A stretch of DNA of 64,000 nucleotides from a virus. Lineage: Duplodnaviria > Heunggongvirae > Uroviricota > Caudoviricetes. The notes under the pieces were generated by a model. The model did no database searches. It was not told where the DNA came from and was given only the letters and a program-made list of their open reading frames with translations. The position numbers and the translations under genes are program-made. Within the stretch, counting starts at the first letter, position 1; each line of letters starts with the position of its first letter. Shown one piece after another: positions 1-64,000 of the stretch. Where the stretch lies: the IMG/VR virus record IMGVR_UViG_3300027708_000034, positions 18,332 to 82,331 of that record. One strand, given 5' to 3'.

Positions 1-312
1 CTACAAGATTACTGGTCCATTGAACAATGGCAAAAATGCATCGATAAACTGGATGAAGGTCACCACGATACAGTTGGTTGTCTATACAGAGAGTTTCCTT
101 TAAACCATTTTAGTGGTAATGTATATTGGGTAAAATCCAGTTTTATTAAAAAGTGTAATAAATTACCGCTATGTGATGCCAATCGAATTCCAAATGAACT
201 ATGGCCGGAAATGTGGGTCGGGGCTAATGGTGCAAAATTTTATAGTTTTCATGATACTTCACATAATCTTTACTATGTAGAGTATCCCCCGGATCGTTAT
301 AGAATCAAATAG
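1..312 (+). CDS. Hypothetical protein, 5'-truncated at the window edge (C-terminal ~103 aa, ends at TAG 310-312)
   Basis: Open frame 1 from the window start to a stop at 310-312. No recognisable motif. It is one of the few plus-strand genes. Confidence 0.35.
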   Translation, partial: LQDYWSIEQWQKCIDKLDEGHHDTVGCLYREFPLNHFSGNVYWVKSSFIKKCNKLPLCDANRIPNELWPEMWVGANGAKFYSFHDTSHNLYYVEYPPDRYRIK

Positions 313-318
313 ATTCCA

Positions 319-984
319 TCAGGGCGGCAACGGTGCATCCGGGATTCTAAATGCCTGATTAACTGGTATTTGCTTTTTATCAAACACAATGATACTGTCA
401 TAAAAACTTATACAGAATGTGTCTCTTGTAAAAGACGTTGGCTTAATTGTGAAATTACTATGCCAAACATGATCAGCGGCAAGTGAATCAGTTATTGCTT
501 TGACCTGATTAATGAATGACATGGGATTAGACAAACTGTTCCCGTGCGGCGCTTCATAAGTTCTGTGTAGATCTTCGACAAAATAACACCCATTCTCTGT
601 TACTTTAGAATATAAAAAATTAAAAGTCGCTGTTATATGATCGCTAATGTGGCTACCGTCGTCGATAACTATATCAAACGGGCCAAATTCATCGATTACT
701 CGTTGTAGGAATTCTGTATCAGTCTGATCCCCAATGCGTACATGTGTGCCAGGTGGTTCATGACGGGCGCAATTGGGATCAATATCGATTCCCACGATGG
801 TAGACCCTGGTCCAAAATAGTCTCGCCACATTTGTAAAGATCCCCCATGTTCAACTCCTATTTCTAAAACAGTAGCTGATTTGCCTTTCCATGGCGCAAA
901 GTGTTTTTCATATATGGGAAAATAGTTCACCCATTTGTGAATAGATTGTCCAGTGTTGTTTAACCAATATTGTTGTAAGTCCAT
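319..984 (-). CDS. Class I SAM-dependent methyltransferase (CmcI/TylF-like O-methyltransferase fold)
   Basis: VLEIGVEHGGS glycine-rich SAM motif I and a downstream acidic IDDGSH motif. Size 221 aa is typical of sugar/glycan O-methyltransferases. Confidence 0.6.
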   Translation of the reverse strand: MDLQQYWLNNTGQSIHKWVNYFPIYEKHFAPWKGKSATVLEIGVEHGGSLQMWRDYFGPGSTIVGIDIDPNCARHEPPGTHVRIGDQTDTEFLQRVIDEFGPFDIVIDDGSHISDHITATFNFLYSKVTENGCYFVEDLHRTYEAPHGNSLSNPMSFINQVKAITDSLAADHVWHSNFTIKPTSFTRDTFCISFYDSIIVFDKKQIPVNQAFRIPDAPLPP

Positions 985-992
985 TTTATCTC

Positions 993-1925
993 CTAATATT
1001 TTGTTATCACATTTAAAAAGTAATCAGCCAGCGCATCAGTGGTACAATATTTTTCAAAATGTATTTGTATTTGGTCATTTATCTCATACCAAAAATCTTT
1101 TCCTGAATCAGTAGTAAACCAATCTATGCCCAAATCTCTTGCTTGTTTAACGGTTTTGATCAGTACCTCTTTGGGCATTGTGGTCATGATGTCATCCGGA
1201 CATTGTTCTATGTCCAGGAATAGCGGCACGCAATTATTGGCCATAATTTCATAGTGTCGAACACAATCCCAACCATTCTTTTTCATAGTTACACCAAACA
1301 TACTTTCTGCATACTGTTTATAATATGCATCTTCTTGAGTATATATGTAAGTTGATGGATCTCTAGGATCCATCGGGGCCAATAATTTATCTTTATCAGT
1401 TTCGATAGTACCAATTTTTTCCTTGGGCATCGCAAAATTTATAGGATGCAAACCGGTATAAGTGTCTGTTATTTCTCTTTTAAAATATATAGACTTGTCC
1501 ACTGCCCAAGGAGTTAAATCACTCCATAGGTCCCCGCCATCTATCCATGCTATTTTATTTTTAGGATAATGATTAGTTACCAAGTCCCAAGAACCGGGTC
1601 TAAGTCCATAATGTGTATAGCCGAAAATTACTAGATCAAAATATTGATTTTTGATTTTATTCTCAATATCAGTTCGATCTATATTGCTATCGTCTCCCAG
1701 TGTTCGATAGATAGTGAATCCCCTATGTACATCATCACCTAATTTGCCCGGCCCAAAATCACCATAGTACATCCACCATGATCTCTCATATTCCACAACA
1801 CTGTCTCCAAACTTTCCCCTGAGTCCGTGTAGTAACATATCAGTTAGATAGCAAGCACCGCCTGAGCGTCCGCCGGGATATCTTCCAGCAGGCTTCTCCG
1901 GTTCTCTTAATATCAAAATTTTCAT
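993..1925 (-). CDS. Hypothetical protein (310 aa)
   Basis: Long ORF tightly packed with its neighbours (4-nt overlap with the next gene). No motif recognised. Confidence 0.5.
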   Translation of the reverse strand: MKILILREPEKPAGRYPGGRSGGACYLTDMLLHGLRGKFGDSVVEYERSWWMYYGDFGPGKLGDDVHRGFTIYRTLGDDSNIDRTDIENKIKNQYFDLVIFGYTHYGLRPGSWDLVTNHYPKNKIAWIDGGDLWSDLTPWAVDKSIYFKREITDTYTGLHPINFAMPKEKIGTIETDKDKLLAPMDPRDPSTYIYTQEDAYYKQYAESMFGVTMKKNGWDCVRHYEIMANNCVPLFLDIEQCPDDIMTTMPKEVLIKTVKQARDLGIDWFTTDSGKDFWYEINDQIQIHFEKYCTTDALADYFLNVITKY

Positions 1926-2836
1926 AGCAATGTGGCTAACCCTTGATCAAGCATTAGTGATTGTGGGTTGAGACTCATTGAAACTTGAACATTATTGCCT
2001 ACCCTATATTTGTTTAGAACTTCAAAGTTTCTAAAAACGATTTCGCCGGGATTCGAACAAGGGCCGTGATAAAAATAAGTTGCCCAGTCAGTAAAAATAA
2101 ATTCGTGGCCGCCTTTGATCCAGATTCTATCTTTTGGCAGCAACTTACTAGCAAAACATGCTAGGCTGCTTGAACACATGATAGCGGCTTCCGCTCCAGC
2201 AATGATTGGCCAAGTCTCTCTAAGTTTAGTTAGGTTAGTAAGATCCATCAATTTGGGATGAAAAGGTGGAAAATTTTTACTTTTGTTTACAACCACACCT
2301 ATGCAATTGATTGTTTCCAAAAATTGTATGATGTTATTCCAATCAGTATCATCAAATTCTCTTCCACAGATCTCAGCATCACTCCATGGATGTATTACAA
2401 CGTATCGATCAGGTAATTGGAAATTGCTAATGTTCAACCAGTTACGACGAACAGTTGTACACCTGCTGCTTTGCCAACGATGCCCAGCAAATATTCGCTG
2501 CAGGGTAGCATCTAAACTATGATCGCTTATTTCATTGATCTCTGTTTGACTTAAATTTAAATTGCACTTTAGATTCAATTCATGCTTCATTCCTATGTTC
2601 ATAAACCTATCTCCCGGCCGCCAAGGTCTAGTGGGCCTCTCATCGCAGAAATCATCAAACATGATTCGTTCTTCTTTTAGATTAGGGAAGATATCAGTCA
2701 TATCAAATGCTGCTTGGATCTCTTTCCTGTTCCTGGTAGCCCATAAAAGCGTAGTTACTGCATCTTTTTCGGCCTCGGTCATAAATGATTCTGCACCAAT
2801 AAAATCTCCCAGTGCTCCGGTGAACAATGCTTGCAT
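1922..2836 (-). CDS. Hypothetical protein, possibly a GT9 (heptosyltransferase-like) glycosyltransferase
   Basis: The C-terminal segment IAGAEAAIMCSSSLACFASKLL resembles the GT9 nucleotide-sugar binding segment (IAGADLVIGNDSGPMHLAAA). Weak. Confidence 0.35.
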   Translation of the reverse strand: MQALFTGALGDFIGAESFMTEAEKDAVTTLLWATRNRKEIQAAFDMTDIFPNLKEERIMFDDFCDERPTRPWRPGDRFMNIGMKHELNLKCNLNLSQTEINEISDHSLDATLQRIFAGHRWQSSRCTTVRRNWLNISNFQLPDRYVVIHPWSDAEICGREFDDTDWNNIIQFLETINCIGVVVNKSKNFPPFHPKLMDLTNLTKLRETWPIIAGAEAAIMCSSSLACFASKLLPKDRIWIKGGHEFIFTDWATYFYHGPCSNPGEIVFRNFEVLNKYRVGNNVQVSMSLNPQSLMLDQGLATLL

Positions 2837-3010
2837 GTTGATATATCCTTTAATCTAACGTTGCTATTACTTATGTTTCATTTTATTATACTTTAATTTT
2901 TTGTAAAATACAACTCCATGTAGCCATAAATATAGGATTATTGCCAAATCTATGATTAGAAGACTTCAAGTCAATAGCATAAATATCATATTAACTAGGT
3001 ACTCCAAACC

Positions 3011-6000
3011 ATGAGCCGACAATGTATATCGAATTTACCAGCATTAACCAATGCTACTGCTGCTGAAACCAAATTCATCGTACTGGATAGTACTGTTGAG
3101 CAGACATTAACAGTAGCAAGAGCACAGGCGTTACTAGCAACTCCTGGTCCAACTGGACCGCAGGGACCGCAAGGTGTCATAGGATATGCCGGTAGTAGGG
3201 GATATTCTGGAAGTTTGGGATATGCTGGATCTGTTGGTCCACAAGGTCCTGCCGGCCCACAGGGTCCTATTGGGTTTACTGGCAGTCGTGGATTCTCGGG
3301 ATCAGTCGGCGCCCAAGGCCCTTTGGGATTTACGGGCAGCAGGGGATATGCGGGCAGCATTGGATATACAGGAAGTGCAAGCACCGCCTCCGGATATGCT
3401 GGCAGTAAGGGCCCAACGGGTCCACAGGGGCAAATAGGCTATGCTGGAAGTGCAGCAGCCAATGCTAACACCACACAAAATATCGCCGGCGGCGCTGCTG
3501 GATCCATTCCGATTCAAGCAGCCACCAGCAGTACTACATTTATTCCATTGGGTGCTGTAGGGACTCTACTATATTCAGATGGTACTACTGCTACTTGGAT
3601 TAGCACTAGTACTATAATACCAGCATCTTCGGGACAAGCTGGCAAGGTATTGGTTAACTGTATTGCAGCAAACAGCGCCACAACATACTATCCTGGATTG
3701 TTTTCAACTCCGGGAGTATACGACACTCCCGGAATTAGCACAAAACTATCATTTGTTGCATCCACAGGTGTCTTATCGGCACCTAAGATACAATTAGGCA
3801 ATGGAGCAGTAGTTCAAGATGGTACTAACGGATCATTGACCTTCGGCTCAGCAACATCTAATCAAGGGGTCAATGCTGTCGCTATCGGTAAATGTGCAGG
3901 TAAGACTAGCCAAGGCGCAGCCGCTATTGCAATTGGTTGCAAGGCCGGAGTTACTAGCCAAGCCGCTAACAGCATTATATTAAATGCATCTAGTCAAACT
4001 GTAAATTCCAGTGTGGCTGGATTTTTTGTAGCGCCTGTTAGACGTGATAGTACTTGTGCCGGAACAGCTTATTCAATATACTATAATACTGCCACTAGCG
4101 AAGTAACGTATTCTGCTACTGTTCCCGCTGGATATACGGGTAGTGCAAGCACCGCAGCTGGATATATAGGCAGTAGAGGGCCGACAGGTCCACAAGGTCC
4201 ATCGGGGCCTACTGGTCCAACGGGCCCACAAGGGCCATTGGGATATACTGGTAGTATTGGTCCGACTGGTGTAGGACTCAGTGGTTATTTTGGATCAAGA
4301 GGATACACTGGGTCAGTTGGCCCGACTGGGCCTCAAGGTGCTATCGGTTATACAGGCAGCATGGGAACCACAGGCACTACTGGTTATTCGGGGTCAATAG
4401 GGGTGCAGGGCCCACAAGGATATGCGGGCAGTAGAGGTTATACTGGTAGCCAAGGCTCCACTGGAACTACTGGTTATTCAGGGTCAATAGGTGCAGGCAT
4501 TGCACTCAAAGGCACCGCTGCAACTACAGGTACTGGATATTCGGGAATTTATGGAGTCGTACCCCAAGGAACTGCCGTACAAGGCGATGCTGTTTTAATC
4601 AGTTCAAACGAACATTTATGGATCAGTAGCGGTGTTAGTGGCGGCCCAAGCAACCCGTGCGGATGGTCAGACGGTGGAAGTCTAGCTGGACCGCAGGGAC
4701 CGCAGGGATATACAGGATCTGCTGGCGCAGTGGGGCCGCAGGGCCCGCAAGGAATTACCGGCCCGCAGGGACCACAGGGATATACAGGATCTGCTAGCAC
4801 TGCCAGTGGATATGTTGGCTCAACAGGACCAACCGGTCCAACTGGTCCGCAGGGGCCTATAGGGTATGCTGGATCTGCAGGTGCAGCCAGTACAATGAAT
4901 TTCAAAGGAACTGTACTTGGTGTTACCTGTTTGCCAAAAACAGGACAGACTGTTGGTAATGCATGGGTAGTTTACAATGGCGGTTCACCAGGTAGTGGAA
5001 AAAGTTCCAACGGATCTACTTGGTTCTACGTCAATGGCGCAAGTGATGCGGGAAGATGTGTAAGTTGCGGTCCTTATTATGGATTTATTTACATTGGAAA
5101 CTTTACCGGGTATACTGGTAGTAAAGGTGACCTAGGATATTCCGGATCAGCTGGGCCGCAGGGACCTTTAGGATACTCTGGCAGCGGCGGCGGCTTTGGC
5201 TGCAGAGGATATACTGGCAGCATCGGTTATGCTGGCAGTGCTGGATATTGGGGTTCTACAGGCTATGTAGGTAGCCAAGGGACTTCATTTAACATCGTTG
5301 GTACAGTAGCAGGATACTTAAACTTGCCCGGATCAGGATCTGCAGGTGACGGATATGTTACTCAGAACAACAATACTATTTGGTTGTATAAAGGCTATGC
5401 TGGATCTGCATATGCAGGTTGTGGCAGTGCATTGGGCAAACAATATAATGGATGGTTGGCTATCGGACTATTGGGTGGCACTGGTTATACTGGCAGTGCA
5501 GGATACAATGGTAGTGCAGGATATACAGGATCTGCTAGCACCCAAGCTGGTCCACAAGGACCAGCCGGATATTCAGGCAGTGCAGGAGCCGCAGGTTGCA
5601 AGGGCTGTATAGGATACACCGGCAGTGCTGGAACATCGGGTATAGGTACCAAAGGATGTATTGGATTTACCGGTAGTGCAGGTGCTGGTTACGGCGGTAG
5701 TATTGGCTCAACTGGTTATACAGGCAGTGGTGGCGCTGGATATACAGGAAGCATAGGTAACGCCGGTCCACAAGGACCAATTGGATTTTCGGGAAGTGGC
5801 GGCGCTGGATACAATGGTAGTAGAGGATATGATGGATCAGTTGGTCCTAGTGGCCCAACTGGACCTACTGGACCACAGGGGTGTATGGGATACACAGGAT
5901 CTGCCAGCACCGCATCGGGGTATGTTGGTTCAACTGGATTTACTGGCAGTATAGGTAATTTGGGATATTATGGTAGTATAGGTTGCAGGGGATATACCGG

Positions 6001-6691
6001 ATCATCTGGTGCATTACCGTGCTGTGCCGGCCCTTGTAAACTCTACGCAAGAGTTTGGTGTAGTGGTCAAGTTAGAGGACCATTGTTATATCCAACTCTA
6101 GTGGCCAGATCAGGTACATGTACTGTCTACATGTCCGGAGCAAGTCCGTCAAACTTGTTTAGCTTCTGTGCTGCTAACGGTAAAGTAACAATTGGCGGGG
6201 CAGTATGTGCCAACGGCAACATAACCTCAGCTCAAGGCGTCCGCGCCTGCGGGTCCGTAACATCTGTGCAAAAGATGTATGCCCAAGGTGCATTGTGTGT
6301 CACTGGAAAAATCTGTGCATCATCATGTATTTCTACGCTGGGTAGTGTGATTGCCGCGGGCAACGTCATTGGTTATTGTGCAGCTTCTGATAGAAGATTA
6401 AAACAAAACATTAGACCAATCGCAGACGCGTTGGATAAAATTAGAACACTACAGGGTGTATTGTACGACTGGACTGACGAGTTCATGGAAACAGTCCCGG
6501 ATAATATTTCCAGACATGATACCGGATTGATTGCCCAGGATGTTCAGCAGGTCCTACCAGAGGTAGTGTTCCTCAGAGAAAACGGATACTTGGGTATTAA
6601 GTATGACAAAGTCGTAGGATTGATTGTACAAGCAATCAACGAACTAGCAGAAAAAGTAGATGCTATAGAGAAAACTCTAGCATCGGAATAA
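3011..6691 (+). CDS. Collagen-like tail fiber/tailspike protein with C-terminal S74 intramolecular chaperone (auto-cleaving) domain
   Basis: Many G-x-y triplet runs ([20 protein letters not shown]...). The C-terminus has the SDRRLKQNI...LQGVLYDW...[15 protein letters not shown] signature of the phage fiber chaperone/peptidase S74 domain. Confidence 0.85.
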
Positions 6692-6692
6692 G

Positions 6693-6989
6693 TTATTCTG
6701 ACGCATTAGCTCTAAACTTGTAGCCTTCTCCACTGTGTAATACACAGGCCATGTTTCCATCGTATTGAACTACGGTCCAAGTTAGGGTCGTGGGGTTTAC
6801 CATTACTACTGTATCAGTTCCGGTTTCTTCATCCTTACCGGACCAAATTGGTTTTTCTTTGGCAGCTTTAGTCAATGTTTCAAGAACAAATTTAGTCTTG
6901 CCGCAGGTAAATTTTCTTTCATATTCACTTACTTGAGCACCAGCAACGGAGCTGATTAGGCACAGCACGGCCAATAATAGATATCTCAT
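6693..6989 (-). CDS. Small secreted protein (signal peptide MRYLLLAVLCLISSVAGA)
   Basis: N-terminal hydrophobic signal with an AxA site. Convergent with the collagen fiber gene. A late-promoter-like TATAAATA lies 21 nt upstream. Confidence 0.5.
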   Translation of the reverse strand: MRYLLLAVLCLISSVAGAQVSEYERKFTCGKTKFVLETLTKAAKEKPIWSGKDEETGTDTVVMVNPTTLTWTVVQYDGNMACVLHSGEGYKFRANASE

Positions 6990-7010
6990 GGGTCACCCCT
7001 CCTTGTTAGA

Positions 7011-7018
7011 TATTTATA
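7011..7018 (-). promoter_or_regulatory. T4-type late promoter motif TATAAATA (minus strand), followed by SD AAGGAGG and the ATG of the 98-aa secreted protein
   Basis: Plus-strand tatttata = TATAAATA on the minus strand, 21 nt before the start codon at 6989. Confidence 0.45.
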
Positions 7019-7069
7019 GCCAATATATTATTACGCTTGTGTTAAAAAATATTAAATATTTTTTACTTC

Positions 7070-7077
7070 TATAAATA
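7070..7077 (+). promoter_or_regulatory. T4-type late promoter motif TATAAATA (plus strand), 16 nt upstream of the 7094 ATG, with a GAGG SD
   Basis: Exact TATAAATA. Divergent from the 7011 motif, so the pair may form a divergent late promoter. Confidence 0.45.
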
Positions 7078-7093
7078 AAACGAGGAAAACAAT

Positions 7094-7702
7094 ATGACCA
7101 TACTTGAAACATTAAAAGTCCAACGCTGGGACGATCACAGATATTACCATCATAGCCGAATCAATCAATTCTTACATTTAATCAGTGCCCTATCATTCAT
7201 AGTAGCCTACATTTATCTGTTTATCGATCCTGTTGTCAGTGCTTATATAGCATGGTTGATATCCATGACCACAAGACAGGCAGGACATTTTTTCTTTGAA
7301 CCCAAAGACTACGACACTTACAATCAGGCCACACAAGATCACAAAGAGGCTATCAAGATTGGATACAACCTCAAACGCAAACGAGTATTGATCGCTTGCT
7401 GGTTGGCTGTGCCCGTGCTGGCATACTTTGATGCGGCATTGTTTAATTTTGTCATGCCAGACGCTGCTCCAGACACATTGCTGGATAGAATTGGATGGGG
7501 ATGGTTATGGCTGGCTGTGGTTGCTGTGGTGTTCCGCATGATACAACTCACTGCCATACAGAGCCGCAGAGTTGCTATAGTATGGTGTATCAAGATATTG
7601 ACAGATCCATTCCATGATGCTGTGATCTATCGCAAGAGCCCGATCTATTTGTTGAAGGGTCAGTTGATTGATCCTGACCTACGCCAAGACTACGAAGATT
7701 GA
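7094..7702 (+). CDS. Integral membrane protein (possibly DUF962/Mpo1-like)
   Basis: Several hydrophobic helices. N-terminal HHSRINQFLHLIS histidine-rich segment. Low certainty on family. Confidence 0.5.
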   Translation: MTILETLKVQRWDDHRYYHHSRINQFLHLISALSFIVAYIYLFIDPVVSAYIAWLISMTTRQAGHFFFEPKDYDTYNQATQDHKEAIKIGYNLKRKRVLIACWLAVPVLAYFDAALFNFVMPDAAPDTLLDRIGWGWLWLAVVAVVFRMIQLTAIQSRRVAIVWCIKILTDPFHDAVIYRKSPIYLLKGQLIDPDLRQDYED

Positions 7703-8691
7703 ACTGGAGTAAGGTTGCTGCGGAATATACGCCAGGCATTGTCCCAGGACCATCTCTGGCTACCCACTAGGACCTGATTGCGATCTAACTTCAACGCTGC
7801 GTCTACAGCATCTTTAAGGTTACCACGGATACAACCAGTGACACCATCGTCGACTACATCTTCAGGTCCTTGGCAAGGATATGCTGCTACAGGGGTGCCG
7901 CAGGCCATGGCTTCGATCATGACTATACCAAATGTTTCCCATCGGCTGGGAAATACAAACACTTCTGCATTGGAATAATAACGTGCCAAGTCTATACCGG
8001 TCTTAAATCCTGTAAAGTGTACATCAGGATAACGCTTGCGATATGTTTCTAACATGGGTCCATCGCCTACCATGATCTTCTGATATCCTGGATAGTCCAG
8101 TTCGAAGAAATCTTCCAAATTCTTTTCTTTGCTGACACGGCTAACACACAGTAGATATTTGCCAGGAAAGTCTTCTCTCAAATCCGGTCGGAATATATCA
8201 CGATCAACACCGCGAGTCCAAGGAACCACCTCGCCACGGAATCCATGTCGTTCTAATTCTCGTACCATGCTGTCAGTAGTGGTCAACACACGGCCACTGT
8301 GCTTATGGAACCAACGAACGAATCTCCATGTGATCCATTCTGGTATACCAAACAGTTTCTTTAGACCTTCAGGAAACTTAGTATGATAAGCGGTATTGTG
8401 CCTAATATTATATAATGAAAGATACTTTCGAGACCACAGACCAAGAGGACCTTCTGTCGCGATGTGGATATAATCTGGATTGATCTCCGCAATCTTCTTG
8501 CCCAAGTTCCGGGGATAGGCAATCTTGACTTCGTTATATTTAGGGCAATCAATGTAGCGGAACCACCCGGGATGAAGCACCACAAAGTTATAACCGTCCA
8601 GAACCGCACATGTCTCAATATTCTTATATGTCGTGACAACGCCATTGATCTGATCCGGTAGATTATCAGTTATTATTAATATCGTTTTCAT
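7690..8691 (-). CDS. Glycosyltransferase family 4 (GT-B, GT1 superfamily)
   Basis: C-terminal VFVFPSRWETFGIVMIEAMACGTPV (EX7E motif region) typical of GT4 retaining glycosyltransferases. Confidence 0.8.
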   Translation of the reverse strand: MKTILIITDNLPDQINGVVTTYKNIETCAVLDGYNFVVLHPGWFRYIDCPKYNEVKIAYPRNLGKKIAEINPDYIHIATEGPLGLWSRKYLSLYNIRHNTAYHTKFPEGLKKLFGIPEWITWRFVRWFHKHSGRVLTTTDSMVRELERHGFRGEVVPWTRGVDRDIFRPDLREDFPGKYLLCVSRVSKEKNLEDFFELDYPGYQKIMVGDGPMLETYRKRYPDVHFTGFKTGIDLARYYSNAEVFVFPSRWETFGIVMIEAMACGTPVAAYPCQGPEDVVDDGVTGCIRGNLKDAVDAALKLDRNQVLVGSQRWSWDNAWRIFRSNLTPVQSS

Positions 8692-9578
8692 TGTATCTTC
8701 AATTTAATGAAATCAACAATGTGTTGTGCCATGTCCTGCCCACAATGCTTATCCATTCCTTTGAATCCAGGACTGCTGTTTGCCTCACATACTTTATACC
8801 CATCTTTATCGAATAATAAGTCAACTCCTGCTATCTGTAGGCCTAGCACACGAGCAGTTTCTCTTGCGATATAATCAATCTCCGGCGTGATATTAAATAA
8901 TTCACCGTGACCGCCTTGGCTGATATTAGCGCGGAAGTCTCCTTCTGCCCCTGTTCGTTTCATGGCTACGACGGTTTTACCACCTATCACCCATACTCTT
9001 AAATCAGTTCCTGGCATGGCATCTACAAATTCTTGTATGATCAATGTTTTCTTTAATGCTATGCTTGATAGCAATTCCATTAGACCTTCGAAAATTTTTC
9101 GTGTCTCGCATAGATAAACTGTCTTACCTCTACTGCCGCTAGTGGCTTTTACTACGCATGGAAACCCAATCTCTTTTTCAATCAACTCAATATCAACATC
9201 TCCGTTGACCAATATAGTTTTAGGAATAGGTAAACCTGCGCTGGCCAATACTTGACTGGTCATTAATTTATCACTAACTATTGCCACACTTTCGGTATCG
9301 TTAATAACCGGCACGCCTAACTTTTCAAACTGACGCATCAATGCCAGTGTAAAATAAGCACTACCTGATCCGGTTCGGCTTAATATCAAATCTGGTAAAT
9401 CGATCTTTTCGCCCCGATATCTGATACTTTTAGAATTTCCACGATTGACAATAATATCAAAATATTTTGGTTCAAGTATTTTGCTATCTATTCCGTTCTG
9501 TTGAAGACATTCAATCAGTCTGGTATTTTCATAAGCAGTAATTCCACTAGCGTGATGAAGTATCCATACTCGTTTCAT
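8688..9578 (-). CDS. rimK: RimK-like ATP-grasp ligase (alpha-L-glutamate ligase family)
   Basis: Colinear with E. coli RimK: DFRANISQGGHGE and EANSSPGFKGM motifs at the ATP-grasp C-terminus. Size 296 aa. Confidence 0.85.
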   Translation of the reverse strand: MKRVWILHHASGITAYENTRLIECLQQNGIDSKILEPKYFDIIVNRGNSKSIRYRGEKIDLPDLILSRTGSGSAYFTLALMRQFEKLGVPVINDTESVAIVSDKLMTSQVLASAGLPIPKTILVNGDVDIELIEKEIGFPCVVKATSGSRGKTVYLCETRKIFEGLMELLSSIALKKTLIIQEFVDAMPGTDLRVWVIGGKTVVAMKRTGAEGDFRANISQGGHGELFNITPEIDYIARETARVLGLQIAGVDLLFDKDGYKVCEANSSPGFKGMDKHCGQDMAQHIVDFIKLKIQ

Positions 9579-10359
9579 TTTCGTCCTTTTCTTGAGTCCA
9601 TGTAATTATTTCCCATGTACCGTCGTGATGTTCGACTAGCGCAGTACACGATTCGACCCAGTCACCGTCATTCATATATTTAATACCATCTATGGTCTTG
9701 ATCTCGGCATGATGAATGTGTCCACATATCACCCCATCGAACCCACGCTTCTTACAATAGCCTGCTAGATTACGTTCAAATTGAAACATGAAGTCAATGG
9801 CCTTCTTCACACGCTGTTTTAAGTATTGACTCAAACTCCAATAACCAAATCCAAACTTGTGTCGTAACCAATTGAATCTAGTGTTCCATATCAAGATCCA
9901 GTCATAAGCAGTATCGCCTAAAAAACTCAACCACGGCGCTAGTCTAGTGATGCCATCGAACATGTCTCCATGCACTACGAGATAATGTTTACCGTCCGCA
10001 CCTATGTGTTCGGTTTGATTACATATCTCTATCAAGCCAAAACTGAACCCATATGGGATCATGGGCCGAAGAAATTCGTCATGATTGCCAGCCACATACA
10101 CAACCCTAGTGCCACGTTTAGCATGACCAAGAACACGGCGAACCACGTTAGTATGGCTTTGTTTCCACCGCCACTTGTTTTGTTGGATTCTCCAGGCATC
10201 GATAATATCTCCTACAAGGTATAGGGTATCACAGGAATTATGTTTGAGAAAGTTGTTGAGCTGGTCGGCTTTACAATCTCTAGTACCGAGATGGACATCA
10301 CTGACGAAGATGGATCGGTATGTCTTCATAACCATATTTACTGCAAAAATGGGGTTCAA
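9547..10359 (-). CDS. Calcineurin-like metallophosphoesterase, LpxH-like (UDP-2,3-diacylglucosamine pyrophosphatase family)
   Basis: FVSDVHLG...YLVGDIIDAW...AGNHDEF...VVHGDMFDG...GHIHHAEI matches the LpxH motif order (DLHL...ILGDLFEAW...GNRDF...MHGD...GHTHRP). The true start may be an internal Met. Confidence 0.55.
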   Translation of the reverse strand: MNPIFAVNMVMKTYRSIFVSDVHLGTRDCKADQLNNFLKHNSCDTLYLVGDIIDAWRIQQNKWRWKQSHTNVVRRVLGHAKRGTRVVYVAGNHDEFLRPMIPYGFSFGLIEICNQTEHIGADGKHYLVVHGDMFDGITRLAPWLSFLGDTAYDWILIWNTRFNWLRHKFGFGYWSLSQYLKQRVKKAIDFMFQFERNLAGYCKKRGFDGVICGHIHHAEIKTIDGIKYMNDGDWVESCTALVEHHDGTWEIITWTQEKDENETSMDTSSR

Positions 10360-10391
10360 ATATTACAGTTCTATTAAACAGGTATATTAAG

Positions 10392-10399
10392 TATAAATA
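10392..10399 (+). promoter_or_regulatory. TATAAATA motif immediately upstream of the 10405 ORF
   Basis: Exact 8-mer 5 nt before the ATG. Either a late promoter for a transcript with almost no leader, or the real start is the second Met. Confidence 0.25.
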
Positions 10400-10404
10400 T
10401 TATA

Positions 10405-11052
10405 GTGAAAAAGCCCAAAATAGCAGTATTCATGCATCAACCCATGTGCTCGGTACAATCGGGCAACGGGATCATTAACGCCCTAAAATCACACTACGAT
10501 TTCAAAATATTCACCAAACATGAATTAGAGTCTGTATTCTTCAAAGATGTTGATATGGTTGCCTTTCCCGGTGGGTTTGGCAATTCTGATAGTTATGACT
10601 ACTTGCTGAAAATAAACGGCGACCCCATAAGGGAATTTGTCGATCGTGGCGGCAAGTATCTAGGCATTTGTATGGGCGCCTATTGGACCGGCAGTCACTA
10701 CTTTGACCTGCTGGATGGCATTGATGCTGTACAATACTACAAACGACCCACGGCCTGTACACATCGCCCACATACAAAGGCCATGCCCGTGACATGGAAT
10801 GGGCGGCCTGAAAAGATGTTCTTCAATGATGGATGCACCTTTGTGGGCAACCCTAAAAAGTATGAAACCATAGCCACTTATTCAAATGGTGATCCAATGG
10901 CCATCATACAAAACGGTATGGGATTAGTCGGCTGTCATCCAGAGAGCGAACAGTTTTGGTATGACAGTTATCGTTGGATGCCACCACATTGGCATGAGCA
11001 CAGACATCACAGCCTATTGCTTAAATTCGTGGACCAGCTGATGCAGCGGTAG
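10405..11052 (+). CDS. Class I glutamine amidotransferase-like protein (GATase1/BPL_N-like)
   Basis: GICMGAYW nucleophile-elbow (G-x-C-x-G) and an upstream AFPGGFG motif. The 3' end overlaps the convergent minus-strand gene by about 30 nt. Confidence 0.5.
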   Translation: MKKPKIAVFMHQPMCSVQSGNGIINALKSHYDFKIFTKHELESVFFKDVDMVAFPGGFGNSDSYDYLLKINGDPIREFVDRGGKYLGICMGAYWTGSHYFDLLDGIDAVQYYKRPTACTHRPHTKAMPVTWNGRPEKMFFNDGCTFVGNPKKYETIATYSNGDPMAIIQNGMGLVGCHPESEQFWYDSYRWMPPHWHEHRHHSLLLKFVDQLMQR

Positions 11053-12727
11053 CAGCTTTAGTACCCATTGGTATTTTAGATCCATCTGGCTTATTTAGAT
11101 TTTGTATACCCGGGGGATCTTGTGTAGTCGGCACAGGTTGCTGTTGTTGTACCGGTGCAGGTTGCTGTTGTACTGGTGCAGGTTGTTGCATAGTTTGCTG
11201 TTGAACAGGTTCTGATTGATTGGGATTCTGTTCTATATAGTTTTCGATATCGGCAATATTCTTTAACAACGGACCCATATTAATTCTATTTCTAACAGCT
11301 TTTGATCTATTATCAAATTGAGATCTAAGATCAATCAATCTAGCTGGATCACCTCTTGATGGGGTGAATTTTTTGGCCAAATCAGTTTTAGGCAATCCGT
11401 ATATAGAAATTACATATCCCTTTTCTTGTCTCAGCTCAACAAACAATTTAAGTTGTTTTAGTGCTTGTTCGAACTCTGTTCCAAAAGACAACTCTGCAAA
11501 GGCTCTTTTACTATCCGGTTCTAAGATAACCATTTCAACGCCTTCTTCTTTTCTGGTCAGATGTGTTAGTAATCCTTGATAAACATTTTCAATAAGGCTG
11601 TCTGGATTGCTTTTTGCCAAAACTTGTAACTGTTTGCTAATGTATTGATAACTATGAGAAAAAGCATTTTGAAAGTTTTGTTCTTTTTTATCATTCCAAG
11701 TAGCAGGTGCTTTGTAAGGAATTTCGTAGAATTTTTTTCTAAGATCTTCTGATAATGGTATTCCTACAATAGAGGTAAAAAAATCATTTAAGTTATCAAA
11801 ATTATGTCCGCCGGCCTGTCCAAACTGTTCAACGCCGCCTGCCTTAACACTTAGCAGTCTCTTTGCGGTTTCTTTACCGTCGATTAAAATCTTCAAGTCT
11901 ACCTTGGTTGTATTTTGATTTTCTTTTTCTGCACCATCGCTGATGACATCGATCTTATTTTCTCTCGGGTCCGTTACTGCTTCGTTAACTGCGCCAGATA
12001 TGCGTTTGGATTTATTAGCATATTCAATTGCACTTTTTAAACGTTGATCAAAAAGTGCAATTTTGTCTTTAGGAACATTATAGTCTTTTAAAGTTTTTCC
12101 TCTACTGTCTTCATTTAACCAAGCATAAAATGCTTTATTATCCATGAAGGGAATACTTACTTTAAACTCTAATATATCTTTTCCTGCTTGAATTTGTATA
12201 CTTCCTTTATTTCTTGCCAACTCTTTGGCTATGCTTATTACCTGCATTTCTGTAATAATTGAACCTTGGTTGGAAAATTTAGCAGCGACAGCACACCCTA
12301 AAATTGCCTCGGATACATTTCCCATGTTAGGATCAATTTCACCTTTGACTTTTTCATCTTTATAAATTTGTTTTGGAATAACATTTTCCCACTCTTCGCC
12401 AGTAGGTTCGAAAGTCTGATCATCAACTTCTGCCACAGTGAAAAACACATTACTGAAGTCTTTAAGTTTTATAGCACGTTTCATTTGTGCGATAACATTC
12501 TCAGGGTTTTGTATAATTCCTAAAAATCTATTCTCAGTTTTTTCTGCTTTTCTTGAACCGGGCAACTTTTCAGAAGTTACAACATTGAAAGCATACACTT
12601 GATTGTTAATTAACCCGTCAAAAAATAAATTATAATACTGAGGTTTAAGCCAATCGTTATCATTGCCTGTCTGGCTCATGAGCTTTTCAAGTAGTATTGA
12701 TTCGGATAAAAATTCTCTTGCTCGCAT
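11021..12727 (-). CDS. Putative head internal protein with T4-like capsid targeting sequence (start taken at MRAREFLSE)
   Basis: The N-terminus MRAREFLSE resembles the T4 internal-protein capsid targeting sequence MKTYQEFIAE, including the L/I-x-E prohead-protease site. C-terminal PAPVQQQ repeats. It is the last gene of the dnaK operon. Confidence 0.5.
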   Translation of the reverse strand: MRAREFLSESILLEKLMSQTGNDNDWLKPQYYNLFFDGLINNQVYAFNVVTSEKLPGSRKAEKTENRFLGIIQNPENVIAQMKRAIKLKDFSNVFFTVAEVDDQTFEPTGEEWENVIPKQIYKDEKVKGEIDPNMGNVSEAILGCAVAAKFSNQGSIITEMQVISIAKELARNKGSIQIQAGKDILEFKVSIPFMDNKAFYAWLNEDSRGKTLKDYNVPKDKIALFDQRLKSAIEYANKSKRISGAVNEAVTDPRENKIDVISDGAEKENQNTTKVDLKILIDGKETAKRLLSVKAGGVEQFGQAGGHNFDNLNDFFTSIVGIPLSEDLRKKFYEIPYKAPATWNDKKEQNFQNAFSHSYQYISKQLQVLAKSNPDSLIENVYQGLLTHLTRKEEGVEMVILEPDSKRAFAELSFGTEFEQALKQLKLFVELRQEKGYVISIYGLPKTDLAKKFTPSRGDPARLIDLRSQFDNRSKAVRNRINMGPLLKNIADIENYIEQNPNQSEPVQQQTMQQPAPVQQQPAPVQQQQPVPTTQDPPGIQNLNKPDGSKIPMGTKAATAASAGPRI

Positions 12728-12737
12728 AGTAGTATAT

Positions 12738-13409
12738 TTATACCACTTCTGGGAACAGGACTTCGTCCACAAACCGCTTCATCTTAGATTCATCTATGCC
12801 CATACTGACCATGCTGCGTATGACATGGGGGTTTTGCTTTTGATAATAGCAATAACGGTTCTGCGCCATATGGAAATCTGCTAGATCCTGCTGCGTATTG
12901 CCTACATTTAATAGATAATAATCCAAGGTTCTTGTGGCCAGCTCGCATAGATTATTCAACTCTTCCTCGGTTGATACATTGCCAGCAGCAACCATGTTGG
13001 GACTAAAAATTTGCTGAGCCCATTCTGGCAGATTCCTAGACTTACCCCACTCGTAAAACAATGCTTCGGTCCCGAACCACTTCATCATAGGATGGGCAGG
13101 ATCTCCTGCTGCGCTGAAGTCGCAGAATGCACCTGTGATTTTATTGGGACCGCAGACTGCATCAAAGCCCCAAATAGGGCTAGGATCGTTAAAGTGTGGA
13201 AATACTGTAGAGTGCAGTATATAGATATTGTGGCTCTCCCTATGGTCTACGATTTCCACATGGGCTCTGCGATATCGCGGGCTGGTCCAAAGGTCATTGT
13301 GCCATTCATAATCACTACTGATCTTGCCGTGTACAGCCTCACCGGTGGCATTGAATCTCGATTTGATATCCTCAGCTAATTTTTCAATTTTGTCCCAAAC
13401 GTTCGCCAT
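12738..13409 (-). CDS. Ferredoxin-dependent bilin reductase (PcyA/PebS/PcyX family)
   Basis: WTSPRYRRAHVEIV...ILHSTVFPHFNDPSPIWGFDAVCGPNKITGAFCDFS aligns with the PcyA core (YQTPQFRKMHLEL...ILHCVMFPEP...[20 protein letters not shown]). Confidence 0.85.
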   Translation of the reverse strand: MANVWDKIEKLAEDIKSRFNATGEAVHGKISSDYEWHNDLWTSPRYRRAHVEIVDHRESHNIYILHSTVFPHFNDPSPIWGFDAVCGPNKITGAFCDFSAAGDPAHPMMKWFGTEALFYEWGKSRNLPEWAQQIFSPNMVAAGNVSTEEELNNLCELATRTLDYYLLNVGNTQQDLADFHMAQNRYCYYQKQNPHVIRSMVSMGIDESKMKRFVDEVLFPEVV

Positions 13410-13926
13410 ATGATTCCATTATTTTAATCGCCCAGTCAAAGGCTATGTTAGCTTCATCTCCCATGTCGTCTGACAGCATACTACGCATATTAGTCATCAA
13501 CATTTTAGGATCTTCAAAGTCTAAATGTGAGTGCGGTGCGTCCACGATCTTCTTGATCATCTGCCCACCAAACAAGTCGCCCATATGCCAAGTGTATAAG
13601 TGTGCCATGATGCGTTTAGGATCATCTAGTGATCTAATGTAGCTGGCGTAATCCTTTGTCTCTTGCTTATATGTATTGTAACTACCCGTGGGTTTATCCA
13701 TGCTTTGGTAATCATCCATTATCAGTCCTGCCCGTTCAATCCCGGGCAATGCATTTAGCAATCCTGCTTTTCGAGCAGCATGTTCGATCTCTTTATACCA
13801 AAGTTGTTTTTGATAGGTAAAATCTACCCATAGTTCAAAGGGCAATGTTTTGTCAAATACTGCTTTCATGAAAGCAGTGCTTTCGGCAGCAGTGTGTTTG
13901 TCTTTGGTGAGATCTTTTAGGCTCAT
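13384..13926 (-). CDS. Heme oxygenase (short phage-type HO)
   Basis: LKDLTKDKHTAAESTAFMKAV matches HO-1 LKEATKEVHTQAENAEFMRNF. AHLYTWHMGDLFGGQMIKKI matches [20 protein letters not shown]. Confidence 0.85.
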   Translation of the reverse strand: MSLKDLTKDKHTAAESTAFMKAVFDKTLPFELWVDFTYQKQLWYKEIEHAARKAGLLNALPGIERAGLIMDDYQSMDKPTGSYNTYKQETKDYASYIRSLDDPKRIMAHLYTWHMGDLFGGQMIKKIVDAPHSHLDFEDPKMLMTNMRSMLSDDMGDEANIAFDWAIKIMESYGERLGQN

Positions 13927-14225
13927 TCCTGTACTGCCTTAGTGACCAAAGGATGACCGTTTAGTCTAGACAGCTCAGTGGCCTCTGCGACTTTCTGTTC
14001 GGCGATTTCATAACTGTAGATGCCCACTGCCGCACTACCTTGTTCATGAATCTGATAAGTCAATCTAATAGCAGATTCAGTGCTTATAGAAAACACCTTA
14101 ACCAGCAATGCTATCACAAATTCTACAGGAGTATAATCGTCGTTCATGACGACTACTTTATATTTGCTAGGTTCTTTTAACTTCCTAGTAACTCTTGTTT
14201 TTTCTTCAATTGCAGTATCAGTCAT
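13923..14225 (-). CDS. clpS: ClpS ATP-dependent Clp protease adaptor (N-degron recognin)
   Basis: YKVVVMNDDYTPVEFVIALLVKVF...GHPL is colinear with E. coli ClpS ([24 protein letters not shown]...EHPL). Confidence 0.85.
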   Translation of the reverse strand: MTDTAIEEKTRVTRKLKEPSKYKVVVMNDDYTPVEFVIALLVKVFSISTESAIRLTYQIHEQGSAAVGIYSYEIAEQKVAEATELSRLNGHPLVTKAVQE

Positions 14226-14269
14226 CTAATTCTTTCTTTATAAATGGGGGAGATTTACTCCCCCGATGT

Positions 14270-14704
14270 TTAATCGCCTTTGATAGTTAGTACACGCGGC
14301 TTCAATGCTTCGGGTACCACGCGATCTATTTTAATGGTTAAAACACCATTTTTAATAGCGCCTTCGCCTACGATCATATGTTCAGCCAGTGTCCACGAAC
14401 GAGTAAAGTCGCGGAATGCCAAACCACGGTGTAGAAATTCAGCATCGACATCACTGTCTTTGCTGCGAACACCTTTAACGATCAATTGGTTTTGATCGAT
14501 CTCAACCGCAACTTCATCCTTGGCAAAACCTGTCACAGCGATTTCGATCTCGTAAGTATCTTCATCGTGCTTGACGATATTGTAAGGTGGATAGCTGTTG
14601 TTGATTTGATTTGCAAAACGATTTTCGAAATCGTTGAACATGGTATCAAAACCTAGTAGTGCTCTATTAAGAGCATGGGTGTCAAAACGTACTAATTGTG
14701 TCAT
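14270..14704 (-). CDS. Small heat shock protein Hsp20 (IbpA/IbpB-like)
   Basis: FDTMFNDFENRF...YPPYNIVKHDEDTYEIEIAVTGFAKDEV...VPEALKPRVLTI is colinear with E. coli IbpA (alpha-crystallin domain, IxI-like C-terminus). Confidence 0.9.
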   Translation of the reverse strand: MTQLVRFDTHALNRALLGFDTMFNDFENRFANQINNSYPPYNIVKHDEDTYEIEIAVTGFAKDEVAVEIDQNQLIVKGVRSKDSDVDAEFLHRGLAFRDFTRSWTLAEHMIVGEGAIKNGVLTIKIDRVVPEALKPRVLTIKGD

Positions 14705-14791
14705 ATTTTTCTCCTTTAAAAGTAAGTGACAACATTGGGCATTGTGCCCTATAAAGTGGGACCCTAAATAGGTATCCCACGATATTATTTA

Positions 14792-16693
14792 TTATACAGT
14801 TTCCTTAGCCTCTGCGTCAACGACTCCATCAGCCGCATCCTTTTTAGCCTGTTCTTCAGCCTTCTTGGCTGCTTCCTCGGCTTGGTTTTTCTTAGCAGTG
14901 ACTGGGTTCATGGCTTGATAAAGTTTAGGAATAGTATCTTGGATGAGTTTTACATCATCGCCCGACATGGCATCCTCAAGCGCCTTGACCGCGTCTTCAG
15001 CAGTAGCACGTTCTTCTTCAGTGAGTTGGTCACTGTATTTTTCTAGATCCTCTTTGAATCCGTTCAATGTACCTTCTGCACGATTGCGTTCCTCAATCAA
15101 CTCGCGCTGCTTCTTATCTGCTTCAGCATTGAGTTCAGCATCTTGGACCATGCGATCGATTTCCTCTTTGGTCAATCCGCTGTCGGACTTGATAGTGATC
15201 TTGTTCTCTTTGCCTGTGCCTTTATCAGCTGCTTTGATATTCATGATACCGTTGGCATCGATATCTAGCGTGACTTCGATCTGTGGAACACCTTTGCGAG
15301 CAGGTGGGATGCCTTCTAATTTGAATTCGCCCAACAATTTATTATGCTGGACGAATTCACGCTCGCCTTGGAATACTTTGATGTCCACTGCAGATTGATT
15401 ATCTTCGGCTGTTGAGAACACTTGACTATGCTTGGTAGGAATAGTGGTATTCTTTTGAATCAACTTGGCCATCACCCCGCCCATGGTTTCGATACCAAGA
15501 CTCAATGGGGTAACGTCTAGCAATAGAACGTCTGTACGTCCACCACCTAGCACATCGCCTTGGATAGCAGCACCTGCGGCCACTGCTTCGTCTGGATTGA
15601 CGTCTTTGCGAGGAGCCTTGCCAAACAACTTCTCAACTGTTTCAACTACCTTAGGCATACGTGTCATACCACCGACAAGGATAACTTCGTCGATATCGCT
15701 GGCTGTGACTTTGGCATCTGCCATAGCTGTCTTGCATGGCTCGATACTGCGTTGGATCAGTTCGTCTACCAAACTTTCCAATTTAGCACGGGTCAACTTA
15801 ACGTTCATGTGTTTAGGACCTGATGCATCTGCTGTGATGTAAGGCAAGTTAACATCGGTCTGTGCTGAACTTGACAGTTCAATCTTGGCCTTTTCTGCTG
15901 CCTCTTTAAGACGTTGTAGTGCCAACATGTCTTTCTTGAGATCAACGCCGTTGTCCCGCTTGAATTCATCGACCAAGAAGTCCATGATACGTTGGTCAAA
16001 GTCTTCACCACCCAGGAATGTATCACCGTTGGTGCTTAGTACTTCGATTTGTTTCTCGCCATCAACATTGGCAATTTCGATGATGGATACGTCAAATGTA
16101 CCGCCACCCAAGTCATATACAGCAATCTTGCGATCACGCTTGTCTGCTTTATCAACACCATAGGCCAGTGCAGCAGCAGTAGGTTCGTTGATGATACGCA
16201 ACACTTCAAGTCCAGCGATCTTACCTGCATCTTTAGTTGCTTGACGTTGCTGGTCGTTGAAGTAGGCAGGAACTGTGATAACAGCCTGCGTGACTTCGTG
16301 TCCCAAATAGTCCTCAGCAGTCAGTTTCATCTTGCGAAGTACTTCAGCTGAAATCTGTGGTGGGGCAAGTTCTTGTTCGTTGGCCTTGACCCAAGCATCG
16401 CCATTACTGGCTTCGATGATTTTGTAGGGCATCAGATCGATGTCCTTCTGCACAGCCTGTTCTTTGAACTTACGTCCAATCAAACGCTTGGCTGCATAAA
16501 TTGTGTTTTTTGGATTGGTGATTGCTTGTCGTTTGGCACTTGCACCTACCAGAATTTCATCGCTAGCATATGCAATGATGCTGGGAGTAGTCCTCGCACC
16601 TTCGCTGTTTTCGATTACTTTGGGGATACCGTTTTCAATAACGGCTACGCATGAATTGGTTGTACCGAGGTCGATACCGATTACTTTACTCAT
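14792..16693 (-). CDS. dnaK: Molecular chaperone DnaK (bacterial-type Hsp70)
   Basis: N-terminus [31 protein letters not shown], and an acidic, lid-like C-terminus. Full length 633 aa. Confidence 0.95.
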
Positions 16694-16736
16694 TTTTTCT
16701 CCTTTAAATTAAGTAAGATTTTTTGGTGTTACACCG

Positions 16737-16763
16737 TTGTAGATGCCATTAGGTCATCTACAC
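16737..16763 (-). promoter_or_regulatory. 9-bp inverted repeat with 9-bp spacer (TTGTAGATG-N9-CATCTACAC) in the dnaK leader. CIRCE-like geometry but a different sequence.
   Basis: Lies between the predicted dnaK promoter (-10 at 16772-16777) and the SD. Eight of nine arm positions are complementary. Confidence 0.45.
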
Positions 16764-16771
16764 ATTTATTT

Positions 16772-16800
16772 AGTATAGCTAGATTAGCTGGATGTGTCAA
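16772..16800 (-). promoter_or_regulatory. Sigma70-type promoter for dnaK (minus strand: TTGACA-N17-TATACT)
   Basis: -35 TTGACA (RC of 16795-16800), 17-nt spacer, -10 TATACT (RC of 16772-16777). Sits about 70 nt upstream of the dnaK ATG. Confidence 0.5.
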
Positions 16801-17038
16801 CGTGGTCCGCAGCTTTTTCGACTCCACGCATGGCTTCGTCATATTCTCTTCTACTCTTTCCCACATCGAAATTATCAGGCACAGATTCTCGGATGGCAGT
16901 TAAAATTGGATGTAATAGTTTACTTGTGATTCCTCGGCTCATGTCTTCCATGACCTCTGCAGGATCGTCACCATTGGCGATCCGTTGAAGGGCCCGACCT
17001 TTTTCGAACATTTCTACTCTAGCCGCCCATGACTCCAT
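16784..17038 (-). CDS. Orphan glutamyl-tRNA reductase (HemA) C-terminal dimerisation-domain-like protein, 85 aa from the internal Met METMESW
   Basis: RALQRIANGDDPAEVMEDMSRGITSKLLHPILTAIRE parallels the GluTR dimerisation domain (E. coli [37 protein letters not shown], B. subtilis GIVNKLLHDPVVRLKE). No catalytic or NADPH domain is present. The longer 153-aa ORF form overlaps the upstream gene. Confidence 0.4.
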   Translation of the reverse strand: MESWAARVEMFEKGRALQRIANGDDPAEVMEDMSRGITSKLLHPILTAIRESVPDNFDVGKSRREYDEAMRGVEKAADHVDTSS

Positions 17039-17042
17039 TGTT

Positions 17043-17348
17043 TCACCCGGTTTTATTTTCACGATTAGACTTAATATGATGTCCGTATTTAAGCACAAAA
17101 AAAGTAGCGTACTTTTCTGTATAAAAAGCAAATACAGCATTGGGCGCAGGTATTGGTGGATCGTTGTATGTTCTATATGGAGCAGGATGATACGCCCAAT
17201 CAAAATCGTGACCCATGATCCATCCCTGTTCTCGTAGTTCTTCAACTATGTCCAACAGTGCGGGCACTTTGATATCGTGGAGTGTTATTTGATTCATGAC
17301 CACCTTATCAAGAACATGGTCAGGTCCTGTGGTCGTTTGAAATACCAC
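17043..17348 (-). CDS. Hypothetical protein (true start probably the internal Met MNQITLHD)
   Basis: ORF in the minus-strand gene train. Its N-terminal region overlaps the upstream paralog gene. Confidence 0.4.
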   Translation of the reverse strand: MVFQTTTGPDHVLDKVVMNQITLHDIKVPALLDIVEELREQGWIMGHDFDWAYHPAPYRTYNDPPIPAPNAVFAFYTEKYATFFVLKYGHHIKSNRENKTG

Positions 17349-17563
17349 CTGCCGTCGTGATAGACACAGGTTTCAGATTTGAAAGTTTCTGCACACCATT
17401 GGCTTTGATCCCATAACTCACGGCCAGGAGTGAGCGCATGGGCCGCTGGGGTGCTATGAGTCAGTCGAACTCTGCGGCGGCCGTAATCAATGATCAATAC
17501 GGGCCGTTCTGCTGTTATGACCACCTCTGCTGTCATAACCACCTCAGGATAAACATAGTCCAT
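17294..17563 (-). CDS. Small protein, TMFILRWS family member 1 (C-terminus TMFLIRWS)
   Basis: Shares the C-terminal motif W-x-F-x(6-7)-TMF(I/L)(L/I)RW(S/L) with the next two genes. Its start overlaps the end of the upstream paralog. Confidence 0.5.
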   Translation of the reverse strand: MDYVYPEVVMTAEVVITAERPVLIIDYGRRRVRLTHSTPAAHALTPGRELWDQSQWCAETFKSETCVYHDGRWYFKRPQDLTMFLIRWS

Positions 17564-17793
17564 TGTTGCTCAGTAAATTCAAAGGTCACCCAAGAATTTT
17601 CACTGCGATACATTCTATTCATACCAAAATATTCAGGCGCTGTTGAAAATAATCCGTCGAATCCATGCTCACGCCAACTTTCCTGCATATCATCTGGTAA
17701 CTGATTTACGATAACATCTTTAACCATTCTCCACCCGGCCTTCTCCGCATGATCGTCTATCCCCATTTCAGCACCTAATACTATCATGACCAC
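17533..17793 (-). CDS. Small protein, TMFILRWS family member 2 (C-terminus TMFILRWL)
   Basis: Same C-terminal motif. Overlapping start/stop with its neighbours. Confidence 0.5.
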   Translation of the reverse strand: MVMIVLGAEMGIDDHAEKAGWRMVKDVIVNQLPDDMQESWREHGFDGLFSTAPEYFGMNRMYRSENSWVTFEFTEQQWTMFILRWL

Positions 17794-18074
17794 CTCAAGA
17801 TAAACATAGTGCGATCCCGCTCATCACGGAACCACAACTTTTGATTACTGCCTATACAGCGAGCATTCGCCGATGACCAATCACTCTCTCCTATAGTTTC
17901 AGTGATCCAATCAGACATATCAAGCCATTCGTCCGCAGAGTAATTCAATGGTTTGACCCAATAAGGATATTTAGGTTGTATCTCAGCATAGCCGGTTTCA
18001 AGACGTTTTGCAGGTATAAAACTATCAACATCATCTACCCATCTTGCTTGAGACATAGCACGTTTCTTAAACAT
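17784..18074 (-). CDS. Small protein, TMFILRWS family member 3 (C-terminus TMFILRWS)
   Basis: Same C-terminal motif. Confidence 0.5.
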   Translation of the reverse strand: MFKKRAMSQARWVDDVDSFIPAKRLETGYAEIQPKYPYWVKPLNYSADEWLDMSDWITETIGESDWSSANARCIGSNQKLWFRDERDRTMFILRWS

Positions 18075-18321
18075 TAATCATCTTACCAACATGTTCCACA
18101 GTGAGATCATTGTTGGGCACGATAGGAGCGTTCCACATCAAGGCCATCATCAATGCGTCCTTGTTGCTGTTAAAAACAAAGTCCATATGCTCGGTATCGA
18201 CACGGGTATGAAATCTATCACCAGGTAGGCCAAAGTATTCTACAGCCCATGCGCAGACTTCATTCCATTTTTGCTCATTATCGAATTCACGACCCCATGC
18301 TATGCGTACTGTGCTGCTCAT
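18067..18321 (-). CDS. Small protein, divergent relative of the TMFILRWS family (internal DFVFNSNKDALMMALMWNA)
   Basis: Motif-like segment F-x-F-x5-ALMMALMW followed by a C-terminal extension. Adjacent to the family. Confidence 0.4.
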   Translation of the reverse strand: MSSTVRIAWGREFDNEQKWNEVCAWAVEYFGLPGDRFHTRVDTEHMDFVFNSNKDALMMALMWNAPIVPNNDLTVEHVGKMINV

Positions 18322-18542
18322 GTCTGCTTCTTAGGATCTTCGATTTTAGCGTCGATACAGGTGCCTTCTAGTATGGTCATCTTTCCGGCATTGGCCTGCT
18401 CAGCAACTTCCAGCATATGTATTTTTTGACTGTCGATGCTGGCTCTGCATTGTGCCTCACTTCGATAAACTGTTTGGGCCTGCATAAAATTACAGTTGCC
18501 ATTCATACAGATGAACAGCACAGGTATAAAAATTTCAATCAT
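18318..18542 (-). CDS. Small hypothetical protein with hydrophobic N-terminus and four Cys
   Basis: ORF in an ATGA-overlap chain. IFIPVLFICMNGNC N-terminal hydrophobic segment. Confidence 0.4.
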   Translation of the reverse strand: MIEIFIPVLFICMNGNCNFMQAQTVYRSEAQCRASIDSQKIHMLEVAEQANAGKMTILEGTCIDAKIEDPKKQT

Positions 18543-18784
18543 AGTTCAACTCCAAAAAATTCTCTAAGGTGTTTCTGCACCTGTGATGCACCCTCGTAAC
18601 TCAAATCTGAATTTTCATCACGCAGGACATCACGCACACATTCGATAGCATGACCAACAATCAACTCGGCAAACTTTTCTAAGTCTGTTTCTCGACCATC
18701 CACAACAGGCACCATTGGATTGCTCATCAGTTGAGTAAATCTCAGCCCAGCCTGTTCGGCAAGTTCTTTAATTCGTTCGTTCAT
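18539..18784 (-). CDS. Small protein, MNERIKELAEQA/KFAELIV/FGVE family member (start taken at the internal MNERIKELAEQAG)
   Basis: Shares the N-terminal MNERIKELAEQA, central KFAELIVGHAIEC and C-terminal FFGVEL motifs with four paralogs at 30.3-31.5 kb. Confidence 0.5.
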   Translation of the reverse strand: MNERIKELAEQAGLRFTQLMSNPMVPVVDGRETDLEKFAELIVGHAIECVRDVLRDENSDLSYEGASQVQKHLREFFGVEL

Positions 18785-18785
18785 A

Positions 18786-19601
18786 TCATACCTCAAAGTA
18801 AAAGTCGGGATTGAAACTGCTGGTATCCTCATGCCCAACATAACCACGAGGATTGCTTACTATACGGGTATCACCTATCATGTAGTCAACTGGATCATGC
18901 ATATGCCCATGCACCCAAGTTTTGATGTTGGGAAAATCCAAAATCAATTCACTTAGATCACTGGTATACCCACCATTCATCACAGTGTCACGGGCATATT
19001 TTTCGTTGATACTCATAAAACTCGGACCATGGTGAGTTATGACAACGAATGGTTTGTCACGATTCATTTCCAATACAGTTCTAAAATACTGCTTGGTTTT
19101 GAAATGCACTTCGGCAGTATGTTCTGGCGTCAACTTATGATACACATCTTTAGCAGGGTAATGATTTGTGATGACCCTATAGTCGTTCATGTATTGCTTG
19201 AGATGAAATGCAGTAATGCTATCACCCTTGTTAAGGTCAGTCCATAGTGTAGCACCCATAAACATGACACCTTTATAGTCAACTGCTTCGTTTTCTAACA
19301 AGGTCACATTCTTGGGCAGGATGCGTTTCAGTTCGTCATAGGTCTTATCAAAACGATTGTGATAGTGCTCATGATTACCAAGCACCATAAACACTTGATC
19401 ATACTTTTCACATTCCCACTTGAAGAACTCTGAACAACGATAGAACGTGTCTGGCGTGTCTTGTACAAGTTTGGTGCTGTGGTGATGCTTGCTGATGCTA
19501 CGTACTTCAGCGATATCTCCGGCCAAGATCAATACTTCGCCGCCGGGGAGTTCTTGGTAGCCGAATTCTAGGTGGAGGTCTGATACTAAACCGATTTTCA
19601 T
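18786..19601 (-). CDS. Calcineurin-like metallophosphoesterase
   Basis: MKIGLVSDLHLEFG ... LILAGDIAE ... VLGNHEHY ... GHMHDPVDY: the canonical phosphoesterase motif set. Confidence 0.75.
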   Translation of the reverse strand: MKIGLVSDLHLEFGYQELPGGEVLILAGDIAEVRSISKHHHSTKLVQDTPDTFYRCSEFFKWECEKYDQVFMVLGNHEHYHNRFDKTYDELKRILPKNVTLLENEAVDYKGVMFMGATLWTDLNKGDSITAFHLKQYMNDYRVITNHYPAKDVYHKLTPEHTAEVHFKTKQYFRTVLEMNRDKPFVVITHHGPSFMSINEKYARDTVMNGGYTSDLSELILDFPNIKTWVHGHMHDPVDYMIGDTRIVSNPRGYVGHEDTSSFNPDFYFEV

Positions 19602-19996
19602 GTTATCTTAACCTTGTGTGTTTCTGCTCGATCGCTGTACAACTTATGGCCGCGTTCCCTGATCAATTCTGCTGTAAATTGTGGGTGTTCCTCCCACTGT
19701 TCTCGCCAAAATTTCTCATCCATTTCTTCAGTACAATCCACAGCATAGATTTCATAATGCCGCTGTGAATTGTATTTGGCCCGCAATATTAAATTTCGGA
19801 CGATACCATCTAGTGGATTTTTTATTGTGGGCTTTTCGCTGAGAATACGGATTAAATTTTGCTGTTCAATGTGCTCATATTGAGAGATAGGAACGATGGA
19901 TTCGATACCCATGTTATCCCAACTAAAGATAAATGCGTTTTTGGTTGCCATGCCACTATTATACACTAATTCATTAATCTTGTCAAGGATTTCCAA
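19598..19996 (-). CDS. Hypothetical protein (132 aa)
   Basis: ORF with a 4-nt overlap to the downstream gene. Confidence 0.45.
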   Translation of the reverse strand: MEILDKINELVYNSGMATKNAFIFSWDNMGIESIVPISQYEHIEQQNLIRILSEKPTIKNPLDGIVRNLILRAKYNSQRHYEIYAVDCTEEMDEKFWREQWEEHPQFTAELIRERGHKLYSDRAETHKVKIT

Positions 19997-20023
19997 AGTT
20001 GTTAAATAGTCAAAAGGGACGAT

Positions 20024-20446
20024 ATGTTATCTAAAATTAAGAAAGTACTTTGGTTTACAGCAGGTATGCTGTTTTTAGGCCTGGCCTATATTGGTATTAT
20101 CGTTCCTGGAATTCCTTGGTCGACACCAAGTCTTATTGCAACATACTGCTTCGCCCGTAGCAGTAAACGGTTCCACGACTACATGATGAACCATAAACTA
20201 TTTGGACCGTTCATTCGTGATTGGCAAGATGGTAGTGTATTTCCAACCAAAGGCAAATGGTTCATGTTTATCAGCATGGATTGTAGCCTTGTGATCTTTT
20301 GGTTTGCTACACAGAACTGGAAAGCTACGATGGGCATGGGCATATTCTTTGCTCTGATTATACTATGGGCAAGCCGATTGCCAGGCAGCAAAGAAGAAGC
20401 TCTACGCAGAAAAGAAGCTGGCGAAAAATTAGGCTGGTTTCGTTAA
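20024..20446 (+). CDS. DUF454/YbaN-like inner membrane protein
   Basis: GIIVPGIPWSTPSLIATYCFARSSKRFHDYMMNHKLFGPFIRDWQ parallels E. coli YbaN ([39 protein letters not shown]). Confidence 0.7.
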   Translation: MLSKIKKVLWFTAGMLFLGLAYIGIIVPGIPWSTPSLIATYCFARSSKRFHDYMMNHKLFGPFIRDWQDGSVFPTKGKWFMFISMDCSLVIFWFATQNWKATMGMGIFFALIILWASRLPGSKEEALRRKEAGEKLGWFR

Positions 20447-21213
20447 ATCTTATAATCGTAGTTGACCTGAGTCCAACGATTATTGTTCCATCTAGAATTA
20501 ATCTGTGCCATAGATCCTGCACGGCGATCATGATAAAATAATCTCGCATCAGTCGAATTGAACACACTGTCCACTAGCCAGAAAAAGCTGGTGTTGACGC
20601 AATGGATTTCTTTGGCATTCTTTATCAAATCAATGTAGTGCATCATGTTGTTGGTCGTGCCAATGTTGACTTCGATGATTTTCATATTGGGCATATTGCT
20701 TGCTTGCCTAAAGCCCTCTAGATCGATACCCATTCCGTTCTTATGATCACCAGTCTGTTGATTCCATAATACATAATCCGTCACGCCGCCAGTCAATTGT
20801 TGATACAGTTCTCGAGATCCGGGAATGTGATCGGGCAAGACAAATTCTCTATATCGCTGGGAGTACAATATATCAAAGTATTCATAAATTTGACGATCCC
20901 AATTAACTGATGACTGCACATATCTAGGAGGATTGTCCCTATGCACCATAGTGGGATAGATTGGGGGTGATTCTATCCTAGTTAAATTATGCAGTTTGAT
21001 AAATTCATTTTCGTGAAGTGGGCTGTCAAAGCCCACTACTTCGATGTTGGATTCATCAGCATATAACGACGACAAAGTATCAAAGTATTCACGACGGCAT
21101 GGCAAGTACATCTTCTCTGTGGTTCTAGCTACTATCCTAGAAATTGGATAATAGACGAAGGCATCGCCTAAAGACATCGCACCGCAGAAAAATAACCTGT
21201 TCAATATCCTCAC
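20443..21213 (-). CDS. Hypothetical protein (256 aa)
   Basis: Long ORF. No motif recognised. Confidence 0.5.
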   Translation of the reverse strand: MRILNRLFFCGAMSLGDAFVYYPISRIVARTTEKMYLPCRREYFDTLSSLYADESNIEVVGFDSPLHENEFIKLHNLTRIESPPIYPTMVHRDNPPRYVQSSVNWDRQIYEYFDILYSQRYREFVLPDHIPGSRELYQQLTGGVTDYVLWNQQTGDHKNGMGIDLEGFRQASNMPNMKIIEVNIGTTNNMMHYIDLIKNAKEIHCVNTSFFWLVDSVFNSTDARLFYHDRRAGSMAQINSRWNNNRWTQVNYDYKI

Positions 21214-21216
21214 AGA

Positions 21217-21747
21217 TTAGTGTTCCCGAATTTTTAGTTTGGTGTAGACATTTTGTACACCTATGGCTTGACGGATAGCATCTTGTAATGCATCATGCTT
21301 GCTGGCAGTGGGCATGTCTGGATCTACACCTAGATCAAACAGTGTACGAGTGTCTCTAAGTTGCCAGAAATTCCACGGTAGAGGTTTACCGATCTGTCGA
21401 TAGATATTTTCTAAAATCACTAGGTCAAATGTAGCACCGTGACTCCAAAAAGTTGAACAGCCCCAAGCAAATTTATGGAATCGATCCATAGCTTCTACCA
21501 AGGGCAACCGGTCATCTGGACTGAAGGCTTCTTCCATGATGGCAGGGTCCTGTTTCGACCACCATTCGATGGTATTAGGATCTACTTCCCTGCCTAATGC
21601 ATCTTGATCGTCGATGCTGATACGGAAATATATTTTGTCTCCGTAGCCATTACCATAGGGATTGAAGTGTACTGCCCCGAGAGTCAGTACAGTTGCATTT
21701 GGGCCAGTGGCCATCGTTTCCATATCCACCATCAATGCTTTTGTCAT
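21217..21747 (-). CDS. DEDDh-type 3'-5' exonuclease (DnaQ/RNase T-like fold)
   Basis: MVDMETMATGPNATVLTLGAV (Exo I D-x-E) ... SHGATFDLVILEN (Exo II) ... HDALQDAIRQA (Exo III H-x4-D). Confidence 0.6.
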   Translation of the reverse strand: MTKALMVDMETMATGPNATVLTLGAVHFNPYGNGYGDKIYFRISIDDQDALGREVDPNTIEWWSKQDPAIMEEAFSPDDRLPLVEAMDRFHKFAWGCSTFWSHGATFDLVILENIYRQIGKPLPWNFWQLRDTRTLFDLGVDPDMPTASKHDALQDAIRQAIGVQNVYTKLKIREH

Positions 21748-21784
21748 TGTTGTCTTTCTATAGTTTTAAACAACTATTATAGCA

Positions 21785-23020
21785 CTATGCGGCAGGTGTG
21801 TCAACGGCTTTTTTATTAAATTCCATCAAGGCGTTGCCTTTGCCGCCCACAGTGTTTTTATCTATAACAATTTTAACCAGTCCTCGTTCCACTAGATCCA
21901 TGGCTTCAAACTGATACGGCAGTAATATTTTTTCGATGATGTTTTTCAATCCACGAGCGTTAGTTTTAAGTTCCTTGGCTTTCTCAGCTATCTGTGATAA
22001 TGCTTCTTTTTCAAACATTAGTTCGATGCCATCTAATTTAAAAATGTATTGATACTGTTTGACAATGCTGTTCTTTGGCTCGTCCAATACCTGCACGAGA
22101 TTTTCGATAGACAATTCATCCACGTTGGTGATCAATCCAAACCTGCCTACAAACTCAGGAATCAATCCGTACTGTATAAGGTCCTTGGTGCTGACTAATC
22201 TGTAGGGGTTTTCTACCACTGTTTTATCTACAGAAGCTGAGTGGAATCCCACGCTGCGAGTATCCATACGTTTTTCGATCAGCTTGTCTAAGCCAACAAA
22301 TGCCCCGCCGCATATAAACAAGATGCTGCTGGTATCGATTTCCTGCATGTCACCGCCCGGGTGCTTACGCTTGCTGGTAGAAGGGATACGCATGATGCTG
22401 CCTTCGATCATTTTTAAGAGTGCCTGCTGTACGCCTTCTCCTGACACATCTCTTGTTATGCTGACGTTTTCGCCTTTACGTGCGATTTTATCTATCTCGT
22501 CGATATAAACAATACCCCGAGATGCTTTGGCTACATCACCATCAGCTTCGTTGATTAGTCGTGTTAGAATGCTTTCCACATCATCACCCACATAGCCCGC
22601 TTCTGTGATACCTGTGGCATCACATATGACAAAAGGCAGATCCAAATACTCGGCAATCTTTCTTGCCAGCATGGTCTTGCCGCAACCAGTAGGTCCTAGT
22701 AATAGTACATTGGTCTTTTCTAGTCGTATTTCTTTACTTGGATTGTTGATGCGCTTGAAGTGTTGACTGACTGCTACACTAAGAGCAATTTTAGCATCGT
22801 CCTGTCCGACAACATAATCGTCTAGGTAATCTTTGATCAACGTGGGATTCAAAAGATTTTTATGATCGTGAGGTTTTTTACCCTTTTCATCATTTAGTAT
22901 TTCCGAGCATAGGTCTATGCAGTCATTGCAAATAGCAGCATGTTCACCGACTATAAGTTTTTCAACATCTTCTTTGCTCTTACCGCAAAAATCGCAATTA
23001 TGATTTGTTTGTGTCGTCAC
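21785..23020 (-). CDS. clpX: ClpX ATP-dependent protease ATPase subunit (N-terminal C4 zinc finger plus AAA+ domain)
   Basis: CDFCGKSKEDVEKLIVGEHAAICNDCIDLC zinc-binding domain. LLLGPTGCGKTMLARKIAEYLDLPFVICDATGITEAGYVGDDVESIL is colinear with E. coli ClpX. Confidence 0.9.
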   Translation of the reverse strand: MTTQTNHNCDFCGKSKEDVEKLIVGEHAAICNDCIDLCSEILNDEKGKKPHDHKNLLNPTLIKDYLDDYVVGQDDAKIALSVAVSQHFKRINNPSKEIRLEKTNVLLLGPTGCGKTMLARKIAEYLDLPFVICDATGITEAGYVGDDVESILTRLINEADGDVAKASRGIVYIDEIDKIARKGENVSITRDVSGEGVQQALLKMIEGSIMRIPSTSKRKHPGGDMQEIDTSSILFICGGAFVGLDKLIEKRMDTRSVGFHSASVDKTVVENPYRLVSTKDLIQYGLIPEFVGRFGLITNVDELSIENLVQVLDEPKNSIVKQYQYIFKLDGIELMFEKEALSQIAEKAKELKTNARGLKNIIEKILLPYQFEAMDLVERGLVKIVIDKNTVGGKGNALMEFNKKAVDTPAA

Positions 23021-23402
23021 CTAAAATGGTCTCCAAAAATTCTTCGATGTTACTTACTCTATTGTGATTGATGTGTTGATATATTTCTACAAGCTCGTAA
23101 TTTGATGTAGAGTAATAGACTCCGCGCTTGCTCAATATATGCCCTGCCAGTGCCTGTGTAATAAAATTGCAATCATCTAAGTTAATGTACTTATGCTCAC
23201 ATAAACTCATGGTGTAAAAAAGCCACTTCATATTCTTCTCGCCCGAGTAAACATAAAAATTTATGTCTTGATTTACATTGGAATTTTTCAACCAAACACT
23301 GGCAGCATCTTGATCTTTAGCATTTAGGTGCATGAACAATATACTGGCATTGCTGTTCTCAAAAAAATCCGGTTCAGTGATTAGGGTAATTTTTCCTTGC
23401 AT
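22998..23402 (-). CDS. Hypothetical protein (134 aa)
   Basis: ORF overlapping the clpX start by about 20 nt. Confidence 0.4.
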   Translation of the reverse strand: MQGKITLITEPDFFENSNASILFMHLNAKDQDAASVWLKNSNVNQDINFYVYSGEKNMKWLFYTMSLCEHKYINLDDCNFITQALAGHILSKRGVYYSTSNYELVEIYQHINHNRVSNIEEFLETILGDDTNKS

Positions 23403-23403
23403 A

Positions 23404-24669
23404 TTATAACTTGGCCGATACTTCTTGTTTTATATATCTAGGAACATCGTCGATGGACAGTTCGTTGTTTTTAACTCGTTCAGCTAGTTCATTGACATGC
23501 TGTTCTATTTTTGCCTTGCTGGTCTTGACATAGTCATCTCTGCTGATGCTATTGACTTTGCTCCACACATTGCTGGTAGATTGTTCTTCATTTTGCACAT
23601 ACCCGCTTGCGTTTAATGCAGTCATGTTATTGAATGCTTCGTCTTCTTCGGGAGTGGATTCGCCGTACATGACTGTGCTGGCAGTTTCTTTTATTGGTTC
23701 GATTTCTTCTTCAGTCAATGGCCCCTCATTGGGTTCAATTTCTTCTTCGGGGATATATTCTTGTGGTTGGGGTACAATATCGTTAATGCTTACAGCCTTA
23801 ACAGGTTCGGTGTCTCTACTCCTAAACATTTCAAAACTGATTTGGCTGGCAATCAACAGTATCAATGCCAAGGGATCAAATACCACGATGATCAGTATGA
23901 TCACCCAAGTAACTGCACGTTCTAGAATAGTTTCATTAGTGCTGCCGTATACAAATGCCGCTATGTATTTGATTGGTCCAACTTCAGCTTCTACCTTTCG
24001 AACTTCCGCTGCGATTGGCGCACGCTCTTCATTAAGCTGACTAATTGCTGCCTGGAAGGTTTGGATTTCCTCTTGTAAGCGAGCACGCTCTTTCTGTTGG
24101 GACCTCCGAATGTTAACTGATTTTTCTGCACCCTTTTGGTCGTTACTGCGACCCATGACCTGATCCACAGCCTCATCGAGCTGTTTAAGTGCTTTGCGAT
24201 TGGCATCTATGTTCTCCTTGGCTATGTTAATTTTTTCATCGTACACTGCTATCTTGGCCGCAACATCTCCCGACACTAGATTTTGGTCACTATGCGCTTT
24301 GCTTAGAAAGCCAAAGATACCCATGCTGGTAATGACCATAAGCATGGCGATGGCTATGCACAGATACGTTTTAACAGTCAGCGGAGAGATGCTCCAGTTT
24401 TGTTTGAGCCACACAGTGGCCACAATCTTGCTGACTTCCAGTGCCACACCCATGATGATAATGGGTATGACTGCTGCTGAGAAGATTGCTGTAAGTCCTG
24501 CAACGCTGTAGTATATTGCCACTGCTGACAGTGCCAGTCCGCTGAGTAGTGCTAGATAAGCGATTAGCCGTTCATTGAGTGTAGTTTTCATTATATATTT
24601 ATCGTCCATTTTATCTACGCATGGAGGAAATGCTAATGGCTTCTTCGTCGCTGAACACCGGTACTGCAT
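23404..24669 (-). CDS. Membrane protein with N-terminal transmembrane helices and a central coiled-coil (start probably an internal Met)
   Basis: Four hydrophobic helices, then a long K/E/Q-rich heptad region, then another hydrophobic helix (VTWVIILIIVVFDPLALILLIA). Confidence 0.5.
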   Translation of the reverse strand: MQYRCSATKKPLAFPPCVDKMDDKYIMKTTLNERLIAYLALLSGLALSAVAIYYSVAGLTAIFSAAVIPIIIMGVALEVSKIVATVWLKQNWSISPLTVKTYLCIAIAMLMVITSMGIFGFLSKAHSDQNLVSGDVAAKIAVYDEKINIAKENIDANRKALKQLDEAVDQVMGRSNDQKGAEKSVNIRRSQQKERARLQEEIQTFQAAISQLNEERAPIAAEVRKVEAEVGPIKYIAAFVYGSTNETILERAVTWVIILIIVVFDPLALILLIASQISFEMFRSRDTEPVKAVSINDIVPQPQEYIPEEEIEPNEGPLTEEEIEPIKETASTVMYGESTPEEDEAFNNMTALNASGYVQNEEQSTSNVWSKVNSISRDDYVKTSKAKIEQHVNELAERVKNNELSIDDVPRYIKQEVSAKL

Positions 24670-25006
24670 TGCTCTTATGCATGGTACCGATGCCTAAAAT
24701 TTTTGTGCCTGTATATTGTGGATTGGGTTTGCTGGAGACTGGGCCAGAATGTCCAGTGTCTAAACTTTTGATATGATGCGTATTAGTCCTGCCCACAGGA
24801 GTAGGCAATGAATACACAAGGGGTTCAGCAGCAAGGGCACGTCGACGCTTTTTTTCGTCAGCTTCGACGCCCCACCGCTTTTGCATGTCTTTCCAGGATT
24901 CTTCCAATTCCCTGGCCTTACGTGCTTGTTCAGAATTTCGATATTTTTGTTTGCCCTTCTTCTTACCACTCAGGCTCAAAGAAGGATGTACAAGATGCAT
25001 AGTCAT
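24611..25006 (-). CDS. Hypothetical basic protein (131 aa)
   Basis: Lys/Arg-rich N-terminal half. No motif recognised. Confidence 0.4.
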   Translation of the reverse strand: MTMHLVHPSLSLSGKKKGKQKYRNSEQARKARELEESWKDMQKRWGVEADEKKRRRALAAEPLVYSLPTPVGRTNTHHIKSLDTGHSGPVSSKPNPQYTGTKILGIGTMHKSNAVPVFSDEEAISISSMRR

Positions 25007-25066
25007 AAGTTATCCTAGAAGTAATTCTAAATACTAGTATAACTTACTACTAGTGCTAAGTCAACA

Positions 25067-25249
25067 TTACAGAACTTCAATTAGCAATTTGTGCAGATTG
25101 TCCCTGCGCTCTGATTCATCGACTAACATCTCGTAATCTTCTTTACCACAGCCACATTCTGGGCAGGTAAAATCATCGGCTAGGTTTTCCCACTTGCCTT
25201 CGGTCGCTTCATCGTGGACATGCCCACATACTACGCATACTGGTTTCAT
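25067..25249 (-). CDS. Rubredoxin-like protein (60 aa)
   Basis: CVVCGHVHDE...W...FTCPECGCGKEDYE: two CxxC(G) knuckles with the conserved Trp/aromatic spacing of rubredoxins. Confidence 0.65.
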   Translation of the reverse strand: MKPVCVVCGHVHDEATEGKWENLADDFTCPECGCGKEDYEMLVDESERRDNLHKLLIEVL

Positions 25250-25698
25250 TATAGTGCCTCCAATTTTGATTGATATGCTGCCGCATGGCGCTGTTCGATT
25301 TTTGCCAATGCTGCAAAACGCTTTTCTGCCTTAGCCAATACTGCTGCAAATTTCTCTGCATGTTCTTGGCTTTCGGCGATTTGATGATCAGCTTCGATCA
25401 CTGCACGGGCATTACCTTCGTGTTCCGCTGCTCTCTTGAACTCTGGATACATGGTGGTAAACTCATAGGTTTCACCTTCGATAGCCTTCTCCAAACACTC
25501 TCGGGTTGATGGTTTGCCAACGAGCAATTCCAAATGACCCCAAGCGTGTAGCAGTTCTTGATCTGCGGTATGCTCAAAATGTTGAGCAATTTCCTCATGG
25601 CCTTCTTCACGGGCGATCCGGGCAAAGTAGCGATACTTGATGTGTGCTTGGCTTTCCCCTGCCAAGGCACTTTCAAGATTTTTAATTGTAATAGACAT
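25249..25698 (-). CDS. Rubrerythrin/ferritin-like diiron protein (no fused rubredoxin domain)
   Basis: Paired E...ExxH motifs (ESQAHIKY...EEGHEEI and EGETYEF...ESQEHAEKF) typical of rubrerythrin diiron four-helix bundles. Confidence 0.7.
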   Translation of the reverse strand: MSITIKNLESALAGESQAHIKYRYFARIAREEGHEEIAQHFEHTADQELLHAWGHLELLVGKPSTRECLEKAIEGETYEFTTMYPEFKRAAEHEGNARAVIEADHQIAESQEHAEKFAAVLAKAEKRFAALAKIEQRHAAAYQSKLEAL

Positions 25699-25794
25699 AG
25701 TCTTTCTCCTTTATGTATATATTATATATCCTATTAATTACTAAAATCAATAGGTTTTTTTAATAATTGTTCCTATAACAGGAATTAAAGAAAC

Positions 25795-26202
25795 TTATGA
25801 AGGCCTAGTTTCTTTCAATACCTTTAGCACACCTTCTAAACGGGCAATGTCTTCATAAGTTGCATCGTTTTTCATTCGATTACACCGCATACAGATAACC
25901 CATAGATTAGCCAAGTCATTAGTTCCGCCAATGCTTTGGGGAATTAGATGATCAGTGCTGGGAGTTTCGTAGTCCTTCTTACCGTGATTGTTTTTACCTA
26001 AACCATAATTTAGTTCAGTACCACAGCAAGGACAGTGTGTTTGACACTTGGCCAAAAATGGCTCGTATTCCACACCCCAAGTAATGCTGCTCGATTTAGC
26101 CCAAACTGGACGTAGGTCCCCGGTGGCACATACCTGAGCATATAGATCCCTACTCAGATATGTTTCCGGATTATACTTTGGATATAACTGGAATGTGGAC
26201 AT
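25795..26202 (-). CDS. HNH endonuclease
   Basis: CPCCGTEL...DHLIPQSIGGTNDLANLWVICMRCNRMKND: HNH H-N-H and Cys zinc knuckles. Confidence 0.65.
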   Translation of the reverse strand: MSTFQLYPKYNPETYLSRDLYAQVCATGDLRPVWAKSSSITWGVEYEPFLAKCQTHCPCCGTELNYGLGKNNHGKKDYETPSTDHLIPQSIGGTNDLANLWVICMRCNRMKNDATYEDIARLEGVLKVLKETRPS

Positions 26203-27209
26203 TATGCTTCCTCCGTCATTTCTTCTTCAACGTGAACACTTACCTTGGGCATGGAAATATCAAAAGGCTTGTCGCATAATTTGTTGCCTTTGGCCTTCTC
26301 ATAGATGTCAATGATACCTGAAGCAATCTTTTCACGAACGCCCATACCTTTATAGTTTGTAGGATATGTAGTTTGGAATGCATGGTTAATGCCCAAGTGC
26401 AGATCTTTATTGGTCTCTGCATAATTACTACATTCAAAAACAACGTCATTGAATGTACTGTCGTTCCACAAGCCGTCATCTACCATGATCTCTCGTAGTT
26501 TCAAAAAGCCCAACGCTGTAGGCATTTCAATTTTATCCTGCGGCCAGAATTGACGCATCTTGTTCAGCACTAATGTCAGTGCGCCTGCGCCGTAGTTTTC
26601 GTAAGCATCTTGTAAATGGCTAACGTGTGTGATACAACCAGGAGAACGTTTCTTGTAGGCAGTTTCGCAGTTAGCATCAGTTACTGCTTTTTCCAAAGCA
26701 ATGGCATGCTTGTCGCCCATCATGATTTTTTGCTGATGGATAAAGAACTTGGCCATGGGCTCGCTGTCAGTGTTCAATGCCAATAATTGGATTGACTCAA
26801 CATTTTCATCGGCACTTTCAACATAAAAACATGGGATATGTGTGAGCATGCCGTACTTCAGTAACCAAACAGTCATATGCTGTTGACCATCTGCCCCATA
26901 GTATTTGTCCTCAATGGGATCATAACGGCATTGAAGTGGAGTTACGCATCGGATATCCCACTTACCGAGCAACTTTTTCATGTGCTTAGGTTCAGGCCAC
27001 CGCTGGCGTTTATAATTGATAAGAATTTTATCTGCTGGTACCCAACCAAATTTCAGAACATCCTGGACGGACACGTCTGCTTTATTTTGGACTTTTTCCC
27101 CAATGCGTTTGGAGATTTGTTTAGCTACATCCGTGATAGGAATTCGCTTGTCTGCTAGACCCGCCGAGGGATCAAATGGAGCCAAAGAGGCCGTTGCTGT
27201 CTTACTCAT
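26202..27209 (-). CDS. ParB/sulfiredoxin-fold protein with a DGQHR-like motif (ADGQQHM)
   Basis: ILINYKRQRW...YYGADGQQHMTVWLL resembles the DGQHR-domain (DndB/DpdB-like ParB nuclease superfamily). Translationally coupled to the HNH gene (shared ATGA). Confidence 0.35.
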   Translation of the reverse strand: MSKTATASLAPFDPSAGLADKRIPITDVAKQISKRIGEKVQNKADVSVQDVLKFGWVPADKILINYKRQRWPEPKHMKKLLGKWDIRCVTPLQCRYDPIEDKYYGADGQQHMTVWLLKYGMLTHIPCFYVESADENVESIQLLALNTDSEPMAKFFIHQQKIMMGDKHAIALEKAVTDANCETAYKKRSPGCITHVSHLQDAYENYGAGALTLVLNKMRQFWPQDKIEMPTALGFLKLREIMVDDGLWNDSTFNDVVFECSNYAETNKDLHLGINHAFQTTYPTNYKGMGVREKIASGIIDIYEKAKGNKLCDKPFDISMPKVSVHVEEEMTEEA

Positions 27210-27295
27210 AATATACCTTTCTGTTTATCAACAAAGTTATGTTAGTATTTGGCATTCGCCCTAACATTTGTACCACACCGTGCAGTACAGTAGTA

Positions 27296-27324
27296 ATTAT
27301 ACAGTCGAAAGCATTAAAAGTCAA
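27296..27324 (-). promoter_or_regulatory. Sigma70-type promoter with extended -10 (minus strand TTGACT-N15-TGTATAAT), upstream of the ParB-like gene
   Basis: -35 RC of 27319-27324, -10 RC of 27296-27301, preceded by TG. Located immediately after the porin terminator. Confidence 0.5.
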
Positions 27325-27353
27325 TAAAAAAGGCAGTAAAAACTGCCTTTTTC
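27325..27353 (-). terminator. Rho-independent terminator of the porin gene (hairpin aggcagt-aaaaa-actgcct plus T-run on the minus strand)
   Basis: 7-bp GC-containing stem, then U-tract, 17 nt downstream of the porin stop. Confidence 0.6.
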
Positions 27354-27369
27354 GGAATAAAAACTTCGA

Positions 27370-28260
27370 TTAGAAGCTATATTCTAAACCAACGCCATAG
27401 CGCGTGGTATCAGAGCTTGCATCTTCCAACAAGTAACGAGCCAATACTTTGGTATTTTTACCTATGTCATAGTTAAGACCCACGTTGTAGGCCTTGGTAG
27501 AACTGACTTCACCGTAGCTGGCCATTGCGGTCAATTTTGGCATCACTGTTTGAGTAACACCAACGCTTCTACCTGTGGTTGCTACACCGCTGACTGTGTC
27601 GTCGGAATATAGACCAAATACAGTTGTACCAGTCTTAGCCAGGGTGTACTTAACGCCATAGGCATTGGTTAGACTTGTTACACCGTTGTCAAAACGAGCA
27701 TATGTAAGTCCAACTGGACCAGCAGCGAAAACTAAACTGGCAGTATAAGAGTTTGGTGTACCAGCGACTTCACTGTTGCTGTATACATAGTTGGCTGTCA
27801 AACCATCTACGAATGTATTGGTAGATAGGAATATGCCATTGCTCAAACGTGTACCTTGATATGCATGGATAGTGCCTGCACTGGATCCAAACAAATCACC
27901 ACCCATGGCATCAAACGAGTCAAGTGCTTTGGTTAGGGAAGTCTTATCACGACCCAATCCCATTGTGCCATACTCATTCTTAAGTCCGATCAAGGCAATG
28001 CGATCGCCAATGGTGCTGGCGGTTGGTGTATCAATACCCACACCTACTTCGATTTGACCAAATGCTGATAGTCCATCACCGAGGTTGTCGCCTGCCTTGA
28101 AACCAAGACGGCTTTTGTCGTTGGTTAAAGAAGTAACAGCGGCTGCTGTGCCAACGGTGGAGGATTCCTCGTAGACACGGCCCATGCCGTAAACGGTGAC
28201 ATCGGCTTGGGCTAATCCCATGAATCCGATTAATGCTGCAAAGATTGCAAGTTTTTTCAT
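27370..28260 (-). CDS. Outer-membrane general porin (Gram-negative porin, Porin_4/OmpC-like beta-barrel)
   Basis: Signal peptide MKKLAIFAALIGFMGLAQA. Alternating amphipathic beta-strands. C-terminal ...YGVGLEYSF with terminal Phe (OMP sorting signal). DVTVYG start typical of neisserial/betaproteobacterial porins. Confidence 0.8.
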   Translation of the reverse strand: MKKLAIFAALIGFMGLAQADVTVYGMGRVYEESSTVGTAAAVTSLTNDKSRLGFKAGDNLGDGLSAFGQIEVGVGIDTPTASTIGDRIALIGLKNEYGTMGLGRDKTSLTKALDSFDAMGGDLFGSSAGTIHAYQGTRLSNGIFLSTNTFVDGLTANYVYSNSEVAGTPNSYTASLVFAAGPVGLTYARFDNGVTSLTNAYGVKYTLAKTGTTVFGLYSDDTVSGVATTGRSVGVTQTVMPKLTAMASYGEVSSTKAYNVGLNYDIGKNTKVLARYLLEDASSDTTRYGVGLEYSF

Positions 28261-28348
28261 TTTTCAATTTCCTTTATTTTATACAGTCTGTGTGACCATA
28301 ATATAGTATATATGCCTGCGAGGATCGCAGTCAACAAAAACAAGCGCC

Positions 28349-28591
28349 TTAAAATTCTTTTAGTCGGGCAATGTCTTTATGTTTGACGATTATTATATGT
28401 TTAATTTCGTCGTTGTATTTAATGGGCAAGTCTAGGTGTATGGTTATTTCAGGACCGGAGTCATTGATTTTACGGTCATTTCCCACTGAACCGACAAAAG
28501 GAATCTCGTTCCAATAGCCAAATACTCTATCTCCTATAGAATACTTGGGCTTGTAGCCTTTTTCGTTAAAATAGTCTGCGAGGCTTGGCAT
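28349..28591 (-). CDS. Small hypothetical protein (start uncertain; the long N-terminal extension of the 145-aa ORF overlaps the GDSL gene and is probably not translated)
   Basis: Conserved-looking C-terminal 80 aa after the internal Met MPSLADYF. Confidence 0.3.
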   Translation of the reverse strand: MPSLADYFNEKGYKPKYSIGDRVFGYWNEIPFVGSVGNDRKINDSGPEITIHLDLPIKYNDEIKHIIIVKHKDIARLKEF

Positions 28592-29021
28592 CTTTGGTTT
28601 GCTCCGCAAGGTCCCTATATCCAGACCAACTGGGATGGATGTTGTCTTTTTGTACACGAGTGAAGGGTAAAACAATGTCACCATTTTCCGCGGCGACTGC
28701 CTTGACGAAACGTTGTATCCATTCAATATCCATACCACCGGCAGGGTTGTTGCCATGTGGCAAGATCCAAAACACATGCTCGGCATTGACTGCCTTACGT
28801 ATCTGTTGTAATTCGAAGATAGTTCTCACATTTTTATGATCATTGGAGCCTAAACTGATGATCACAGTTTTAGCCTCGGGCAATACACCCTGATCACTTT
28901 TTAGATATTGTTTGTTCCATTGCTGACTATTGATACCACCTTTGGCCATGACCGCACACTCAGGTCTAAACTGTTGTGTACCTACTGCTATACTATCACC
29001 TAAAATCAAACATTCAATCAT
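28566..29021 (-). CDS. SGNH/GDSL hydrolase family protein
   Basis: Block I GDSIAVG, block III GSNDH, block V DNIHP (DxxH). Confidence 0.65.
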   Translation of the reverse strand: MIECLILGDSIAVGTQQFRPECAVMAKGGINSQQWNKQYLKSDQGVLPEAKTVIISLGSNDHKNVRTIFELQQIRKAVNAEHVFWILPHGNNPAGGMDIEWIQRFVKAVAAENGDIVLPFTRVQKDNIHPSWSGYRDLAEQTKDAKPRRLF

Positions 29022-29029
29022 TTTTAGTC

Positions 29030-29257
29030 CTATACAATCGTGGTTCTGCGTTTCTTTGAGTTTGGAAAGAATACCAAAGAGAAGACGGGGAAGTCCATTG
29101 GCTCGTCCGGAGTAACTGTCTCGACGTTGATTAGCACAGCACCTTGCGCCATGTGCCTACGTAGTTCACCATTGCTCATGTTGGTACATGGCCTCTCCGC
29201 ACTCATGGGTATGGCTGGGCGTAGGTTGTTAAGGTATTGCATCACGCTCATACTCAT
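29030..29257 (-). CDS. Small hypothetical protein
   Basis: ORF only. Confidence 0.3.
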   Translation of the reverse strand: MSMSVMQYLNNLRPAIPMSAERPCTNMSNGELRRHMAQGAVLINVETVTPDEPMDFPVFSLVFFPNSKKRRTTIV

Positions 29258-29417
29258 TTTTTAAACCCCCGATAAAATGTTAAACACAATGCACTCCACC
29301 ACAATCGTAAAAGATAAACTGTTCCTGCTTTTCCATAATAGTGACGAGACACTCCGAACCCTGGCGAGATCCCGGTTCGCTTGTGGAAAGTGATTTGCAT
29401 TTTCATTCGTTTTTGTT

Positions 29418-29642
29418 TCATTTCTCAATCTTCACATTTTTTCGAAAGTCGCAGGCTCTACAATGTGTTCCACTAAAGTATTCACCTTGTTTATTATGCC
29501 AAATGAATAGTTTAGTTGTCATCCAATGATCGCCAATCTTACATTGTTTGCGACGGTCGTCCCAGGTCATGTGATCCGCAAACACCAACCAACCCCATCC
29601 TGCCAGGGCCGCGATAAACAATACAGCACTAAAGTAGATCAT
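29418..29642 (-). CDS. Small membrane protein
   Basis: Hydrophobic segment YFSAVLFIAALAGWGWLVF. Coupled to the next gene by an ATGA overlap. Confidence 0.4.
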   Translation of the reverse strand: MIYFSAVLFIAALAGWGWLVFADHMTWDDRRKQCKIGDHWMTTKLFIWHNKQGEYFSGTHCRACDFRKNVKIEK

Positions 29643-30046
29643 AATATTTCTTCTTCCAAATATCGTTTCAATTCTTTGTCCAAGGGCTGTACTGTGTAAT
29701 TCTGTTTGAAAAATATTTCATAACTGTCACTGCCGTACTTGCCAATCCCATACAACACTGTAGCATCATCGCCGTCCCAAGTCAACCAGTCACGACTCAT
29801 GCCCACCAACCTCTTGTAGCGCACATTGGTCATGCCCAGGGGTTTGATAATGCTTTTGACAAATTCCTCATCGGCGGAGATCAATGCCTCGGGTGTGGGA
29901 AACCAATATAGGAATTCAGGCAAGGTGGTCTTGACTGGTTTGCGTCCGGTTTGGTTCAGCATGATCACGCCCACCATATGTTCCCAACTGTTCTGTATCT
30001 GTTGCTGTACCATTAGGTCATCGCGTAGGGGTTCGAAAAATTTCAT
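29639..30046 (-). CDS. Short HhH-GPD-like protein (possible DNA glycosylase)
   Basis: VGVIMLNQTGRKPVKTT...FPTPEAL...VLYGIGKYGSDSYEIF...QPLD: helix-hairpin-helix Gly-rich turn followed by a P-x-D about 18 aa later. Confidence 0.4.
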   Translation of the reverse strand: MKFFEPLRDDLMVQQQIQNSWEHMVGVIMLNQTGRKPVKTTLPEFLYWFPTPEALISADEEFVKSIIKPLGMTNVRYKRLVGMSRDWLTWDGDDATVLYGIGKYGSDSYEIFFKQNYTVQPLDKELKRYLEEEIL

Positions 30047-30321
30047 TTATAGCATTCCCAGGTGTTGGCATCATAGTTCCAGTGCCGTGTGTCGTAGAAT
30101 TCTAGTTCAATTTCATAACCAAATACTCCAAACATCAATCTAGCACCTGCATGGTCGCCTCGTAGTGTCCAGTGGAAATCTACATTAATGATATGACCAG
30201 TGCGGTATCCGTTAAACTCCCAGGCCTTGTTCTGGGAGATGAATCCCGACTTGTTCCACAGGATATCCCAGATCTTGGCGGACCTCCATGGCATGGCCAT
30301 GCTAAAGTTTAGATTGATCAC
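30043..30321 (-). CDS. Hypothetical protein (GTG start)
   Basis: ORF. Its start codon overlaps the stop of the downstream small paralog. Confidence 0.4.
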   Translation of the reverse strand: MINLNFSMAMPWRSAKIWDILWNKSGFISQNKAWEFNGYRTGHIINVDFHWTLRGDHAGARLMFGVFGYEIELEFYDTRHWNYDANTWECYK

Positions 30322-30479
30322 GATTCAACTCCGAAATGTTCTTTAATCCTACGGTTAATCTCCGTTAATACCTCTTCGGTAACATCTTTGACCTTGCCTG
30401 TTAGAACACAATGTTCGTGTTCCCAAGTGCAGATTGTTTTACTTTTTCCATCTTGCTCAACCACAACCGATAGTTTCAT
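30318..30479 (-). CDS. 53-aa protein with the C-terminal IKEHFGVES motif (short member of the FGVE family, not in the ORF track)
   Basis: Translates as MKLSVVVEQDGKSKTICTWEHEHCVLTGKVKDVTEEVLTEINRRIKEHFGVES. Shares the 17-nt 3' DNA repeat ttcaactccgaaatgtt with two paralogs. Confidence 0.4.
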   Translation of the reverse strand: MKLSVVVEQDGKSKTICTWEHEHCVLTGKVKDVTEEVLTEINRRIKEHFGVES

Positions 30480-30736
30480 TCTTCAACTCCGAAATGTTTT
30501 ATTACACGGACGATGTCTTTTTGTAAAAGATTAGCACCATTCAAATCTCCCTTGTCTAGTAGTTGCTTACGATCTTTTCCAAGAGTAAGTTCTAAACATT
30601 CCCTAACAATCAACTCGGCGAACTTTGGCAAAAAGATTTCGTTATAGAGACGTCTGTTTCTACGACTTTCATCTTCATATTCTGCCTTGATTTCTTCTTC
30701 AGCCTGTGACCAAAGTTCTTTAATTCGTTCGTTCAT
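30476..30736 (-). CDS. Small protein, MNERIKEL.../KFAELIV/FGVEE family member
   Basis: MNERIKELWSQAEEE...KFAELIVRECLE...HFGVEE. Confidence 0.55.
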   Translation of the reverse strand: MNERIKELWSQAEEEIKAEYEDESRRNRRLYNEIFLPKFAELIVRECLELTLGKDRKQLLDKGDLNGANLLQKDIVRVIKHFGVEE

Positions 30737-30996
30737 TCTTCAACTCCGAAAATGTTCTTAATCGTTTCACCGGCATCAAACATACCATCTTCCCAACCCA
30801 CTTGATAATCAGTGCTTTTGTCCCGACGCAATTCCTGTGTATCAAGAACCGTATATCGCAATTCTTCGAGACATTCCTTGACAATCAACTCGGCGAACTT
30901 TTCTCGGTCAAACACTTCAAAGGTAAGTGGATTGTAAGGTGTAGGGCCTTGAATAGAGGTAGCCTGCTCAGCAAGTTGTTTAATTCGTTCGTTCAT
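30733..30996 (-). CDS. Small protein, MNERIKQLAEQA/KFAELIV/FGVEE family member
   Basis: MNERIKQLAEQATS...KFAELIVKECLEE...IFGVEE. ATGA overlap with the previous member. Confidence 0.55.
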   Translation of the reverse strand: MNERIKQLAEQATSIQGPTPYNPLTFEVFDREKFAELIVKECLEELRYTVLDTQELRRDKSTDYQVGWEDGMFDAGETIKNIFGVEE

Positions 30997-31245
30997 TTAC
31001 ATTCCTTCACATTTAACGCCGCCGCCATTATCACCAATCACCTGCTGTGGAAATCCACGTTGACCGATAATGAATTTATAACCATCTATACAGCGTGATT
31101 CAGTCAAGCCATTAATGCCCATGCTAACATTGCTGGAACCGTTTTGAGATACAGCAAAAAAGCCAAAGACCGCTATAACAATAATAAAACCTATTGCTAT
31201 AACCATCATCAATTCAATTAAAGTAAATCCGTGATTAGTTTTCAT
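30997..31245 (-). CDS. Type IV pilin/pseudopilin-like protein (prepilin-type N-terminal cleavage/methylation domain), 82 aa
   Basis: MKTNHGFTLIELMMVIAIGFIIVIAVFGF: G^FTLIE with Glu at +5 and a hydrophobic alpha1 helix. Short C-terminal domain with one Cys pair. Confidence 0.6.
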   Translation of the reverse strand: MKTNHGFTLIELMMVIAIGFIIVIAVFGFFAVSQNGSSNVSMGINGLTESRCIDGYKFIIGQRGFPQQVIGDNGGGVKCEGM

Positions 31246-31481
31246 TCTTTAACTCCAAATTGGCGTGCGATTCTATATGCCACAATGCCTACCGCATTTG
31301 ATTCTTTAACAAGTTTGGCATTTACCAGTTGATCATCCCAATTTTTAGCAATATTCAAACAGTCTCGCACAATCAACTCGGCAAACTTACTTGCTGTAAA
31401 ATCGGAATAATCAATCCCCTCGGCACCAAAGCGAGCACCAGCCTTGTGTAGAAGGCTATCTATTAGTTGTTGATTCATCAT
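31242..31481 (-). CDS. Small protein, KFAELIV/FGVKE family member
   Basis: ...SKFAELIVRDCLNIA...RQFGVKE. First gene after the promoter at 31512-31540. Confidence 0.5.
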   Translation of the reverse strand: MMNQQLIDSLLHKAGARFGAEGIDYSDFTASKFAELIVRDCLNIAKNWDDQLVNAKLVKESNAVGIVAYRIARQFGVKE

Positions 31482-31511
31482 TCAACTCCAAAATCGCTTA
31501 GTTAAAACAAT

Positions 31512-31546
31512 ATTATACACAAAAAGAAGGGGCCTGTCAAGGCCCC
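31512..31546 (-). promoter_or_regulatory. Compact terminator-promoter module: the hairpin ggggcc-TTGACA-ggcccc terminates the SPFH gene, and its loop supplies the -35 of a TTGACA-N17-TATAAT promoter for the paralog/pilin cassette
   Basis: Minus-strand hairpin followed by TTCTTTTT. -35 in the loop (RC of 31535-31540). -10 TATAAT (RC of 31512-31517). Confidence 0.55.
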
Positions 31547-31564
31547 TGTGTTGTTTATCGACGA

Positions 31565-32422
31565 TTACTTACCAATGTTCATCAGGGTCTTTGTATCGCC
31601 GCCCAACATTGTGCTAGGCAATGCACCGTTCCACTTTTCAATCCACTGCAACTTGACATAGTTCTCACCACCGTTGCTTTGGATAGCAGCGGCTTGGATC
31701 GCGATGGCCTTGGCTTCACCATCTGCTTGTGCGATACGACTTGCAGCCTCAACTTTGATACGCTCCAGGTCTTGTTGAGCCTTGGCAGTTTGTTGCACAG
31801 AGATCACCTTGGCTTCGATGGCCTTTTGATATTCAGGACTGAATCCAAAATTCACCAAACTAATATTGCTCACCGTGATGTTGAACGGAGCCATCTTTTC
31901 CACCAAGTGCTGTAGAATTTCTGCACTGACCAAATCACGTTTGGTAACCAATTCTTCACTGGTGTAGTGACCAGTCACACTCTTGAACGCTTCGTTGATG
32001 CCAGGGCCAAGAACCTTTTCATCCACATTGAGACCGAACTCTTTATAGATATGTGGTACTTTGAGTGGATCTAGACGATAGTTAACCACGATGTCAGTAT
32101 GCACAACCTGCAGGTCTTTGGTACCTGCATTGGCACCTTTTAGTTCCGCCTTCTGTAGACGAACATCCACATCCTTGATTGAACTGATTGGATTCACAAA
32201 GTGAACACCTTCAGTCAAGGGCAAGGGATTGACTTCACCAAGTGTAACCTGTACACCAGTGTGTCCTGCACTGATCACAGTAAATGCTGAAACTCCAATT
32301 GATATGAGAATAATTGCTAGACCTGTAAGTACGCCCAACGCAATCTTTTTGAATTCTGACATAAAAATAATAGCACCTGCTACTAGCAAACCTACGATGA
32401 CACCCACAAGAATTGTGAACAT
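31565..32422 (-). CDS. SPFH/band-7 (prohibitin/HflC-like) membrane protein
   Basis: N-terminal TM helix. SPFH core (QVVHTDIVVNYRLDPLKVPHIYKEFG...) and a C-terminal coiled-coil alanine-rich region. Confidence 0.8.
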   Translation of the reverse strand: MFTILVGVIVGLLVAGAIIFMSEFKKIALGVLTGLAIILISIGVSAFTVISAGHTGVQVTLGEVNPLPLTEGVHFVNPISSIKDVDVRLQKAELKGANAGTKDLQVVHTDIVVNYRLDPLKVPHIYKEFGLNVDEKVLGPGINEAFKSVTGHYTSEELVTKRDLVSAEILQHLVEKMAPFNITVSNISLVNFGFSPEYQKAIEAKVISVQQTAKAQQDLERIKVEAASRIAQADGEAKAIAIQAAAIQSNGGENYVKLQWIEKWNGALPSTMLGGDTKTLMNIGK

Positions 32423-32445
32423 GATATTCCTTTGTTAAAAATTAA

Positions 32446-32479
32446 ATTATACACAAAAAGAAAGGGCCCGTCAAGGCCC
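32446..32479 (-). promoter_or_regulatory. Second compact terminator-promoter module (hairpin gggcc-TTGACG-ggccc, T-run, -10 TATAAT), near-identical in architecture to 31512-31546. Promoter for the SPFH gene.
   Basis: -35 in the loop (RC of 32469-32474), 17-nt spacer, -10 (RC of 32446-32451). Hairpin followed by TTTCTTTTT on the minus strand. Confidence 0.55.
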
Positions 32480-32574
32480 TTTGGTTGTTTTGATAATAAG
32501 GTAAGTCCTACCTCACCAAAGCCTAAGCGGCGATGGAATATAACTCGTCGTTTGCAGTTATGAAATTTGCTTGA

Positions 32575-32802
32575 TTAACGGTCATCGCCTACCGTGTTGC
32601 CGTCGCCACTATCTAGCCCAATCGATCCTGTGTCAGGCCCAACATAAAGAAACTTTGGAATAGGATTATTAAATCCTTTAAATCCTGTAAAACGATATCC
32701 TAGATTAGGAATATCCCAAAGTAAAGGTGCCCAACACACTCTTTTTACTGTGTCATCTTTGTCTACTACAACAAAATACTGTTTTACTTTTTCCAATTTC
32801 AT
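32575..32802 (-). CDS. Small hypothetical protein (ATG at 32802; the track shows a TTG start one codon upstream)
   Basis: ORF. Preceded by a GC-rich structured leader. Confidence 0.4.
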   Translation of the reverse strand: MKLEKVKQYFVVVDKDDTVKRVCWAPLLWDIPNLGYRFTGFKGFNNPIPKFLYVGPDTGSIGLDSGDGNTVGDDR

Positions 32803-32894
32803 CAAATTTCCTTATGGTGGACCTGCCGGGCACTGCCCCCGGGTCTTGGCCTCCTTCGTTTTGAAGGGATTACAACAATAACTCTTACTTATCT

Positions 32895-33131
32895 TCAATG
32901 TCTCACAGCAAACATACTGCTGATCATCGCTCTTACCAAAACTAAGTCACTTTCACATGTGACCACTATGGGTTCATCCAAATCTTCGTCATCTTCCCAT
33001 GCCTCTTTTGGAAACTGTAAAAAATCGAAAATAGTTCTAAAGGTCACAGTCCTACCTTGTGTGTAGGCCAATTCTATCACATCCACTATAGAATTTACTA
33101 TTTGTTGAGTTTTAAAATCCAAAGGAGTCAT
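32895..33131 (-). CDS. Small acidic hypothetical protein
   Basis: ORF only. Confidence 0.4.
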   Translation of the reverse strand: MTPLDFKTQQIVNSIVDVIELAYTQGRTVTFRTIFDFLQFPKEAWEDDEDLDEPIVVTCESDLVLVRAMISSMFAVRH

Positions 33132-33268
33132 GATATCTTCTAATAAATTTGACGGACTCCCCAGGGCGTGTATAGAGCCTCCGCCTAGCCAAGTAGCTTC
33201 GCACTACCCCAAGCCGCTATGCAACTTTATCCCTGCAAGATGCAATATTTATAAGTAATTCTCCATTC

Positions 33269-33685
33269 TCAAAAATTATCAGTGTGCATCACAGGTGACT
33301 CCTTCAAGATCAACATAACTTCCTCTTTGGTAGTGTAGATTAGATGATGTTGTTCTAATATTGCTCTACGCTCGTGATCTGCCAAGGCCAGCCAGTCTTT
33401 GACCTCGTCATAACTGCCCCAGGCTTGATTGGGCATGTGTGCAGTTATCCATCCTGTCAGTTTTTTAAGAGCAGGAATGGTGTTACTAGGGTGGCTGGAC
33501 CTCACGGCATCCATGAAGTTATTAGCCAGCACCGCAGTAAAGAAACTGCCTGGCTCAAATCCATTAATCAAATATTCATACATAGGGCCCATGTAGTCCA
33601 ATTCGTCCACGCCCCATTCAGTGAAAGTCTCCCGCAGTCGTTGTTTACTATGATCAGACAGTTTCATTTTTACCCTACTTATCAC
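33269..33685 (-). CDS. Hypothetical protein (138 aa)
   Basis: ORF. 11-nt overlap with the next gene. Confidence 0.45.
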   Translation of the reverse strand: MISRVKMKLSDHSKQRLRETFTEWGVDELDYMGPMYEYLINGFEPGSFFTAVLANNFMDAVRSSHPSNTIPALKKLTGWITAHMPNQAWGSYDEVKDWLALADHERRAILEQHHLIYTTKEEVMLILKESPVMHTDNF

Positions 33686-34007
33686 TATTTTTAATAATTT
33701 CCATCAATTCTTTATTACGCAGGTCTTGTTCTTTTCGAGCTCGCTTGGCATTGAGATTTTTATCAATGGTGAAAAGATCGTAATCCCGTGCCCACATGAT
33801 CCCTTGCATGAAATGATCAGCACCCTCAAGTGAGCCAGCAAATAGCTGAGCATCACGGGTGTAGATGGGCAGCGAGTCCTGATCCTTGGGCACCAGTGCC
33901 ACATTTTCGCCAAAATTATCATAATGGTAAGGAGCCAATTTCATACCTAATCGATCAGCTCGCAGTTCCAGTTCTCGGATCTGTTTGATTACGTTCCAGC
34001 CTGCCAT
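33675..34007 (-). CDS. Hypothetical protein (110 aa)
   Basis: ORF only. Confidence 0.45.
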   Translation of the reverse strand: MAGWNVIKQIRELELRADRLGMKLAPYHYDNFGENVALVPKDQDSLPIYTRDAQLFAGSLEGADHFMQGIMWARDYDLFTIDKNLNAKRARKEQDLRNKELMEIIKNSDK

Positions 34008-34008
34008 G

Positions 34009-34182
34009 TTAGTAAGTCTCTTTTACGATGTCGAACAGTTCCGGCGGCCACTTGGCTTTGAACTCCTCAGTTTTGACATAGTCATTGTAGTCCTTGGCAT
34101 TGAAAAACACCTTGTGGAAGGCAGTTATAAATGTGCCTTTGGGGTTGATTGTGAGATACACTGATTTTGCTTTGCCTGCCAT
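34009..34182 (-). CDS. Small protein (57 aa, MAGKAKSVYLTINPKG...), not in the ORF track
   Basis: Continuous minus-strand frame with an ATG at 34182 and TAA at 34009, filling the gap between neighbouring genes. Confidence 0.3.
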   Translation of the reverse strand: MAGKAKSVYLTINPKGTFITAFHKVFFNAKDYNDYVKTEEFKAKWPPELFDIVKETY

Positions 34183-34190
34183 GATAGTTC

Positions 34191-34331
34191 CTAAGTTAAA
34201 ACATTGTTGATAAAATCTAAAGCCATTTGCACCAATTCTGTAGTGATATTAAGTTTAGCAGCGATGTCTGACACTGTGAAATGCCTATCAGCTAATTCAC
34301 GTACTGCTAAAATAATATCTCTGCGGATCAT
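34191..34331 (-). CDS. Small protein (46 aa) with a helix-turn-helix-like segment (FTVSDIAAKLNITTELVQMAL), not in the ORF track
   Basis: ATGA overlap with the upstream gene stop at 34328-34330. HTH-like hydrophobic pattern. Confidence 0.3.
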   Translation of the reverse strand: MIRRDIILAVRELADRHFTVSDIAAKLNITTELVQMALDFINNVLT

Positions 34332-34564
34332 ACTACATGACCGAGAACAGTATAGATCAGTTGATCCAGTTCTGTTTGGTAATCTTGATTGCCCACTCTG
34401 CGTTTCAGCCAGATTGCTTCTAGCAATTCTTTAGAATCAAATTGACCGCTACTGGAACTGCATCCAGTCCATTCTCCTCGATCCTCTAACTCTTCGATAA
34501 GATCCTCGGTGTCGAACTCTGACAAGTCAACTTCAACATCTGTAGTAATTGTTCTATATGTCAT
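34328..34564 (-). CDS. Small acidic hypothetical protein
   Basis: ORF. Asp/Glu-rich. Confidence 0.4.
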   Translation of the reverse strand: MTYRTITTDVEVDLSEFDTEDLIEELEDRGEWTGCSSSSGQFDSKELLEAIWLKRRVGNQDYQTELDQLIYTVLGHVV

Positions 34565-35018
34565 GTTTTTCTTCCTTGGTTAGTTTACACATTAAAATAA
34601 AGTGATCGTATGCTTTCTTCACTGCTGGATTAGAGTATAACACATTTGCTTCCTTTTGTAAAGCCCTTAGGCCTGCTTGAACGATATCGTGTGTGCTGAC
34701 TCCATTCAATTGGTATAGTTCCTCACCAAACTCTTTGGCCAGTTTTCGCCATGCTCGGCGTTGTCCAGATGTAATTGGTGTCTTGCTTGGCTTCAGTTGA
34801 CTAGCATTATACATGGCCGTACTCATGGCTTCTTCAGCCACCCGCCCGGCAGCAATCATTCCAGCATAGTCCGGATCGATGTTGTACCTACGACTCCGTC
34901 CACCTGGATAGCACATGATGATGTGAGTACCTTTTGGAAAACTATCCAAGTAATCACTATCGTATTCGGCTACAGGAACATACCGTCCTCCGACCTTTTC
35001 ATAATACGTCTTCTTCAT
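34554..35018 (-). CDS. Hypothetical protein (154 aa)
   Basis: ORF only. Confidence 0.45.
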   Translation of the reverse strand: MKKTYYEKVGGRYVPVAEYDSDYLDSFPKGTHIIMCYPGGRSRRYNIDPDYAGMIAAGRVAEEAMSTAMYNASQLKPSKTPITSGQRRAWRKLAKEFGEELYQLNGVSTHDIVQAGLRALQKEANVLYSNPAVKKAYDHFILMCKLTKEEKHDI

Positions 35019-35443
35019 ATCTGTTCAATCTTTACACCCGATGACACAAGGAACTTAACACCGCCAGTGTCCCGATAAGAATTACGGTATAGTACGTGCC
35101 CAATGCCGCTTTGATGTATAAGTTTGGCACATTCCATACATGGAGCATGGGTAACGAACATAGTAGCACCCAAGCCACTGTTAGTAGATTTTGCCAATTT
35201 GGCGATTGCATTAGATTCTGCATGTAGTACCTCTGGTTTGGTTTTAAGTACAGGGCCCTTTGTATCATATCCTACAATATTTTCGCAGTTGTTATCCCAA
35301 CCTGCAGGCATGCCATTGTACCCGTAACTGATCACACAGTCGTCATTGACGATGACTGCACCCACTTGCAGTCTTTTAGCATGGCTAAGTTCAGCTGTGC
35401 GCTCAGCCCATGCCATGTAAAGATCTATGAATTTCTGTTTCAT
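35015..35443 (-). CDS. cd: dCMP deaminase (cytidine/deoxycytidylate deaminase zinc-binding family)
   Basis: HAESNAI ... THAPCMECAKLI (H-A-E and PCxxC zinc ligands). Size 142 aa as in phage dCMP deaminases. Confidence 0.85.
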   Translation of the reverse strand: MKQKFIDLYMAWAERTAELSHAKRLQVGAVIVNDDCVISYGYNGMPAGWDNNCENIVGYDTKGPVLKTKPEVLHAESNAIAKLAKSTNSGLGATMFVTHAPCMECAKLIHQSGIGHVLYRNSYRDTGGVKFLVSSGVKIEQI

Positions 35444-35469
35444 GTACTAATTATACATGAAAATTGGCC

Positions 35470-36528
35470 TTATGTCAAGGGCAATATTTCAACAGCACAG
35501 AAAGTCAGTGGTATGGTTATAACAGTCCAACTCAACAGGGTTTCTAAACTTGGAATGAGGGCTTTTAATATGTCAACTATTGCTTGGATGAATGCTTTGA
35601 TGATGGAGATAACATAGTTCTGCACCCAAACTTTGATATCAACTAGCATTTGGCGGAAATTTAAATCAGGCTTTTGGGGGTTGAACCAAGGTGGTGTCCA
35701 ATCAAATGGCCTCAGTTTCAGTATGGGTATTTCAAAATCACGTAAGATAGCCATTATCTCTTCGTATGTTAACAACAGTTTACCGTAGTAGTTTCTTGCA
35801 AATTCTAAGATCCATTCTTTGATCTGTTCTAGGGTAGGCGGGTTCAATATGAAATCCAGAATTTTTCCAAAAATTTGTTCTTTGATTGTCTTCCACAATG
35901 TGGCAAATATAGTCCTGCCTTGGTTAACAACTTCATCGTATATTTCCAGTGCTAGTTGTATGAGGCCAATTATCTTGCCAACCGTTTTAATAACTATATC
36001 CCATAGCGCATGTACGATGGCAGACATAATCTGCTCTATGATTTTTTGGGGACTTTCTACATTATCAAACCAAGGCCAACCGAGACCCAGAGATTTTAAA
36101 AGTGCTTCTAGTTCTGCTTTGGCATTGTCCCAAAGATATTGGATTCTTGCTTTTATTTTATCATAGAGACCGGGCTTGAACAAATCACCTATAGTTAGAT
36201 CTAAAATTGGTAATCGATAGTCCAGCACCTCATCTATGAGGTCGCCCAAGAACTCCAGAATTGCCATTAGTACGTCCCATATAGGTTTGAATATGGCCCG
36301 CATGAGCTCGTCAAAAAGTCTAGATATAGCTGCTTTTATATCACTGACTGGATCGATGACACCAAACCCCTTACATTCAGCATTGACAATAGGTATGGCG
36401 ATTCCGTCTATTCGATACTTGTCCTTGCCTGGAAATGAAGTCATGATGGTATCAGACAAGGTCTGCATGTTCAGAGCTTTCTTAAGATCGATTACGATTT
36501 CACCATCTATTGGTATATGTTTATACAT
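35470..36528 (-). CDS. Hypothetical alpha-helical protein (352 aa)
   Basis: Long ORF rich in I/L/E/K heptad-like repeats. Confidence 0.5.
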   Translation of the reverse strand: MYKHIPIDGEIVIDLKKALNMQTLSDTIMTSFPGKDKYRIDGIAIPIVNAECKGFGVIDPVSDIKAAISRLFDELMRAIFKPIWDVLMAILEFLGDLIDEVLDYRLPILDLTIGDLFKPGLYDKIKARIQYLWDNAKAELEALLKSLGLGWPWFDNVESPQKIIEQIMSAIVHALWDIVIKTVGKIIGLIQLALEIYDEVVNQGRTIFATLWKTIKEQIFGKILDFILNPPTLEQIKEWILEFARNYYGKLLLTYEEIMAILRDFEIPILKLRPFDWTPPWFNPQKPDLNFRQMLVDIKVWVQNYVISIIKAFIQAIVDILKALIPSLETLLSWTVITIPLTFCAVEILPLT

Positions 36529-36811
36529 TGCTTTCTATTCTGGCCATGTTCTTTGTGTATTCTTCTGCTGCGTCGAGTTTGGCTGGCACCATGGAATATA
36601 CGTGTGTCATCTTGATATTTACCACACTGGCATCACCTAGTGCAAACCATGGAATTGCCCCCGCACCCTCTTCTGATACAGCAACCACCATGGGATTGGT
36701 CAATGTTACTGATTCGGCAGTTGAATCTAGTAGTCTAGCAATTAATTCATCTCCATTTAAAATCCTGAGACTCACGATAGATCCCGGAGTCATTGCTTTT
36801 GATTTTAACAT
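36521..36811 (-). CDS. Hypothetical protein (96 aa)
   Basis: ORF only. Confidence 0.4.
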   Translation of the reverse strand: MLKSKAMTPGSIVSLRILNGDELIARLLDSTAESVTLTNPMVVAVSEEGAGAIPWFALGDASVVNIKMTHVYSMVPAKLDAAEEYTKNMARIESNV

Positions 36812-36812
36812 T

Positions 36813-37262
36813 TTATTCCTTGGTTTCTTTTGGTATTTCGCATAATGCCTCTAACAACTTGTAGTGATCGTATGCTTTCTTCAGTGCTTCAAAGTGTTCT
36901 AATTTTTCTGGGTCTGGTACGAGTATGGCCAAACGCTTGCTCATTGCTTCCATAAACTCGCCAAGGTCTCGCTTGTTTATCGTAACCCGGCCTTCAAACT
37001 CAGCATCACCTTTAATTTGTACCGATGATTTTGTGGTACCAATATTACTCCAATTTGGGAGGCTGGTGGTGCCGATCGTGTAGGGAGAAGTTGTCCACAT
37101 AGGGCTGGTGCTGTTGGTAGTGAGAACCGAGCCGCTTGCGCCAACGCTATAAGTTCCATTGACACCTGTGCTTGATCCAATACCTACATTATAATCAGGA
37201 TATGGACCAATGATAGAAGAATTGTCTATGTTCCACTGATCTATATCCTTAATATCGCTCAT
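36813..37262 (-). CDS. Hypothetical Ser/Thr/Gly-rich protein
   Basis: ORF. Low-complexity N-terminal half. Confidence 0.45.
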   Translation of the reverse strand: MSDIKDIDQWNIDNSSIIGPYPDYNVGIGSSTGVNGTYSVGASGSVLTTNSTSPMWTTSPYTIGTTSLPNWSNIGTTKSSVQIKGDAEFEGRVTINKRDLGEFMEAMSKRLAILVPDPEKLEHFEALKKAYDHYKLLEALCEIPKETKE

Positions 37263-37480
37263 TTCAAATACTCTTTCAATTCGTTGTATCCTCCTACATG
37301 TCCATCTTCGATAAAGATTTGCGGAACACTACGAGCATTGGGTACTGCTTCTAACAGTTCTTCTCGACTAAATCCATCACCGATCTTGCGTTCTTCAATT
37401 TCATAACCTTTAGATTTTAGCAATGCATGTGCTTGATCACAGTAAGGGCAGTGATACTTACTCCATAATACGGCTTTCAT
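37259..37480 (-). CDS. Glutaredoxin (CPYC active site), likely the RNR reductant
   Basis: KYHCPYCDQA ... SVPQIFIEDGHVGGYNEL: canonical Grx fold motifs. Adjacent to nrdB/nrdA. Confidence 0.8.
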   Translation of the reverse strand: MKAVLWSKYHCPYCDQAHALLKSKGYEIEERKIGDGFSREELLEAVPNARSVPQIFIEDGHVGGYNELKEYLK

Positions 37481-37689
37481 TTTTTATCTCCAATTTTGAT
37501 AATACATGGGCTGTCGATTCTGTCGGATACTTTCTTGACACGCACACTCCAGTCCGCCAGTTGATAACTCAACCAATCTAAAAAACGCACACGGAGGCAA
37601 CGATTCTTTTCTTCGATTCGTTCGAACTCCTTCATCACCTTACTGATTACTTTAAAATCTTCAGTTTCTCTTAATTTTTCATTTAACAT
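37477..37689 (-). CDS. Small hypothetical protein
   Basis: ORF between the glutaredoxin gene and nrdB. Confidence 0.4.
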   Translation of the reverse strand: MLNEKLRETEDFKVISKVMKEFERIEEKNRCLRVRFLDWLSYQLADWSVRVKKVSDRIDSPCIIKIGDKK

Positions 37690-37700
37690 TTTTGTTTCCT

Positions 37701-38834
37701 TTATAAGTCAGGTAATTCATCATAGCTGACGTTGTCACTCATCACACCAATAACATAGTTGGTGCTTTCAGTTTCCTGTAGAGCACTTTGCTTCTTGCCA
37801 ATATTGACATGCTTGTTGAACCATGGAATAGGACTGCTACGTGGATGCTCTTCAGCATACTTGATACCAATGTCTTTTAGTCTGACGAATGCAGTATGAT
37901 CCACAAAGTCTTTGAGAATAGCAGCATTGAGACCAATCACTGGACCTTTCTTGAACAAGTAGTCTGCCCAGGCCTTTTCTTCTTCTATGACCTCTATATA
38001 CATAGCATATACTTCCTCACGGCATTCTTCAACTATTTCGGCAAAACGTTCATCATCTTTTACCACATTGTTGATCAACCAAGCGGTCCACTCTGCATGT
38101 AGTAATTCGTCCTGCAAGATTAGGCTGATGATATTGCCATTGCCAATGTAGATCTTGTTCTCTACCATGGCCAAACTGGTGGCAAATGACACCATAAAGC
38201 GGAATGCCTCCAGTGCATAACTGGCATTGAGTGCCAACCAGATGGCCTTAATATGACTACGATCACTGACTGATCCAGGATTTACTTCCTTGAAACAATT
38301 TAGTTCATGCAGCTTGTCATAGTGATTGCCAACACTAGCTGCCATGTCTACTATTTCAGATGTGTCATGTATGGTGTTGAATACGTCTTTTGGCACACCA
38401 TAGACATTGCGGATGATATGACTGTAGCTCTTGCTGTGTATATTTGTCTCGAAGAAACTCCAGTTGCTTACCAGTGCTTCAAGTTCAGGCAAGCTGATCA
38501 CAGGACTGAAGATCTGACTCGGAGCACGACCTTGGATACTGTCTAGTGCTGTCTGTCGTAGCAGGTTACTGGTGAAGATATGCTTGACGGCATCACTAGC
38601 ATCCTTGTGATCTATTTTATCTTTGGTCAAACTGATCTCCTCTGGCACCCAAAAGAACCCACGGGCTAATTCTTCAAACTTGGCTATGCGTGGATACTTG
38701 ACTTCTTCAAAACGCTGTACAGTTACAGGACCCTCTGGATCCAAAAACATCTTGCGTTTTAGATAGTTTGTTTGTTTTGATAAATTGTATTGTTCTTTTG
38801 ACATAATATTTCCTATAATTTGCAGGCCTCGCAA
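37701..38834 (-). CDS. nrdB: Ribonucleotide reductase class Ia small (beta) subunit
   Basis: Ferritin-like diiron motifs (…ELLHAEWTAWL…) and the C-terminal tail. Overlaps nrdA by 22 nt. Confidence 0.9.
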   Translation of the reverse strand: MRGLQIIGNIMSKEQYNLSKQTNYLKRKMFLDPEGPVTVQRFEEVKYPRIAKFEELARGFFWVPEEISLTKDKIDHKDASDAVKHIFTSNLLRQTALDSIQGRAPSQIFSPVISLPELEALVSNWSFFETNIHSKSYSHIIRNVYGVPKDVFNTIHDTSEIVDMAASVGNHYDKLHELNCFKEVNPGSVSDRSHIKAIWLALNASYALEAFRFMVSFATSLAMVENKIYIGNGNIISLILQDELLHAEWTAWLINNVVKDDERFAEIVEECREEVYAMYIEVIEEEKAWADYLFKKGPVIGLNAAILKDFVDHTAFVRLKDIGIKYAEEHPRSSPIPWFNKHVNIGKKQSALQETESTNYVIGVMSDNVSYDELPDL

Positions 38835-41140
38835 TTTTCTTCATCTTCACTATAAATCGTAACAGGTTCCGCTGCTATTAATCTATCACTTTGTGTGTTT
38901 AATATATTCTTACTACCTACTTTGTCGATAAGTGAGTAGTACATGGTCTTAAGACCCCACTTGTAGGCCAACATTAGGTTCTTGGCAATTAATGTGCCCG
39001 GAACCTTGCCATCTTTGAAATGACGTGGACTGTAGAATGTATTGGTACTTAGGCTTTGATCAATGTACACTGCTAATACTGCTGATGTCTTTAAGTATTC
39101 AACACAGTCAGTCTGTTCCCACATGAGTTGATAACGGTTCTTTAGTCGTCGATATTCTGGAACCACCTGTACAAAACTACCTGCTTTACTTTCTTTAACA
39201 CTGATCAGTTCCATGGGCATTTCGATGCCATTAGTGCTGTTGAGAACAACACTGGAACTCTCTACAGGAGCCACAGCCATCAATGTAGCATTACGTATTC
39301 CATACTTCTTCATACGCTCACGTAGTGGTTCCCAATCCATGCTAGGTGTAAAGTCTGTTAGTTCGTTAACACCTTTGGCCCTACGCTCCCAGGGAAATAC
39401 TCCCCGACCGTAATAGGTGTGTTCGCTACGCAGACATGGGCCACGCTCTTGGGCCAATTCCACACTGGTTTCGGTTAGGTAGTATGCTTGATGTTCCATC
39501 CAACGCTTGACTTCGGCCAGTGCTTCTGGAGTGCCATATTTAAAACTGCGACGAGCATGCCAATAAGCCAAGTTGGTGATGCCAACACCAAGAGGCTCAA
39601 AATCTGTATTAGCCAACTTGCTCTGTATGCTTAGGAAGTCTTGATAGTTTAGTAGATTACTAAGGCTACGCACTAGTACACGGCAAGCCTTTCGCATCTC
39701 TTGCGGGTTACGGAAGGCGCCCCAGTTTATGCTGCCAAGAGTGCAAAGAGCAATGCGCCCATCTGGATCTTCAATTCTCTGGAAAGGTCGCGTGGGTAGA
39801 AGTATTTCCTGGCATAGATTTGATTGGTAAATGGGATCAAGCGTTGTATCAAATGAACCCTGATTGATGACGTTGTCGATATTGACAAGATAAATGCGCC
39901 CCGTATCAGTACGCTCTTTAAGAATGCCATTTTTGAATATCTCATCTGCCGATATGCGTTTCTTTTTAATTGTCGGATGCTTTTCATAGTTGATATATAA
40001 AGTTTCAAATTCTTTGATGTCTCTGTAATAGGCCTCGTATAGGTCCGGAACATCATGCGGGTCAAATAATGTAACCATCTCTCCACGCTTGTAACGATTC
40101 CAGAACATGGCATTGACTACTACTGAGTAATCCATTTGACGCACACGAGTTTCATCTGTACCTTGATTGTTCTTCAATACAATAAGGTCTTCGAACTGAT
40201 AATGCCAAATAGGGAATGTGACTGTGCAACTTGCATTGCGTATACCACCTTGACTACAACTACGCAGATCAGCAAACCATTTCTTCAGGAATGGTATCAT
40301 ACCCGTATGCTTGATCTCACCGTTGCGGATTGGAGCACCTACGGGTCTGATTCTGCCAATTTCAAGGCCAATTCCGGCTCGTTTTGACGCATATTTGGCC
40401 ATCATTTCACCACTAGCGAAGATACTGTCCAAAGTATCATCACTGCTGATAAGTACACAGCTACTGAACTGCTTAGTAGTAGTACCAAGCCCAGCAAGCA
40501 CAGGTGTAGCCAACGTGAAATGCCCTGCGCTGGCACATTCATAATATTCTTTAACATACTTGAGTCTAGCCTCCTTGGGTTCGTTGTGGAATGCTGTTGC
40601 TGCGGCAATAGCATATCGTACCTGAGGAGTCTCGAATATCTGTCCAGTGGCACGATTCTGTACTAGATACTTTTCACATAACTGCGCTATGGCAGCATAG
40701 GTGTAGGTTTCGTCTTTGTCATGATCAATAAAGAGATCAATGATATTCCATTCATCTTCTGTATACCAGTCTAGTAGTTCTGTAGTATACATGCCCGATG
40801 TTACATTTTGTTTTACGATATCATAAAGTTTAGGCGGCTCGTATTCGCCATACACTTCTTTGCGTAGCATACTGACTCGCTGTCTACCTGCTACATATTG
40901 GTAGTTGACATTGTTTATTTCTGGATTTTCTGTTTCGTCAATCAAATCTACCATGGCCTTGAGCAAGAGTTGATCTATCGTCTCTGTGGTCATCCCGTCG
41001 TGTAGTTCTATTTGGGCTTTGATCTCTACCATGCTTGGGCTAACACCGTCTATGCCCTTACATGCATGGGCCACTTGCCTCTGTATTTTGCTAATATCTA
41101 AAGGTACTTTTACCCCATTTCTTTTGACCACTGTGATCAT
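38813..41140 (-). CDS. nrdA: Ribonucleotide reductase class Ia large (alpha) subunit with N-terminal ATP-cone
   Basis: MITVVKRNGVKVPLDISKI ATP-cone start. Catalytic-core Cys/Asn/Glu region. C-terminal CxxC tail (CEACKL). Confidence 0.9.
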   Translation of the reverse strand: MITVVKRNGVKVPLDISKIQRQVAHACKGIDGVSPSMVEIKAQIELHDGMTTETIDQLLLKAMVDLIDETENPEINNVNYQYVAGRQRVSMLRKEVYGEYEPPKLYDIVKQNVTSGMYTTELLDWYTEDEWNIIDLFIDHDKDETYTYAAIAQLCEKYLVQNRATGQIFETPQVRYAIAAATAFHNEPKEARLKYVKEYYECASAGHFTLATPVLAGLGTTTKQFSSCVLISSDDTLDSIFASGEMMAKYASKRAGIGLEIGRIRPVGAPIRNGEIKHTGMIPFLKKWFADLRSCSQGGIRNASCTVTFPIWHYQFEDLIVLKNNQGTDETRVRQMDYSVVVNAMFWNRYKRGEMVTLFDPHDVPDLYEAYYRDIKEFETLYINYEKHPTIKKKRISADEIFKNGILKERTDTGRIYLVNIDNVINQGSFDTTLDPIYQSNLCQEILLPTRPFQRIEDPDGRIALCTLGSINWGAFRNPQEMRKACRVLVRSLSNLLNYQDFLSIQSKLANTDFEPLGVGITNLAYWHARRSFKYGTPEALAEVKRWMEHQAYYLTETSVELAQERGPCLRSEHTYYGRGVFPWERRAKGVNELTDFTPSMDWEPLRERMKKYGIRNATLMAVAPVESSSVVLNSTNGIEMPMELISVKESKAGSFVQVVPEYRRLKNRYQLMWEQTDCVEYLKTSAVLAVYIDQSLSTNTFYSPRHFKDGKVPGTLIAKNLMLAYKWGLKTMYYSLIDKVGSKNILNTQSDRLIAAEPVTIYSEDEENCEACKL

Positions 41141-41175
41141 GTTTTTCTTACCTTTTTAATGTGCTGAGATAATAT

Positions 41176-41604
41176 TTACCGAGAAGCGTTAACTTCGATT
41201 AGATTTTCTATCAAAAGTGACTCGGGGATGGATTCTTTGCTTATTACCCCTTTATCGTCGATGGCCCATTTATCGTCAATGCACACTACATTGTAACAAA
41301 TGCTTTTGGAACTGTCTACTAATGTGTGTACTTCTATCACTGAGTTTTTAAATCTTTGAGTGTATTTTATGGTATACGCTATCATCAAAGATCGAGTAAA
41401 ATCATCATATTTGTTTTCAGCAATGATTTCCCAGGGTGTAGGCCAACTGTTTTGATTATAGGGATCAATATTTCTATTGTAGGGAATGAATGGAGCCTGA
41501 CTCCAAAAATCAAATGTGGCTATCAATGGGTCTGAGCTGTCTTCTAAAGCCGATCGATGATCCGCCCATGACGATAGCCTATCTTCTGTAGATAGAGTGA
41601 ACAT
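41176..41604 (-). CDS. Hypothetical protein (142 aa)
   Basis: ORF only. Confidence 0.45.
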   Translation of the reverse strand: MFTLSTEDRLSSWADHRSALEDSSDPLIATFDFWSQAPFIPYNRNIDPYNQNSWPTPWEIIAENKYDDFTRSLMIAYTIKYTQRFKNSVIEVHTLVDSSKSICYNVVCIDDKWAIDDKGVISKESIPESLLIENLIEVNASR

Positions 41605-41605
41605 G

Positions 41606-43921
41606 TTATTTCTGAAAAATTTCTGTTTGGAAAGTTATATTATATGTTACACCTGAGCTAGTGTTTACTACTCCGGTGCTGTCGCAATTTAATGTAATGA
41701 AATTAGATGCTGTATTAATGTAGGTTCCAAATATAGGATTATCAGCAGTTAACAGTGACCAGCGTTCAGTGGGGTAGATAACAGGATCATAATTAAATTG
41801 TGGATTAGAACTCTGAGTAACGATTTGGAATGTAGAGGAAGTAATCGCAGATATAGAAATTACATAAGCAGCTTGCCCAGAAAAATCATTATTCCCGGTA
41901 ACATACAATGTGCTATTTCCGCCATTGATATTTTTACTGACCAAATCATTAAAGACTGCCAGGCGCCCGGGTGAATTAGCAGTGACTAAAAGAGAATCAT
42001 ACGATGAATTATTATCAGCTAATAAATTATTTGTGTAGGCTACATTATATGGAGATTGTTCTTCTGTGTATATGTAGTTGTCTGACACACTGACCGGACT
42101 GGTAGACGTTGAATTGGCTCTAACATTCAACGATGCAGTGCCTTTTCTAGATAAAAATTCGTTACTCATCTGATATTTTACTTCGATGAGTTGCTCAGTA
42201 CCAGTCAATGGGAAACTGACAACGGGAGTTATCTGATTATTTGGTACTGTGATTGATCTTGCTGTTTGATCTTGTATGTTAGTTGAGCCTTTGGCCACTA
42301 AATTATAAAAGAATGTGGTCGATGTTGTCCCAGTCGTGGCTTCAAAAGATCTATTAAAAAAATCATTAGAACTTAAATTGCCTTGACTACCAAATTCTAT
42401 GATCGGATATGCTGAGTAAGTTATATTACTATCGCTCACACCTTTGGTAGGCTGTTCTAACCCGTTGCCAACCTGTGTAAAATAATTGTAGGAACTTAGA
42501 ACATTACTTGGCATATTGTTAGGATTGCTGCCAACCATTATACCCTGCTTGTAAACAGTGTCGAAAATATTTCTTGTAATTTGTACACTCAACGGTCCGT
42601 TGGCAGTATTATTAGCAGAGTCTGTATACAATTTAATTCCGTTATAGGAATTTCTAAAAGTACTATTTGTGATCACTGTCTTGAATGTTGAACCAGTGCT
42701 TATCACACCTGTAACTAGACTGTTAAAATCGCAATCTATCAATTGCGTGTTTTCACTGAAAGGTATGTTATTGGAGTTGGCATTAGCACCACCATCATCC
42801 TGAGTTCGCACATATACACCGGTGCCACCGCCCTCAAAAATATACACTGAATATACCTCACTCGGGCTTGATCCAAAATTCATAGCAATACCAGATGCCG
42901 ATGAAGTGGTAACCATTCTAATAAAGCCACCGGCATATGAGAAACTGCTGACTTCGACTGCGATATCACTGTATAAAGAATTGCCGGTTATCATGTACTT
43001 TGCATTTTGAGATAGGCCGGCTAGTGCAGGGTATGTTGCGGTTCCTGCGACGAATAAATTTTGTGTAGACCCAGATGCTGTGCTGGCTCCGGTGACTACG
43101 GTGGTAAACCCAGTATAAGTACTGCCAGTAAATCTCACTGATCGTGCAATGGCATTGCGAGTATTGTCAAAACTTAATAGACTCTTGGTTGACCGTGTAC
43201 CAGTGTTAAATGCCAGAGTCATATTTTCGATGCATATGTTGAACGGATTTACGAACTGGTTATTAGACGATGCCATACTGCCAAATGTATTTCCCTGTTT
43301 ATCAACAGTCTGCATCAAGTTAACTGAATCATTGATTAAATTTAACACAGTTATATCTTTGCCCTCACCTACTAGATGAGTGTTTGGCGGTAGATTTAAT
43401 GCTGAGTGTACATAATAATTTCCTGCCGGTATTTTTAAAACACGTGGCATATATGTGGTAACCGTATTAGCATAGAGATCTTTTAACACAGCATTGGTCA
43501 ACAATGTTATGTCACGGCCCACTGGTGGCCATATGTCACTGAAATCTGCTAGGCTAACTGTTTGATCCAATTTAAGCGCCATGCTGATTGATGGTCGTTT
43601 TTGCCCCACATATAAAGCATTTACATTGGCAAATGTTGCTGTGGTGACTCCGTCCTGTACTCCAAACTCTCGATATTGGTAGCTGCTGGTGCTAGCCACT
43701 GTGCTGCCCGGAGCGATCATGGCAAACACATTCACTAGATCATTTTCAGTTAATATGCGTGTATTATTATCATCCTTGGCACCCTCGATGATACGCTTGC
43801 CAATATATAAGTGCTCAGTGTCTTCTGCCCAGCCCAGTTCTCCCGGCGCTAGTTGTGGAACCCCGGTTACTGATTCTTGTCCACGTCTAACTTGTATGCG
43901 GGCAATCTCTATTACAGCCAT
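41606..43921 (-). CDS. Tail fiber/tailspike protein with conserved phage-fiber N-terminal domain and right-handed beta-helix
   Basis: N-terminus IQVRRGQESVTGVPQLAPGELGWAEDTEHLYIG (the RRG...P.L..GE.G...DT..LYIG pattern seen in Mtd_N-type fiber N-termini). Repetitive N/S/T/G-rich beta-helix-like body. Confidence 0.55.
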   Translation of the reverse strand: MAVIEIARIQVRRGQESVTGVPQLAPGELGWAEDTEHLYIGKRIIEGAKDDNNTRILTENDLVNVFAMIAPGSTVASTSSYQYREFGVQDGVTTATFANVNALYVGQKRPSISMALKLDQTVSLADFSDIWPPVGRDITLLTNAVLKDLYANTVTTYMPRVLKIPAGNYYVHSALNLPPNTHLVGEGKDITVLNLINDSVNLMQTVDKQGNTFGSMASSNNQFVNPFNICIENMTLAFNTGTRSTKSLLSFDNTRNAIARSVRFTGSTYTGFTTVVTGASTASGSTQNLFVAGTATYPALAGLSQNAKYMITGNSLYSDIAVEVSSFSYAGGFIRMVTTSSASGIAMNFGSSPSEVYSVYIFEGGGTGVYVRTQDDGGANANSNNIPFSENTQLIDCDFNSLVTGVISTGSTFKTVITNSTFRNSYNGIKLYTDSANNTANGPLSVQITRNIFDTVYKQGIMVGSNPNNMPSNVLSSYNYFTQVGNGLEQPTKGVSDSNITYSAYPIIEFGSQGNLSSNDFFNRSFEATTGTTSTTFFYNLVAKGSTNIQDQTARSITVPNNQITPVVSFPLTGTEQLIEVKYQMSNEFLSRKGTASLNVRANSTSTSPVSVSDNYIYTEEQSPYNVAYTNNLLADNNSSYDSLLVTANSPGRLAVFNDLVSKNINGGNSTLYVTGNNDFSGQAAYVISISAITSSTFQIVTQSSNPQFNYDPVIYPTERWSLLTADNPIFGTYINTASNFITLNCDSTGVVNTSSGVTYNITFQTEIFQK

Positions 43922-43964
43922 ATTATCTCTCCTGATATTCTATTTATCGCGGAAGCTGTCTAGA

Positions 43965-44663
43965 CTAGGCTGTGAGTTTGTAATATTCTTCTACTTTGGC
44001 AAGCCAGAGATCTTGATACTTGTTGAAGTCTTTAGGTTCTAGTGTAAATTGCTGATATTGTAGATCTCTGCTGCACATGAATATAACACCCTTGCGTATG
44101 TTGGTTTTGTAAACTTCATTGTGTGCTAATATGTAAGCAGTTAATTGCAGATAATAATCGTCGACCCATTCTGCTTTTTTAGGCTTGTTAGTCTGTTTGT
44201 GATCACATACTGCCGGTTCATCTTCATGCACACCGATCAAGTCGGTGGTGCCGCTGTATAATCCGGGAAAGTAAAGACTCTGTTCCATGGCCCATACTTC
44301 ACTCATTTTATTGAGTCCGTTTTCAATAATGATATTGGCCATCTTGTTGGCTTGTACATGTACAGGATTATTACCGGGTTGTCTCTGTTCCCCAATTAAA
44401 AATCGTTCCAAGTTGGCGTGCATGGCTGTCCCTACTCCGGCTGCCTCTGTAGTAATTTGCTGTGCCTTGGCGTGTCCAATACGGTCGCGCCATTCATTGA
44501 GTGCAGTCATGTCTTTGGTTGCACCCAAAATAGTAGTAACGCTGGGCAAACTTTCTCCATCAGGAGTTCGGTAAACTCGTTTACGAGTTACAGGATCGTT
44601 TATCTGTTGACAGTTTTTATATTGGAATCGTTCGATGAACGGGGGAGGATTATAGTTATTCAT
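43965..44663 (-). CDS. PD-(D/E)xK nuclease (RecB/Cas4-like fold)
   Basis: D...EDEPAVCDHKQTNK (D-x(n)-E-x-K) and QLTAYILAH (Q-h-x-x-Y) motifs. Confidence 0.55.
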   Translation of the reverse strand: MNNYNPPPFIERFQYKNCQQINDPVTRKRVYRTPDGESLPSVTTILGATKDMTALNEWRDRIGHAKAQQITTEAAGVGTAMHANLERFLIGEQRQPGNNPVHVQANKMANIIIENGLNKMSEVWAMEQSLYFPGLYSGTTDLIGVHEDEPAVCDHKQTNKPKKAEWVDDYYLQLTAYILAHNEVYKTNIRKGVIFMCSRDLQYQQFTLEPKDFNKYQDLWLAKVEEYYKLTA

Positions 44664-44700
44664 ATAGTGTAATTATAACACTACATGATCTATATAGCAA

Positions 44701-45054
44701 CTATCTGGTTACGCTTTTGGCATTATGCGCTGCCATTTGATCCACTGATGGGCCTGTGGGTTGTCCAGCGCCGGGACTTAATTGATCGCTAGGCGTGTCG
44801 GTATTGAGTATGACTGTTCCATCAGGAGTTACTTCAGCCACTACTTTACCTTGTGGATCTATATCTTTGAAAATTGCCTGTAGTGCCTGTTGGCTTTCGG
44901 GGCCGCCGTTGCCAATGGCATAGTCGAAATCTGAAAATGCATGTTGGACTAGACCAAAGGGCAGCTCTGAATCGCGCCCCTGTTCGTTGGCCAAGTCCTG
45001 TAGCACTTTGAGTACAGACCTAGCACTACCTAGGTCTATTTCGAAGAATCTCAT
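44701..45054 (-). CDS. Hypothetical protein (117 aa)
   Basis: ORF only. Confidence 0.45.
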   Translation of the reverse strand: MRFFEIDLGSARSVLKVLQDLANEQGRDSELPFGLVQHAFSDFDYAIGNGGPESQQALQAIFKDIDPQGKVVAEVTPDGTVILNTDTPSDQLSPGAGQPTGPSVDQMAAHNAKSVTR

Positions 45055-46484
45055 TATGATGCGAGTTTGCTCATGATACTGTGTGACTCAGCTAGTCTGC
45101 GGGCAAACTTGCTTTCACGCATTTCACGTCCGCTAGCCTCTGGTCCACCAGCAGCAGCATCGCTAGCACCAAATTCGTCACCCCCCATCTCTGGATTCAT
45201 GGCATCTGGCGGAGCTGTATCCATACCTGGCTCCATGCCTGCATCCATGCCTGGCTCCATACCCATACCTTCCGGTGGTGCTGAACCCGAAGCTAATTGT
45301 GCAACTGCATTGCTGATAGATTCACGTTGTTGTGTCAGTGTTTCAAGTGTAGCACTCAATGCTGGACCGACTGCTTGTTTGAATACTTCAGCTTCTGCAG
45401 GTCCAAACTCAGCGCGGATCTCATCGCTTAATTCAATGATGGCTTTAGTTTGATATTGACCAACACGTTGCATCCAGCTGGTAAAGTCATTGACCATATC
45501 GCCTGCTGCTGTAATAGTCTTGGCTTTACCTTCTTCATCTTCTTGTAGCAAATAGCCGATGCTTTCGTTTACAAAACGTACATTGTGCTTGAATGCATTC
45601 ACAGACTCTTTGACTTTCTTTCTAGCACGTAGTTTGGCAAAATCGCTTTTCTCTAGTTTGCCGTCGTGGTCAACATCAAGTTTGCCTTGCTTGCCTTTTA
45701 GGCCTTCCATAGTACCCATGCACTCTTTGCAATCGCAGTCCTTAGGATGTGCCTTGCCTTCTCCAACTTTCTTATTTTTTGGCTTGTCTTCAGTGCCATT
45801 GTCAAATGTACTGGACTTGCGAGTATACTGTGTACCGGTAGTAGTTTTTTTCTTATCAAACTTACCTGTTGTGGAGTTCTTTTCTTTTGCATGATCGGAC
45901 TTGACTTTGTTCATCATATCATCCCAACTCTCATCCATCTTACCATGGACCGGACATTTGTCTTCACCTTTTGTAGAGCAGCAGCACTTCTCGCTCATTG
46001 CTTCTTTAACTGCTGATTCTTTCTTAGCAAACGGATTTACACCTTTCTTTGGACCTGCTTTTTTGTCAGCAACAGCTTTTTTCATTGGCTCTTTTTTGTC
46101 GCCATCTTTGTCCATGTCAAGGAAATCTGGTTTGCTGCCCTTAGCAGCAATTTTTGTTTTTGGAGGGCGAGTACCTTTTTTGGCCTCGCTCAGTTGGTCC
46201 ATTTTGTCACGTAGTTTTTTGATGTCTTCGCCTAGCATTTCTTTTATCCTTATGTTGAGCAATTCTAACATTGCTTTGTCTTTTTGGTAAGTCTCGTTGG
46301 TTAACAAATCATTAACGCCAGACGACCCTTCTTGTTGAAAGATACGAGTACGTAGTTTGTTACGAATATCTTCTAGTTGCTCACGATCGTACTTTTCTAA
46401 ATGGACTCGAGTACCAAATTGCTTACGCATATTTTCTAAAAGATATGCGCTGGTTATCTTGGGGCTGAAGTCTATGGTTTTCAT
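45054..46484 (-). CDS. Highly charged Lys/Glu-rich coiled protein with Met/Pro/Gly-rich C-terminal tail (start taken at ATG MKTIDF; the track's TTG start at 46496 is less likely)
   Basis: N-terminus MKTIDFSPKITSAYLLE↓N (the MKT start and L-x-E resemble T4 prohead-protease substrates). About 40% K/E/D. Possibly a scaffold or internal protein. Confidence 0.45.
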   Translation of the reverse strand: MKTIDFSPKITSAYLLENMRKQFGTRVHLEKYDREQLEDIRNKLRTRIFQQEGSSGVNDLLTNETYQKDKAMLELLNIRIKEMLGEDIKKLRDKMDQLSEAKKGTRPPKTKIAAKGSKPDFLDMDKDGDKKEPMKKAVADKKAGPKKGVNPFAKKESAVKEAMSEKCCCSTKGEDKCPVHGKMDESWDDMMNKVKSDHAKEKNSTTGKFDKKKTTTGTQYTRKSSTFDNGTEDKPKNKKVGEGKAHPKDCDCKECMGTMEGLKGKQGKLDVDHDGKLEKSDFAKLRARKKVKESVNAFKHNVRFVNESIGYLLQEDEEGKAKTITAAGDMVNDFTSWMQRVGQYQTKAIIELSDEIRAEFGPAEAEVFKQAVGPALSATLETLTQQRESISNAVAQLASGSAPPEGMGMEPGMDAGMEPGMDTAPPDAMNPEMGGDEFGASDAAAGGPEASGREMRESKFARRLAESHSIMSKLAS

Positions 46485-46510
46485 AATTGATTCCAAAAAG
46501 TGGTTAATGT

Positions 46511-46518
46511 TATTTATA
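46511..46518 (-). promoter_or_regulatory. T4-type late promoter motif TATAAATA (minus strand), 26 nt upstream of the MKTIDF start
   Basis: Plus tatttata = minus TATAAATA in the 17-nt intergenic region. Confidence 0.4.
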
Positions 46519-46978
46519 TTAATTTAGTCAGTTTCTCAAAACTCTTCATGATCTCTTGTTTGTGGGCGGCCTTCTTATGCAGGGCGATTTTGTGCTTTTC
46601 CAAGTTGATATCGAAGTAATCTAAGTTTTTGTGGTCCCGTTCGATGGCTCGCTTGTGTAACTGTTCCTTAAAATCAGCGTATCCATAGCTTTTATCCATA
46701 GCGATCAATTGAGAATCTGTATGCTTGCCCAATGCTAGACTGTTGGCAGTAATCAGTGCAGTCTGTGGCAAGTTGATTCCTGATACTATGGCTTCTTTAG
46801 TATGATCTAATATAGAGTAAGATCCATCTGGATTCCTAACCACTGTATACCAACCAAATTTGATAGTGCCGTTTTTGCTTTTGATAGGAACTACAAATCC
46901 CTTGGCCCTTAGTTGACTTTTGACTTCTCTATCGAGCTGGGATAATTTTTTTAGTAGGTCTTCAGTTAGATTTTTCAT
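46514..46978 (-). CDS. Hypothetical protein (154 aa)
   Basis: ORF only. Confidence 0.45.
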   Translation of the reverse strand: MKNLTEDLLKKLSQLDREVKSQLRAKGFVVPIKSKNGTIKFGWYTVVRNPDGSYSILDHTKEAIVSGINLPQTALITANSLALGKHTDSQLIAMDKSYGYADFKEQLHKRAIERDHKNLDYFDINLEKHKIALHKKAAHKQEIMKSFEKLTKLI

Positions 46979-47171
46979 GTAAGTTTTTGATCAGCGTACT
47001 GCTATCATTACTTAGTGAAAATACGCCCTTGCGCATTAGATTTTGAGCAACCCAACGATCGTGATCATCTAGGCTGGTGATCCTAACATCGTGCTCATGA
47101 TTTTCTAAGAAACGATGCTCTTCATTAGACAGAGCGATATCTACCTTAGATAGTAGTTGATATATTTTCAT
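46962..47171 (-). CDS. Small hypothetical protein
   Basis: ORF with overlaps on both sides. Confidence 0.35.
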   Translation of the reverse strand: MKIYQLLSKVDIALSNEEHRFLENHEHDVRITSLDDHDRWVAQNLMRKGVFSLSNDSSTLIKNLHEKSN

Positions 47172-48076
47172 GCTGATGATATGGTGTTAGGAGTTGTTCC
47201 GGCAGCGCTGGGCGGTTTCTGTGATAGATTCGTTGTTTTGCCCTGTGATCGCTGTAGTAGCTGTTGTTGTCGCTGTTGACTAGCTTGATTGATCTGACGT
47301 GTATCAAGCTGATTTTTTGGAGCAGGTGCTGCCGGATTGTAGTAAGGTGATGGAGCCTGGAATTCATCGTTTTTGTAATCAGACCATTTTGGTTCAGAAC
47401 CGGCTGCTGCACCCATGCCTGCTGCTTTGAGTTTTGCTTCGACATCTTTTTTAACAGCAGCCGCGTTTGCAAGGTTGGGTACTTGATACGAAGATACATT
47501 ATTTGGTGTCGATCCAGTAGTAGTCTGTTGTTGCTGTTGTTGTATCTGAGATTGCTTTTTTGCTCCGGTGCTGATGGCCTGTTTGATTTGATTGGCTGTA
47601 CTAGGATCCATTAATGCATCAGACAAGCCAGGTAATAGTGCCTGTAAATCTTTTTGTGCCTGTGGATTCATGGGCTGTCCCGGAACTTGAGTTGCTAGTG
47701 TCTTGCTTAATCTATTAGAATCGACATTGCCGCCGCCCGCTTGCTGTACAGCACTTTTTATATTGTCTACACCAGACTTGATGTTATTGGTTACATTAGA
47801 GGCTGCTTGTGGTGCGGCCTGTCCAATCTTCTGCACACCCTGCGCTACAGCACTGCCGACTTTCTGTACACCCTGTGCAAGTCCGCGACCCACTGCCTGT
47901 GCTCCTGTGAGTGCTGCATCGCCCGCTGCTAATGCACCTCGACCAATTGCCTGTCCGGCTGCTAGAGCACCTCGACCAATCATACCAGCAACTGGTGCAG
48001 CAGCGGCTGCTAGTGCAGGTAAAAACTCATCGAGTTTTTGGTCAGACTTCTCGGCTATGAATTCCCTGGCGCGCAT
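47168..48076 (-). CDS. Putative head internal protein with T4-like capsid targeting sequence (MRAREFIAE) and Ala/Gly/Gln-rich repeats
   Basis: N-terminus MRAREFIAEKSDQKLDEF matches the T4 CTS MKTYQEFIAE. Repeated GRGALAAGQAIGRGALAAG and AQGVQKVG/AQGVQKIG units. Confidence 0.5.
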   Translation of the reverse strand: MRAREFIAEKSDQKLDEFLPALAAAAAPVAGMIGRGALAAGQAIGRGALAAGDAALTGAQAVGRGLAQGVQKVGSAVAQGVQKIGQAAPQAASNVTNNIKSGVDNIKSAVQQAGGGNVDSNRLSKTLATQVPGQPMNPQAQKDLQALLPGLSDALMDPSTANQIKQAISTGAKKQSQIQQQQQQTTTGSTPNNVSSYQVPNLANAAAVKKDVEAKLKAAGMGAAAGSEPKWSDYKNDEFQAPSPYYNPAAPAPKNQLDTRQINQASQQRQQQLLQRSQGKTTNLSQKPPSAAGTTPNTISSA

Positions 48077-48079
48077 ATA

Positions 48080-48319
48080 TTAGTGTGCTTTAGACAGCAG
48101 AACAAATAGCACGCTGAGCACACCAGTGACGACTGTGCCAGCAGTGCCTATGATGACTTTGGTCATGCTGCTGTGGCCATCTTCGATTAACTTTTTCAAG
48201 TCACCAAACTTGCCTTCGATGGCAGTGAGTCTATCGTCAAGACTCTGATAGCGTTGAGCGCATAAATCAACGTGTGCTTCTAAATTTGTTTTTTCAATCT
48301 CAATCGGTCCAGTGGACAT
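48080..48319 (-). CDS. Small C-terminally membrane-anchored protein
   Basis: A single C-terminal TM helix (VIIGTAGTVVTGVLSVLFVLLS). Confidence 0.45.
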   Translation of the reverse strand: MSTGPIEIEKTNLEAHVDLCAQRYQSLDDRLTAIEGKFGDLKKLIEDGHSSMTKVIIGTAGTVVTGVLSVLFVLLSKAH

Positions 48320-48351
48320 AGTTGCTCCTTCAGTTGGGGTATTACGGTGCC

Positions 48352-48780
48352 TTAATTTGTGCCTAGATGAGCCGTGATGATTGTATTTTTTGCAATACTA
48401 TCATTACATGAGAATATTGCCTTACCAATATTTATACTCTCCGTGAGATTTTTAATCAAAGGAACACCGTCTAAATCGTCAAATAATAGGCCAATTTCGT
48501 TATTATTGTCATCTAAATAGACGCTTTCTCTGTCAGGATTGAATCGAAATGTCCATACCCTATGACGGCCAGCATACATGGTGCCGAAGCCCATGTCTTT
48601 TATATCCACTTCTTCTACAGTGGGCGCATGTTCATAGGACACGACACTACGCATTTCCGCGCACTGTAATAATGTTATAAAATTCCTATGCTGATCCAAT
48701 TCAAGCTGAGTACCTTGATTAGGTCTTATGACACGAGTGTGTGTGATATCTATCAAAGTGTTTATTTCTATTTGAACCAT
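48352..48780 (-). CDS. Hypothetical protein (start taken at ATG MVQIEINTL)
   Basis: ORF. A late-promoter motif lies 18 nt upstream. Confidence 0.45.
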   Translation of the reverse strand: MVQIEINTLIDITHTRVIRPNQGTQLELDQHRNFITLLQCAEMRSVVSYEHAPTVEEVDIKDMGFGTMYAGRHRVWTFRFNPDRESVYLDDNNNEIGLLFDDLDGVPLIKNLTESINIGKAIFSCNDSIAKNTIITAHLGTN

Positions 48781-48797
48781 AAAGTACCTATATAATG

Positions 48798-48805
48798 TAT
48801 TTATA
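48798..48805 (-). promoter_or_regulatory. T4-type late promoter motif (minus strand GGCTATAAATA; the same GGCTATAAATA context as at 7011)
   Basis: Exact TATAAATA immediately after the terminator of the upstream gene. Confidence 0.45.
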
Positions 48806-48806
48806 G

Positions 48807-48837
48807 CCAAAAAGAAAGGGAGTTAAAAAACTCCCTT
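48807..48837 (-). terminator. Rho-independent terminator after the 145-aa gene (hairpin aagggag-ttaaaaaa-ctccctt plus TTCTTTTT on the minus strand)
   Basis: 7-bp stem followed by a U-tract. Confidence 0.6.
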
Positions 48838-48859
48838 GCTTATTTCTTAAAGTTAAGAA

Positions 48860-49297
48860 TTATAGCGCAACGCCACGGACGTCGGCAGCAACTGCTGCAC
48901 TAGACATAGCAAAACCTTGATAAGTCTTACCGCACTGTACTAGTGTTGTCAAGTAAGCGGCCATTGATTCAGTTCCGCTAACACCATCATAGTTGTCTGC
49001 TGGATAATCGCCGCCGATAGCAGCAACACCGATTGTCAATGTTGTATCGCTAGAGCTGTAACGTGGTGTACCGATGATCTCGATGCTAACACGACTTTGG
49101 ATCAATTCCAATGCTTTAACAACTGGGCTCTTAGCTGTTTCTTCAGTTTTTGTACCAGCGACAAAAGCTGCGTAGTCAGTGGTTAACTTAGCTGTTAGGT
49201 CTGCACCTGTGAATGTGATTGTGAAAAACTGTAGTGTAACGCCGTTCTTGAAGAATGGTGCTACGACCTTTTCATTTCTATTAATTAATTGTGCCAT
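48860..49297 (-). CDS. Hypothetical protein, monocistronic and terminator-flanked (possibly an abundant virion component)
   Basis: Stand-alone transcription unit with its own upstream region and a strong terminator. Ala/Thr/Gly-rich sequence. No motif recognised. Confidence 0.45.
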   Translation of the reverse strand: MAQLINRNEKVVAPFFKNGVTLQFFTITFTGADLTAKLTTDYAAFVAGTKTEETAKSPVVKALELIQSRVSIEIIGTPRYSSSDTTLTIGVAAIGGDYPADNYDGVSGTESMAAYLTTLVQCGKTYQGFAMSSAAVAADVRGVAL

Positions 49298-49389
49298 TTT
49301 AATGACTCCTATATCTTTTTTATGAATCCCCCTATGGGACTCTGGTGTAATTATTTATCTTCTTTGGAAAAAACTTTCCCAAACACACC

Positions 49390-49716
49390 TTATTCGTCGT
49401 CTTTTAAGTCACCTTCGATTATGGTAAGACGGCTGGCAGTTTCTTTACTGTCACGTAGTCTACGTATGCTACGGGTAAATTTACTGGCATCACCACCTCT
49501 AATGCTGTTGACTAGTCTACGCTCTAGCTCATAGGCCTTTTCTGGATTGTAGGTTTCTTTGATTAATTTCAGCAGATTGATGGCACTATCGATCACATGC
49601 GTGGCACGGCTTTCGATGATAGCTTCGCTGTCTTTCCTATGCGAAATGTCATTCAGTTCTTCTAGTAAACTGCGAGTGGTACGTTTCAAGATAGTGTCCT
49701 TTGTGGTATTTAGCAT
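49390..49716 (-). CDS. Hypothetical protein (108 aa)
   Basis: ORF. The last minus-strand gene before a divergent control region. Confidence 0.45.
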   Translation of the reverse strand: MLNTTKDTILKRTTRSLLEELNDISHRKDSEAIIESRATHVIDSAINLLKLIKETYNPEKAYELERRLVNSIRGGDASKFTRSIRRLRDSKETASRLTIIEGDLKDDE

Positions 49717-49746
49717 ATTGTAGCAGGTCCTTTGGGAGAATGCAAC

Positions 49747-49783
49747 ATTGCAAATTGTGCGGTTGCAGCATATACTAGTATAA
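49747..49783 (+). promoter_or_regulatory. Divergent control region: sigma70-like TTGCAA-N17-TATACT overlapping a TATAAATA late motif (49776-49783), with a palindromic TGCAACATTGCA element just upstream
   Basis: Hexamers at 49747-49752 and 49770-75. Exact TATAAATA at 49776-83. About 50 nt upstream of the 49833 ATG. Confidence 0.4.
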
Positions 49784-49832
49784 ATACTTACGTAGAACTA
49801 CTAAGTATCTACCTTAATATACAGGAGAAAAT

Positions 49833-50006
49833 ATGTTAAAACAACTAGCTGAATACTTCCAAAAGATGTTTCAGGATTTCAGTAAGCCACAAACTTACCA
49901 GTCAGCGTTAGAAGAATACATCGTTAGAAATGCACCGCAAGATATGTGCGATGTAGATCGCCTCACTCGTCAATTTGATATGATGCAATCACGTAGAGGA
50001 TGGTAA
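49833..50006 (+). CDS. Small protein (57 aa), not in the ORF track
   Basis: ATG preceded by the SD AGGAGAAAAT. Translates as MLKQLAEYFQKMFQDF...RRGW. Confidence 0.3.
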   Translation: MLKQLAEYFQKMFQDFSKPQTYQSALEEYIVRNAPQDMCDVDRLTRQFDMMQSRRGW

Positions 50007-50008
50007 TC

Positions 50009-50134
50009 ATGAGCATACTACAAGCCATCTATAATTTTTTAAGTGAGGTGGGTCGCGCTCGTGCTGCTTCACATCTAGCACGTCTTGGAGATCACGAAGC
50101 TGCTCGACGAGTCATGTTAATGGATTTAAAATAG
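50009..50134 (+). CDS. Small protein (41 aa), not in the ORF track
   Basis: ATG 2 nt after the previous stop. Translates as MSILQAIYNFLSEVGRARAASHLARLGDHEAARRVMLMDLK. Confidence 0.25.
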   Translation: MSILQAIYNFLSEVGRARAASHLARLGDHEAARRVMLMDLK

Positions 50135-50141
50135 CCATTAA

Positions 50142-50170
50142 GGTTGTTATATAAATAACACGACAGTATA
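50142..50170 (+). promoter_or_regulatory. Plus-strand promoter candidates upstream of the 50206 gene: TTGTTA-N17-TATAAT with an embedded TATAAATA (50149-50156)
   Basis: Hexamer spacing of 17. Exact late 8-mer inside the spacer. Confidence 0.35.
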
Positions 50171-50205
50171 ATATACTGATACACATAACACACAGGGAAA
50201 TAAAA

Positions 50206-50487
50206 ATGTTTAATAAACTATTCGCACCATATCTAACACTTGACGCACACATCGATGCGTTCCAAGAAACCAAGCGAGGCCTAACAGACAAGATCATTAC
50301 TGATCCTACGCTGAATAAGGCAGCACATGAATATATCGATGCTCAGACACAGTTCGCCAAGATGTTGTCACACAACTTCACTGACATCGCCAAGTATTCT
50401 ATGGATTCCATTGCTAACAAATGGTTTCCACAGAAAGAAGAAGTCCAGGCTAAGGCTTCTGCGAGCAAGAAGGCTCGTGCCTTTTAA
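50206..50487 (+). CDS. Hypothetical protein (93 aa)
   Basis: ORF with the SD GGGAAATAAAA. Confidence 0.45.
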   Translation: MFNKLFAPYLTLDAHIDAFQETKRGLTDKIITDPTLNKAAHEYIDAQTQFAKMLSHNFTDIAKYSMDSIANKWFPQKEEVQAKASASKKARAF

Positions 50488-50514
50488 GACATACACACAC
50501 GTAAGGAGAAAATT

Positions 50515-50787
50515 ATGTCAACAGCAACAGCAAAACTACCTGAAGTAAAATTCAACAAGAACGGTTACGAAATCCGCACAGACATTCTAGCAATGGCCAA
50601 GGACCTAGTAACACACGATTATTCCATCAAATTCCAAGGATGGGAAATGACTGCCACTCGTGATGAGAAGACTGGACAAATTATCAGCAAAATTGGTATG
50701 CCAGTGTTTCCAGGACTTGAATCAGTATTAGAAACAGCAGAAAAAATGTATAGCTTTGTTAACGCAGGCGTTGCACCTAAGAAATAA
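50515..50787 (+). CDS. Hypothetical protein (90 aa)
   Basis: ORF with the SD AAGGAGAAAATT. Followed by a terminator. Confidence 0.45.
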   Translation: MSTATAKLPEVKFNKNGYEIRTDILAMAKDLVTHDYSIKFQGWEMTATRDEKTGQIISKIGMPVFPGLESVLETAEKMYSFVNAGVAPKK

Positions 50788-50816
50788 TTATAATAAAATG
50801 TAGGACGTAGTCCAGG

Positions 50817-50850
50817 AGCCCCACCAACAACAATAGAGTGGGGCTTTTTT
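50817..50850. terminator. Bidirectional rho-independent terminator between convergent genes (8-bp stem agccccac/gtggggct with TTTTTT on the plus strand and a U-rich tract on the minus strand)
   Basis: Perfect 8-bp GC-rich stem, 13-nt loop, flanking A/T runs on both sides. Confidence 0.65.
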
Positions 50851-51019
50851 ACGACTCTGTATCTGCAGGCAAGGGAGTATTACCTTCATCAAGCCATTTT
50901 AGATATTGTTGATAATCAGTATTGTCTGGGTCGAATACAAAAGATATAGTCTTATCATCTTCAATTTTTGCTGCACCACCGACTTGTCCTGTAAATTTAC
51001 ATTTAATTAATTTATACAT
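50849..51019 (-). CDS. Small protein (56 aa, MYKLIKCKFTGQVGGAAKIEDDK...), not in the ORF track
   Basis: Continuous frame from the ATG at 51019 (adjacent to the upstream stop) to a TAA overlapping the terminator T-run. Confidence 0.3.
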   Translation of the reverse strand: MYKLIKCKFTGQVGGAAKIEDDKTISFVFDPDNTDYQQYLKWLDEGNTPLPADTES

Positions 51020-52111
51020 TTATAACTCCGATGTTAACCAAAGATATGCTGTTTGACTGTTATTTATTATTAACTCGTATGCTCTTGTTGCGGTTAAACC
51101 AGTTGCGCCACCGTAAGCAAGTAGTACACTATATGGAGTAGATGCTACATCTAGAGTTGGTGTTGAAATTGTTGGTATACTAACTCCGTCATATAATGCA
51201 AAACTACCACTAGCCGTTAATGTCGGTACTGCTCTGAAAGTCACTAATGGTTTGACTTGTGCGATACCACTGGTGGTATTACTAACAGGACCATATCCAA
51301 TACGAGTATAAGCATTACTAGCCGGATTCACTGTATCTGAACCTTTGTATACTTGACAGTATCGTTGACAGAGCTGCAATTCAGTAGTATACGGACGATA
51401 ATCGAACAGGGATGCGGTCGAACTCTTTTCCAACTGCACACCGGTGATATAGAAAGTAGCACCAGACGTACTAATCCAGTTTGTAGCACCAGTAACAGTC
51501 ATGTAATTTGCACTAGCCCATGCACCAGCAGTTCCGGTATAAGTAGAACCTATGCCAAATCCTAATCGTAAACGAACACCAATACCATTAGTTGCCCCTA
51601 TCCAAGTTCCAGATGTATCACCAGGAACTGTAACAGTTTTTTGTTCCCATGTATTTGCTAAAGAAATTGTATAACTAAATGGGTATGAACGATTTTGTGC
51701 AGAATTTACTAATGCACCGCCATAGGTTCCTATAATGCTAGACCGACACCAAAATGATAAAGTTACCGTTGCTGCGTTTGCTGTTCCCCATCCGCAATCA
51801 GCAAAGTTAAAACCTTCAATTTTTTGACCAAGAAAATAATAATCACCTGCTGCCACTGTAGTTGCCGCACTTGATGTTAAAAGAAGCGAATTGTTGAAAC
51901 CAGTAGGTGCAGTTGTACTTTGTTGTGCAGTTAGTTTACTACTTACTGAAGGTGCAAATTGCCATCTATCAGTCGTATATTCTTCAGCAGTTGTAATCGT
52001 AAGACTTACCCCACTATTGCGCTGGTCAATCACCATCCCCCCATTGAAGATACGGTTCTTAAAGGACACCGAATCAGCATTGAATGAGGATAAATCACTG
52101 GCTTTTGACAT
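51020..52111 (-). CDS. Virion structural protein, fiber-like (363 aa)
   Basis: Ser/Thr/Gly/Ala-rich beta-rich composition. Sits in the structural gene block. Confidence 0.5.
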   Translation of the reverse strand: MSKASDLSSFNADSVSFKNRIFNGGMVIDQRNSGVSLTITTAEEYTTDRWQFAPSVSSKLTAQQSTTAPTGFNNSLLLTSSAATTVAAGDYYFLGQKIEGFNFADCGWGTANAATVTLSFWCRSSIIGTYGGALVNSAQNRSYPFSYTISLANTWEQKTVTVPGDTSGTWIGATNGIGVRLRLGFGIGSTYTGTAGAWASANYMTVTGATNWISTSGATFYITGVQLEKSSTASLFDYRPYTTELQLCQRYCQVYKGSDTVNPASNAYTRIGYGPVSNTTSGIAQVKPLVTFRAVPTLTASGSFALYDGVSIPTISTPTLDVASTPYSVLLAYGGATGLTATRAYELIINNSQTAYLWLTSEL

Positions 52112-52128
52112 ATGTACTTCCCGTTAAA

Positions 52129-55100
52129 TTATGCTTGAGCTTCGCCCCAACGCAGCACCAAGTTGGCATTAACCGCACTACCCTGTGTAACGTACACGTT
52201 GATCATCAACACGTCCGGACCGTTGGGATATGCACCCCTGCCGCCGATTGGTGTGTTGGTCAATTCTTTCAATGGTGTTAAATCTAATCCGTCTTTTGAT
52301 GATGGACTTGATATGAATGAGAAAATCTGTTCCCCAGGATTTGCATACTGATTTCTACCAAAGTTGAAATTACCATTAGCTACAGAGATCAACGGCTGAC
52401 TTACTGTGATGGTGCTAGCACCGATGCTAGTGACCACCGTACCGCCCTGTAAAAAGTTACCGTTATATACCGCATCACCGATGGCCACGCTGGCAGTGCT
52501 GGCCACACCTACTACAGACTGATTAGGAAATCCGCCAGTGGCACTCAATGTACCGGTGCTGACATTGTCAAATGTGATGGAATTACCCGAGGCCACCTGA
52601 CTGAAACTAGGTTGTCCGCTACTGGTCAAGTTAGTCCAGGTAATGTTGTTGGTGTTTGATGGATAGTTGCTGGGATTCAAGATACCCTCGATGATCAAGG
52701 CCTGACCCGCAGCACTAGTGCCGGCTGTAATTTCAATACCCTGTAGCAGCAGTTGAGCGCGATTGATTAATTCCCTAACTCCTAGATCGCCTGTGATAGC
52801 ATTACTAACGCTAGGTGACAATCGAATGGCAAATGCAGTGGTCTTTCTAATCTGGGCTGCAATATTGGTAGCAGCATAGTTAAAGATGTATCCTCGATCA
52901 TTGTCAAATCCACCATCAGTTAGGAATGCACTTCCCCAATGACTGATCACTGGACTTGCTGTCTGACCGACTACAATAACACCGGTTCCAGATGTATGCG
53001 CAAATGCGCCGCTGCCACTGAATGTTCTATTCTGTCCAGCTACCCATTGGGTGAAACTTGATCCCCTAGCACCCAATGTCAATTGATTAGTAGCAGTGGT
53101 TTTGGCAGTGTAAGGAATGATTTCATTATCGATCATGATCGTGCCGGAATTGGCAAAATATGTGACGTCAGTCAAGGTCATAACTGTGCCTGCACTTGAA
53201 ATATCAGTGGCCAAGGCTGACCTAGCGCCCTCATTGGTAACTTCGTATCTGACCGGCATGTTACCTGTGCGCATATACGCTTCATTATTGACGTTGGAGT
53301 TTTTGATCCTATGCATGGTTAGATAATTTCCATCAGGGCCCCTCAACATATAATCGATAAATCCTGCACCATACCAAGTCCATTGCAATCCGATCATTTG
53401 CATTTTATTAGGTATTAAATTATATCCGCTGGGATTGAACACGCTGTTGGTTCCATCACATCTATCATTATTCCATTGACTTTGCGGGATGATGATATCA
53501 CGAGTTTTTACTGCCTTGACTCCGGTGGAAGCAATCACACCTCGATAGTCTGGAGTTATGGTAATACTGGTCTGGCTATTTACTGCGCTGACCACATGGG
53601 TCATACCCCTGATCACTATCCTATCCCCGGCAATTAGCTGGTCGCGGAATCTAGTATTTGTGCCAGTGATTAAATTAGAATCCGGAATCACTGAAATTGT
53701 TCCAGCAAGTTGCAAGGTACTGGTCCTGAGACCCAAAGCCATGACCTGGCCGTCGTATTGGATAAACATACCGTTTTGTTCATCAAATGTGCCAGCTCTT
53801 ACTGTGGATCCGCTCCAAGTTACTAGCGAAACTAAACAAGGAGTATCCAATATTGCCGTTGTGGTGTCTAAAGTATTGGTTGCGAAAAATAAGAAAGTTC
53901 TCTCGTCAACGATACCGGCCACAGTATAGGTACCGTTATATCCACCACTAGTCACACCGGATATCTGTATCACTGCACTAACCTGCAGGCCGTGATCCAC
54001 ATCATCTACTACCACAGTCACAGTGGAGCCTATAGTGGTGCCCGATGCAGTTAAACTTCTTATGTCATAATTGGGGGCAAACAATCCGCCGGTATTGTAA
54101 TTGATGGCCTTACCACTTTGATAACGTATGTATTTTTTACTCATACGCACGGATTGAGCACCGTGTTGTGGGCCGCCGTTGCCTAGAGACACACCACCGT
54201 CATATGGTCTATGAACATAAAAACTATCTGACCTTACATATATGGTACCCGTCACAGTGCCAGTGATCGACCCAACACTTCTAGCCATGTAGACCAAAGA
54301 GGTTCCAGTGGTCACTGTGGATATATAGAATGGGCCTTGACACAGATTGTTATTGTTGCTGCCGTTGTCACTGCCGATGGCAACATATATACTATTTCCC
54401 GGAACTAGTCCGTGATTGGCGGCGAAACTTACAGTAACGGTGCCAGTGGTGCTGGCACCACTTCCAATCACTGTAAATGTTGGAGTTCCTATAGAAGCGC
54501 CGGTGTAAAAACCACCTTTCCTGATCTGTGTGTAGGTGCTGCTGATAGTTTCACCTATGGCAGATCCCACACGGGCCTTGGCATAATAGTTAAAAATATT
54601 AGTTCCAGTGACAGCATTTATCACGAAGGATCCCTCTGCGCGGGCATAACCAGATGCCGAAGACAGCAATGCCTTCACAGTGATGGGAGTACTGGTACTT
54701 AAATTATGCGGAGAAGAACATGTCACAGTGATGAGGCTTTCAGCATCAACAGATCCGCCGTTGGAATAATCTGTAGTTATCGAACTGATATTACTCAAAT
54801 CAGTGCCGGGGATTTCATATATGCCCGGATATCCTCGAACCATGCTGAGAGTCTGCCATTTGGTTGGTTGCAGTCCGTATTCAAAGTCAGCGTCCAACAT
54901 GCTTTGCGGTGCAGCCATACGTGTACGTTCAAAAGCATCAGTGCCCAGAGACCAGGGACGAGTGACAATTTCATTTCGTTCTACGAATATCTGTAGGGAA
55001 TCAGTGGAACTCATGGCACTGGTATCGTAGCCTAATCTAAAAGTAGTCACACCATCAGTATTTTGTAGAGCTTGGGGAAAACTGGCAGTATTGGCCCTGC

Positions 55101-55278
55101 TAAAAGTCACTGTTGTGTTATTATAGGCGATATCTGCAAAATTATAGATTATGATATTTTTTGTGATATTGGTAACAATCAGCAATTGGTTAAGATCCCA
55201 TTTGCCGGGTACACTTATAGTCCCGTTGGTGGCTGTTCCGGGTGCGAACACATAAGTTCTTAATAGTTGCTTAGCCAT
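52129..55278 (-). CDS. Large virion structural protein (1049 aa; baseplate/fiber-associated)
   Basis: Very long T/S/G/N-rich ORF with beta-rich repeats, located between fiber genes. Confidence 0.55.
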   Translation of the reverse strand: MAKQLLRTYVFAPGTATNGTISVPGKWDLNQLLIVTNITKNIIIYNFADIAYNNTTVTFSRANTASFPQALQNTDGVTTFRLGYDTSAMSSTDSLQIFVERNEIVTRPWSLGTDAFERTRMAAPQSMLDADFEYGLQPTKWQTLSMVRGYPGIYEIPGTDLSNISSITTDYSNGGSVDAESLITVTCSSPHNLSTSTPITVKALLSSASGYARAEGSFVINAVTGTNIFNYYAKARVGSAIGETISSTYTQIRKGGFYTGASIGTPTFTVIGSGASTTGTVTVSFAANHGLVPGNSIYVAIGSDNGSNNNNLCQGPFYISTVTTGTSLVYMARSVGSITGTVTGTIYVRSDSFYVHRPYDGGVSLGNGGPQHGAQSVRMSKKYIRYQSGKAINYNTGGLFAPNYDIRSLTASGTTIGSTVTVVVDDVDHGLQVSAVIQISGVTSGGYNGTYTVAGIVDERTFLFFATNTLDTTTAILDTPCLVSLVTWSGSTVRAGTFDEQNGMFIQYDGQVMALGLRTSTLQLAGTISVIPDSNLITGTNTRFRDQLIAGDRIVIRGMTHVVSAVNSQTSITITPDYRGVIASTGVKAVKTRDIIIPQSQWNNDRCDGTNSVFNPSGYNLIPNKMQMIGLQWTWYGAGFIDYMLRGPDGNYLTMHRIKNSNVNNEAYMRTGNMPVRYEVTNEGARSALATDISSAGTVMTLTDVTYFANSGTIMIDNEIIPYTAKTTATNQLTLGARGSSFTQWVAGQNRTFSGSGAFAHTSGTGVIVVGQTASPVISHWGSAFLTDGGFDNDRGYIFNYAATNIAAQIRKTTAFAIRLSPSVSNAITGDLGVRELINRAQLLLQGIEITAGTSAAGQALIIEGILNPSNYPSNTNNITWTNLTSSGQPSFSQVASGNSITFDNVSTGTLSATGGFPNQSVVGVASTASVAIGDAVYNGNFLQGGTVVTSIGASTITVSQPLISVANGNFNFGRNQYANPGEQIFSFISSPSSKDGLDLTPLKELTNTPIGGRGAYPNGPDVLMINVYVTQGSAVNANLVLRWGEAQA

Positions 55279-55302
55279 TTGTTAAAATCCTTTTAATCTT
55301 CA

Positions 55303-57258
55303 TTACATTCCCAGTACTATGGACATTGCCACACTAAAACTTTTTAGACTGTTTACACTACTTATCGGTGTAGTACTGGTCTGGCCAGAAATCACTTTCA
55401 CAACATCTCCAGCTGATCTAGCCACAGTCAGTGTTATAGTAGTACCATTCAATGCTGTAAAATCTCCTGATCCAAACAGTATGCCATTTACATAAACTTG
55501 TGCAGTACCCGGAGTATATCCACTGGGAATAGTGAATACTGTTTGACCGGCAGTGGCTATTAGTTCTTGTATATTTAATGGTATGATCTGCTGTCCGTTG
55601 GTAAAGACGTTGCCGGCATACATGCTGCCGCCAATGCCAACCCCACCTGTTACGGTCAACGCACCAGTTAGTGTAGAACTAGCAGCGGTCAATCCAGATA
55701 TAGACATCCTAGACACACCACTGATAGTTCCACCAGCAACACCAGTAGTGGCAAAACTTGACGCATAAACAGTGCCGCCAAAGCCCGCTCCGCCAGCAAC
55801 GATCAACGCGCCGGTCTGTGTAGAAGTAGCCGATGTGGCATTGGTAACAGTAAATGCAGAGGTTACATTGCCAGTGACAGTCAAATTAGTGGCAGTTATG
55901 TTTACTGCTTGGAAACTGGTCACTCCGGTGATCGAACCGCCGGTGCCAGTTGTGGTATATGAGGTGGCTGTAACAACCGTGGCTACTATATTTGTGGCAC
56001 TGACATTTGTAGCATATAGATAAGAAACACATCTAATGACGCCAAGTCCAGAGCCTCCAACGAATCCCTGAGCATAGACAGTTCCACCAACACCCAAGCC
56101 GCCTGCTACCACTAGAGCGCCGGTCTGTGTAGAAGTGGCCGATGTGGCATTAGTAAGAGTGAATGCCGAAGTTACATTACCAGTGATGCTCAAATTAGTA
56201 GCAGTCACGGTACCAGTGACGTTGATGTTTAAACCAGAATATTGATTTACTCCGGTGATCACTCCAAGTCCACCCGATCCATAAAATGCAGCGGCGTAAA
56301 TATCACCGCCGATACCCACACCACCACGTACCTGCAGAGCACCTGTAGTGGTACTGGTACTCGAAGTGGTGTTCAATATTACGAATGTAGCTGTCGTACC
56401 AGTACTGGATGAGGAGGATGCCGCGGCATACAATCCAATAGTAGCAGTGGTGATGATCTGAGCGCCGGCAATGAATGAAGAAGTGCCGATATAAACAGCG
56501 CCACCGATGCCAACTCCGCCTGTTACTATCAATGCGCCAGTCGTAGTTGATGTTGATGTAGCAGTACTGGTTATTGTGGCCGTAGATGCTGACAAAAATC
56601 CAACACCGGTAATAAATCCACTGCCAGCTACACCGGCAGTTACGATACTGGTGGCGGTTATTACTCCACCAACAAATAATCCGCCGCCAACACCAACTCC
56701 GCCTACTACCTGTAGAGCACCTGAATTGGTACTGGTTGTGCTGGCAGTGCTGGAGATAACGAATGTGCCAGTAGTACCGGTACTGGCGGTGCCTGCCGCA
56801 GCATAAAGACCAATAGTGGCAGTGGTGATGATCTGTGCACCAGCGATGAATGACGCAGTTCCTATATAAACAGCACCACTGATACCAACGCCGCCAGTTA
56901 CCTGTAAAGCGCCAGTTGTAGTCGATGTAGATGCAACATTGCCAATTATTGTGGCAGTGGATGCTGATATGAAAGCAGCACCAGTGATAGATCCAGCTCC
57001 AACACCACCTGTTACAATACTAGTAGCAGTTATCACACCGCCAACATATAAGTTACCGCCAATACCCGCCCCGCCCCTCACTTGCAGAGCACCTGTAGTG
57101 GTACTAGTAGACGATGCCGTGCTAGAAACTACTAATGTAGTGGTAGCGGTTACTGCTCCAGCAACTCTAGTCCAAGAGTTGGTGGCTGAACTATAGGTAT
57201 AGGTAATACCGTTTAGTGAGGCAGTTTGTCCATTAGTGGGTGATAAGGGGAATGACAC
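55303..57258 (-). CDS. Fiber protein with about six tandem repeats of roughly 50 aa (TSTTTGALQVxGGVGIGGxVYxG...ATSIVTGGVG)
   Basis: Internal periodicity visible in the translation. Thr/Gly/Ala/Val-rich beta-solenoid-like repeats. Confidence 0.6.
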   Translation of the reverse strand: MSFPLSPTNGQTASLNGITYTYSSATNSWTRVAGAVTATTTLVVSSTASSTSTTTGALQVRGGAGIGGNLYVGGVITATSIVTGGVGAGSITGAAFISASTATIIGNVASTSTTTGALQVTGGVGISGAVYIGTASFIAGAQIITTATIGLYAAAGTASTGTTGTFVISSTASTTSTNSGALQVVGGVGVGGGLFVGGVITATSIVTAGVAGSGFITGVGFLSASTATITSTATSTSTTTGALIVTGGVGIGGAVYIGTSSFIAGAQIITTATIGLYAAASSSSSTGTTATFVILNTTSSTSTTTGALQVRGGVGIGGDIYAAAFYGSGGLGVITGVNQYSGLNINVTGTVTATNLSITGNVTSAFTLTNATSATSTQTGALVVAGGLGVGGTVYAQGFVGGSGLGVIRCVSYLYATNVSATNIVATVVTATSYTTTGTGGSITGVTSFQAVNITATNLTVTGNVTSAFTVTNATSATSTQTGALIVAGGAGFGGTVYASSFATTGVAGGTISGVSRMSISGLTAASSTLTGALTVTGGVGIGGSMYAGNVFTNGQQIIPLNIQELIATAGQTVFTIPSGYTPGTAQVYVNGILFGSGDFTALNGTTITLTVARSAGDVVKVISGQTSTTPISSVNSLKSFSVAMSIVLGM

Positions 57259-57271
57259 CAGTAGTTCCTAT

Positions 57272-57637
57272 TTAGAGAGGCATCCAGTCAGTAGCTGCTT
57301 CGTCCCATTGATACATTTTGCCATCAGTAGGATACGGTGTCGGTGCTTCCCAAAGCCAATTAGTAGCTTCGCTGATAGTCCATGAATTGAAGGGCCTCGG
57401 CGGGTAAAAAACATCGTGTTTCGAATCGTAGATATAGCCAATACCTGCATAATTTCCCCGTAACGCAACACCGCCATCCGGTTCACCGTTGGCATTATAA
57501 TGCACATTCCCTCGGGTATTATAGCTGGTCTGTATCCATACTCCCGGCGTATCGTCTACATAACTGTCGATAAATTCTTGTTCTGCTACGATAACTCTCT
57601 GTACTTTACCGTATGCAACTTTTGCGAAATGACTCAT
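57272..57637 (-). CDS. Hypothetical protein (121 aa)
   Basis: ORF. Preceded by the conserved 24-nt BglII-palindrome element. Confidence 0.45.
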   Translation of the reverse strand: MSHFAKVAYGKVQRVIVAEQEFIDSYVDDTPGVWIQTSYNTRGNVHYNANGEPDGGVALRGNYAGIGYIYDSKHDVFYPPRPFNSWTISEATNWLWEAPTPYPTDGKMYQWDEAATDWMPL

Positions 57638-57661
57638 TTTACTATTCCTTTTTACTATTTA

Positions 57662-57686
57662 ACTCAGATGCAGATCTGTTAGAAAG
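57662..57686 (-). repeat. Conserved upstream element ACTCA(G/C)ATGCAGATCTGTTAGAA (second copy at 62672-62697), containing the palindrome CAGATCTG
   Basis: A 24-nt match with one mismatch between the two loci. In both it sits 25-50 nt upstream (minus strand) of a gene start and is followed by TAAATAGTA...AAAGGA. Confidence 0.5.
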
Positions 57687-57700
57687 ATATATTTCCTATA

Positions 57701-58627
57701 TTAGTAGTTTTTCTTAATGACAAATCTACCGCCGCTGCCACTTCCGGAACTGGTTCCTCCAGTTCCTGCTGTACCTCTATCAGCATCGGCATTATTACCC
57801 GCAACACTGCCGCTACCGGCAGTGGTGGTGCCACTGGTAATGCCCGCGCCGCCGATGTAACCAGATCCACCTCCGGCACCCGCCCCTGCGGTGTCACCGC
57901 CACCTCCACCACCGCCAAAATATCCGCCACCTCCACCACCGCCGCCTGCGTCGCCGGAACAAAGGATACCGCCGCCGCCATTACCAAATCCCAATCCGCC
58001 GGCGGCCGAAACCCCGCCACCACCTGATCCATTACCTCCATTACGACCGCTTCCAGCAACTCCTGTTCTTCTAGATCCAACCCCGCCGGCACCCGCTGCA
58101 GATTGTGTTCCGCCATAACCTCCGATGCTGCCACTACAGGTACCGTTAACACCTGTGGCACCACCACCGGCACCACCGCCGCGTGTGCCGCTGCTGTCGC
58201 CAGATCCTCCACCACCACCGGCTACAATAATTGCTGTTGATCCAACAGCGGTCTGCATGCCTGTACCAGCGCCACCGCCTGATCCAACACGGCTTGCGGC
58301 GGTTCCAGTACCGCCGCCACCTACTATAATCTGATAATTGGTTCCAGCACTAAATGTAAAGTTACCGGTTGAATTTCCACCACCACCGCCGGCGGCACCG
58401 CTGGCTGATCCACCGCCGCCGCCCCATAGCTTGAGTGTCGTAGGAACACTATTACCGGTGGCACTTATAGTATAGGTCGTATTGGCAGTGGTTATTACTA
58501 GATCGCCATCTCCTGCCAAATCCCAAGTTGTTTTCCCAGAAACTGCTGGAGAAATCGTGAGTGTAAGAGGAAATGCTCCCATGGTTAAGGTTCCTCCTAT
58601 TCTAACGCCGCTGCCGCCGATGATCAT
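57701..58627 (-). CDS. Glycine-rich protein, MIIGG family member (308 aa)
   Basis: N-terminus MIIGGSGVRIGG. More than 45% Gly with GGGGG runs. Confidence 0.55.
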   Translation of the reverse strand: MIIGGSGVRIGGTLTMGAFPLTLTISPAVSGKTTWDLAGDGDLVITTANTTYTISATGNSVPTTLKLWGGGGGSASGAAGGGGGNSTGNFTFSAGTNYQIIVGGGGTGTAASRVGSGGGAGTGMQTAVGSTAIIVAGGGGGSGDSSGTRGGGAGGGATGVNGTCSGSIGGYGGTQSAAGAGGVGSRRTGVAGSGRNGGNGSGGGGVSAAGGLGFGNGGGGILCSGDAGGGGGGGGYFGGGGGGGDTAGAGAGGGSGYIGGAGITSGTTTAGSGSVAGNNADADRGTAGTGGTSSGSGSGGRFVIKKNY

Positions 58628-58641
58628 AATATATATATTTC

Positions 58642-59547
58642 CTAGAATATTATAGAACCTGATGCAGTGAATATGTAAAATATGGTACTGCTTGTGACAT
58701 ATTGATTGGCATTTGTAGATATTGCTGCTGCGTATGTTATTGGATAACGCACTATAACCACACCACTACCGCCAGTGGCTCCAAGATTGCCGCCACCTGC
58801 TCCACCACCGGTATATGGTTGACCGTTGCCGCCTGCTAAACTCGTACCAGATCCGCCGGATGACACACCATTTCCTCCACCACCCAAAGCACCAGTTCCG
58901 CCAGTGCCGTTGGCCATGCCACCGCCACCACCTGCAAAGTAAACTTGGCCACCACTAATTTCCCCAACACCTGCTGCTGTTGCGGTTGGTACACAAATAA
59001 ATGTAGTGGCCACGCCAGCACCGCCAGCACCGCCAGTATTTGCTCCACTAGAGCCAGCGATACCAATTCCACCCACTCCTCCTGCTCCACCACCGCCACC
59101 GCCTGCACTATTGGCAGTGATACAGCTAGTCCTAGCTCGACCACCTGCAAATCCTTGTCCCGCGATACCAGCACCGCCCGCAGTACTGCTACGGCCGCCG
59201 CCCCCGCCACCAGAGCCGCCTGCAAGCCCTGCAGTATTGAACACGCCTCCACGTCCACCGCCAGTGGCTGTTACTGCATCGATAGAAGATGCGCCGCCGC
59301 AGGTCTTTACACCGCCTGGTCCAACAACAATGCTGATTGGCGTGCCTTGGACTACTGCTAAAGTTCCAGTCAATACTCCGCCAGCGCCACCAGCTGCAAT
59401 ACCTGCATTTCCATCACCGGATTGGGGTGACCCACCGCCGCCTGCCACCAAAAAATACTGGATCGAAGGCGGTGGATTTCGTATGATAAAATCTGATATG
59501 CTAAAAGGGCCACCCCCTATTGTAACGCCGCCACCGCCGATGATCAT
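58642..59547 (-). CDS. Glycine-rich protein, MIIGG family member (301 aa)
   Basis: N-terminus MIIGGGGVTIGG. C-terminus FYIFTASGSIIF shared with paralogs. Confidence 0.55.
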   Translation of the reverse strand: MIIGGGGVTIGGGPFSISDFIIRNPPPSIQYFLVAGGGGSPQSGDGNAGIAAGGAGGVLTGTLAVVQGTPISIVVGPGGVKTCGGASSIDAVTATGGGRGGVFNTAGLAGGSGGGGGGRSSTAGGAGIAGQGFAGGRARTSCITANSAGGGGGGAGGVGGIGIAGSSGANTGGAGGAGVATTFICVPTATAAGVGEISGGQVYFAGGGGGMANGTGGTGALGGGGNGVSSGGSGTSLAGGNGQPYTGGGAGGGNLGATGGSGVVIVRYPITYAAAISTNANQYVTSSTIFYIFTASGSIIF

Positions 59548-59575
59548 AATGTATATTTCCTATATTAATAATTTT

Positions 59576-61729
59576 CTAACCACCGATTAGTTGTGCTGTC
59601 GGTGGTGTGAATGCGGCTGTATATCTAGCATAGCCTTTGGTTACTCGGTAGTCATCCATATATCCATTAAAGAAAAAGGTACCGCTTAGGTATGCTACTC
59701 TACCAATGTTATAGGGAATAGTTGCATCAGTGTATATAGCACTCGATGATGTAAAAGTCCTATCCACCACACCATTTACAAAACTTCTGAATGTGCTGCC
59801 ACTGCGGGTAACAGCAATATGATACCAAGTATTTGCGGACAATAGTATGTTGCCCCTATTGCCGACAGTGTCGCATTCCAAAATGTCCCAGCTGGTGCCG
59901 TTGCTACTAGCCCACATACATACTTGCTGTCCCCATATTTCCAATCCAAATCCCTTATAGTGTGAGGCAGTGTCAGTTCCTGGGCCTGATACGTATTTTC
60001 TAGCACTAGTATCTCCAATGTATACCCATGTTTCTATTGTAAAGTCAGCTTTTGAGAAAAGGAATGAGTGTGTGTTTGGTAAAAAACAATAATCAGTTGA
60101 TCCATTGAACTTCAAGGATGCTGTACCGTATTTGACCTGGGTAGTACTGGCCTGAGCAGAACCCACAGTGATCACATCGTTCATGGCTGCTGAATCATAG
60201 ATGCCAGCGTTGGCAAAATTGAGTAACAATTGAGTATTAGTCACTGTTGTTAGTGGAGTAGTCGGAGGGGTAAAGTTACTGGTATAGACTGCCGTGCCTT
60301 TGACGATGCGAAGATCGCTAAGGTATCCATTGTATTGAAAATTGACTGTACCTACATCGTCGTACCCAATTCTCAGAGTCTGCGCAGCCGAACTAGGAAG
60401 TGTTATGGTAGTTGGGCCCGCTACTGAAACTCCGTTGACATATATCCTTGCGCTGCCGGCATTACACACCACTGCTATATGATACCAATTGTTCAATGCT
60501 ATAGTACCGGATGGAGCTCCAATGAGGGTTCCGGGGCTACCATATGGTCTATACCATCCAAAACTTCCGTTGTTGTCGTACCCTATATCCCAGCCAGCAG
60601 CATCACCGTTGGCGCCTGCCATTAGTAATCGGCATTGATTTCCCGATGTAGGAGTAGCCATAGAGTACATCCACCATTCTATGGTCCATGTACTGCTAGA
60701 TAAGTCAAACACACTAGATGACGGAAGTGTTAATTTATCTCCACTGCCATTGAAGTACGCACTAGTACCAATTGTGCCGGCAGTATATTCAGTTTGGCCA
60801 TTTCCAAAAGGACCAAAACGTTGGATACTTGGATTGCTAACTGTGGTTACAGCAAAGGCATTGCTACTTCTATCGATGATTCTATTATCTTGGAACAACA
60901 ATAACTGTACACCCGAGGCTCCTTGACTAGTTGTTGTTACGGCAGCAGTTGGTGGTGTGAATATGGTAGTTCCAGCAGTGGTACTGGTAGTAGAGTACGA
61001 GGTAGGTACAGCGCCGATACACATCCTGAAATTGCTTATATACATTTCAGTTAAATCTCCGCCCAGTTGTGAGTTGGTTCCAAAGCTGGTATTTGAAGTT
61101 CCGTTAATGTTGGTTGAGTTTGCAGTGGCTTCGCGCAGTATTCCATTTACAAATAATCTAAGATATCCGTTTTGTCTAGATGACACTACATGTATCCATT
61201 GTCGAACATGCCCTGAACCGTTGGTGCCAGTGGTATCGTATGTTGCACTATTATATGTTTGACTATTGCCGTCGACTAGTGTTTGTATCAAGGTATCAAC
61301 AGTACCAAATGCCAATTCAACACCTATGCTGCCTGCTAGACCGTAGTTACTCTGATGACTCCAGACTCGGGTATAATTCGCCGGCTGTTTTGCTATGTAT
61401 AACCAGCACTCGATTGAAAAATCTCCAGTACCAATTGCTCTGGTAGCGCTGTATGGCAAATAAGCATAGCTGCTGGTACCGTTGGTATACAAACTCCAAT
61501 TATTACCATACGGGCTAAATGAACCCTGTGTTGTTGTACCAGTACGAGTGATAGAGAAATTGTTAGAGGAAGAATCTAAGAAAGTATTATTCTGTGCAGC
61601 GTTGGCACCATCTCCATAAAATAGTGCAGTTACATAATTGAATTGAGCGTCAGTTGGCGTTGGTACAACAGCAGGTCCTAATATTTGTACCCTACCTTGT
61701 ATTACAATTCCACTACCGGTGATAATCAT
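59576..61729 (-). CDS. Structural protein (717 aa) sharing the MIITGSGI N-terminus of the Gly-rich family but with a large non-Gly-rich beta-rich body
   Basis: N-terminus MIITGSGIVIQG. T/S/N/G-rich lectin/fiber-like body. Confidence 0.55.
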   Translation of the reverse strand: MIITGSGIVIQGRVQILGPAVVPTPTDAQFNYVTALFYGDGANAAQNNTFLDSSSNNFSITRTGTTTQGSFSPYGNNWSLYTNGTSSYAYLPYSATRAIGTGDFSIECWLYIAKQPANYTRVWSHQSNYGLAGSIGVELAFGTVDTLIQTLVDGNSQTYNSATYDTTGTNGSGHVRQWIHVVSSRQNGYLRLFVNGILREATANSTNINGTSNTSFGTNSQLGGDLTEMYISNFRMCIGAVPTSYSTTSTTAGTTIFTPPTAAVTTTSQGASGVQLLLFQDNRIIDRSSNAFAVTTVSNPSIQRFGPFGNGQTEYTAGTIGTSAYFNGSGDKLTLPSSSVFDLSSSTWTIEWWMYSMATPTSGNQCRLLMAGANGDAAGWDIGYDNNGSFGWYRPYGSPGTLIGAPSGTIALNNWYHIAVVCNAGSARIYVNGVSVAGPTTITLPSSAAQTLRIGYDDVGTVNFQYNGYLSDLRIVKGTAVYTSNFTPPTTPLTTVTNTQLLLNFANAGIYDSAAMNDVITVGSAQASTTQVKYGTASLKFNGSTDYCFLPNTHSFLFSKADFTIETWVYIGDTSARKYVSGPGTDTASHYKGFGLEIWGQQVCMWASSNGTSWDILECDTVGNRGNILLSANTWYHIAVTRSGSTFRSFVNGVVDRTFTSSSAIYTDATIPYNIGRVAYLSGTFFFNGYMDDYRVTKGYARYTAAFTPPTAQLIGG

Positions 61730-61746
61730 TTGTATTTCCCTTATTT

Positions 61747-62649
61747 TTAGAAACTTATATATCCCGATGCAGTGAATATATAAATTCTATTATTGCCCGA
61801 CAACACTGGCGTTATAGTCGTGCCCGTAATTGTCGCACTGGTATAAGAAGATGGGTAACGGATGATAACGATCCCAGAGCCGCCTGCGCCGCCAGTGTTG
61901 TTAAACTCAGAGCCAGCACCGCCACCTCCACCACTATTGGCAGTTGCGTTTGATCCGCTGAGGTTAGTATTGGCACCTGCGCCGCCGCCGCCACAGCCGC
62001 CAGTTCCAGGTCTCGATCCGTTGTGCGTAGCGCCTCCACCACCACCTGCGTAGTAGGTTGCTGTGCCAGAAATAGAAGACAAAATTCCAATACCACCATT
62101 ACCTCTTATCGCAGTGTTTGCGTCGTTATATGAAACACCTGCCCCGCCTGCGCCGCCGCCGCCGCCACCCACGTCTAGATTGTTATTACTATCTGATCCG
62201 CCAGTGCCACCAGCAAATCCTTGGCCACAGGTTCCGCCGCCACCCGCAGCTCCAGCACTGGCGCCAACACCGCCGCCGCCACCAGACCCCCCAGCAACAC
62301 CAGCTAGTCCAACACTCGACCTATAAGAGCCGCCGCCGCCGCCACCTGCTGAAGTGATTGTAGAAAAAGCTGAAGGATTGCCACTAGATCCAGCAGGTCT
62401 ACAACCGTTGCCGCCTGAAGCAGTCCCTGGCCCACCAGGACCAATAGTCACTGTGTAACTGATACCTGCTGATACAGCAAAACCAACGGCAGTTCTAGCA
62501 CCACCAGCGCCGCCGCCGCCACCTGACTGCGTACCGCCGCCGCCGCCTCCGGCAACTACTAGATATTCTACCGTAGGTGGGGCAGTTGGAGCAGATGTAT
62601 CTCCTATTTGAATAAACCCACCCATCGTAATTCCAGCACCGATAATCAT
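61747..62649 (-). CDS. Glycine-rich protein, MIIGG family member (300 aa)
   Basis: N-terminus MIIGAGITMGG. C-terminus RIYIFTASGYISF. Confidence 0.55.
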   Translation of the reverse strand: MIIGAGITMGGFIQIGDTSAPTAPPTVEYLVVAGGGGGGTQSGGGGGAGGARTAVGFAVSAGISYTVTIGPGGPGTASGGNGCRPAGSSGNPSAFSTITSAGGGGGGSYRSSVGLAGVAGGSGGGGGVGASAGAAGGGGTCGQGFAGGTGGSDSNNNLDVGGGGGGAGGAGVSYNDANTAIRGNGGIGILSSISGTATYYAGGGGGATHNGSRPGTGGCGGGGAGANTNLSGSNATANSGGGGGAGSEFNNTGGAGGSGIVIIRYPSSYTSATITGTTITPVLSGNNRIYIFTASGYISF

Positions 62650-62692
62650 TGTGTCAACTGTCCTTTGTACTATTTACTCACATGCAGATCTG

Positions 62693-64000
62693 TTAGAATT
62701 TAATAGTTCCTGATGAAGTGGTCCACGAGTATGTTCTATAACCGCCAGCAACAGTGACAGTTGCAAAAGTAGACGATGTTGCCTCGGCATATACATCGGA
62801 ATAGCGAATGACCACTATACCACTGCCGCCGTCGCGCACACTGCTTCCACCATTGCCGGTATTTGCTGAGCCAGATACCAGCTGTGCGCCTCGTCCACCA
62901 GCACTAAATGTAGCATTACCAATTGAACTAAACAAGCCTGCCCCCGGAGTAAAGGAAACTGCGGCTCCGCCAGCGCCACCACCGCCGCCACTATCCCAGC
63001 CACCATTTGAGTTTATTGCTGGTGCCGTGCCACCAGCAAATCCTTGTCCAGTTGTACCGGCGCCGCCAACATTACTGCCGCCGTTGATATCGCCACCGCC
63101 ACCACCTGATCCACCCGCGCCGCCACTATTATTTCGTGTCCCGCCATAGCCGCCGCCTATAGCAGTCAAGCCAAATGCACTGGAATTTACACCTTGGGTT
63201 CCATTGCTGCCTCCGCCGGTTCCTGTATTATCTGGACCAGTACCTCGAGGTCCGCCAGCACCAACCGTGATCGTATACGTTGTTCCAGCAGATATCGCAA
63301 GGCTACTGGAAGTTAAGAATCCGCCGCCACCGCCGCCACCACCTACATCAACGTCAGATCCACCACCACCTCCGCCTGCAACTATCAAGTATTCAATTGT
63401 AGGCGTAGGTATTGGAACTGGTGCAACTGACAGTGTTCCTGATGCAGTAAACACATGAGCAACGTAAGAAGTTCCACAAACAGTATATGAGTAAACAGAT
63501 CCGCCAGTCGCTCGCTGGATTAAGGATTGGTATCTAACGATGACAACTCCACTGCCGCCATTACCACCGCCGTGTGTAGTATCTCCACCAGCACCACCAC
63601 CTCCACCGCCAGTGAATGCTGTAGCCGCCGTTCCATTGGCATTGACTCCCCCAGCACCGCCGCCGCCCAGTCCTCCCGAACCTGCTGGACGACCTGCATT
63701 GACGGTATTGATTCCACCACCTCCGCCACCTGCAAAATATAAACTGGTGCTAGTGGTCTGTCCTATGCCTGCAGATACTGCTGTACTGGTGGAAATTATC
63801 GTAGTCAATGTACCGATACCACCGTTACCGCCTACTAGAGTGGTACCAGCAGCGCCAACTCCACCCGCGCCACCACCACCTCCGCCTGCGTAGTTTTGTC
63901 CAGTAGTTTCTCCATTGCCGCCCGCAAATCCCTGTCCAGCTACGCCAGCGGCACCCGTTTGTCCAGTACCGCCACCTCCCCCGCCACCACCGCCACCGCT
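62693..64000 (-). CDS. Glycine-rich protein, family member, 5'-truncated by the window edge (the frame stays open to position 64000; the track's TTG start at 63808 is an edge artifact)
   Basis: The minus-strand frame continues without a stop through 63809-64000, encoding further GGGGGG-rich sequence. C-terminus TSSGTIKF. Confidence 0.5.
   Translation of the reverse strand, partial: SGGGGGGGGGGTGQTGAAGVAGQGFAGGNGETTGQNYAGGGGGGAGGVGAAGTTLVGGNGGIGTLTTIISTSTAVSAGIGQTTSTSLYFAGGGGGGINTVNAGRPAGSGGLGGGGAGGVNANGTAATAFTGGGGGGAGGDTTHGGGNGGSGVVIVRYQSLIQRATGGSVYSYTVCGTSYVAHVFTASGTLSVAPVPIPTPTIEYLIVAGGGGGGSDVDVGGGGGGGGFLTSSSLAISAGTTYTITVGAGGPRGTGPDNTGTGGGSNGTQGVNSSAFGLTAIGGGYGGTRNNSGGAGGSGGGGGDINGGSNVGGAGTTGQGFAGGTAPAINSNGGWDSGGGGGAGGAAVSFTPGAGLFSSIGNATFSAGGRGAQLVSGSANTGNGGSSVRDGGSGIVVIRYSDVYAEATSSTFATVTVAGGYRTYSWTTSSGTIKF

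Follow-up and report, generated by a model that had tools for sequence, protein, structure and literature searches.

The window analysed here is a 64,000-nt stretch of Caudoviricetes virus DNA (IMG/VR record IMGVR_UViG_3300027708_000034, positions 18,332 to 82,331). On its minus strand lies a small gene, here called GDL (GluTR-dimerisation-domain-like), whose product resembles part of glutamyl-tRNA reductase (GluTR). A preliminary description had placed an ORF for an 85-aa product at 16784..17038. The ORF is indeed present, with its stop codon at 16784-16786, and from the ATG at 17038 it encodes 84 aa plus the stop codon. The peptide quoted at that time, GDDPAEVMEDMSRGITSKLLHPILTAIRE, corresponds to GDL residues 23-51, and the E. 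coli HemA segment set beside it was also correct, being 100% identical to the E. coli GluTR fragment P0256. Translation probably begins further upstream, at GTG 17062, which gives a 92-aa protein (16784..17062, minus strand), because homologues open at this position with a Met and the internal Met is missing in many of them. These homologous N-termini read M(K/R)xxxxE(S/T) and start eight codons upstream of the internal Met, and the GDL gene calls on two JGI contigs (L012 and L014) are identical 92-aa genes. The ORF is a real gene, with dN/dS values of 0.09-0.54 that indicate purifying selection. Immediately upstream is a 101-aa gene (17043..17348, minus strand), one of five tandem small paralogues, whose TGA falls 4 nt before ATG 17038 and which overlaps the GTG-started form of GDL by 20 nt. 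Homologues of this gene are found upstream of GDL in other loci as well. It had been considered that a longer overlapping ORF might be the true product; the 153-aa extended form is unsupported, as it overlaps the conserved 17043..17348 gene in another frame.

The GDL gene likely closes an early transcription unit of about ten genes. A sigma-70-like promoter with a perfect consensus (TTGACA-17-TATAAT, 12/12 matches; 19958..19986, minus strand) is the likely start of this unit, and the genes from 19996 to 16784 share a strand and follow each other closely, with small gaps or overlaps. A second sigma-70-like promoter (TTGACA-17-TATACT, 11/12 matches; 16772..16800, minus strand) covers the 3′ end of GDL and points into the downstream DnaK gene. 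Its -35 hexamer is embedded in the V-D-T codons of the GDL tail. The same layout, with the promoter 17 nt before the GDL stop, is seen in most close lineage-1 loci, and in several lineage-2 loci a promoter begins 3 nt past the GDL stop. The strong promoter over the 3′ end of GDL argues that the gene ends the upstream early unit and does not head the ClpS/heme oxygenase unit.

Downstream of GDL, on the same strand, the window encodes a phage DnaK (HSP70; 14792..16693, Pfam annotation), an HSP20 small heat-shock protein (14270..14704; PF00011, E 3.1e-15), a ClpS adaptor (13923..14225; PF02617, E 6.9e-28), a heme oxygenase (13384..13926; PF01126, E 4.8e-13) and a ferredoxin-dependent bilin reductase of the PcyA/PcyX-like type (12738..13409; PF05996, E 1.8e-20). 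The heme oxygenase is about 50% identical, by eye, to vHemO of the Grosse Fuchskuhle phage genomes (PMC11480375), and the bilin reductase is 40% identical to the enzyme of Pelagibacter phage Mosig. The heme oxygenase-bilin reductase pair lies 2.9 kb from GDL. The phage ALA synthase gene valaS was found neither in the window nor within 10 kb of any GDL copy, the contigs being fragments and the valaS loci being the best 80 of at least 565.

The GDL proteins form a large, strongly conserved phage protein family without an assigned function. The family comprises at least 552 clusters, nearly all of 55-110 aa and all on phage-like metagenomic contigs. The 185,579 cellular genomes covered by a tblastn pattern scan contained no copy, GenBank phages gave neither a DNA nor a protein match and hence no isolate with GDL, and no PHROGs family was found for it. 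Two giant kinesin-like proteins (P0176 and P0214) were discarded as spurious, being matched only through about 25 copies of the VMEDMQRRLTKEL repeat, and an apparent GDL-rubrerythrin fusion in contig L118 is a read-through over a degraded tRNA-Leu gene and is not real. Two kinds of neighbourhood recur. In 27 loci, the window and 26 others, GDL precedes a set made up of HSP20, ClpS, heme oxygenase and bilin reductase, with or without a leading DnaK, which is missing from the related loci L001, L008 and L010 that keep GDL; ClpX lies 5-9 kb from GDL in DnaK/HSP20-linked loci. In 16 lineage-2 loci, GDL is part of a tRNA array, after which come genes for rubrerythrin or AhpC (peroxiredoxin), and neither heme oxygenase nor any chaperone or Clp gene occurs within 10 kb. 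Linkage to heme oxygenase and bilin reductase is thus not constant, with 27 loci linked and 16 not. The placement of GDL beside heme oxygenase and ClpS in the preliminary description holds for the window, where DnaK and HSP20 intervene, and is seen in 26 other loci, but does not extend to the 16 of lineage 2. A theme of heme, iron, oxidative stress and proteolysis runs through the GDL neighbours of both lineages.

The likeness of GDL to the GluTR dimerisation domain withstood the profile searches. The window protein matches Pfam PF00745 (GlutR_dimer) with an E-value of 7.9e-7 and 29.8 bits, above the gathering score of 22.9. PF00745 is also matched at E <= 0.01 by 38/38 aligned lineage-1 homologues and is the top Pfam match in 8/8 tested lineage-2 homologues (E 1e-6 to 2.3e-4), six of which exceed the 22.9-bit cut-off. 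GlutR_dimer is the best Pfam family in 46/46 tested members, and no other family recurs. When the GDL family profile was compared by hhalign with 20 GluTR C-termini, all of them enterobacterial, the probability was 95.6% (E 1.1e-8, 42 columns). Against full-length E. coli HemA, hhalign aligned residues 361-400, and against single sequences its probabilities were low. The NCBIfam hemA equivalog was matched weakly, at model positions 328-385 of 412, its 12.6 bits falling far short of the cut-off of 381. With the E. coli HemA C-terminus as the query, nothing but short enterobacterial fragments was retrieved, and a family-profile search for the closest full-length GluTRs returned GDL family members alone. 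A PDB sequence profile search gave the Arabidopsis dimerisation domain (4yvq_A) at an E-value of only 0.21, besides a spurious match to RSC8, and structure-based fold searches with GDL retrieved generic helical hairpins and no GluTR. As judged from these sequence comparisons, the statistical resemblance of GDL to GlutR_dimer is real.

The resemblance is confined to one part of the domain. The alignment spans positions 31-81 of the 99 in PF00745 for the window protein and about 28-84 among family members, which corresponds to the end of helix 1, the loop and helix 2, or about half of the domain; it does not extend over all 99 positions to the last helix, and the third helix has diverged. The GluTR-like core, KGRALQRIANGDDPAEVMEDMSRGITSKLLHPILTAIRESVP, comprises GDL residues 13-54 in the 84-aa numbering (16877..17002, minus strand), is equivalent to about residues 360-401 of E. 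coli HemA, and has in common with GluTR the signature (K/R)AL..I..G.D...V...(M/L)....(T/I)..(K/R)L(L/I)H.P. This signature is kept at 40-45% identity to the window protein, which suggests continued selection on a surface or fold. The alignments establish homology between GDL and the core of the GluTR C-terminal dimerisation domain, with the helix-loop-helix alone in common. Neither the catalytic nor the NADPH-binding domain (PF01488) of GluTR is found in GDL, and there is no second Pfam domain. The preliminary description of a GluTR dimerisation domain without the enzyme domains is therefore right in kind and must be narrowed to the core. The missing catalytic and NADPH domains, together with the small size of nearly all members, leave no enzymatic role possible. 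The name ‘glutamyl-tRNA reductase’ that JGI automatically assigns to many members is a misnomer, given that a protein of 84-92 aa fails the hemA equivalog and carries no other Pfam domain.

In the AF2 model of GDL, helices 2-21 and 26-52 are predicted with pLDDT above 90, and three helices are predicted in all. Confidence declines over the last blocks of the protein, with pLDDT values of 63 and then 47, and the model suggests that the tail is probably disordered. This tail carries a conserved column block, the motif A-D-H-V-D at residues 77-81 (16796..16810, minus strand), in which D78 and H79 are invariant in 38/38 aligned lineage-1 sequences; (A/S)DH(V/M) is kept by most lineage-2 members. 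The C-terminal 30 residues are family-specific, the tail does not align to GluTR, and the enterobacterial GluTR C-termini used for comparison have nothing that corresponds to (A/S)DH(V/M). Y66, D78 and H79, which vary least among the family-specific residues, lie outside the GluTR-like core.

The host of this phage is probably a betaproteobacterium, as suggested by the affinity of the phage DnaK to Burkholderiales, its closest cellular relatives at 71-74% identity, and by a full-length beta-type permuted tmRNA on a sister phage contig (L122). Betaproteobacteria make tetrapyrroles by the C5 pathway, using GluTR. An alphaproteobacterial host, which would have no GluTR, is less likely; the tmRNA of the window, which scores best with the alphaproteobacterial model, speaks for it, and the DnaK and the L122 tmRNA speak against it.

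Among the explanations considered for GDL function, binding of the host GluTR ranks first, and we hold it tentatively. The preliminary description had suggested a dominant-negative or stabilising modulator of host HemA, an interpretation that the results support in part. GluTR binding is favoured by the homology, the retained signature, the purifying selection, a host that would use the C5 pathway and the heme, redox and proteolysis genes in the neighbourhood. The location of GDL as the last of the small genes in an early-type unit also favours this reading, as such units are the usual place of host-takeover proteins. The hypothesis is weakened by the extent of the match, which covers about 42-50 residues and leaves out the third helix and the ADH motif, and by the link to heme oxygenase, which is lineage-specific and involves a different transcription unit. 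It is further weakened by fold searches without GluTR, the E-value of 0.21 for 4yvq_A, the alpha-type tmRNA score and the lack of valaS nearby. That GDL binds GluTR, which way such binding acts and what the tail does are inferences.

Under this hypothesis, GDL would be an early three-helix protein of about 92 residues, descended from or homologous to the GluTR dimerisation-domain core, that has lost all of GluTR except this core and works as a viral ‘microprotein’. Its helix-loop-helix may pair with the dimerisation domain of the host GluTR, either by taking the place of a subunit in the V-shaped dimer or by capping monomers, and the pairing could alter GluTR activity, GSAM coupling or proteolytic stability, with the (A/S)DH(V/M) tail contacting another partner or surface. 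On balance, the C5 pathway would probably escape host control during infection, so that Glu-tRNA(Glu) is spared for translation or new porphyrin and heme are limited. Meanwhile, the phage heme oxygenase and bilin reductase would break down heme, the phage DnaK, HSP20, ClpS and ClpX would serve proteostasis, and rubrerythrin and AhpC in the sister lineage would counter oxidative stress. Several observations from the literature bear on this scheme. Dimerisation of GluTR involves three helices per monomer, and heme-bound HemA is a Lon/ClpAP substrate (PMC6399207). The Arabidopsis dimerisation domain, crystallised with the TPR domain of FLU, is a stable isolated unit with its regulator bound (PMC4726326). 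In addition, related freshwater phages encode ALA synthase, and a phage gain from freed Glu-tRNA(Glu) was proposed by the authors of that study (PMC11480375). A version specified in full is more doubtful. In it, the GDL family would mimic the GluTR domain, heterodimerise with it, switch off or hijack the C5 step, free Glu-tRNA(Glu) and curb porphyrin phototoxicity, and phage ALA synthase, heme oxygenase and bilin reductase would re-route heme.

An almost equally likely alternative to GluTR binding is that the GluTR-type hairpin has been exapted as a self-dimerising module whose tail and third helix bind an unrelated target, such as a host or phage protease, chaperone, RNA polymerase or translation factor, with no role in tetrapyrrole metabolism. 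The conserved core positions may be mere fold determinants, Y66, D78 and H79 lie in the low-pLDDT tail beyond the core, GDL is transcribed apart from the heme oxygenase unit, and it is conserved in the tRNA-array lineage without nearby heme genes. However, the GluTR signature is detectable in every tested member despite about 40% identity, no alternative family reaches a comparable score, and the heme, iron and redox theme recurs among the neighbours in both lineages.

Two further explanations are improbable. GDL could be a decoy that titrates a host factor or protease adaptor reading the GluTR domain without touching GluTR, in which case GluTR would be stabilised or de-repressed and would provide more heme for the phage heme oxygenase and bilin reductase. 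Plant regulators do dock on the GluTR dimerisation domain (PMC4726326). The phage turns heme into bilins and may need more of it, and ClpS and ClpX are encoded nearby, but the sister lineage has no heme oxygenase. In bacteria, moreover, no protein is known to us to bind this domain. At equally long odds, GDL could be an accessory of the phage DnaK/HSP20/ClpS/ClpX set, for example a co-chaperone or substrate-delivering adaptor. Its position directly upstream of DnaK or HSP20 in the 27 loci, with ClpX in the vicinity, would suit such a role, and so would its combination of a folded domain and a flexible motif tail, which we take as the usual build of a protease adaptor. Against this, several GDL loci have no DnaK, the lineage-2 surroundings are free of chaperone and Clp genes over 10 kb, and Pfam and NCBIfam show no similarity to GrpE, DnaJ, SspB or other adaptors.

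Finally, it is very unlikely that the resemblance reflects chance or convergence of amphipathic helices in a lambda-Gam-like nuclease inhibitor or something unrelated: the matched stretch is short and helical, single-sequence hhalign probabilities are low, Gam is weakly matched (Pfam E 0.067, PHROG Gam-like E 0.074) and an SWA motif and HQVD-like C-terminus are common to lambda Gam by eye, but the hhalign profile probability is 95.6% for GluTR and 1.3% for Gam, and GlutR_dimer remains the best Pfam family throughout. Lambda Gam itself (PF06064/phrog_259) was rejected, with 13.9 bits against a cut-off of 25, and the look-alike motifs need inconsistent alignment offsets of 51-52 and 42 residues.

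The tentatively preferred reading, GluTR binding, would have several consequences. In most bacteria and in plants, the synthesis of heme, chlorophyll and B12 passes through GluTR as its regulated gate, and phage enzymes for ALA synthesis and heme breakdown are already known. To our knowledge, no phage protein acts on the host GluTR gate itself. If the hypothesis is correct, viral control of the C5 pathway at the protein level would be seen for the first time in GDL, as would a ‘microprotein’ of a bacterial virus directed at a metabolic enzyme, and mimicry by a domain alone would be a new viral means to control such an enzyme. Phages of non-photosynthetic hosts carry heme oxygenase and bilin reductase genes that lack an explanation, and to these it would add a further level of regulation, besides offering a compact, genetically encoded tool to perturb GluTR. 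Whatever its target, a phage family has been recognised that currently bears the wrong name, ‘glutamyl-tRNA reductase’, in public metagenomes. The preliminary description knew of no phage gene of this kind, and the literature searched agrees, with no mention of GDL in Wegner et al. 2024 (PMC11480375), Chen et al. 2020 (bioRxiv 10.1101/2020.02.13.942896) or their supplements.

Comparison with known systems places GDL between several of them. It has the same core signature as the GluTR dimerisation domain (PF00745; E. coli HemA about 320-418; Arabidopsis PDB 4YVQ), but it is phage-encoded, stands alone without the spinal helix, catalytic or NADPH domain, and adds the conserved (A/S)DH(V/M) tail. 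The phage hemO, pebS/pcyA/pcyX and valaS genes (PMC11480375; bioRxiv 10.1101/2020.02.13.942896) occur in the same type of large freshwater T4-like phage, whereas GDL is no enzyme and is also present in phages without a nearby hemO. Post-translational regulators of GluTR include plant FLU and GluTR-binding protein (GBP), S. aureus HemX, and the Lon/ClpAP turnover of heme-bound HemA (PMC4726326; PMC5801465; PMC6399207), and FLU works through the GluTR dimerisation domain (PMC4726326). The proposed action of GDL would likewise be protein-level control of ALA synthesis. However, GDL has no sequence relationship to FLU, a TPR protein, or to GBP or HemX, and would putatively mimic a domain of the target itself instead of binding through a separate fold. 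The microProteins of eukaryotes are dominant-negative single-domain regulators of transcription factors, such as Id for bHLH and LITTLE ZIPPER for HD-ZIPIII proteins. With its stand-alone core throughout the family, GDL has the same oligomerisation-domain-only build, taken from a larger multidomain protein, but it is viral and its would-be target is a bacterial metabolic enzyme.

The GluTR-dimerisation-domain-like (GDL) gene of the window (16784..17062, minus strand) encodes part of a domain known from glutamyl-tRNA reductase (GluTR, HemA). Against the Pfam profile of the dimerisation domain (PF00745, GlutR_dimer), its product scores 29.8 bits (E 7.9e-7; gathering score 22.9), with residues 3-53 aligned to positions 31-81 of 99. 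This profile is matched by 38 of 38 aligned homologues from the window's own group (lineage 1; best E 1.7e-7) and is the top Pfam match in all eight members tested from a sister group (lineage 2; 40-45% identity to the window protein; E 1e-6 to 2.3e-4), six of which pass the 22.9-bit cut-off. When the GDL family profile is compared with 20 enterobacterial GluTR C-termini, hhalign gives a probability of 95.6% (E 1.1e-8, 42 columns) and places GDL residues 13-54 on about E. coli HemA 360-401. The same region aligns when the comparison is with the single E. coli HemA sequence (hhalign, E 0.0018), and the NCBIfam hemA equivalog gives weak matches at model positions 328-385 of 412. These matches therefore bear out the alignment to the C-terminal dimerisation domain that the preliminary description had made by eye. 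The correspondence runs only from the end of helix 1 through the loop and helix 2, however, and the third helix and last 30 GDL residues have no GluTR counterpart in the alignments. A PDB sequence search matched the dimerisation domain from Arabidopsis (4yvq_A) at no better than E 0.21, and fold searches with the AF2 model (pLDDT 86; helices 2-21, 26-52 and 59-70, then a disordered tail) returned generic helical hairpins only. As first described, the protein has neither a catalytic nor an NADPH domain. The JGI name 'glutamyl-tRNA reductase', given to many members, is a misnomer.

The open reading frame first proposed (16784..17038, minus strand) is a real gene; it comprises 84 codons plus a stop (product MESWAARVEMFEKGRALQRIANGDDPAEVMEDMSRGITSKLLHPILTAIRESVPDNFDVGKSRREYDEAMRGVEKAADHVDTSS), and its start is probably further upstream. 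A GTG at 17062, eight codons upstream, gives a 92-aa form; in the 38-homologue alignment, this position is the Met start of most homologues (for example, MKIKPGES... and MRKRPDET...), and the internal Met is missing from many, as in MKIKQGETIESW. Both starts are used by JGI gene calls on identical contigs, and we take the gene as 16784..17062. A 153-aa frame from TTG 17245 is not credible because it crosses a separate conserved gene (17043..17348) that is read in another frame and has homologues upstream of GDL genes elsewhere. Searching 5.8 billion proteins with the single sequence gave 106 homologues, each 61-106 aa long, at 52% to 98% identity. Profile searches found 200 clusters at E <= 1e-3 among 1.84 billion representatives and 552 at E <= 10 in a larger collection. 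Among the 150 clusters listed of the 200, sizes are 54-151 aa and nearly all 55-110 aa, except for two giant kinesin-like public proteins (P0176 and P0214), spurious matches that score only because they repeat 'PVAIVMPDVMEDMQRRLTKELINCGTMTD' in about 25 tandem copies. Pairwise dN/dS is 0.09-0.54, with synonymous sites saturated between the window and most relatives.

The preliminary description had set the gene beside a heme oxygenase/ClpS operon. Downstream in the window, all on the minus strand, follow DnaK (14792..16693), HSP20 (14270..14704), ClpS (13923..14225), heme oxygenase (13384..13926), a ferredoxin-dependent bilin reductase (12738..13409) and a conserved 583-aa protein (11021..12772) that belongs to no Pfam family and has a weak FolB-domain match (E 0.001). 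Six related loci have a weakly similar gene (24-33% identity) in this last position; in the remaining related loci, the bilin reductase is followed by a gene of 355-568 aa with no Pfam family and no detectable similarity to the 583-aa protein. In one related phage (L006, 13653-14994), heme oxygenase is followed by a tandem pair of ferredoxin-dependent bilin reductase genes. Directly upstream of the GDL gene lie five small tandem paralogues (17043..18321, minus strand; 84-101 aa) with a common C-terminal motif, W..E.F ... F....D.TMF(I/L)LRW(S/L), and no Pfam or PHROG match. The HSP20-ClpS-heme oxygenase-bilin reductase module, with or without DnaK, lies downstream of the GDL gene in 27 loci, so the adjacency holds, but the module appears to have its own promoter. 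A sigma-70-like promoter (TTGACA-17-TATACT, 11/12 matches; 16800..16772, minus strand) overlaps the last GDL codons; many lineage-1 loci have it in the corresponding position, and several lineage-2 loci directly 3' of the stop codon. A perfect-consensus promoter (19986..19958, minus strand) precedes the run of small genes of which the GDL gene is the last. These predicted promoters indicate that the GDL gene is the last of an upstream early unit and not the first of the ClpS/heme oxygenase unit. Read-through between the two units is possible because no terminator separates them.

In 16 lineage-2 loci, moreover, no HSP20, ClpS, heme oxygenase or bilin reductase gene lies within 10 kb of the GDL gene, and support by association for the functional reading first offered is weaker than had been thought. 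The lineage-2 gene is embedded in a tRNA array of as many as 28 genes, flanked in several loci by tRNA-Gly(UCC) and tRNA-Leu(UAA). In four loci, arrays of 17-28 tRNA genes around the GDL gene include tRNA-Glu(UUC) (for example, L100 5032-11034); this is curious because the substrate of GluTR is Glu-tRNA(Glu). After the gene comes rubrerythrin, or AhpC and an AhpD-like protein. This oxidative-stress set, in place of the HSP20-ClpS-heme oxygenase set, comprises rubrerythrin/ferritin-like, AhpC peroxiredoxin and AhpD-like (CMD family) genes (L122 7326-7775, L126 10873-11927 and L128 6850-7452). Metallophosphoesterase and D-Ala-D-Ala carboxypeptidase genes recur upstream in both lineages.

GluTR dimerises through three helices per monomer, its V-shaped dimer is thought to cradle a GSAM dimer, and heme-bound HemA is a target of Lon and ClpAP proteolysis (PMC6399207). 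In plants, the isolated dimerisation domain is a stable unit bound by the inhibitor FLU (PMC4726326). For an early phage protein consisting of the dimerisation core only, mimicry of GluTR is the simplest explanation, which we adopt tentatively. The GDL protein would pair with host GluTR, and pairing would alter the quaternary state, GSAM coupling or turnover of the enzyme. If so, Glu-tRNA(Glu) could be spared for translation, a gain suggested earlier in the case of phage ALA synthase (PMC11480375), photoreactive porphyrins could be limited, and heme supply could be uncoupled from host feedback, each a plausible benefit to the phage. The theme of heme, iron, redox and proteolysis among neighbours in both lineages fits such mimicry and argues weakly for it. 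A putative effect on host GluTR is plausible.

The main rival, almost as probable, holds that the protein acts by binding an unrelated target through its conserved tail, with the hairpin no more than a dimerising scaffold. Across the 38 aligned sequences, the residues E12, A16, R19, I20, A21, G23, M33, K40, P44, Y66, D78 and H79 do not vary; the first nine lie within or beside the GluTR-like core. Outside the core are Y66 and the ADH motif, with (A/S)DH(V/M) kept in most lineage-2 members. In the window and six related loci, the -35 hexamer TTGACA falls inside the codons for V-D-(T/A/I) near the GDL C-terminus, a dual coding and regulatory constraint that may add to the conservation of VD; it does not explain that of ADH. 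A variant of mimicry, in which the GDL protein is a decoy titrating a factor that recognises the GluTR dimerisation domain, seems unlikely. A chaperone or protease accessory, next to DnaK, HSP20 and ClpS genes in lineage 1 and away from the latter two in those 16 lineage-2 loci, is similarly improbable. That the protein has no true GluTR homology, being for example like Gam, the lambda host-nuclease inhibitor, is very unlikely, since the consistent PF00745 and hhalign matches make chance resemblance improbable and the Gam reading fails because its look-alike motifs require inconsistent alignment offsets.

Phage-typical window genes include those for a tail fibre, ribonucleotide reductase, ClpX, a porin, a Band 7 protein, RimK and glycosyltransferases. 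A 1226-aa collagen-repeat protein (3011..6691, plus strand) with a C-terminal endosialidase-chaperone (Peptidase_S74) domain is likely the tail fibre with its self-cleaving chaperone. Relatives occur on contigs as long as 270 kb, where rIIB and ribosomal protein S21 genes are also present. The samples were taken from freshwater lakes, Grosse Fuchskuhle among them, and the marine GOS data set is the source of one cluster. Neither the window DNA nor the GDL protein has a match among GenBank phages; among cultured phages, the closest bilin reductase is that of Pelagibacter phage Mosig (40% identity), whose genome has neither the GDL gene nor the ClpS/HSP20 neighbours. The balance of the evidence favours Betaproteobacteria, users of the C5 pathway (PMC11480375), as the probable hosts. 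Phage DnaK is closest to that of Burkholderiales (71-74% identity), followed by Gammaproteobacteria (64-70%), in a candidate set biased by the search patterns. A sister-lineage contig (L122, 4102-4500) encodes a full-length beta-type permuted tmRNA (RF01850, 126 bits; tag ANDEMFALAA), and the window tmRNA fits best the alphaproteobacterial model (alpha_tmRNA, 67.8 bits), over part of the model only. The latter is a permuted, two-piece tmRNA (32521..32892, minus strand; tag ANDELYSIAA; Rfam tmRNA_permuted, 122.6 bits); another sister-lineage tmRNA (L113, 13559-13998) has the tag ANDSQFALAA.

The claim that no phage gene of this kind had been described stands for the searched literature. Searches that paired glutamyl-tRNA reductase with phage, with dimerisation domain or with auxiliary metabolic genes gave no relevant result, Chen et al. 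2020 does not mention the GDL gene, and the text and supplements of PMC11480375 mention no GDL gene, ClpS or GluTR fragment. The GDL family, found in phage-like contigs only, is a new stand-alone form of a known domain, undescribed in that literature. IMG/VR freshwater contigs very commonly carry valaS, the phage ALA synthase gene (at least 565 matches); neither the window nor the 10 kb around each GDL copy contains it. A gene for a DUF454 (YbaN-like) membrane protein (20024..20446, plus strand) is found 3 kb upstream of the GDL gene, and 12 other viral contigs have a homologue within 3 kb of valaS; this protein may regularly accompany phage tetrapyrrole genes. In freshwater phages of the same kind, Wegner et al. 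2024 (PMC11480375) reported hemO, pcyA/X and valaS; their Grosse Fuchskuhle phage genomes have 179-342 kb and 41% GC. The GC content of the window is 43%, and its heme oxygenase is clearly related to the vHemO of those Grosse Fuchskuhle genomes.

Follow-up and report, generated by a model that had tools for sequence, protein, structure and literature searches.

The window analysed here is a 64,000-nt stretch of DNA from an uncultured T4-like phage related to cyanophages, whose closest cultured relative by a virion protein is Synechococcus phage S-CAM1 (52% identity). On its minus strand lies an array of five small genes, g4, g3, g2, g1, and g5 (Table 1). Three consecutive open reading frames of this array, 89, 86, and 96 amino acids long in their longest-ORF forms, end in TMFLIRWS, TMFILRWL, and TMFILRWS. 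As the earlier note had claimed, this C-terminal motif is conserved in three successive ORFs: a motif search in six frames of the whole window found the TMFILRWS-type ending on the minus strand at a frequency far beyond chance and confined to these ORF ends, and the DNA junction AGGTGGTNATGA has exactly three copies in the 64 kb, one at each of these gene ends. The W-x-F spacing that had been described ahead of the motif holds only approximately, with g3 carrying LWF and g2 carrying WVTFEF. The fourth ORF with a degenerate internal copy, DALMMALMWN, was likewise recovered (g4; its orthologue in genome L002 stops right after the motif). The members that had been named thus stand, while the extent of the array had been underestimated, as a fifth member, g5, was overlooked.

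To define the family we used a profile, A7, built solely from unrelated database representatives. When run against the ORFs of the window, it recovered exactly g1 to g5 and nothing else. Together with the homologue searches, in which g3 gave more than 80 and g5 60 homologue clusters, this places the ORFs in one family and bears out the claim that they are tandem paralogues. Against L092, a genome of 92% DNA identity, the dN/dS of the array genes was 0.07-0.31 (g4, 0.07; g3, 0.13; g1, 0.17). On this sequence evidence, the array genes are real coding genes under purifying selection. That no annotation or family match exists for them in curated libraries might be taken to mean that the ORFs are chance or decaying reading frames, but the low dN/dS, the hundreds of conserved homologues, the confident structure predictions, and the tight packing of frames with stop/start overlaps all speak against this, and we give it next to no credence; within the limits of sequence analysis it is refuted.

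Table 1. Features of the array and its surroundings, with positions in the window.
Feature	Positions	Strand	Characteristics
Sigma-70-type promoter, TTGACA-17-TATAAT	19958..19986	-	Perfect 12/12; upstream of the transcription unit containing the array
Calcineurin-like phosphoesterase gene	18786..19601	-	Pfam Metallophos, E=1.7e-10; first sizeable gene of the unit
Second tandem small-protein family, single copy	18539..18784	-	MNERI...FAELIV..EC...FFGVEL (stop); ATGA overlap with next start
DUF1482-like gene	18318..18542	-	74 aa; Pfam DUF1482, E=3.1e-5, slightly under gathering score; outside the array family; ATGA overlap with g4 start
g4	18067..18321	-	84 aa; A7 E=1.3e-9; internal motif DALMMALMWN, then 20-aa extension; 8-nt overlap with g3 start
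g3	17784..18074	-	96 aa; A7 E=5e-23; C-terminus RDRTMFILRWS (stop)
g2	17533..17787	-	84 aa from ATG of ATGA; A7 E=3.4e-3; C-terminus QQWTMFILRWL (stop)
g1	17294..17536	-	80 aa from ATG of ATGA; A7 E=3.5e-9; C-terminus QDLTMFLIRWS (stop)
g5	17043..17297	-	84 aa; A7 E=3.2e-4; motif YATFFVLKYG, ending FAFYTEKYATFFVLKYG + 14-aa tail
g3/g2 junction, ACTATGTTTATCTTGAGGTGGTCATGA	17784..17810	-	TMFILRWS codons, Shine-Dalgarno GAGGTGG, g2 ATG and g3 TGA; homology break point
g2/g1 junction, ACTATGTTTATCCTGAGGTGGTTATGA	17533..17559	-	Same four functions as g3/g2 junction
g1/g5 junction, ACCATGTTCTTGATAAGGTGGTCATGA	17294..17320	-	Same peptide; synonymous and Leu/Ile-swapped codons
Tandem 18-nt junction duplication, GGTGGTTATGACAGCAGA and GGTGGTCATAACAGCAGA	17508..17543	-	At start of g1; second copy is the former junction, ATG changed to ATA
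Gene similar to glutamyl-tRNA reductase dimerisation domain	16784..17038	-	84 aa; Pfam GlutR_dimer, E=5.7e-7, above cut-off; downstream of the array; not a member

Stop and start codons overlap as ATGA at 17784-17787, 17533-17536, 17294-17297, and 18318-18321, while g4 and g3 overlap by 8 nt. A Shine-Dalgarno sequence, GAGGTGG or AAGGTGG, lies 5 nt ahead of each ATGA ATG, inside the upstream ORF; the other genes of this phage carry sites of the AGGAG/AAGGA type. Because the Shine-Dalgarno sequence within the motif codons is well spaced for the ATGs of the overlaps, and because database homologues begin at these codons (g1-like proteins with MTAE... or MTEN..., and g2-like proteins, P0122-P0127, with MII(L)GAEM), the ATGs at 17787, 17536, and 17297 are the likely translation starts. 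The nested starts of the earlier note, located 10-31 nt inside the motif of the preceding gene, are an artefact of taking the longest ORF, and the real overlap is 4 nt; what remains of that claim is that the ribosome-binding site does lie within the predecessor's motif. For such arrays, a gene should therefore be annotated from the ATGA rather than as the longest ORF.

The same arrangement extends to related loci. Among 422-428 non-redundant members, the junction was ATGA in 69%, TAATG in 8%, and GTGA in 4%, and exactly one residue follows the tryptophan in 84% of motif-bearing members. The arginine codon of the motif was AGG in 53% of coupled members, as compared to 20% of uncoupled ones and 8% of the arginine codons at other positions of these genes (odds ratio 10, p=8e-55, a p-value that is overstated as the members are not independent samples). 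A 5-mer Shine-Dalgarno core was present upstream of 126 of 314 overlapped starts versus 2 of 314 control positions; at about 42% of the overlapped junctions, the codon is AGA, AAR, or CGN and a canonical core is missing. The junctions of the window thus combine a stop/start overlap with a Shine-Dalgarno sequence at functional distance within the upstream ORF, as translationally coupled genes do. The three junctions showed no consistent RNA structure, their folds being different and only one of the three more stable than its shuffles, and in view of these differing folds we make no claim that a conserved structure masks the ribosome-binding site. Where a single residue follows the tryptophan, as in most members, the gene end has the form YTG-AGG-TGG-NNA-TGA: the L-R-W codons spell the strong Shine-Dalgarno sequence GAGGTGG, and the last sense codon together with the stop forms the ATGA at which the next gene starts. 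In the mechanism that we propose, the array would be translated as a chain by termination-reinitiation coupling, and any cassette behind a family member would consequently gain a ribosome-binding site and a start context.

The motif was next considered at the level of the protein fold. AlphaFold modelled g3 as beta-beta-alpha-beta-beta-alpha (pLDDT 81.7 overall and about 90 over residues 23-96), with the motif in the helix at residues 85-95, and g5 as beta-alpha-beta-beta-alpha (pLDDT 86.1), with the motif in the helix at residues 61-74. In both cases, the motif itself was modelled at pLDDT >90. According to these models, the motif is the last amphipathic helix of a compact alpha/beta sandwich and part of its hydrophobic core. 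Each gene encodes a compact domain of about 50-75 residues, the last element of which is a helix of the type [TA]-x-[FM]-[FILA]-x-L-[RK]-[WY]. Structure prediction had been suggested as a check on the earlier proposal of a tail anchor or protein-binding peptide, and it goes against both, as the C-terminus is placed inside the globular domain. The hydrophobic run, MFIL or MFLI, spans 4-5 residues flanked by Thr and Arg-Trp-Ser, far from the C-terminal transmembrane helix of about 18 or more hydrophobic residues that characterises tail-anchored membrane proteins, and this class was rejected.

The alternative in its full form takes the hydrophobic C-terminus for a tail anchor or short protein-binding peptide and has each gene start well inside the motif of its predecessor, two frames being translated over 10-31 nt. 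The longest ORFs do begin inside the preceding motif, which is hydrophobic, and gene callers sometimes chose such starts (e.g., P0018 and P0145, MDYV(Y)PEVV). Against this, most homologues begin at the ATGA ATG, the strong Shine-Dalgarno sequences are spaced correctly for these ATGs and not for the upstream ones, and the few hydrophobic residues are followed by Arg-Trp-Ser in a helix that is confidently predicted to be packed. We consider this alternative very unlikely.

Fold searches of the PDB turned up nothing beyond generic sandwiches, and in BFVD all matches were uncharacterised proteins labelled "uncultured Caudovirales phage". The order of secondary structure and the two-layer packing of g3 are like those of PCD/DCoH, g5 resembles an ACT domain minus its last strand, and RRM-type two-layer alpha/beta sandwiches have both packing and secondary-structure order in common with the family. 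Neither of the first two assignments was retained: the sequence family and active-site histidines of PCD/DCoH were not found, nor were the complete beta-alpha-beta-beta-alpha-beta order, ligand-binding loop, and sequence family of ACT domains.

An exhaustive profile search extended the family to 512 clusters at 50% identity (two homologue searches had given 181 and 142 clusters). The proteins are 60-147 aa long with the domain C-terminal in all of them, and the C-terminus of most of them is RWS, KWS, or RWA. Members were found only in uncultured phage contigs, mainly from freshwater, in tandem arrays of up to 27 copies in a genome or contig of about 364 kb. No consistent family emerged when the five array genes and 184 family members were compared with Pfam, PHROGs, and PADLOC; the sole matches to these curated libraries in the 184-member scan were Gp23 and helicase pieces at the N-termini of distant members. 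The array proteins matched no defence or anti-defence family in Pfam, PHROG, or PADLOC, and a sequence search of the PDB gave no match for the family. The earlier note would have been undermined by the motif turning out to be a known domain, and none was matched in the curated libraries. A tblastn search of 50,697 GenBank phage records with three members gave no match. Similarly, megablast of the region against cultured phages gave no match, the whole genome of S-CAM1 contained no family member, and no relative emerged from one motif-pattern scan covering 185,579 genomes of bacteria and archaea. The family is thus a large, uncatalogued, and undescribed set of small soluble alpha/beta proteins, which enlarges the catalogue of phage-genome dark matter by at least 512 clusters at 50% identity.

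We then compared the array with those of close relatives. The window, L092, and L004 are identical up to ...GAGGTGGTCATGA(T) and unrelated directly beyond, so that g3 is followed by three different genes in three distinct downstream cassettes. L092, despite its 92% DNA identity to the window, has another family member of 89 aa in the slot of g2, and L004 has one of 72 aa. Homology with the relatives picks up again at the start of g1, beside the 18-nt duplication, which adds six residues (EVVITA) to g1. L092 has no such duplication, and the protein P0009 is without the six residues. We take the duplication for a scar of recombination marking where the exchanged cassette ends on its right side. 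Variation on a broader scale was evident across 91 related loci, which contained 114 subfamilies in 67 array compositions, with 18 different subfamilies found next downstream of g3-like genes. The rapid diversification suggested previously is therefore borne out. Of 1365 internal homology ends in these loci, 36% fell within 5 nt of a family stop codon versus 3.8% for random positions, an enrichment that is inflated because gene boundaries are natural breaks for any difference in gene content and because BLAST alignments tend to run on into the shared junction and end there; the p-values are also overstated, as the members are not independent samples. The conserved junction of 25-30 nt could serve as microhomology for the gain, loss, and replacement of cassettes.

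These observations raise the question of whether what is conserved in the motif is chiefly a DNA or RNA element for ribosome binding and recombination, the TMFILRW peptide being a passive by-product without a structural role. The AGG enrichment is indeed tied to coupling, the g3/g2 junction nearly matches the g2/g1 junction along 27 nt, homology breaks gather at the junction, and in an unrelated second family of the same operon (…HFGVEE, then stop) the terminal codons also carry a Shine-Dalgarno sequence and ATGA. The peptide, however, is retained at the g1/g5 junction despite synonymous and Leu/Ile-swapped codons, and substitutions across the 512 clusters conserve hydrophobicity (TMF, TFF, ATF, ALM; L-R-W, L-K-W, L-K-Y). 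Moreover, conservation reaches 15-20 residues upstream, past any ribosome-binding site, where the conserved part W..W..E.FG...RW...F.F..E.D has no link to such a site, and members in which the motif is internal or uncoupled (g4, g5, and those ending in KYSS) still keep the helix. It is thus quite unlikely that the peptide is a by-product. The very fast turnover of gene content also fits an array of selfish cassettes, kept by easy copying and expression at the junction and of no benefit to the phage, and would then resemble the similarly organised ORFan block of cyanophage S-PM2, which in laboratory culture is costly to fitness and undergoes spontaneous loss (Puxty et al. 2015, PMC4503421). Yet each gene of the window is under purifying selection, subfamilies are conserved in many samples with anchor members in conserved order, genomes of about 364 kb contain arrays with as many as 27 copies, and the S-PM2 ORFs are not homologous. 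We regard this possibility as rather unlikely, though a little less so than the preceding one.

Sigma-70 sites with at most one mismatch number seven in the window, every one on the minus strand, as compared to an expected 0.81. The only strong promoters near the array, at 19958-19986 and 16772-16800, are both outside it, and the position of the former, upstream of the unit, suggests early expression of the array block. A terminator-like hairpin at 17810-17836 sits in the coding sequence of g3 and is probably incidental. Among the flanking genes, those for the phosphoesterase, which is kept at the equivalent position, and for the GlutR_dimer-like protein are conserved in L004 and L092, and the single copy of the second small-protein family is replaced in L092 by seven tandem copies. 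As in the phage arrays of early genes for host takeover or anti-defence to which the earlier note likened this one, small genes lie here behind host-type early promoters, and their content varies among relatives.

Taken together, the sequence data make it probable that this is a hypervariable array with a dual-use junction, which would encode at once the last helix of one protein and, for the following gene, a start codon with its ribosome-binding site, would act as the recombination border, and would give rise to early accessory proteins. A single short stretch of DNA would thus be constrained in three ways, by the fold, by translation, and by recombination, and as a result, a member placed downstream of any other would remain translatable.

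As to function, we infer that the array proteins are early accessory or host-interaction proteins. In the least certain step of the mechanism, a shared scaffold would let their variable N-terminal parts and surfaces bind different targets in host or phage; neither family nor structure nor gene context gave a match pointing to a particular target. Arrays of this kind also include distant members with an N-terminal segment, 35-55 residues long, that scores above the gathering threshold of Pfam Gp23, in some at model positions 2-51 (aligned to T6 gp23 residues 86-131) and in others at positions 136-198, and further members carry a piece weakly resembling the Walker A region of DnaB/gp41-type helicases. 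Within the major capsid protein, the region of T6 gp23 residues 86-131 is the quarter with the strongest conservation and the one that holds the Gol peptide. This peptide binds EF-Tu and triggers the Lit abortive-infection protease. An origin of the fragments in split essential genes was rejected, as the chimeric genes are inside the arrays and not beside such genes; a look-up in IMG/VR for close relatives of one chimera found none. It is conceivable, though we think it a long shot, that the family is a general-purpose carrier domain that displays short functional peptides early in infection. The members with Gp23 and helicase fragments might then act as decoys, or compete, for those host sensors or factors (EF-Tu, for example) by which conserved phage proteins are recognised, g1 to g5 might be other specificities of the same arsenal, and the dual-use junction might make it plug-and-play. 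Should the chimeras prove to be decoys, the family would represent a new class of counter-defence or host-manipulation proteins.

Several known systems share part of this design. Translational coupling through an ATGA overlap, with the Shine-Dalgarno sequence in the upstream gene, is common in bacterial and phage operons. The array has the same 4-nt overlap and a signal 5 nt upstream inside the preceding ORF; unlike in ordinary coupling, the signal is a family-defining protein motif across hundreds of paralogues, with a fixed geometry of Trp, one residue, and stop, and an AGG bias that tracks coupling. With integrons, the array has in common one upstream promoter, promoterless variable cassettes, and a conserved 3' element where exchange occurs. 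Integrons, in contrast, have an integrase and attC, whereas the array element is coding and exchange presumably proceeds by homologous or microhomology recombination. The array junctions showed no imperfect inverted repeat of the attC type and carry a direct repeat instead, and no integrase gene was matched in the block scanned; with neither attC nor an adjacent tyrosine-recombinase integrase seen there, the array was not classed with integron cassettes.

The S-PM2 "ORFanage" is a costly ORFan block that has been described as a gene-exchange hot spot, and relatives of its ORFs are enriched in freshwater metagenomes (PMC4503421). It shares with the array the cyanomyovirus kinship, tens of packed small ORFs without known homologues, and many ATGA overlaps. 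S-PM2 ORFs p017-p055, which include the deleted block, gave no match to three family profiles at E<0.02 (best E 0.022), and they do not form a single set of paralogues that have a C-terminal helix in common. The closest parallel in behaviour is the modular shuffling mediated by PeSLs in the hyperplastic regions of T4-type phages (Arbiol et al. 2010, PMC2839356; Comeau et al. 2014, PMC4122927). Both involve a T4-like phage in whose early region small, non-essential ORFan genes form blocks, with a short conserved repeat at the gene borders where insertion, deletion, and replacement occur among close relatives. Break points coincide with the repeated element in the three genomes and in the 91-locus count, a likeness of behaviour and not of membership: PeSLs are intergenic, consist of a sigma-70 promoter and a stem-loop terminator, and shuffle unrelated ORFans, whereas the array has no intergenic DNA, its repeat is inside coding sequence, and its genes are paralogues of one fold. 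With overlapping genes and strong promoters only outside the array, membership among PeSL cassettes was rejected. Where PeSLs supply transcription signals, the array repeat, made up of the last helix, Shine-Dalgarno sequence, and ATGA, supplies signals for translation. The array can thus be viewed as a compact layout for an expandable gene arsenal, the equivalent, within coding sequence, of the PeSL cassettes that lie between genes in T4-type phages.

The five tandem small genes of the array (g4, g3, g2, g1 and g5 in transcription order) all lie on the minus strand, as seen in the ORF listing of the window. A six-frame motif scan found the TMFILRWS-type ending exclusively at array gene ends of the 64-kb window, and the DNA string AGGTGGTNATGA occurs there exactly three times, each copy at such an end. 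A family profile (A7), built only from database representatives having no sequence in common with the window, retrieved exactly g1-g5 and no other ORF, with E-values of 5e-23 (g3), 1.3e-9 (g4), 3.5e-9 (g1), 3.2e-4 (g5) and 3.4e-3 (g2). Comparison with L092, a related contig of 92% DNA identity, gave dN/dS values of 0.07 for g4, 0.13 for g3, 0.17 for g1 and 0.31 for g5. Judged by their sequences, the array ORFs are genes. The earlier description of three motif-ending ORFs and a fourth with a degenerate copy was real and statistically solid, but its starts were wrong and g5 had been overlooked.

At the g3/g2, g2/g1 and g1/g5 boundaries, the coding strand reads ACT ATG TTT ATC TTG AGG TGG TCA TGA, ACT ATG TTT ATC CTG AGG TGG TTA TGA and ACC ATG TTC TTG ATA AGG TGG TCA TGA, respectively. 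In all three, the final sense codon ends in an A that, joined to the TG of the stop, makes an in-frame ATG for the next gene (ATGA overlap), and the (L/I)-R-W codons spell GAGGTGG or AAGGTGG 5 bases upstream of this ATG. Both are complementary to the consensus 3' end of 16S rRNA, TAAGGAGGTGATC; elsewhere in this phage, genes have Shine-Dalgarno sequences of the AGGAG/AAGGA type. ATGA coupling in itself is ordinary. The earlier note had placed the starts inside the predecessor's motif, 10-31 nt within the preceding gene. These nested starts were abandoned because database homologues begin at the ATGA ATGs (MTAE/MTEN for g1, MII(L)GAEM for g2), which the Shine-Dalgarno sequence precedes by 5 bases; the nested ones probably reflect accidental in-frame ATG/GTG codons, such as the ATG within CAA TGG.

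Features of the array, its surroundings and related loci
Feature	Position	Strand	Remarks
Sigma-70 promoter, 12/12	19958-19986	-	followed by a short ORF, then phosphoesterase
Phosphoesterase, operon head	18786-19601	-	Pfam Metallophos; also PADLOC candidate defence model PDC-S10, E=4e-15
Second tandem family, one copy	18539-18784	-	MNERI…FFGVEL-stop; after phosphoesterase
DUF1482-like gene		-	between second-family copy and g4
g4, longest ORF and as adopted	18067-18321	-	84 aa, DALMMALMWN internal; array begins after DUF1482-like gene
g3, longest ORF and as adopted	17784-18074	-	96 aa, ends TMFILRWS
g2, longest ORF	17533-17793	-	86 aa, ends TMFILRWL
g2, as adopted	17533-17787	-	start = ATG of ATGA
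g1, longest ORF	17294-17563	-	89 aa, ends TMFLIRWS
g1, as adopted	17294-17536	-	start = ATG of ATGA
g5, as adopted	17043-17297	-	directly downstream of g1; carries FAFYTEKYATFFVLKYG
Hairpin within g3	17810-17836	-	11 pairs
Junction duplication at g1 start	17508-17543		tandem, 18 nt
Small GlutR-dimerisation-like gene	16784-17038	-	after g5
Second strong promoter	16772-16800	-	followed by DnaK
Near-consensus promoters	16772-16800, 19958-19986, 21776-21804, 27296-27324, 31512-31540, 32446-32474, 35450-35478	-	TTGACA-N17-TATAAT, at most 1 mismatch
Auxiliary cluster	12738-13926, 14792-16693, 16784-17038	-	adjoins array
Permuted tmRNA	32523-32877	-	tag ANDELYSIAA (ARAGORN)
Second family in L092	1821-3536		7 copies
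Gp23-carrying members	L095 6001-6381, 7253-7624; L097 6001-6390, 7716-8042
Helicase-like N-terminus (P0335)	L087 3658-4020

We examined this arrangement in 80 IMG/VR loci and in loci retrieved by exact protein look-up, in which the family profile identified about 650 members. Among 422-428 non-redundant members, junctions were ATGA in 69%, TAATG in 8% and GTGA in 4%, and 84% of motif-bearing members had exactly one residue after the Trp. AGG served as the motif Arg codon in 53% of cases when the next gene was coupled and in 20% when it was not, as compared to 8% of Arg codons elsewhere in the same genes (motif versus elsewhere, odds ratio 10, Fisher test p=8e-55, although the samples are phylogenetically related and p is not a true probability). 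A 5-mer Shine-Dalgarno core preceded 126/314 overlapped starts but only 2/314 control positions 60 nt upstream.

The peptide is nonetheless selected as protein, because the g1/g5 junction retains it via synonymous and Leu/Ile-swapped codons, conservation reaches well upstream of any ribosome-binding site, and copies that are uncoupled or lie internally (g4, g5) retain the helix. AlphaFold2 with family alignments predicted a beta-beta-alpha-beta-beta-alpha fold for g3 (mean pLDDT 81.7, about 90 from residue 23), with the motif within the last helix, E85-W95, and beta-alpha-beta-beta-alpha for g5 (pLDDT 86.1), with the motif as helix 61-74. Since the motif falls in the last helix of a compact fold, it is predicted to be a helix in the core of a small, soluble domain, and we rejected the proposed tail anchor or free binding peptide on the basis of both models. 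The g3 gene also contains a terminator-like hairpin, placed immediately before the motif. Folding of the 76 nt that include it is more stable than that of shuffled sequences (z = -2.9), and the sequence is kept in relatives, yet the protein constrains the same bases; no such hairpin is present at the other two junctions.

Hypothetical metagenome proteins, grouped in 181 and 142 clusters, matched in two word-indexed searches, and all lacked Pfam domains. When 1.84 billion representatives were searched exhaustively with a profile, 512 clusters passed E<=1e-3, each of 60-147 aa, with the match always extending to the C-terminal end, which in most is RWS, KWS or RWA. Their core consensus is W..M..W(C).E.FG...(5-15)...RW...(3-8)...F.F(R/K).E.D.(T/A).(F/M)F.L(R/K)W(S). 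The family had no consistent match in Pfam, PHROGs, PADLOC or PDB sequences, and no relatives in 50,697 GenBank phage records (tblastn) or 185,579 prokaryotic genomes (pattern scan). A BFVD fold search matched solely uncharacterised proteins of uncultured phages. Our best guess is that the members share one scaffold and serve as early accessory factors or in interactions with the host.

Apart from two segments, one of which is g2, the window and L092 align collinearly at 88-92% identity. The g2 slot holds an 89-aa member of a different subfamily (…YTMLALRWS) in L092 and a 72-aa member in L004, a relative of 80% identity. All three sequences are identical up to ...CGCACTATGTTTATCTTGAGGTGGTCATGAT and lose all relatedness at the base that follows; homology restarts at the g1 start. 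There, the window carries the junction duplication, in which the old ATG is now ATA and which adds EVVITA to g1; L092 and the homologue P0009 lack this duplication. Across 91 loci, we counted 114 subfamilies and 67 array compositions, with 18 different subfamilies following g3-like genes. Of 1365 internal DNA-homology ends within arrays, 36% lay at most 5 nt from a family stop codon versus 3.8% of random positions; the 36% is raised in part by gene borders in general and by alignment extension into the shared motif. Some arrays are very long: on a 364-kb contig, 27/30 consecutive small genes are members. The rapid diversification of tandem paralogues suggested earlier is supported by these compositions and by the differently filled g2 slot, and a concrete mechanism can now be proposed for it.

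Some distant members, among them P0255, P0261, P0338, P0398 and P0417, carry N-terminal segments of 35-55 residues that exceed the gathering score of Pfam Gp23 (27-49 bits, cut-off 24.4) and correspond to either of two conserved stretches of the T4-type major capsid protein; this architecture recurs in more than 560 clusters. Type one covers model positions 2-51 (e.g. GNITVAGQHILLPMIRQVYPSIIANQILGVQPMNGAVGGVFALRANY) and aligns to T6 gp23 residues 86-131, while type two covers positions 136-198. In 2226 records of cultured phages, the type-one segment occurs only in capsid genes, at one place each; the chimeric genes sit within arrays, none beside capsid genes. According to a review (PMC3014915), gp23 is most conserved at the Gol region in its first quarter, which binds EF-Tu and activates Lit protease. 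Type one, whose T6 counterpart falls in this conserved quarter, may correspond to Gol. These architectures suggest that the family domain might serve to carry functional peptides. Other distant members have a piece weakly resembling the Walker A of DnaB/gp41 helicases. In P0218, P0248, P0262 and P0335 of the …YTMLALRWS subfamily, an N-terminal piece reads YQ…GGF.xGEL.…GRQxGKS and has a weak likeness to this Walker A or to that of terminases (PHROG E 3e-4 to 7e-3). Many g3-like proteins, though not g3 of the window, start with MxKKRAMAAGRQFGKT, possibly left over from this piece.

The phage is related to T4-like cyanophages: a 1049-aa virion protein shares 52% identity with its counterpart in Synechococcus phage S-CAM1, which has no family members. 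The window also encodes heme oxygenase, bilin reductase, DnaK and RNR. The seven near-consensus promoters (0.81 expected), without exception on the minus strand at 16.7-35.5 kb, argue, by analogy with T4-like phage biology, for early transcription by host RNA polymerase and would outline an early-type stretch some 19 kb long. One of them (32446-32474) overlaps the upstream edge of a permuted (two-piece) tmRNA encoded by the phage (Rfam tmRNA_permuted, 122.6 bits, gathering score 47). The auxiliary cluster comprises heme oxygenase, ferredoxin-dependent bilin reductase, full-length DnaK and the small protein similar to the dimerisation domain of glutamyl-tRNA reductase (GlutR); in L004 and L092, Hsp20 and ClpS are also found at this site. 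The second tandem family, with seven copies in L092 at the site of the window's single one, follows the pattern MNERIxELAxQ…KFAELIVxEC…HFGVE[EL]-stop. Its conserved C terminus, TTC GGA GTT GAA GAA TGA, provides a GGAG Shine-Dalgarno and the ATGA start of the next gene; dual-use ends therefore occur in more than one family.

A cultured cyanophage, S-PM2, has a similar block, the 'ORFanage' (PMC4503421); freshwater relatives exist for its ORFs (PMC4503421), and none of those scanned (p017-p055) belongs to the family. Closest in behaviour to the array is the PeSL-mediated modular shuffling in hyperplastic regions of T4-type phages (PMC2839356, PMC4122927). However, the repeated element is intergenic and transcriptional in the PeSL system, whereas in the array it is coding and translational.

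Follow-up and report, generated by a model that had tools for sequence, protein, structure and literature searches.

What would a phage do with the unfoldase ClpX and the adaptor ClpS when neither the ClpP peptidase nor the ClpA unfoldase is to be seen beside them? The question is raised by a stretch of phage DNA of 64,000 nucleotides (below, the window), in which clpX and clpS lie several kilobases apart on the same strand. We consider it probable, on the strength of motif conservation and of what related phages carry, that both genes are functional parts of a phage proteostasis kit and that the ClpP/ClpA gap is an effect of sampling. The evidence for this reading, and the readings that compete with it, are given below.

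By its gene content the window is part of a large T4-like freshwater phage. A protein of 1049 aa (52129-55278) matches the virion structural protein family phrog_5838 with 914 bits and has 52% identity with a virion protein of Synechococcus phage S-CAM1. The window also encodes a class I ribonucleotide reductase and tail-fibre proteins, including a collagen-repeat fibre that bears a Peptidase_S74 chaperone domain. A megablast search with 3 kb around clpX found no close relative among GenBank phages. In IMG/VR, ClpX proteins of the same type (64-91% identity; the next match falls to 58%) are found on about 84 viral contigs. We repeated the scan with the ClpX of one relative (L071) as seed and recovered mostly the same contigs, which indicates that this clade of about 84, referred to below as window-type, is nearly fully sampled; the second scan of IMG/VR added no further link to ClpP. 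Some of the window-type contigs reach 320-355 kb, and judged from them the window may represent about one fifth of the phage genome. JGI lake metagenomes contain further contigs of this phage (99.85-100% nucleotide identity), and these extend the window by 8.1 kb on the left and 8.65 kb on the right. The flanks bring in glycosyltransferase and structural genes.

The clpX gene (21785..23020, minus strand, GTG start) encodes a predicted AAA+ unfoldase of 411 aa whose N-terminus carries a C4 zinc finger. The protein reaches 528.7 bits with the NCBIfam equivalog model NF003745 (cut-off 359) and 501.6 bits with TIGR00382 (cut-off 370.75), its Pfam domains are zf-C4_ClpX (53.6 bits), AAA_2 and ClpB_D2-small, and over 405 residues it shares 51% identity with E. 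coli ClpX. The initial annotation had placed a ClpX with a zinc finger at exactly these coordinates, and the equivalog and Pfam models agree with it. In order to examine the functional motifs, we aligned the protein with E. coli ClpX and 80 relatives, so that family counts are given out of 81. The four cysteines of the zinc finger are invariant (81/81). The Walker A (GPTGCGKT), Walker B (IVYIDEIDK), arginine finger (PEFVGR) and sensor 2 (NARGL) motifs match those of E. coli and are conserved. Among the pore loops, the GYVG pore-1 loop is present in all 81 proteins, the pore-2 loop is kept in the window protein, and the RKH loop has its arginine and lysine in 81 and its histidine in 75 of the 81.

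The presence of a loop for docking onto ClpP, the IGF-type loop, had been proposed as a check on the phage ClpX, and the loop is there. In the window protein it reads SVGFH, and across the family the first residue of the tripeptide is V in 44, I in 36 and M in one protein, followed by G in 81 and F in 81, while the flanking residues vary. In the ClpX of a sister clade that is linked to ClpP, the loop reads S-IGF-G. The invariance of G-F in all 81 proteins suggests that docking onto some ClpP is under selection. The gene as a whole appears to be under purifying selection, with a dN/dS of 0.03 against the closest relative (L004). By these motifs the window ClpX is a canonical, functional-looking phage copy of bacterial ClpX.

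The clpS gene (13923..14225, minus strand) encodes a protein of 100 aa, a predicted N-degron adaptor of ClpA/ClpC-type unfoldases. It follows clpX on the same strand, 7.6 kb further downstream, close to the 8 kb given at first. The protein matches Pfam PF02617 with 96.7 bits (cut-off 23) over 78 of the 80 model positions and has 49% identity with E. coli ClpS. It stays under the cut-offs of all ten NCBIfam ClpS equivalog models; the best score is 94.3 bits (NF000669, cut-off 149), and no cut-off of the top-scoring models is lower than 112. By NCBI's criteria, then, the window ClpS is a divergent family member and no equivalog. The residues N34, D35, T38, H66, E79, K84 and L99 (E. coli numbering) are invariant in all 17 phage homologues, and E79 and K84 fall inside a conserved EIAEQK motif. 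We take N34, D35, T38 and H66 to form the N-degron pocket of E. coli ClpS, where they bind the alpha-amino group, and E79 and K84 to be its contacts to the N-domain of ClpA. With both the predicted pocket and the predicted ClpA contacts kept in 17/17 homologues, the sequence supports the part of the earlier proposal in which the phage ClpS acts on ClpA. Two positions are less constant: D36 is kept in 12 of the 17 homologues and replaced by N in 5, and the gatekeeper M40 is V in the window, a replacement that might broaden specificity. A literature search found no experimental work on phage ClpS and N-degrons.

We then searched for the missing partners in the DNA of this phage itself. A tblastn search of the window with E. 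coli ClpP gave a best E value of 1.9, and the same search with E. coli ClpA matched only the AAA+ module of ClpX. Pfam scans of about 60 window ORFs, which take in every ORF of at least 90 aa that is not nested inside a longer one, found neither CLP_protease nor Clp_N. The 16.8 kb of flanks also hold no Clp genes, so that a total of 80.7 kb of this phage is without ClpP or ClpA. The initial annotation had reported neither gene in the window, and the tblastn and Pfam searches, together with those of the flanks, lead to the same result. At two places, other genes stand here in the position that ClpP takes in relatives. One lies next to a GATase-like gene whose homologue in the window is at 10405-11052 (loci L161, L169 and L170), and the other follows homologues of 29639-30046 and 28566-29021 (locus L246). 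In none of the 80 window-type loci did ClpP or ClpA turn up at 10 kb or less from clpX, and no homologue of the ClpA N-domain/D1 was found in the window, the flanks, the 80 ClpX loci or 167 ClpP loci.

These absences support a reading in which the lineage is truly without ClpP and ClpA, and in which the tmRNA tag (described below), ClpX and ClpS run on the ClpP and ClpA of the host and redirect its proteolysis. The 80.7 kb without either gene, the 0/80 relatives and the two empty syntenic positions all fit it, and the conserved IGF-type loop and ClpA-contact residues fit it as well, since partners for them must exist. Host ClpAP has in fact been put forward as the partner of phage ClpS, to which the phage protein would feed its targets (Iyer et al. 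2021, PMC7824862). We consider this reading possible though unlikely, and the evidence against it comes from related contigs and from complete phage genomes.

Among the relatives, the ClpP scans of IMG/VR are represented by the best 80 of at least 591, at least 574 and at least 238 matches, and the ClpA scans by the best 80 of at least 490. A degenerate DNA pattern that recovers 162 of 167 known ClpP genes of the family gave at least 120 matches in a scan of the collection. Eleven window-type ClpX contigs exceed 100 kb; one of them is among the ClpP matches listed and the other ten are not, and none of the 84 window-type contigs is among the ClpA matches listed. This scarcity of large window-type contigs among the listed matches is weak evidence of absence, and it favours the host-partner reading. 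The one contig that is listed, IMG/VR 3300027734_002590, speaks against it: it carries a window-type ClpX (68% identity), ClpS and a ClpP that lies about 64 kb from clpX. The size of the related contigs (320-355 kb) tells in the same direction, with the window perhaps covering only about a fifth of the genome.

In sister viral contigs the genes ClpX-(DnaK)-Hsp20-ClpS-ClpP are found inside about 8 kb. On one strand, locus L214 has the order ClpX-Hsp20-ClpS-ClpP and locus L232 the order ClpX-DnaK-Hsp20-ClpS-ClpP, with 3 kb between ClpS and ClpP. The ClpP proteins of these two loci are 62-66% identical to E. coli ClpP, and their ClpX proteins 49-54% identical to that of the window. IMG/VR contains very many members of the ClpP family with this level of identity to the E. 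coli protein (at least 574 matches). Within 10 kb of the 167 ClpP-anchored viral loci among the matches listed, ClpX occurs in 24, ClpS in 26 and Hsp20 in 25. Freshwater viral contigs are likewise rich in phage ClpA (at least 490 matches), and in five loci among the matches listed it lies 6-8 kb from a DnaK that is 74-76% identical to the DnaK of the window.

Complete genomes point the same way. In GenBank, the complete phage genomes that encode ClpX (Atu_ph07, Phosso, the PA5oct group, phage G and the Lak phages) have without exception a true ClpP with 46-64% identity to E. coli ClpP, and in phage G clpP lies immediately 5' of clpX. Full-length ClpA is present in all complete GenBank phages with ClpS that were checked (the PA5oct group, Atu_ph07, Phosso and Rak2-like phages); the check covered the ClpS-bearing phages other than Salicola phage SCTP-2, which has ClpS and ClpP. 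As far as the entries of Table S8 in Chen et al. 2020 go, seven of seven ClpS-bearing genomes are ClpP-positive, and the three curated freshwater genomes listed there with HO, Fe_bilin_red, DnaK and ClpS all have CLP_protease and DnaJ. That the complete genomes examined with ClpX or ClpS have their own ClpP and ClpA counts against a host-dependent lineage. The presence of these genes in the relatives and in complete genomes makes a window-edge effect the most likely cause of the gap here. Thus, the missing ClpP is probably a sampling effect and no special orphan design, and we think there is a good chance, somewhat better than even, that the phage has its own ClpP elsewhere in its genome. The earlier proposal that the phage ClpX and ClpS run on host ClpP and ClpA fares unevenly in this light. 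The part that concerns the proteins is supported, with the docking loop and the ClpA contacts kept and with a published precedent in Iyer et al. 2021. The part that takes the phage to lack a peptidase and ClpA of its own is not borne out, with ClpP and ClpA found in every comparable complete genome and ClpP on contig 3300027734_002590.

The genes around clpX are relevant to a second alternative. A cassette with the order 131-aa ORF, 421-aa protein, 134-aa ORF, clpX and Rv2179c-like exonuclease recurs across the clade, where these members are present in 75, 74, 79, 80 and 72 of the 80 loci, respectively. The 134-aa ORF (22998..23402, minus strand) overlaps the start of clpX by 23 nt, has a median position of -391 nt relative to the start of clpX in the loci that have it, and has no Pfam or PHROG match. 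The 421-aa membrane and coiled-coil protein (23404..24669, minus strand) is found upstream of clpX in both phage ClpX clades, including 13 of the 16 ClpP-linked loci; it has about 66% identity over the N-terminal 230 residues and a weak match to DUF4407. Directly downstream of clpX is the Rv2179c-like 3'-5' exo(ribo)nuclease (21217..21747, minus strand; Pfam PF16473, 125.5 bits).

E. coli ClpX is able to remodel MuA complexes without a peptidase. The phage ClpX might likewise be a peptidase-free unfoldase or remodeller in replication, transcription or assembly, with ClpS serving mainly to inhibit host ClpAP. The cassette is consistent with this, as it holds a membrane/coiled-coil protein, the 134-aa ORF and an exonuclease but no peptidase, and Iyer et al. 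2021 (PMC7824862) have suggested that phage ClpX and ClpA may work as translocases or in assembly. However, the invariant G-F of the docking loop amid variable residues is hard to explain without docking onto ClpP, and we regard this alternative as improbable.

That the Clp genes are bacterial DNA, through host contamination or chimeric assembly, is so improbable that we rejected it: the 49-51% identity to E. coli proteins does show a bacterial origin of the genes, but T4-like phage genes lie on both sides on the same strand, about 84 independent viral contigs, drawn from many samples, share the cassette, and the GC content is even (0.40-0.45) over 8-50 kb of the window.

Returning to the reading of a functional kit with partners beyond the window, the other members of the kit are chaperones and a tmRNA. 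The dnaK gene (Hsp70; 14792..16693, minus strand) scores 969.6 bits against the NCBIfam DnaK equivalog (cut-off 648) and 852.7 bits against Pfam HSP70. Between dnaK and clpS lies a gene for an IbpA-like Hsp20 (14270..14704, minus strand; Pfam HSP20, 56.6 bits), which reaches 119.7 bits with the NCBIfam IbpA model and is thus under its cut-off of 212. The genes run dnaK-hsp20-clpS, with clpS last, and are followed by genes for heme oxygenase and a PcyX-like bilin reductase. An Hsp20 gene is also found immediately 5' of clpS in PA5oct and in the sister loci L214 and L232.

A permuted two-piece tmRNA gene (32432..32907, minus strand) was detected by both ARAGORN and Rfam. It scores 122.6 bits with Rfam RF04321 tmRNA_permuted at 32523-32877 (gathering score 47) and 67.8 bits with alpha_tmRNA (gathering score 50). 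The tag frame GCA AAC GAC GAG UUA UAU UCC AUC GCC GCU UAG translates to ANDELYSIAA followed by the stop. The gene shares its strand with clpX and is situated 9.4 kb upstream of it. In 27 of the 80 related loci, too, a permuted tmRNA precedes clpX on the same strand, 3-9 kb away, and most of the tags there fit the pattern ANDxx[YF]x[LMIV]AA. In bacteria, ssrA-tagged proteins are textbook substrates of ClpXP, and ClpS inhibits their breakdown by ClpAP. The phage tmRNA would supply an ssrA-type C-terminal degron of the kind that ClpX reads. Pfam scans of the window ORFs found no homologues of SmpB or SspB. The tmRNA, DnaK and the IbpA-like Hsp20 are a context that the initial annotation had not included. 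Taken by gene content, ClpX and ClpS are part of a dispersed kit of permuted tmRNA, ClpX, DnaK, IbpA-like Hsp20 and ClpS, and kits of this composition probably characterize a clade of large T4-like phages from fresh water. Comparable kits have been seen in other giant phages, and tmRNA genes have already been described in huge phages (PMC7162821).

How such a kit would work we infer from knowledge of the protein families. The phage tmRNA would rescue stalled ribosomes and add a tag ending in ANDELYSIAA to the unfinished protein. ClpX hexamers would read this C-terminal degron as well as other substrates, dock through their VGF loops on the ClpP tetradecamer and feed the substrates in. The ClpP partner would most probably be a canonical phage-encoded ClpP beyond the 64-kb window, and otherwise that of the host. 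ClpS would bind N-degron substrates and dock on the N-domain of phage or host ClpA, and in doing so might shift ClpAP from ssrA-tagged proteins to N-degron and aggregated proteins. DnaK and Hsp20 would deal with misfolded or aggregated protein and buffer the burst of phage protein synthesis.

Compared with the E. coli ClpXP, ClpAPS and tmRNA-SmpB systems, the window shares the architecture of ClpX, its catalytic and docking motifs, and the pocket and ClpA-contact residues of ClpS. The tag is ANDELYSIAA in the window and ANDENYALAA in E. coli. The window genes differ in being phage-borne and dispersed, and the tmRNA in being permuted and in two pieces. Bacteria have a clpS-clpA operon, whereas the window has neither this nor a clpP-clpX operon.

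Among phages, PA5oct (MK797984) shares with the window ClpX, ClpS and the Hsp20 gene just 5' of ClpS, which in PA5oct lie on one strand within 3 kb; the identity to the window proteins is 42% for ClpX and 36% for ClpS. PA5oct also encodes FtsH, and downstream of its clpX come a true ClpP, at a distance of 10 kb, and DnaJ-ClpA, at 24 kb. Its genes run from clpX (169.7 kb) through hsp20, clpS (172.6 kb) and clpP (180.3 kb) to dnaJ-clpA (193.6 kb), a spread of 26 kb. In the window, by contrast, 7.6 kb separate clpX from clpS, and neither ClpP nor ClpA is to be seen. DnaK is present in the window but is not annotated in a 16-kb stretch of PA5oct. Atu_ph07 and Rak2-like jumbo phages also carry ClpX and/or ClpS in their genomes. 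These phages have the full set of ClpA, ClpB, ClpP, ClpS, ClpX and DnaJ, and are distant from the window phage (50% identity for ClpX and 34% for ClpS). Their Clp genes have been discussed as helping phage replication or host survival (Attai et al. 2018, PMC6102473). The freshwater phages tabulated by Chen et al. 2020 share with the window heme oxygenase (180 aa), a PcyX-like reductase, DnaK, HSP20 and ClpS. In that tabulation the bilin reductase has 227 aa against 223 aa in the window and DnaK 634 aa against 633 aa, a likeness that is one of gene set and lengths, and the genomes carry CLP_protease and DnaJ, which are not seen in the window.

The combination of genes is thus already known, both from the annotation of cultured jumbo phages and from a table of freshwater phages; PA5oct, Atu_ph07, Phosso and Rak2-like phages have annotated ClpX, ClpS, ClpP and ClpA genes. 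Mildly new, perhaps, is the tight tmRNA-clpX cassette that runs through the clade. A stronger form of the host-partner reading, which we regard as doubtful, would hold that the whole window-type lineage of about 84 contigs has no ClpP or ClpA and encodes only a layer that chooses substrates, run on host ClpP and ClpA. The elements of such a layer can be named: the tmRNA tag, the ClpX held in its cassette, and ClpS with its altered gatekeeper residue. If this were true, the phage would re-address the proteolysis of its host instead of bringing a protease.

Together, the Clp components, chaperones and tmRNA found in phages are a sign that large phages control protein quality in the course of infection. 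The clade described here is abundant in lakes, and its compact, conserved linkage of tmRNA and ClpX would be suited to testing whether phage unfoldases read phage tags.

The clpX gene (21785-23020, minus strand) lies in a conserved five-gene cassette (21217-25006, minus strand), which reads in order a 131-aa ORF (phrog_27048), a 421-aa protein with membrane and coiled-coil segments, a 134-aa ORF that overlaps the clpX start, clpX itself, and an Rv2179c-like 3'-5' exonuclease. In the ClpP-linked ClpX clade, the sister group of phage ClpX proteins with ClpP nearby, clpX likewise follows the 421-aa protein. The exonuclease could help to remove non-stop mRNA; alternatively, it is simply an enzyme like DexA of T4.

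The phage encodes its own tmRNA, a permuted (two-piece) form at 32432-32907 (minus strand) with the tag ANDELYSIAA, which scores above the gathering score of the alpha-proteobacterial tmRNA model as well. Tags in relatives include ANDERFALAA and ANDESYALAA, and these may hint at the host lineage. Directly downstream (31565-32422, minus strand) is an SPFH/Band-7 protein with a weak match to HflK. In bacteria, HflK/C modulates the FtsH protease, and in the Pseudomonas jumbo phage PA5oct FtsH is located within the Clp cluster.

Three paralogous small ORFs of 86, 87 and 79 aa stand in tandem at 30476-31481 (minus strand), all having the motif KFAELIV[RK][ED]CL and a C-terminal FGV[EK]E. The row is broken up by an 82-aa ORF (30997-31245) with the N-terminus GFTLIELMMVIAIGF, which resembles a type IV pilin or pseudopilin signal. 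Cargo out of the ordinary for a phage was also observed on the minus strand: a rubrerythrin-like protein is encoded at 25249-25698, an HNH endonuclease at 25795-26202, and at 27370-28260 a protein that weakly matches Gram-negative porins.

The stretch directly downstream of clpS (13923-14225, minus strand), 12738-13926 on the same strand, encodes a 180-aa heme oxygenase together with a PcyX/PcyA-like ferredoxin-dependent bilin reductase of 223 aa. Among the 80 related viral loci, heme oxygenase is found near clpX in 16 and the reductase in 13; Chen et al. 2020 also report the pair from large freshwater phages. In ClpS, residue 31, corresponding to the M40 'gatekeeper' of E. coli, is valine, as in 5 of 17 phage homologues, and the position of M62 is threonine in 14 of the 17. 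Such substitutions may give ClpS a broader N-degron specificity.

A 1226-aa tail-fibre protein with collagen repeats and a C-terminal Peptidase_S74 intramolecular chaperone domain is encoded on the opposite strand (3011-6691, plus strand), in a GC-rich island (0.51 versus about 0.42). An accessory group at 7690-11052 comprises genes for a GT4 glycosyltransferase, a metallophosphoesterase, a GATase-like protein and a RimK-like ATP-grasp ligase; the ligase gene may be the one that Chen et al. 2020 annotate as cofF. We compared 10405-12772 of the window with positions 9990-11230 of three close relatives' loci (L161, L169 and L170), where the GATase-like gene faces a convergent ClpP gene. The genes flanking ClpP share 81-84% amino-acid identity with their window counterparts, and the window has at this site a 583-aa ORF (11021-12772, phrog_3560) instead. 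In this phage clade, ClpP has the look of a mobile accessory gene.
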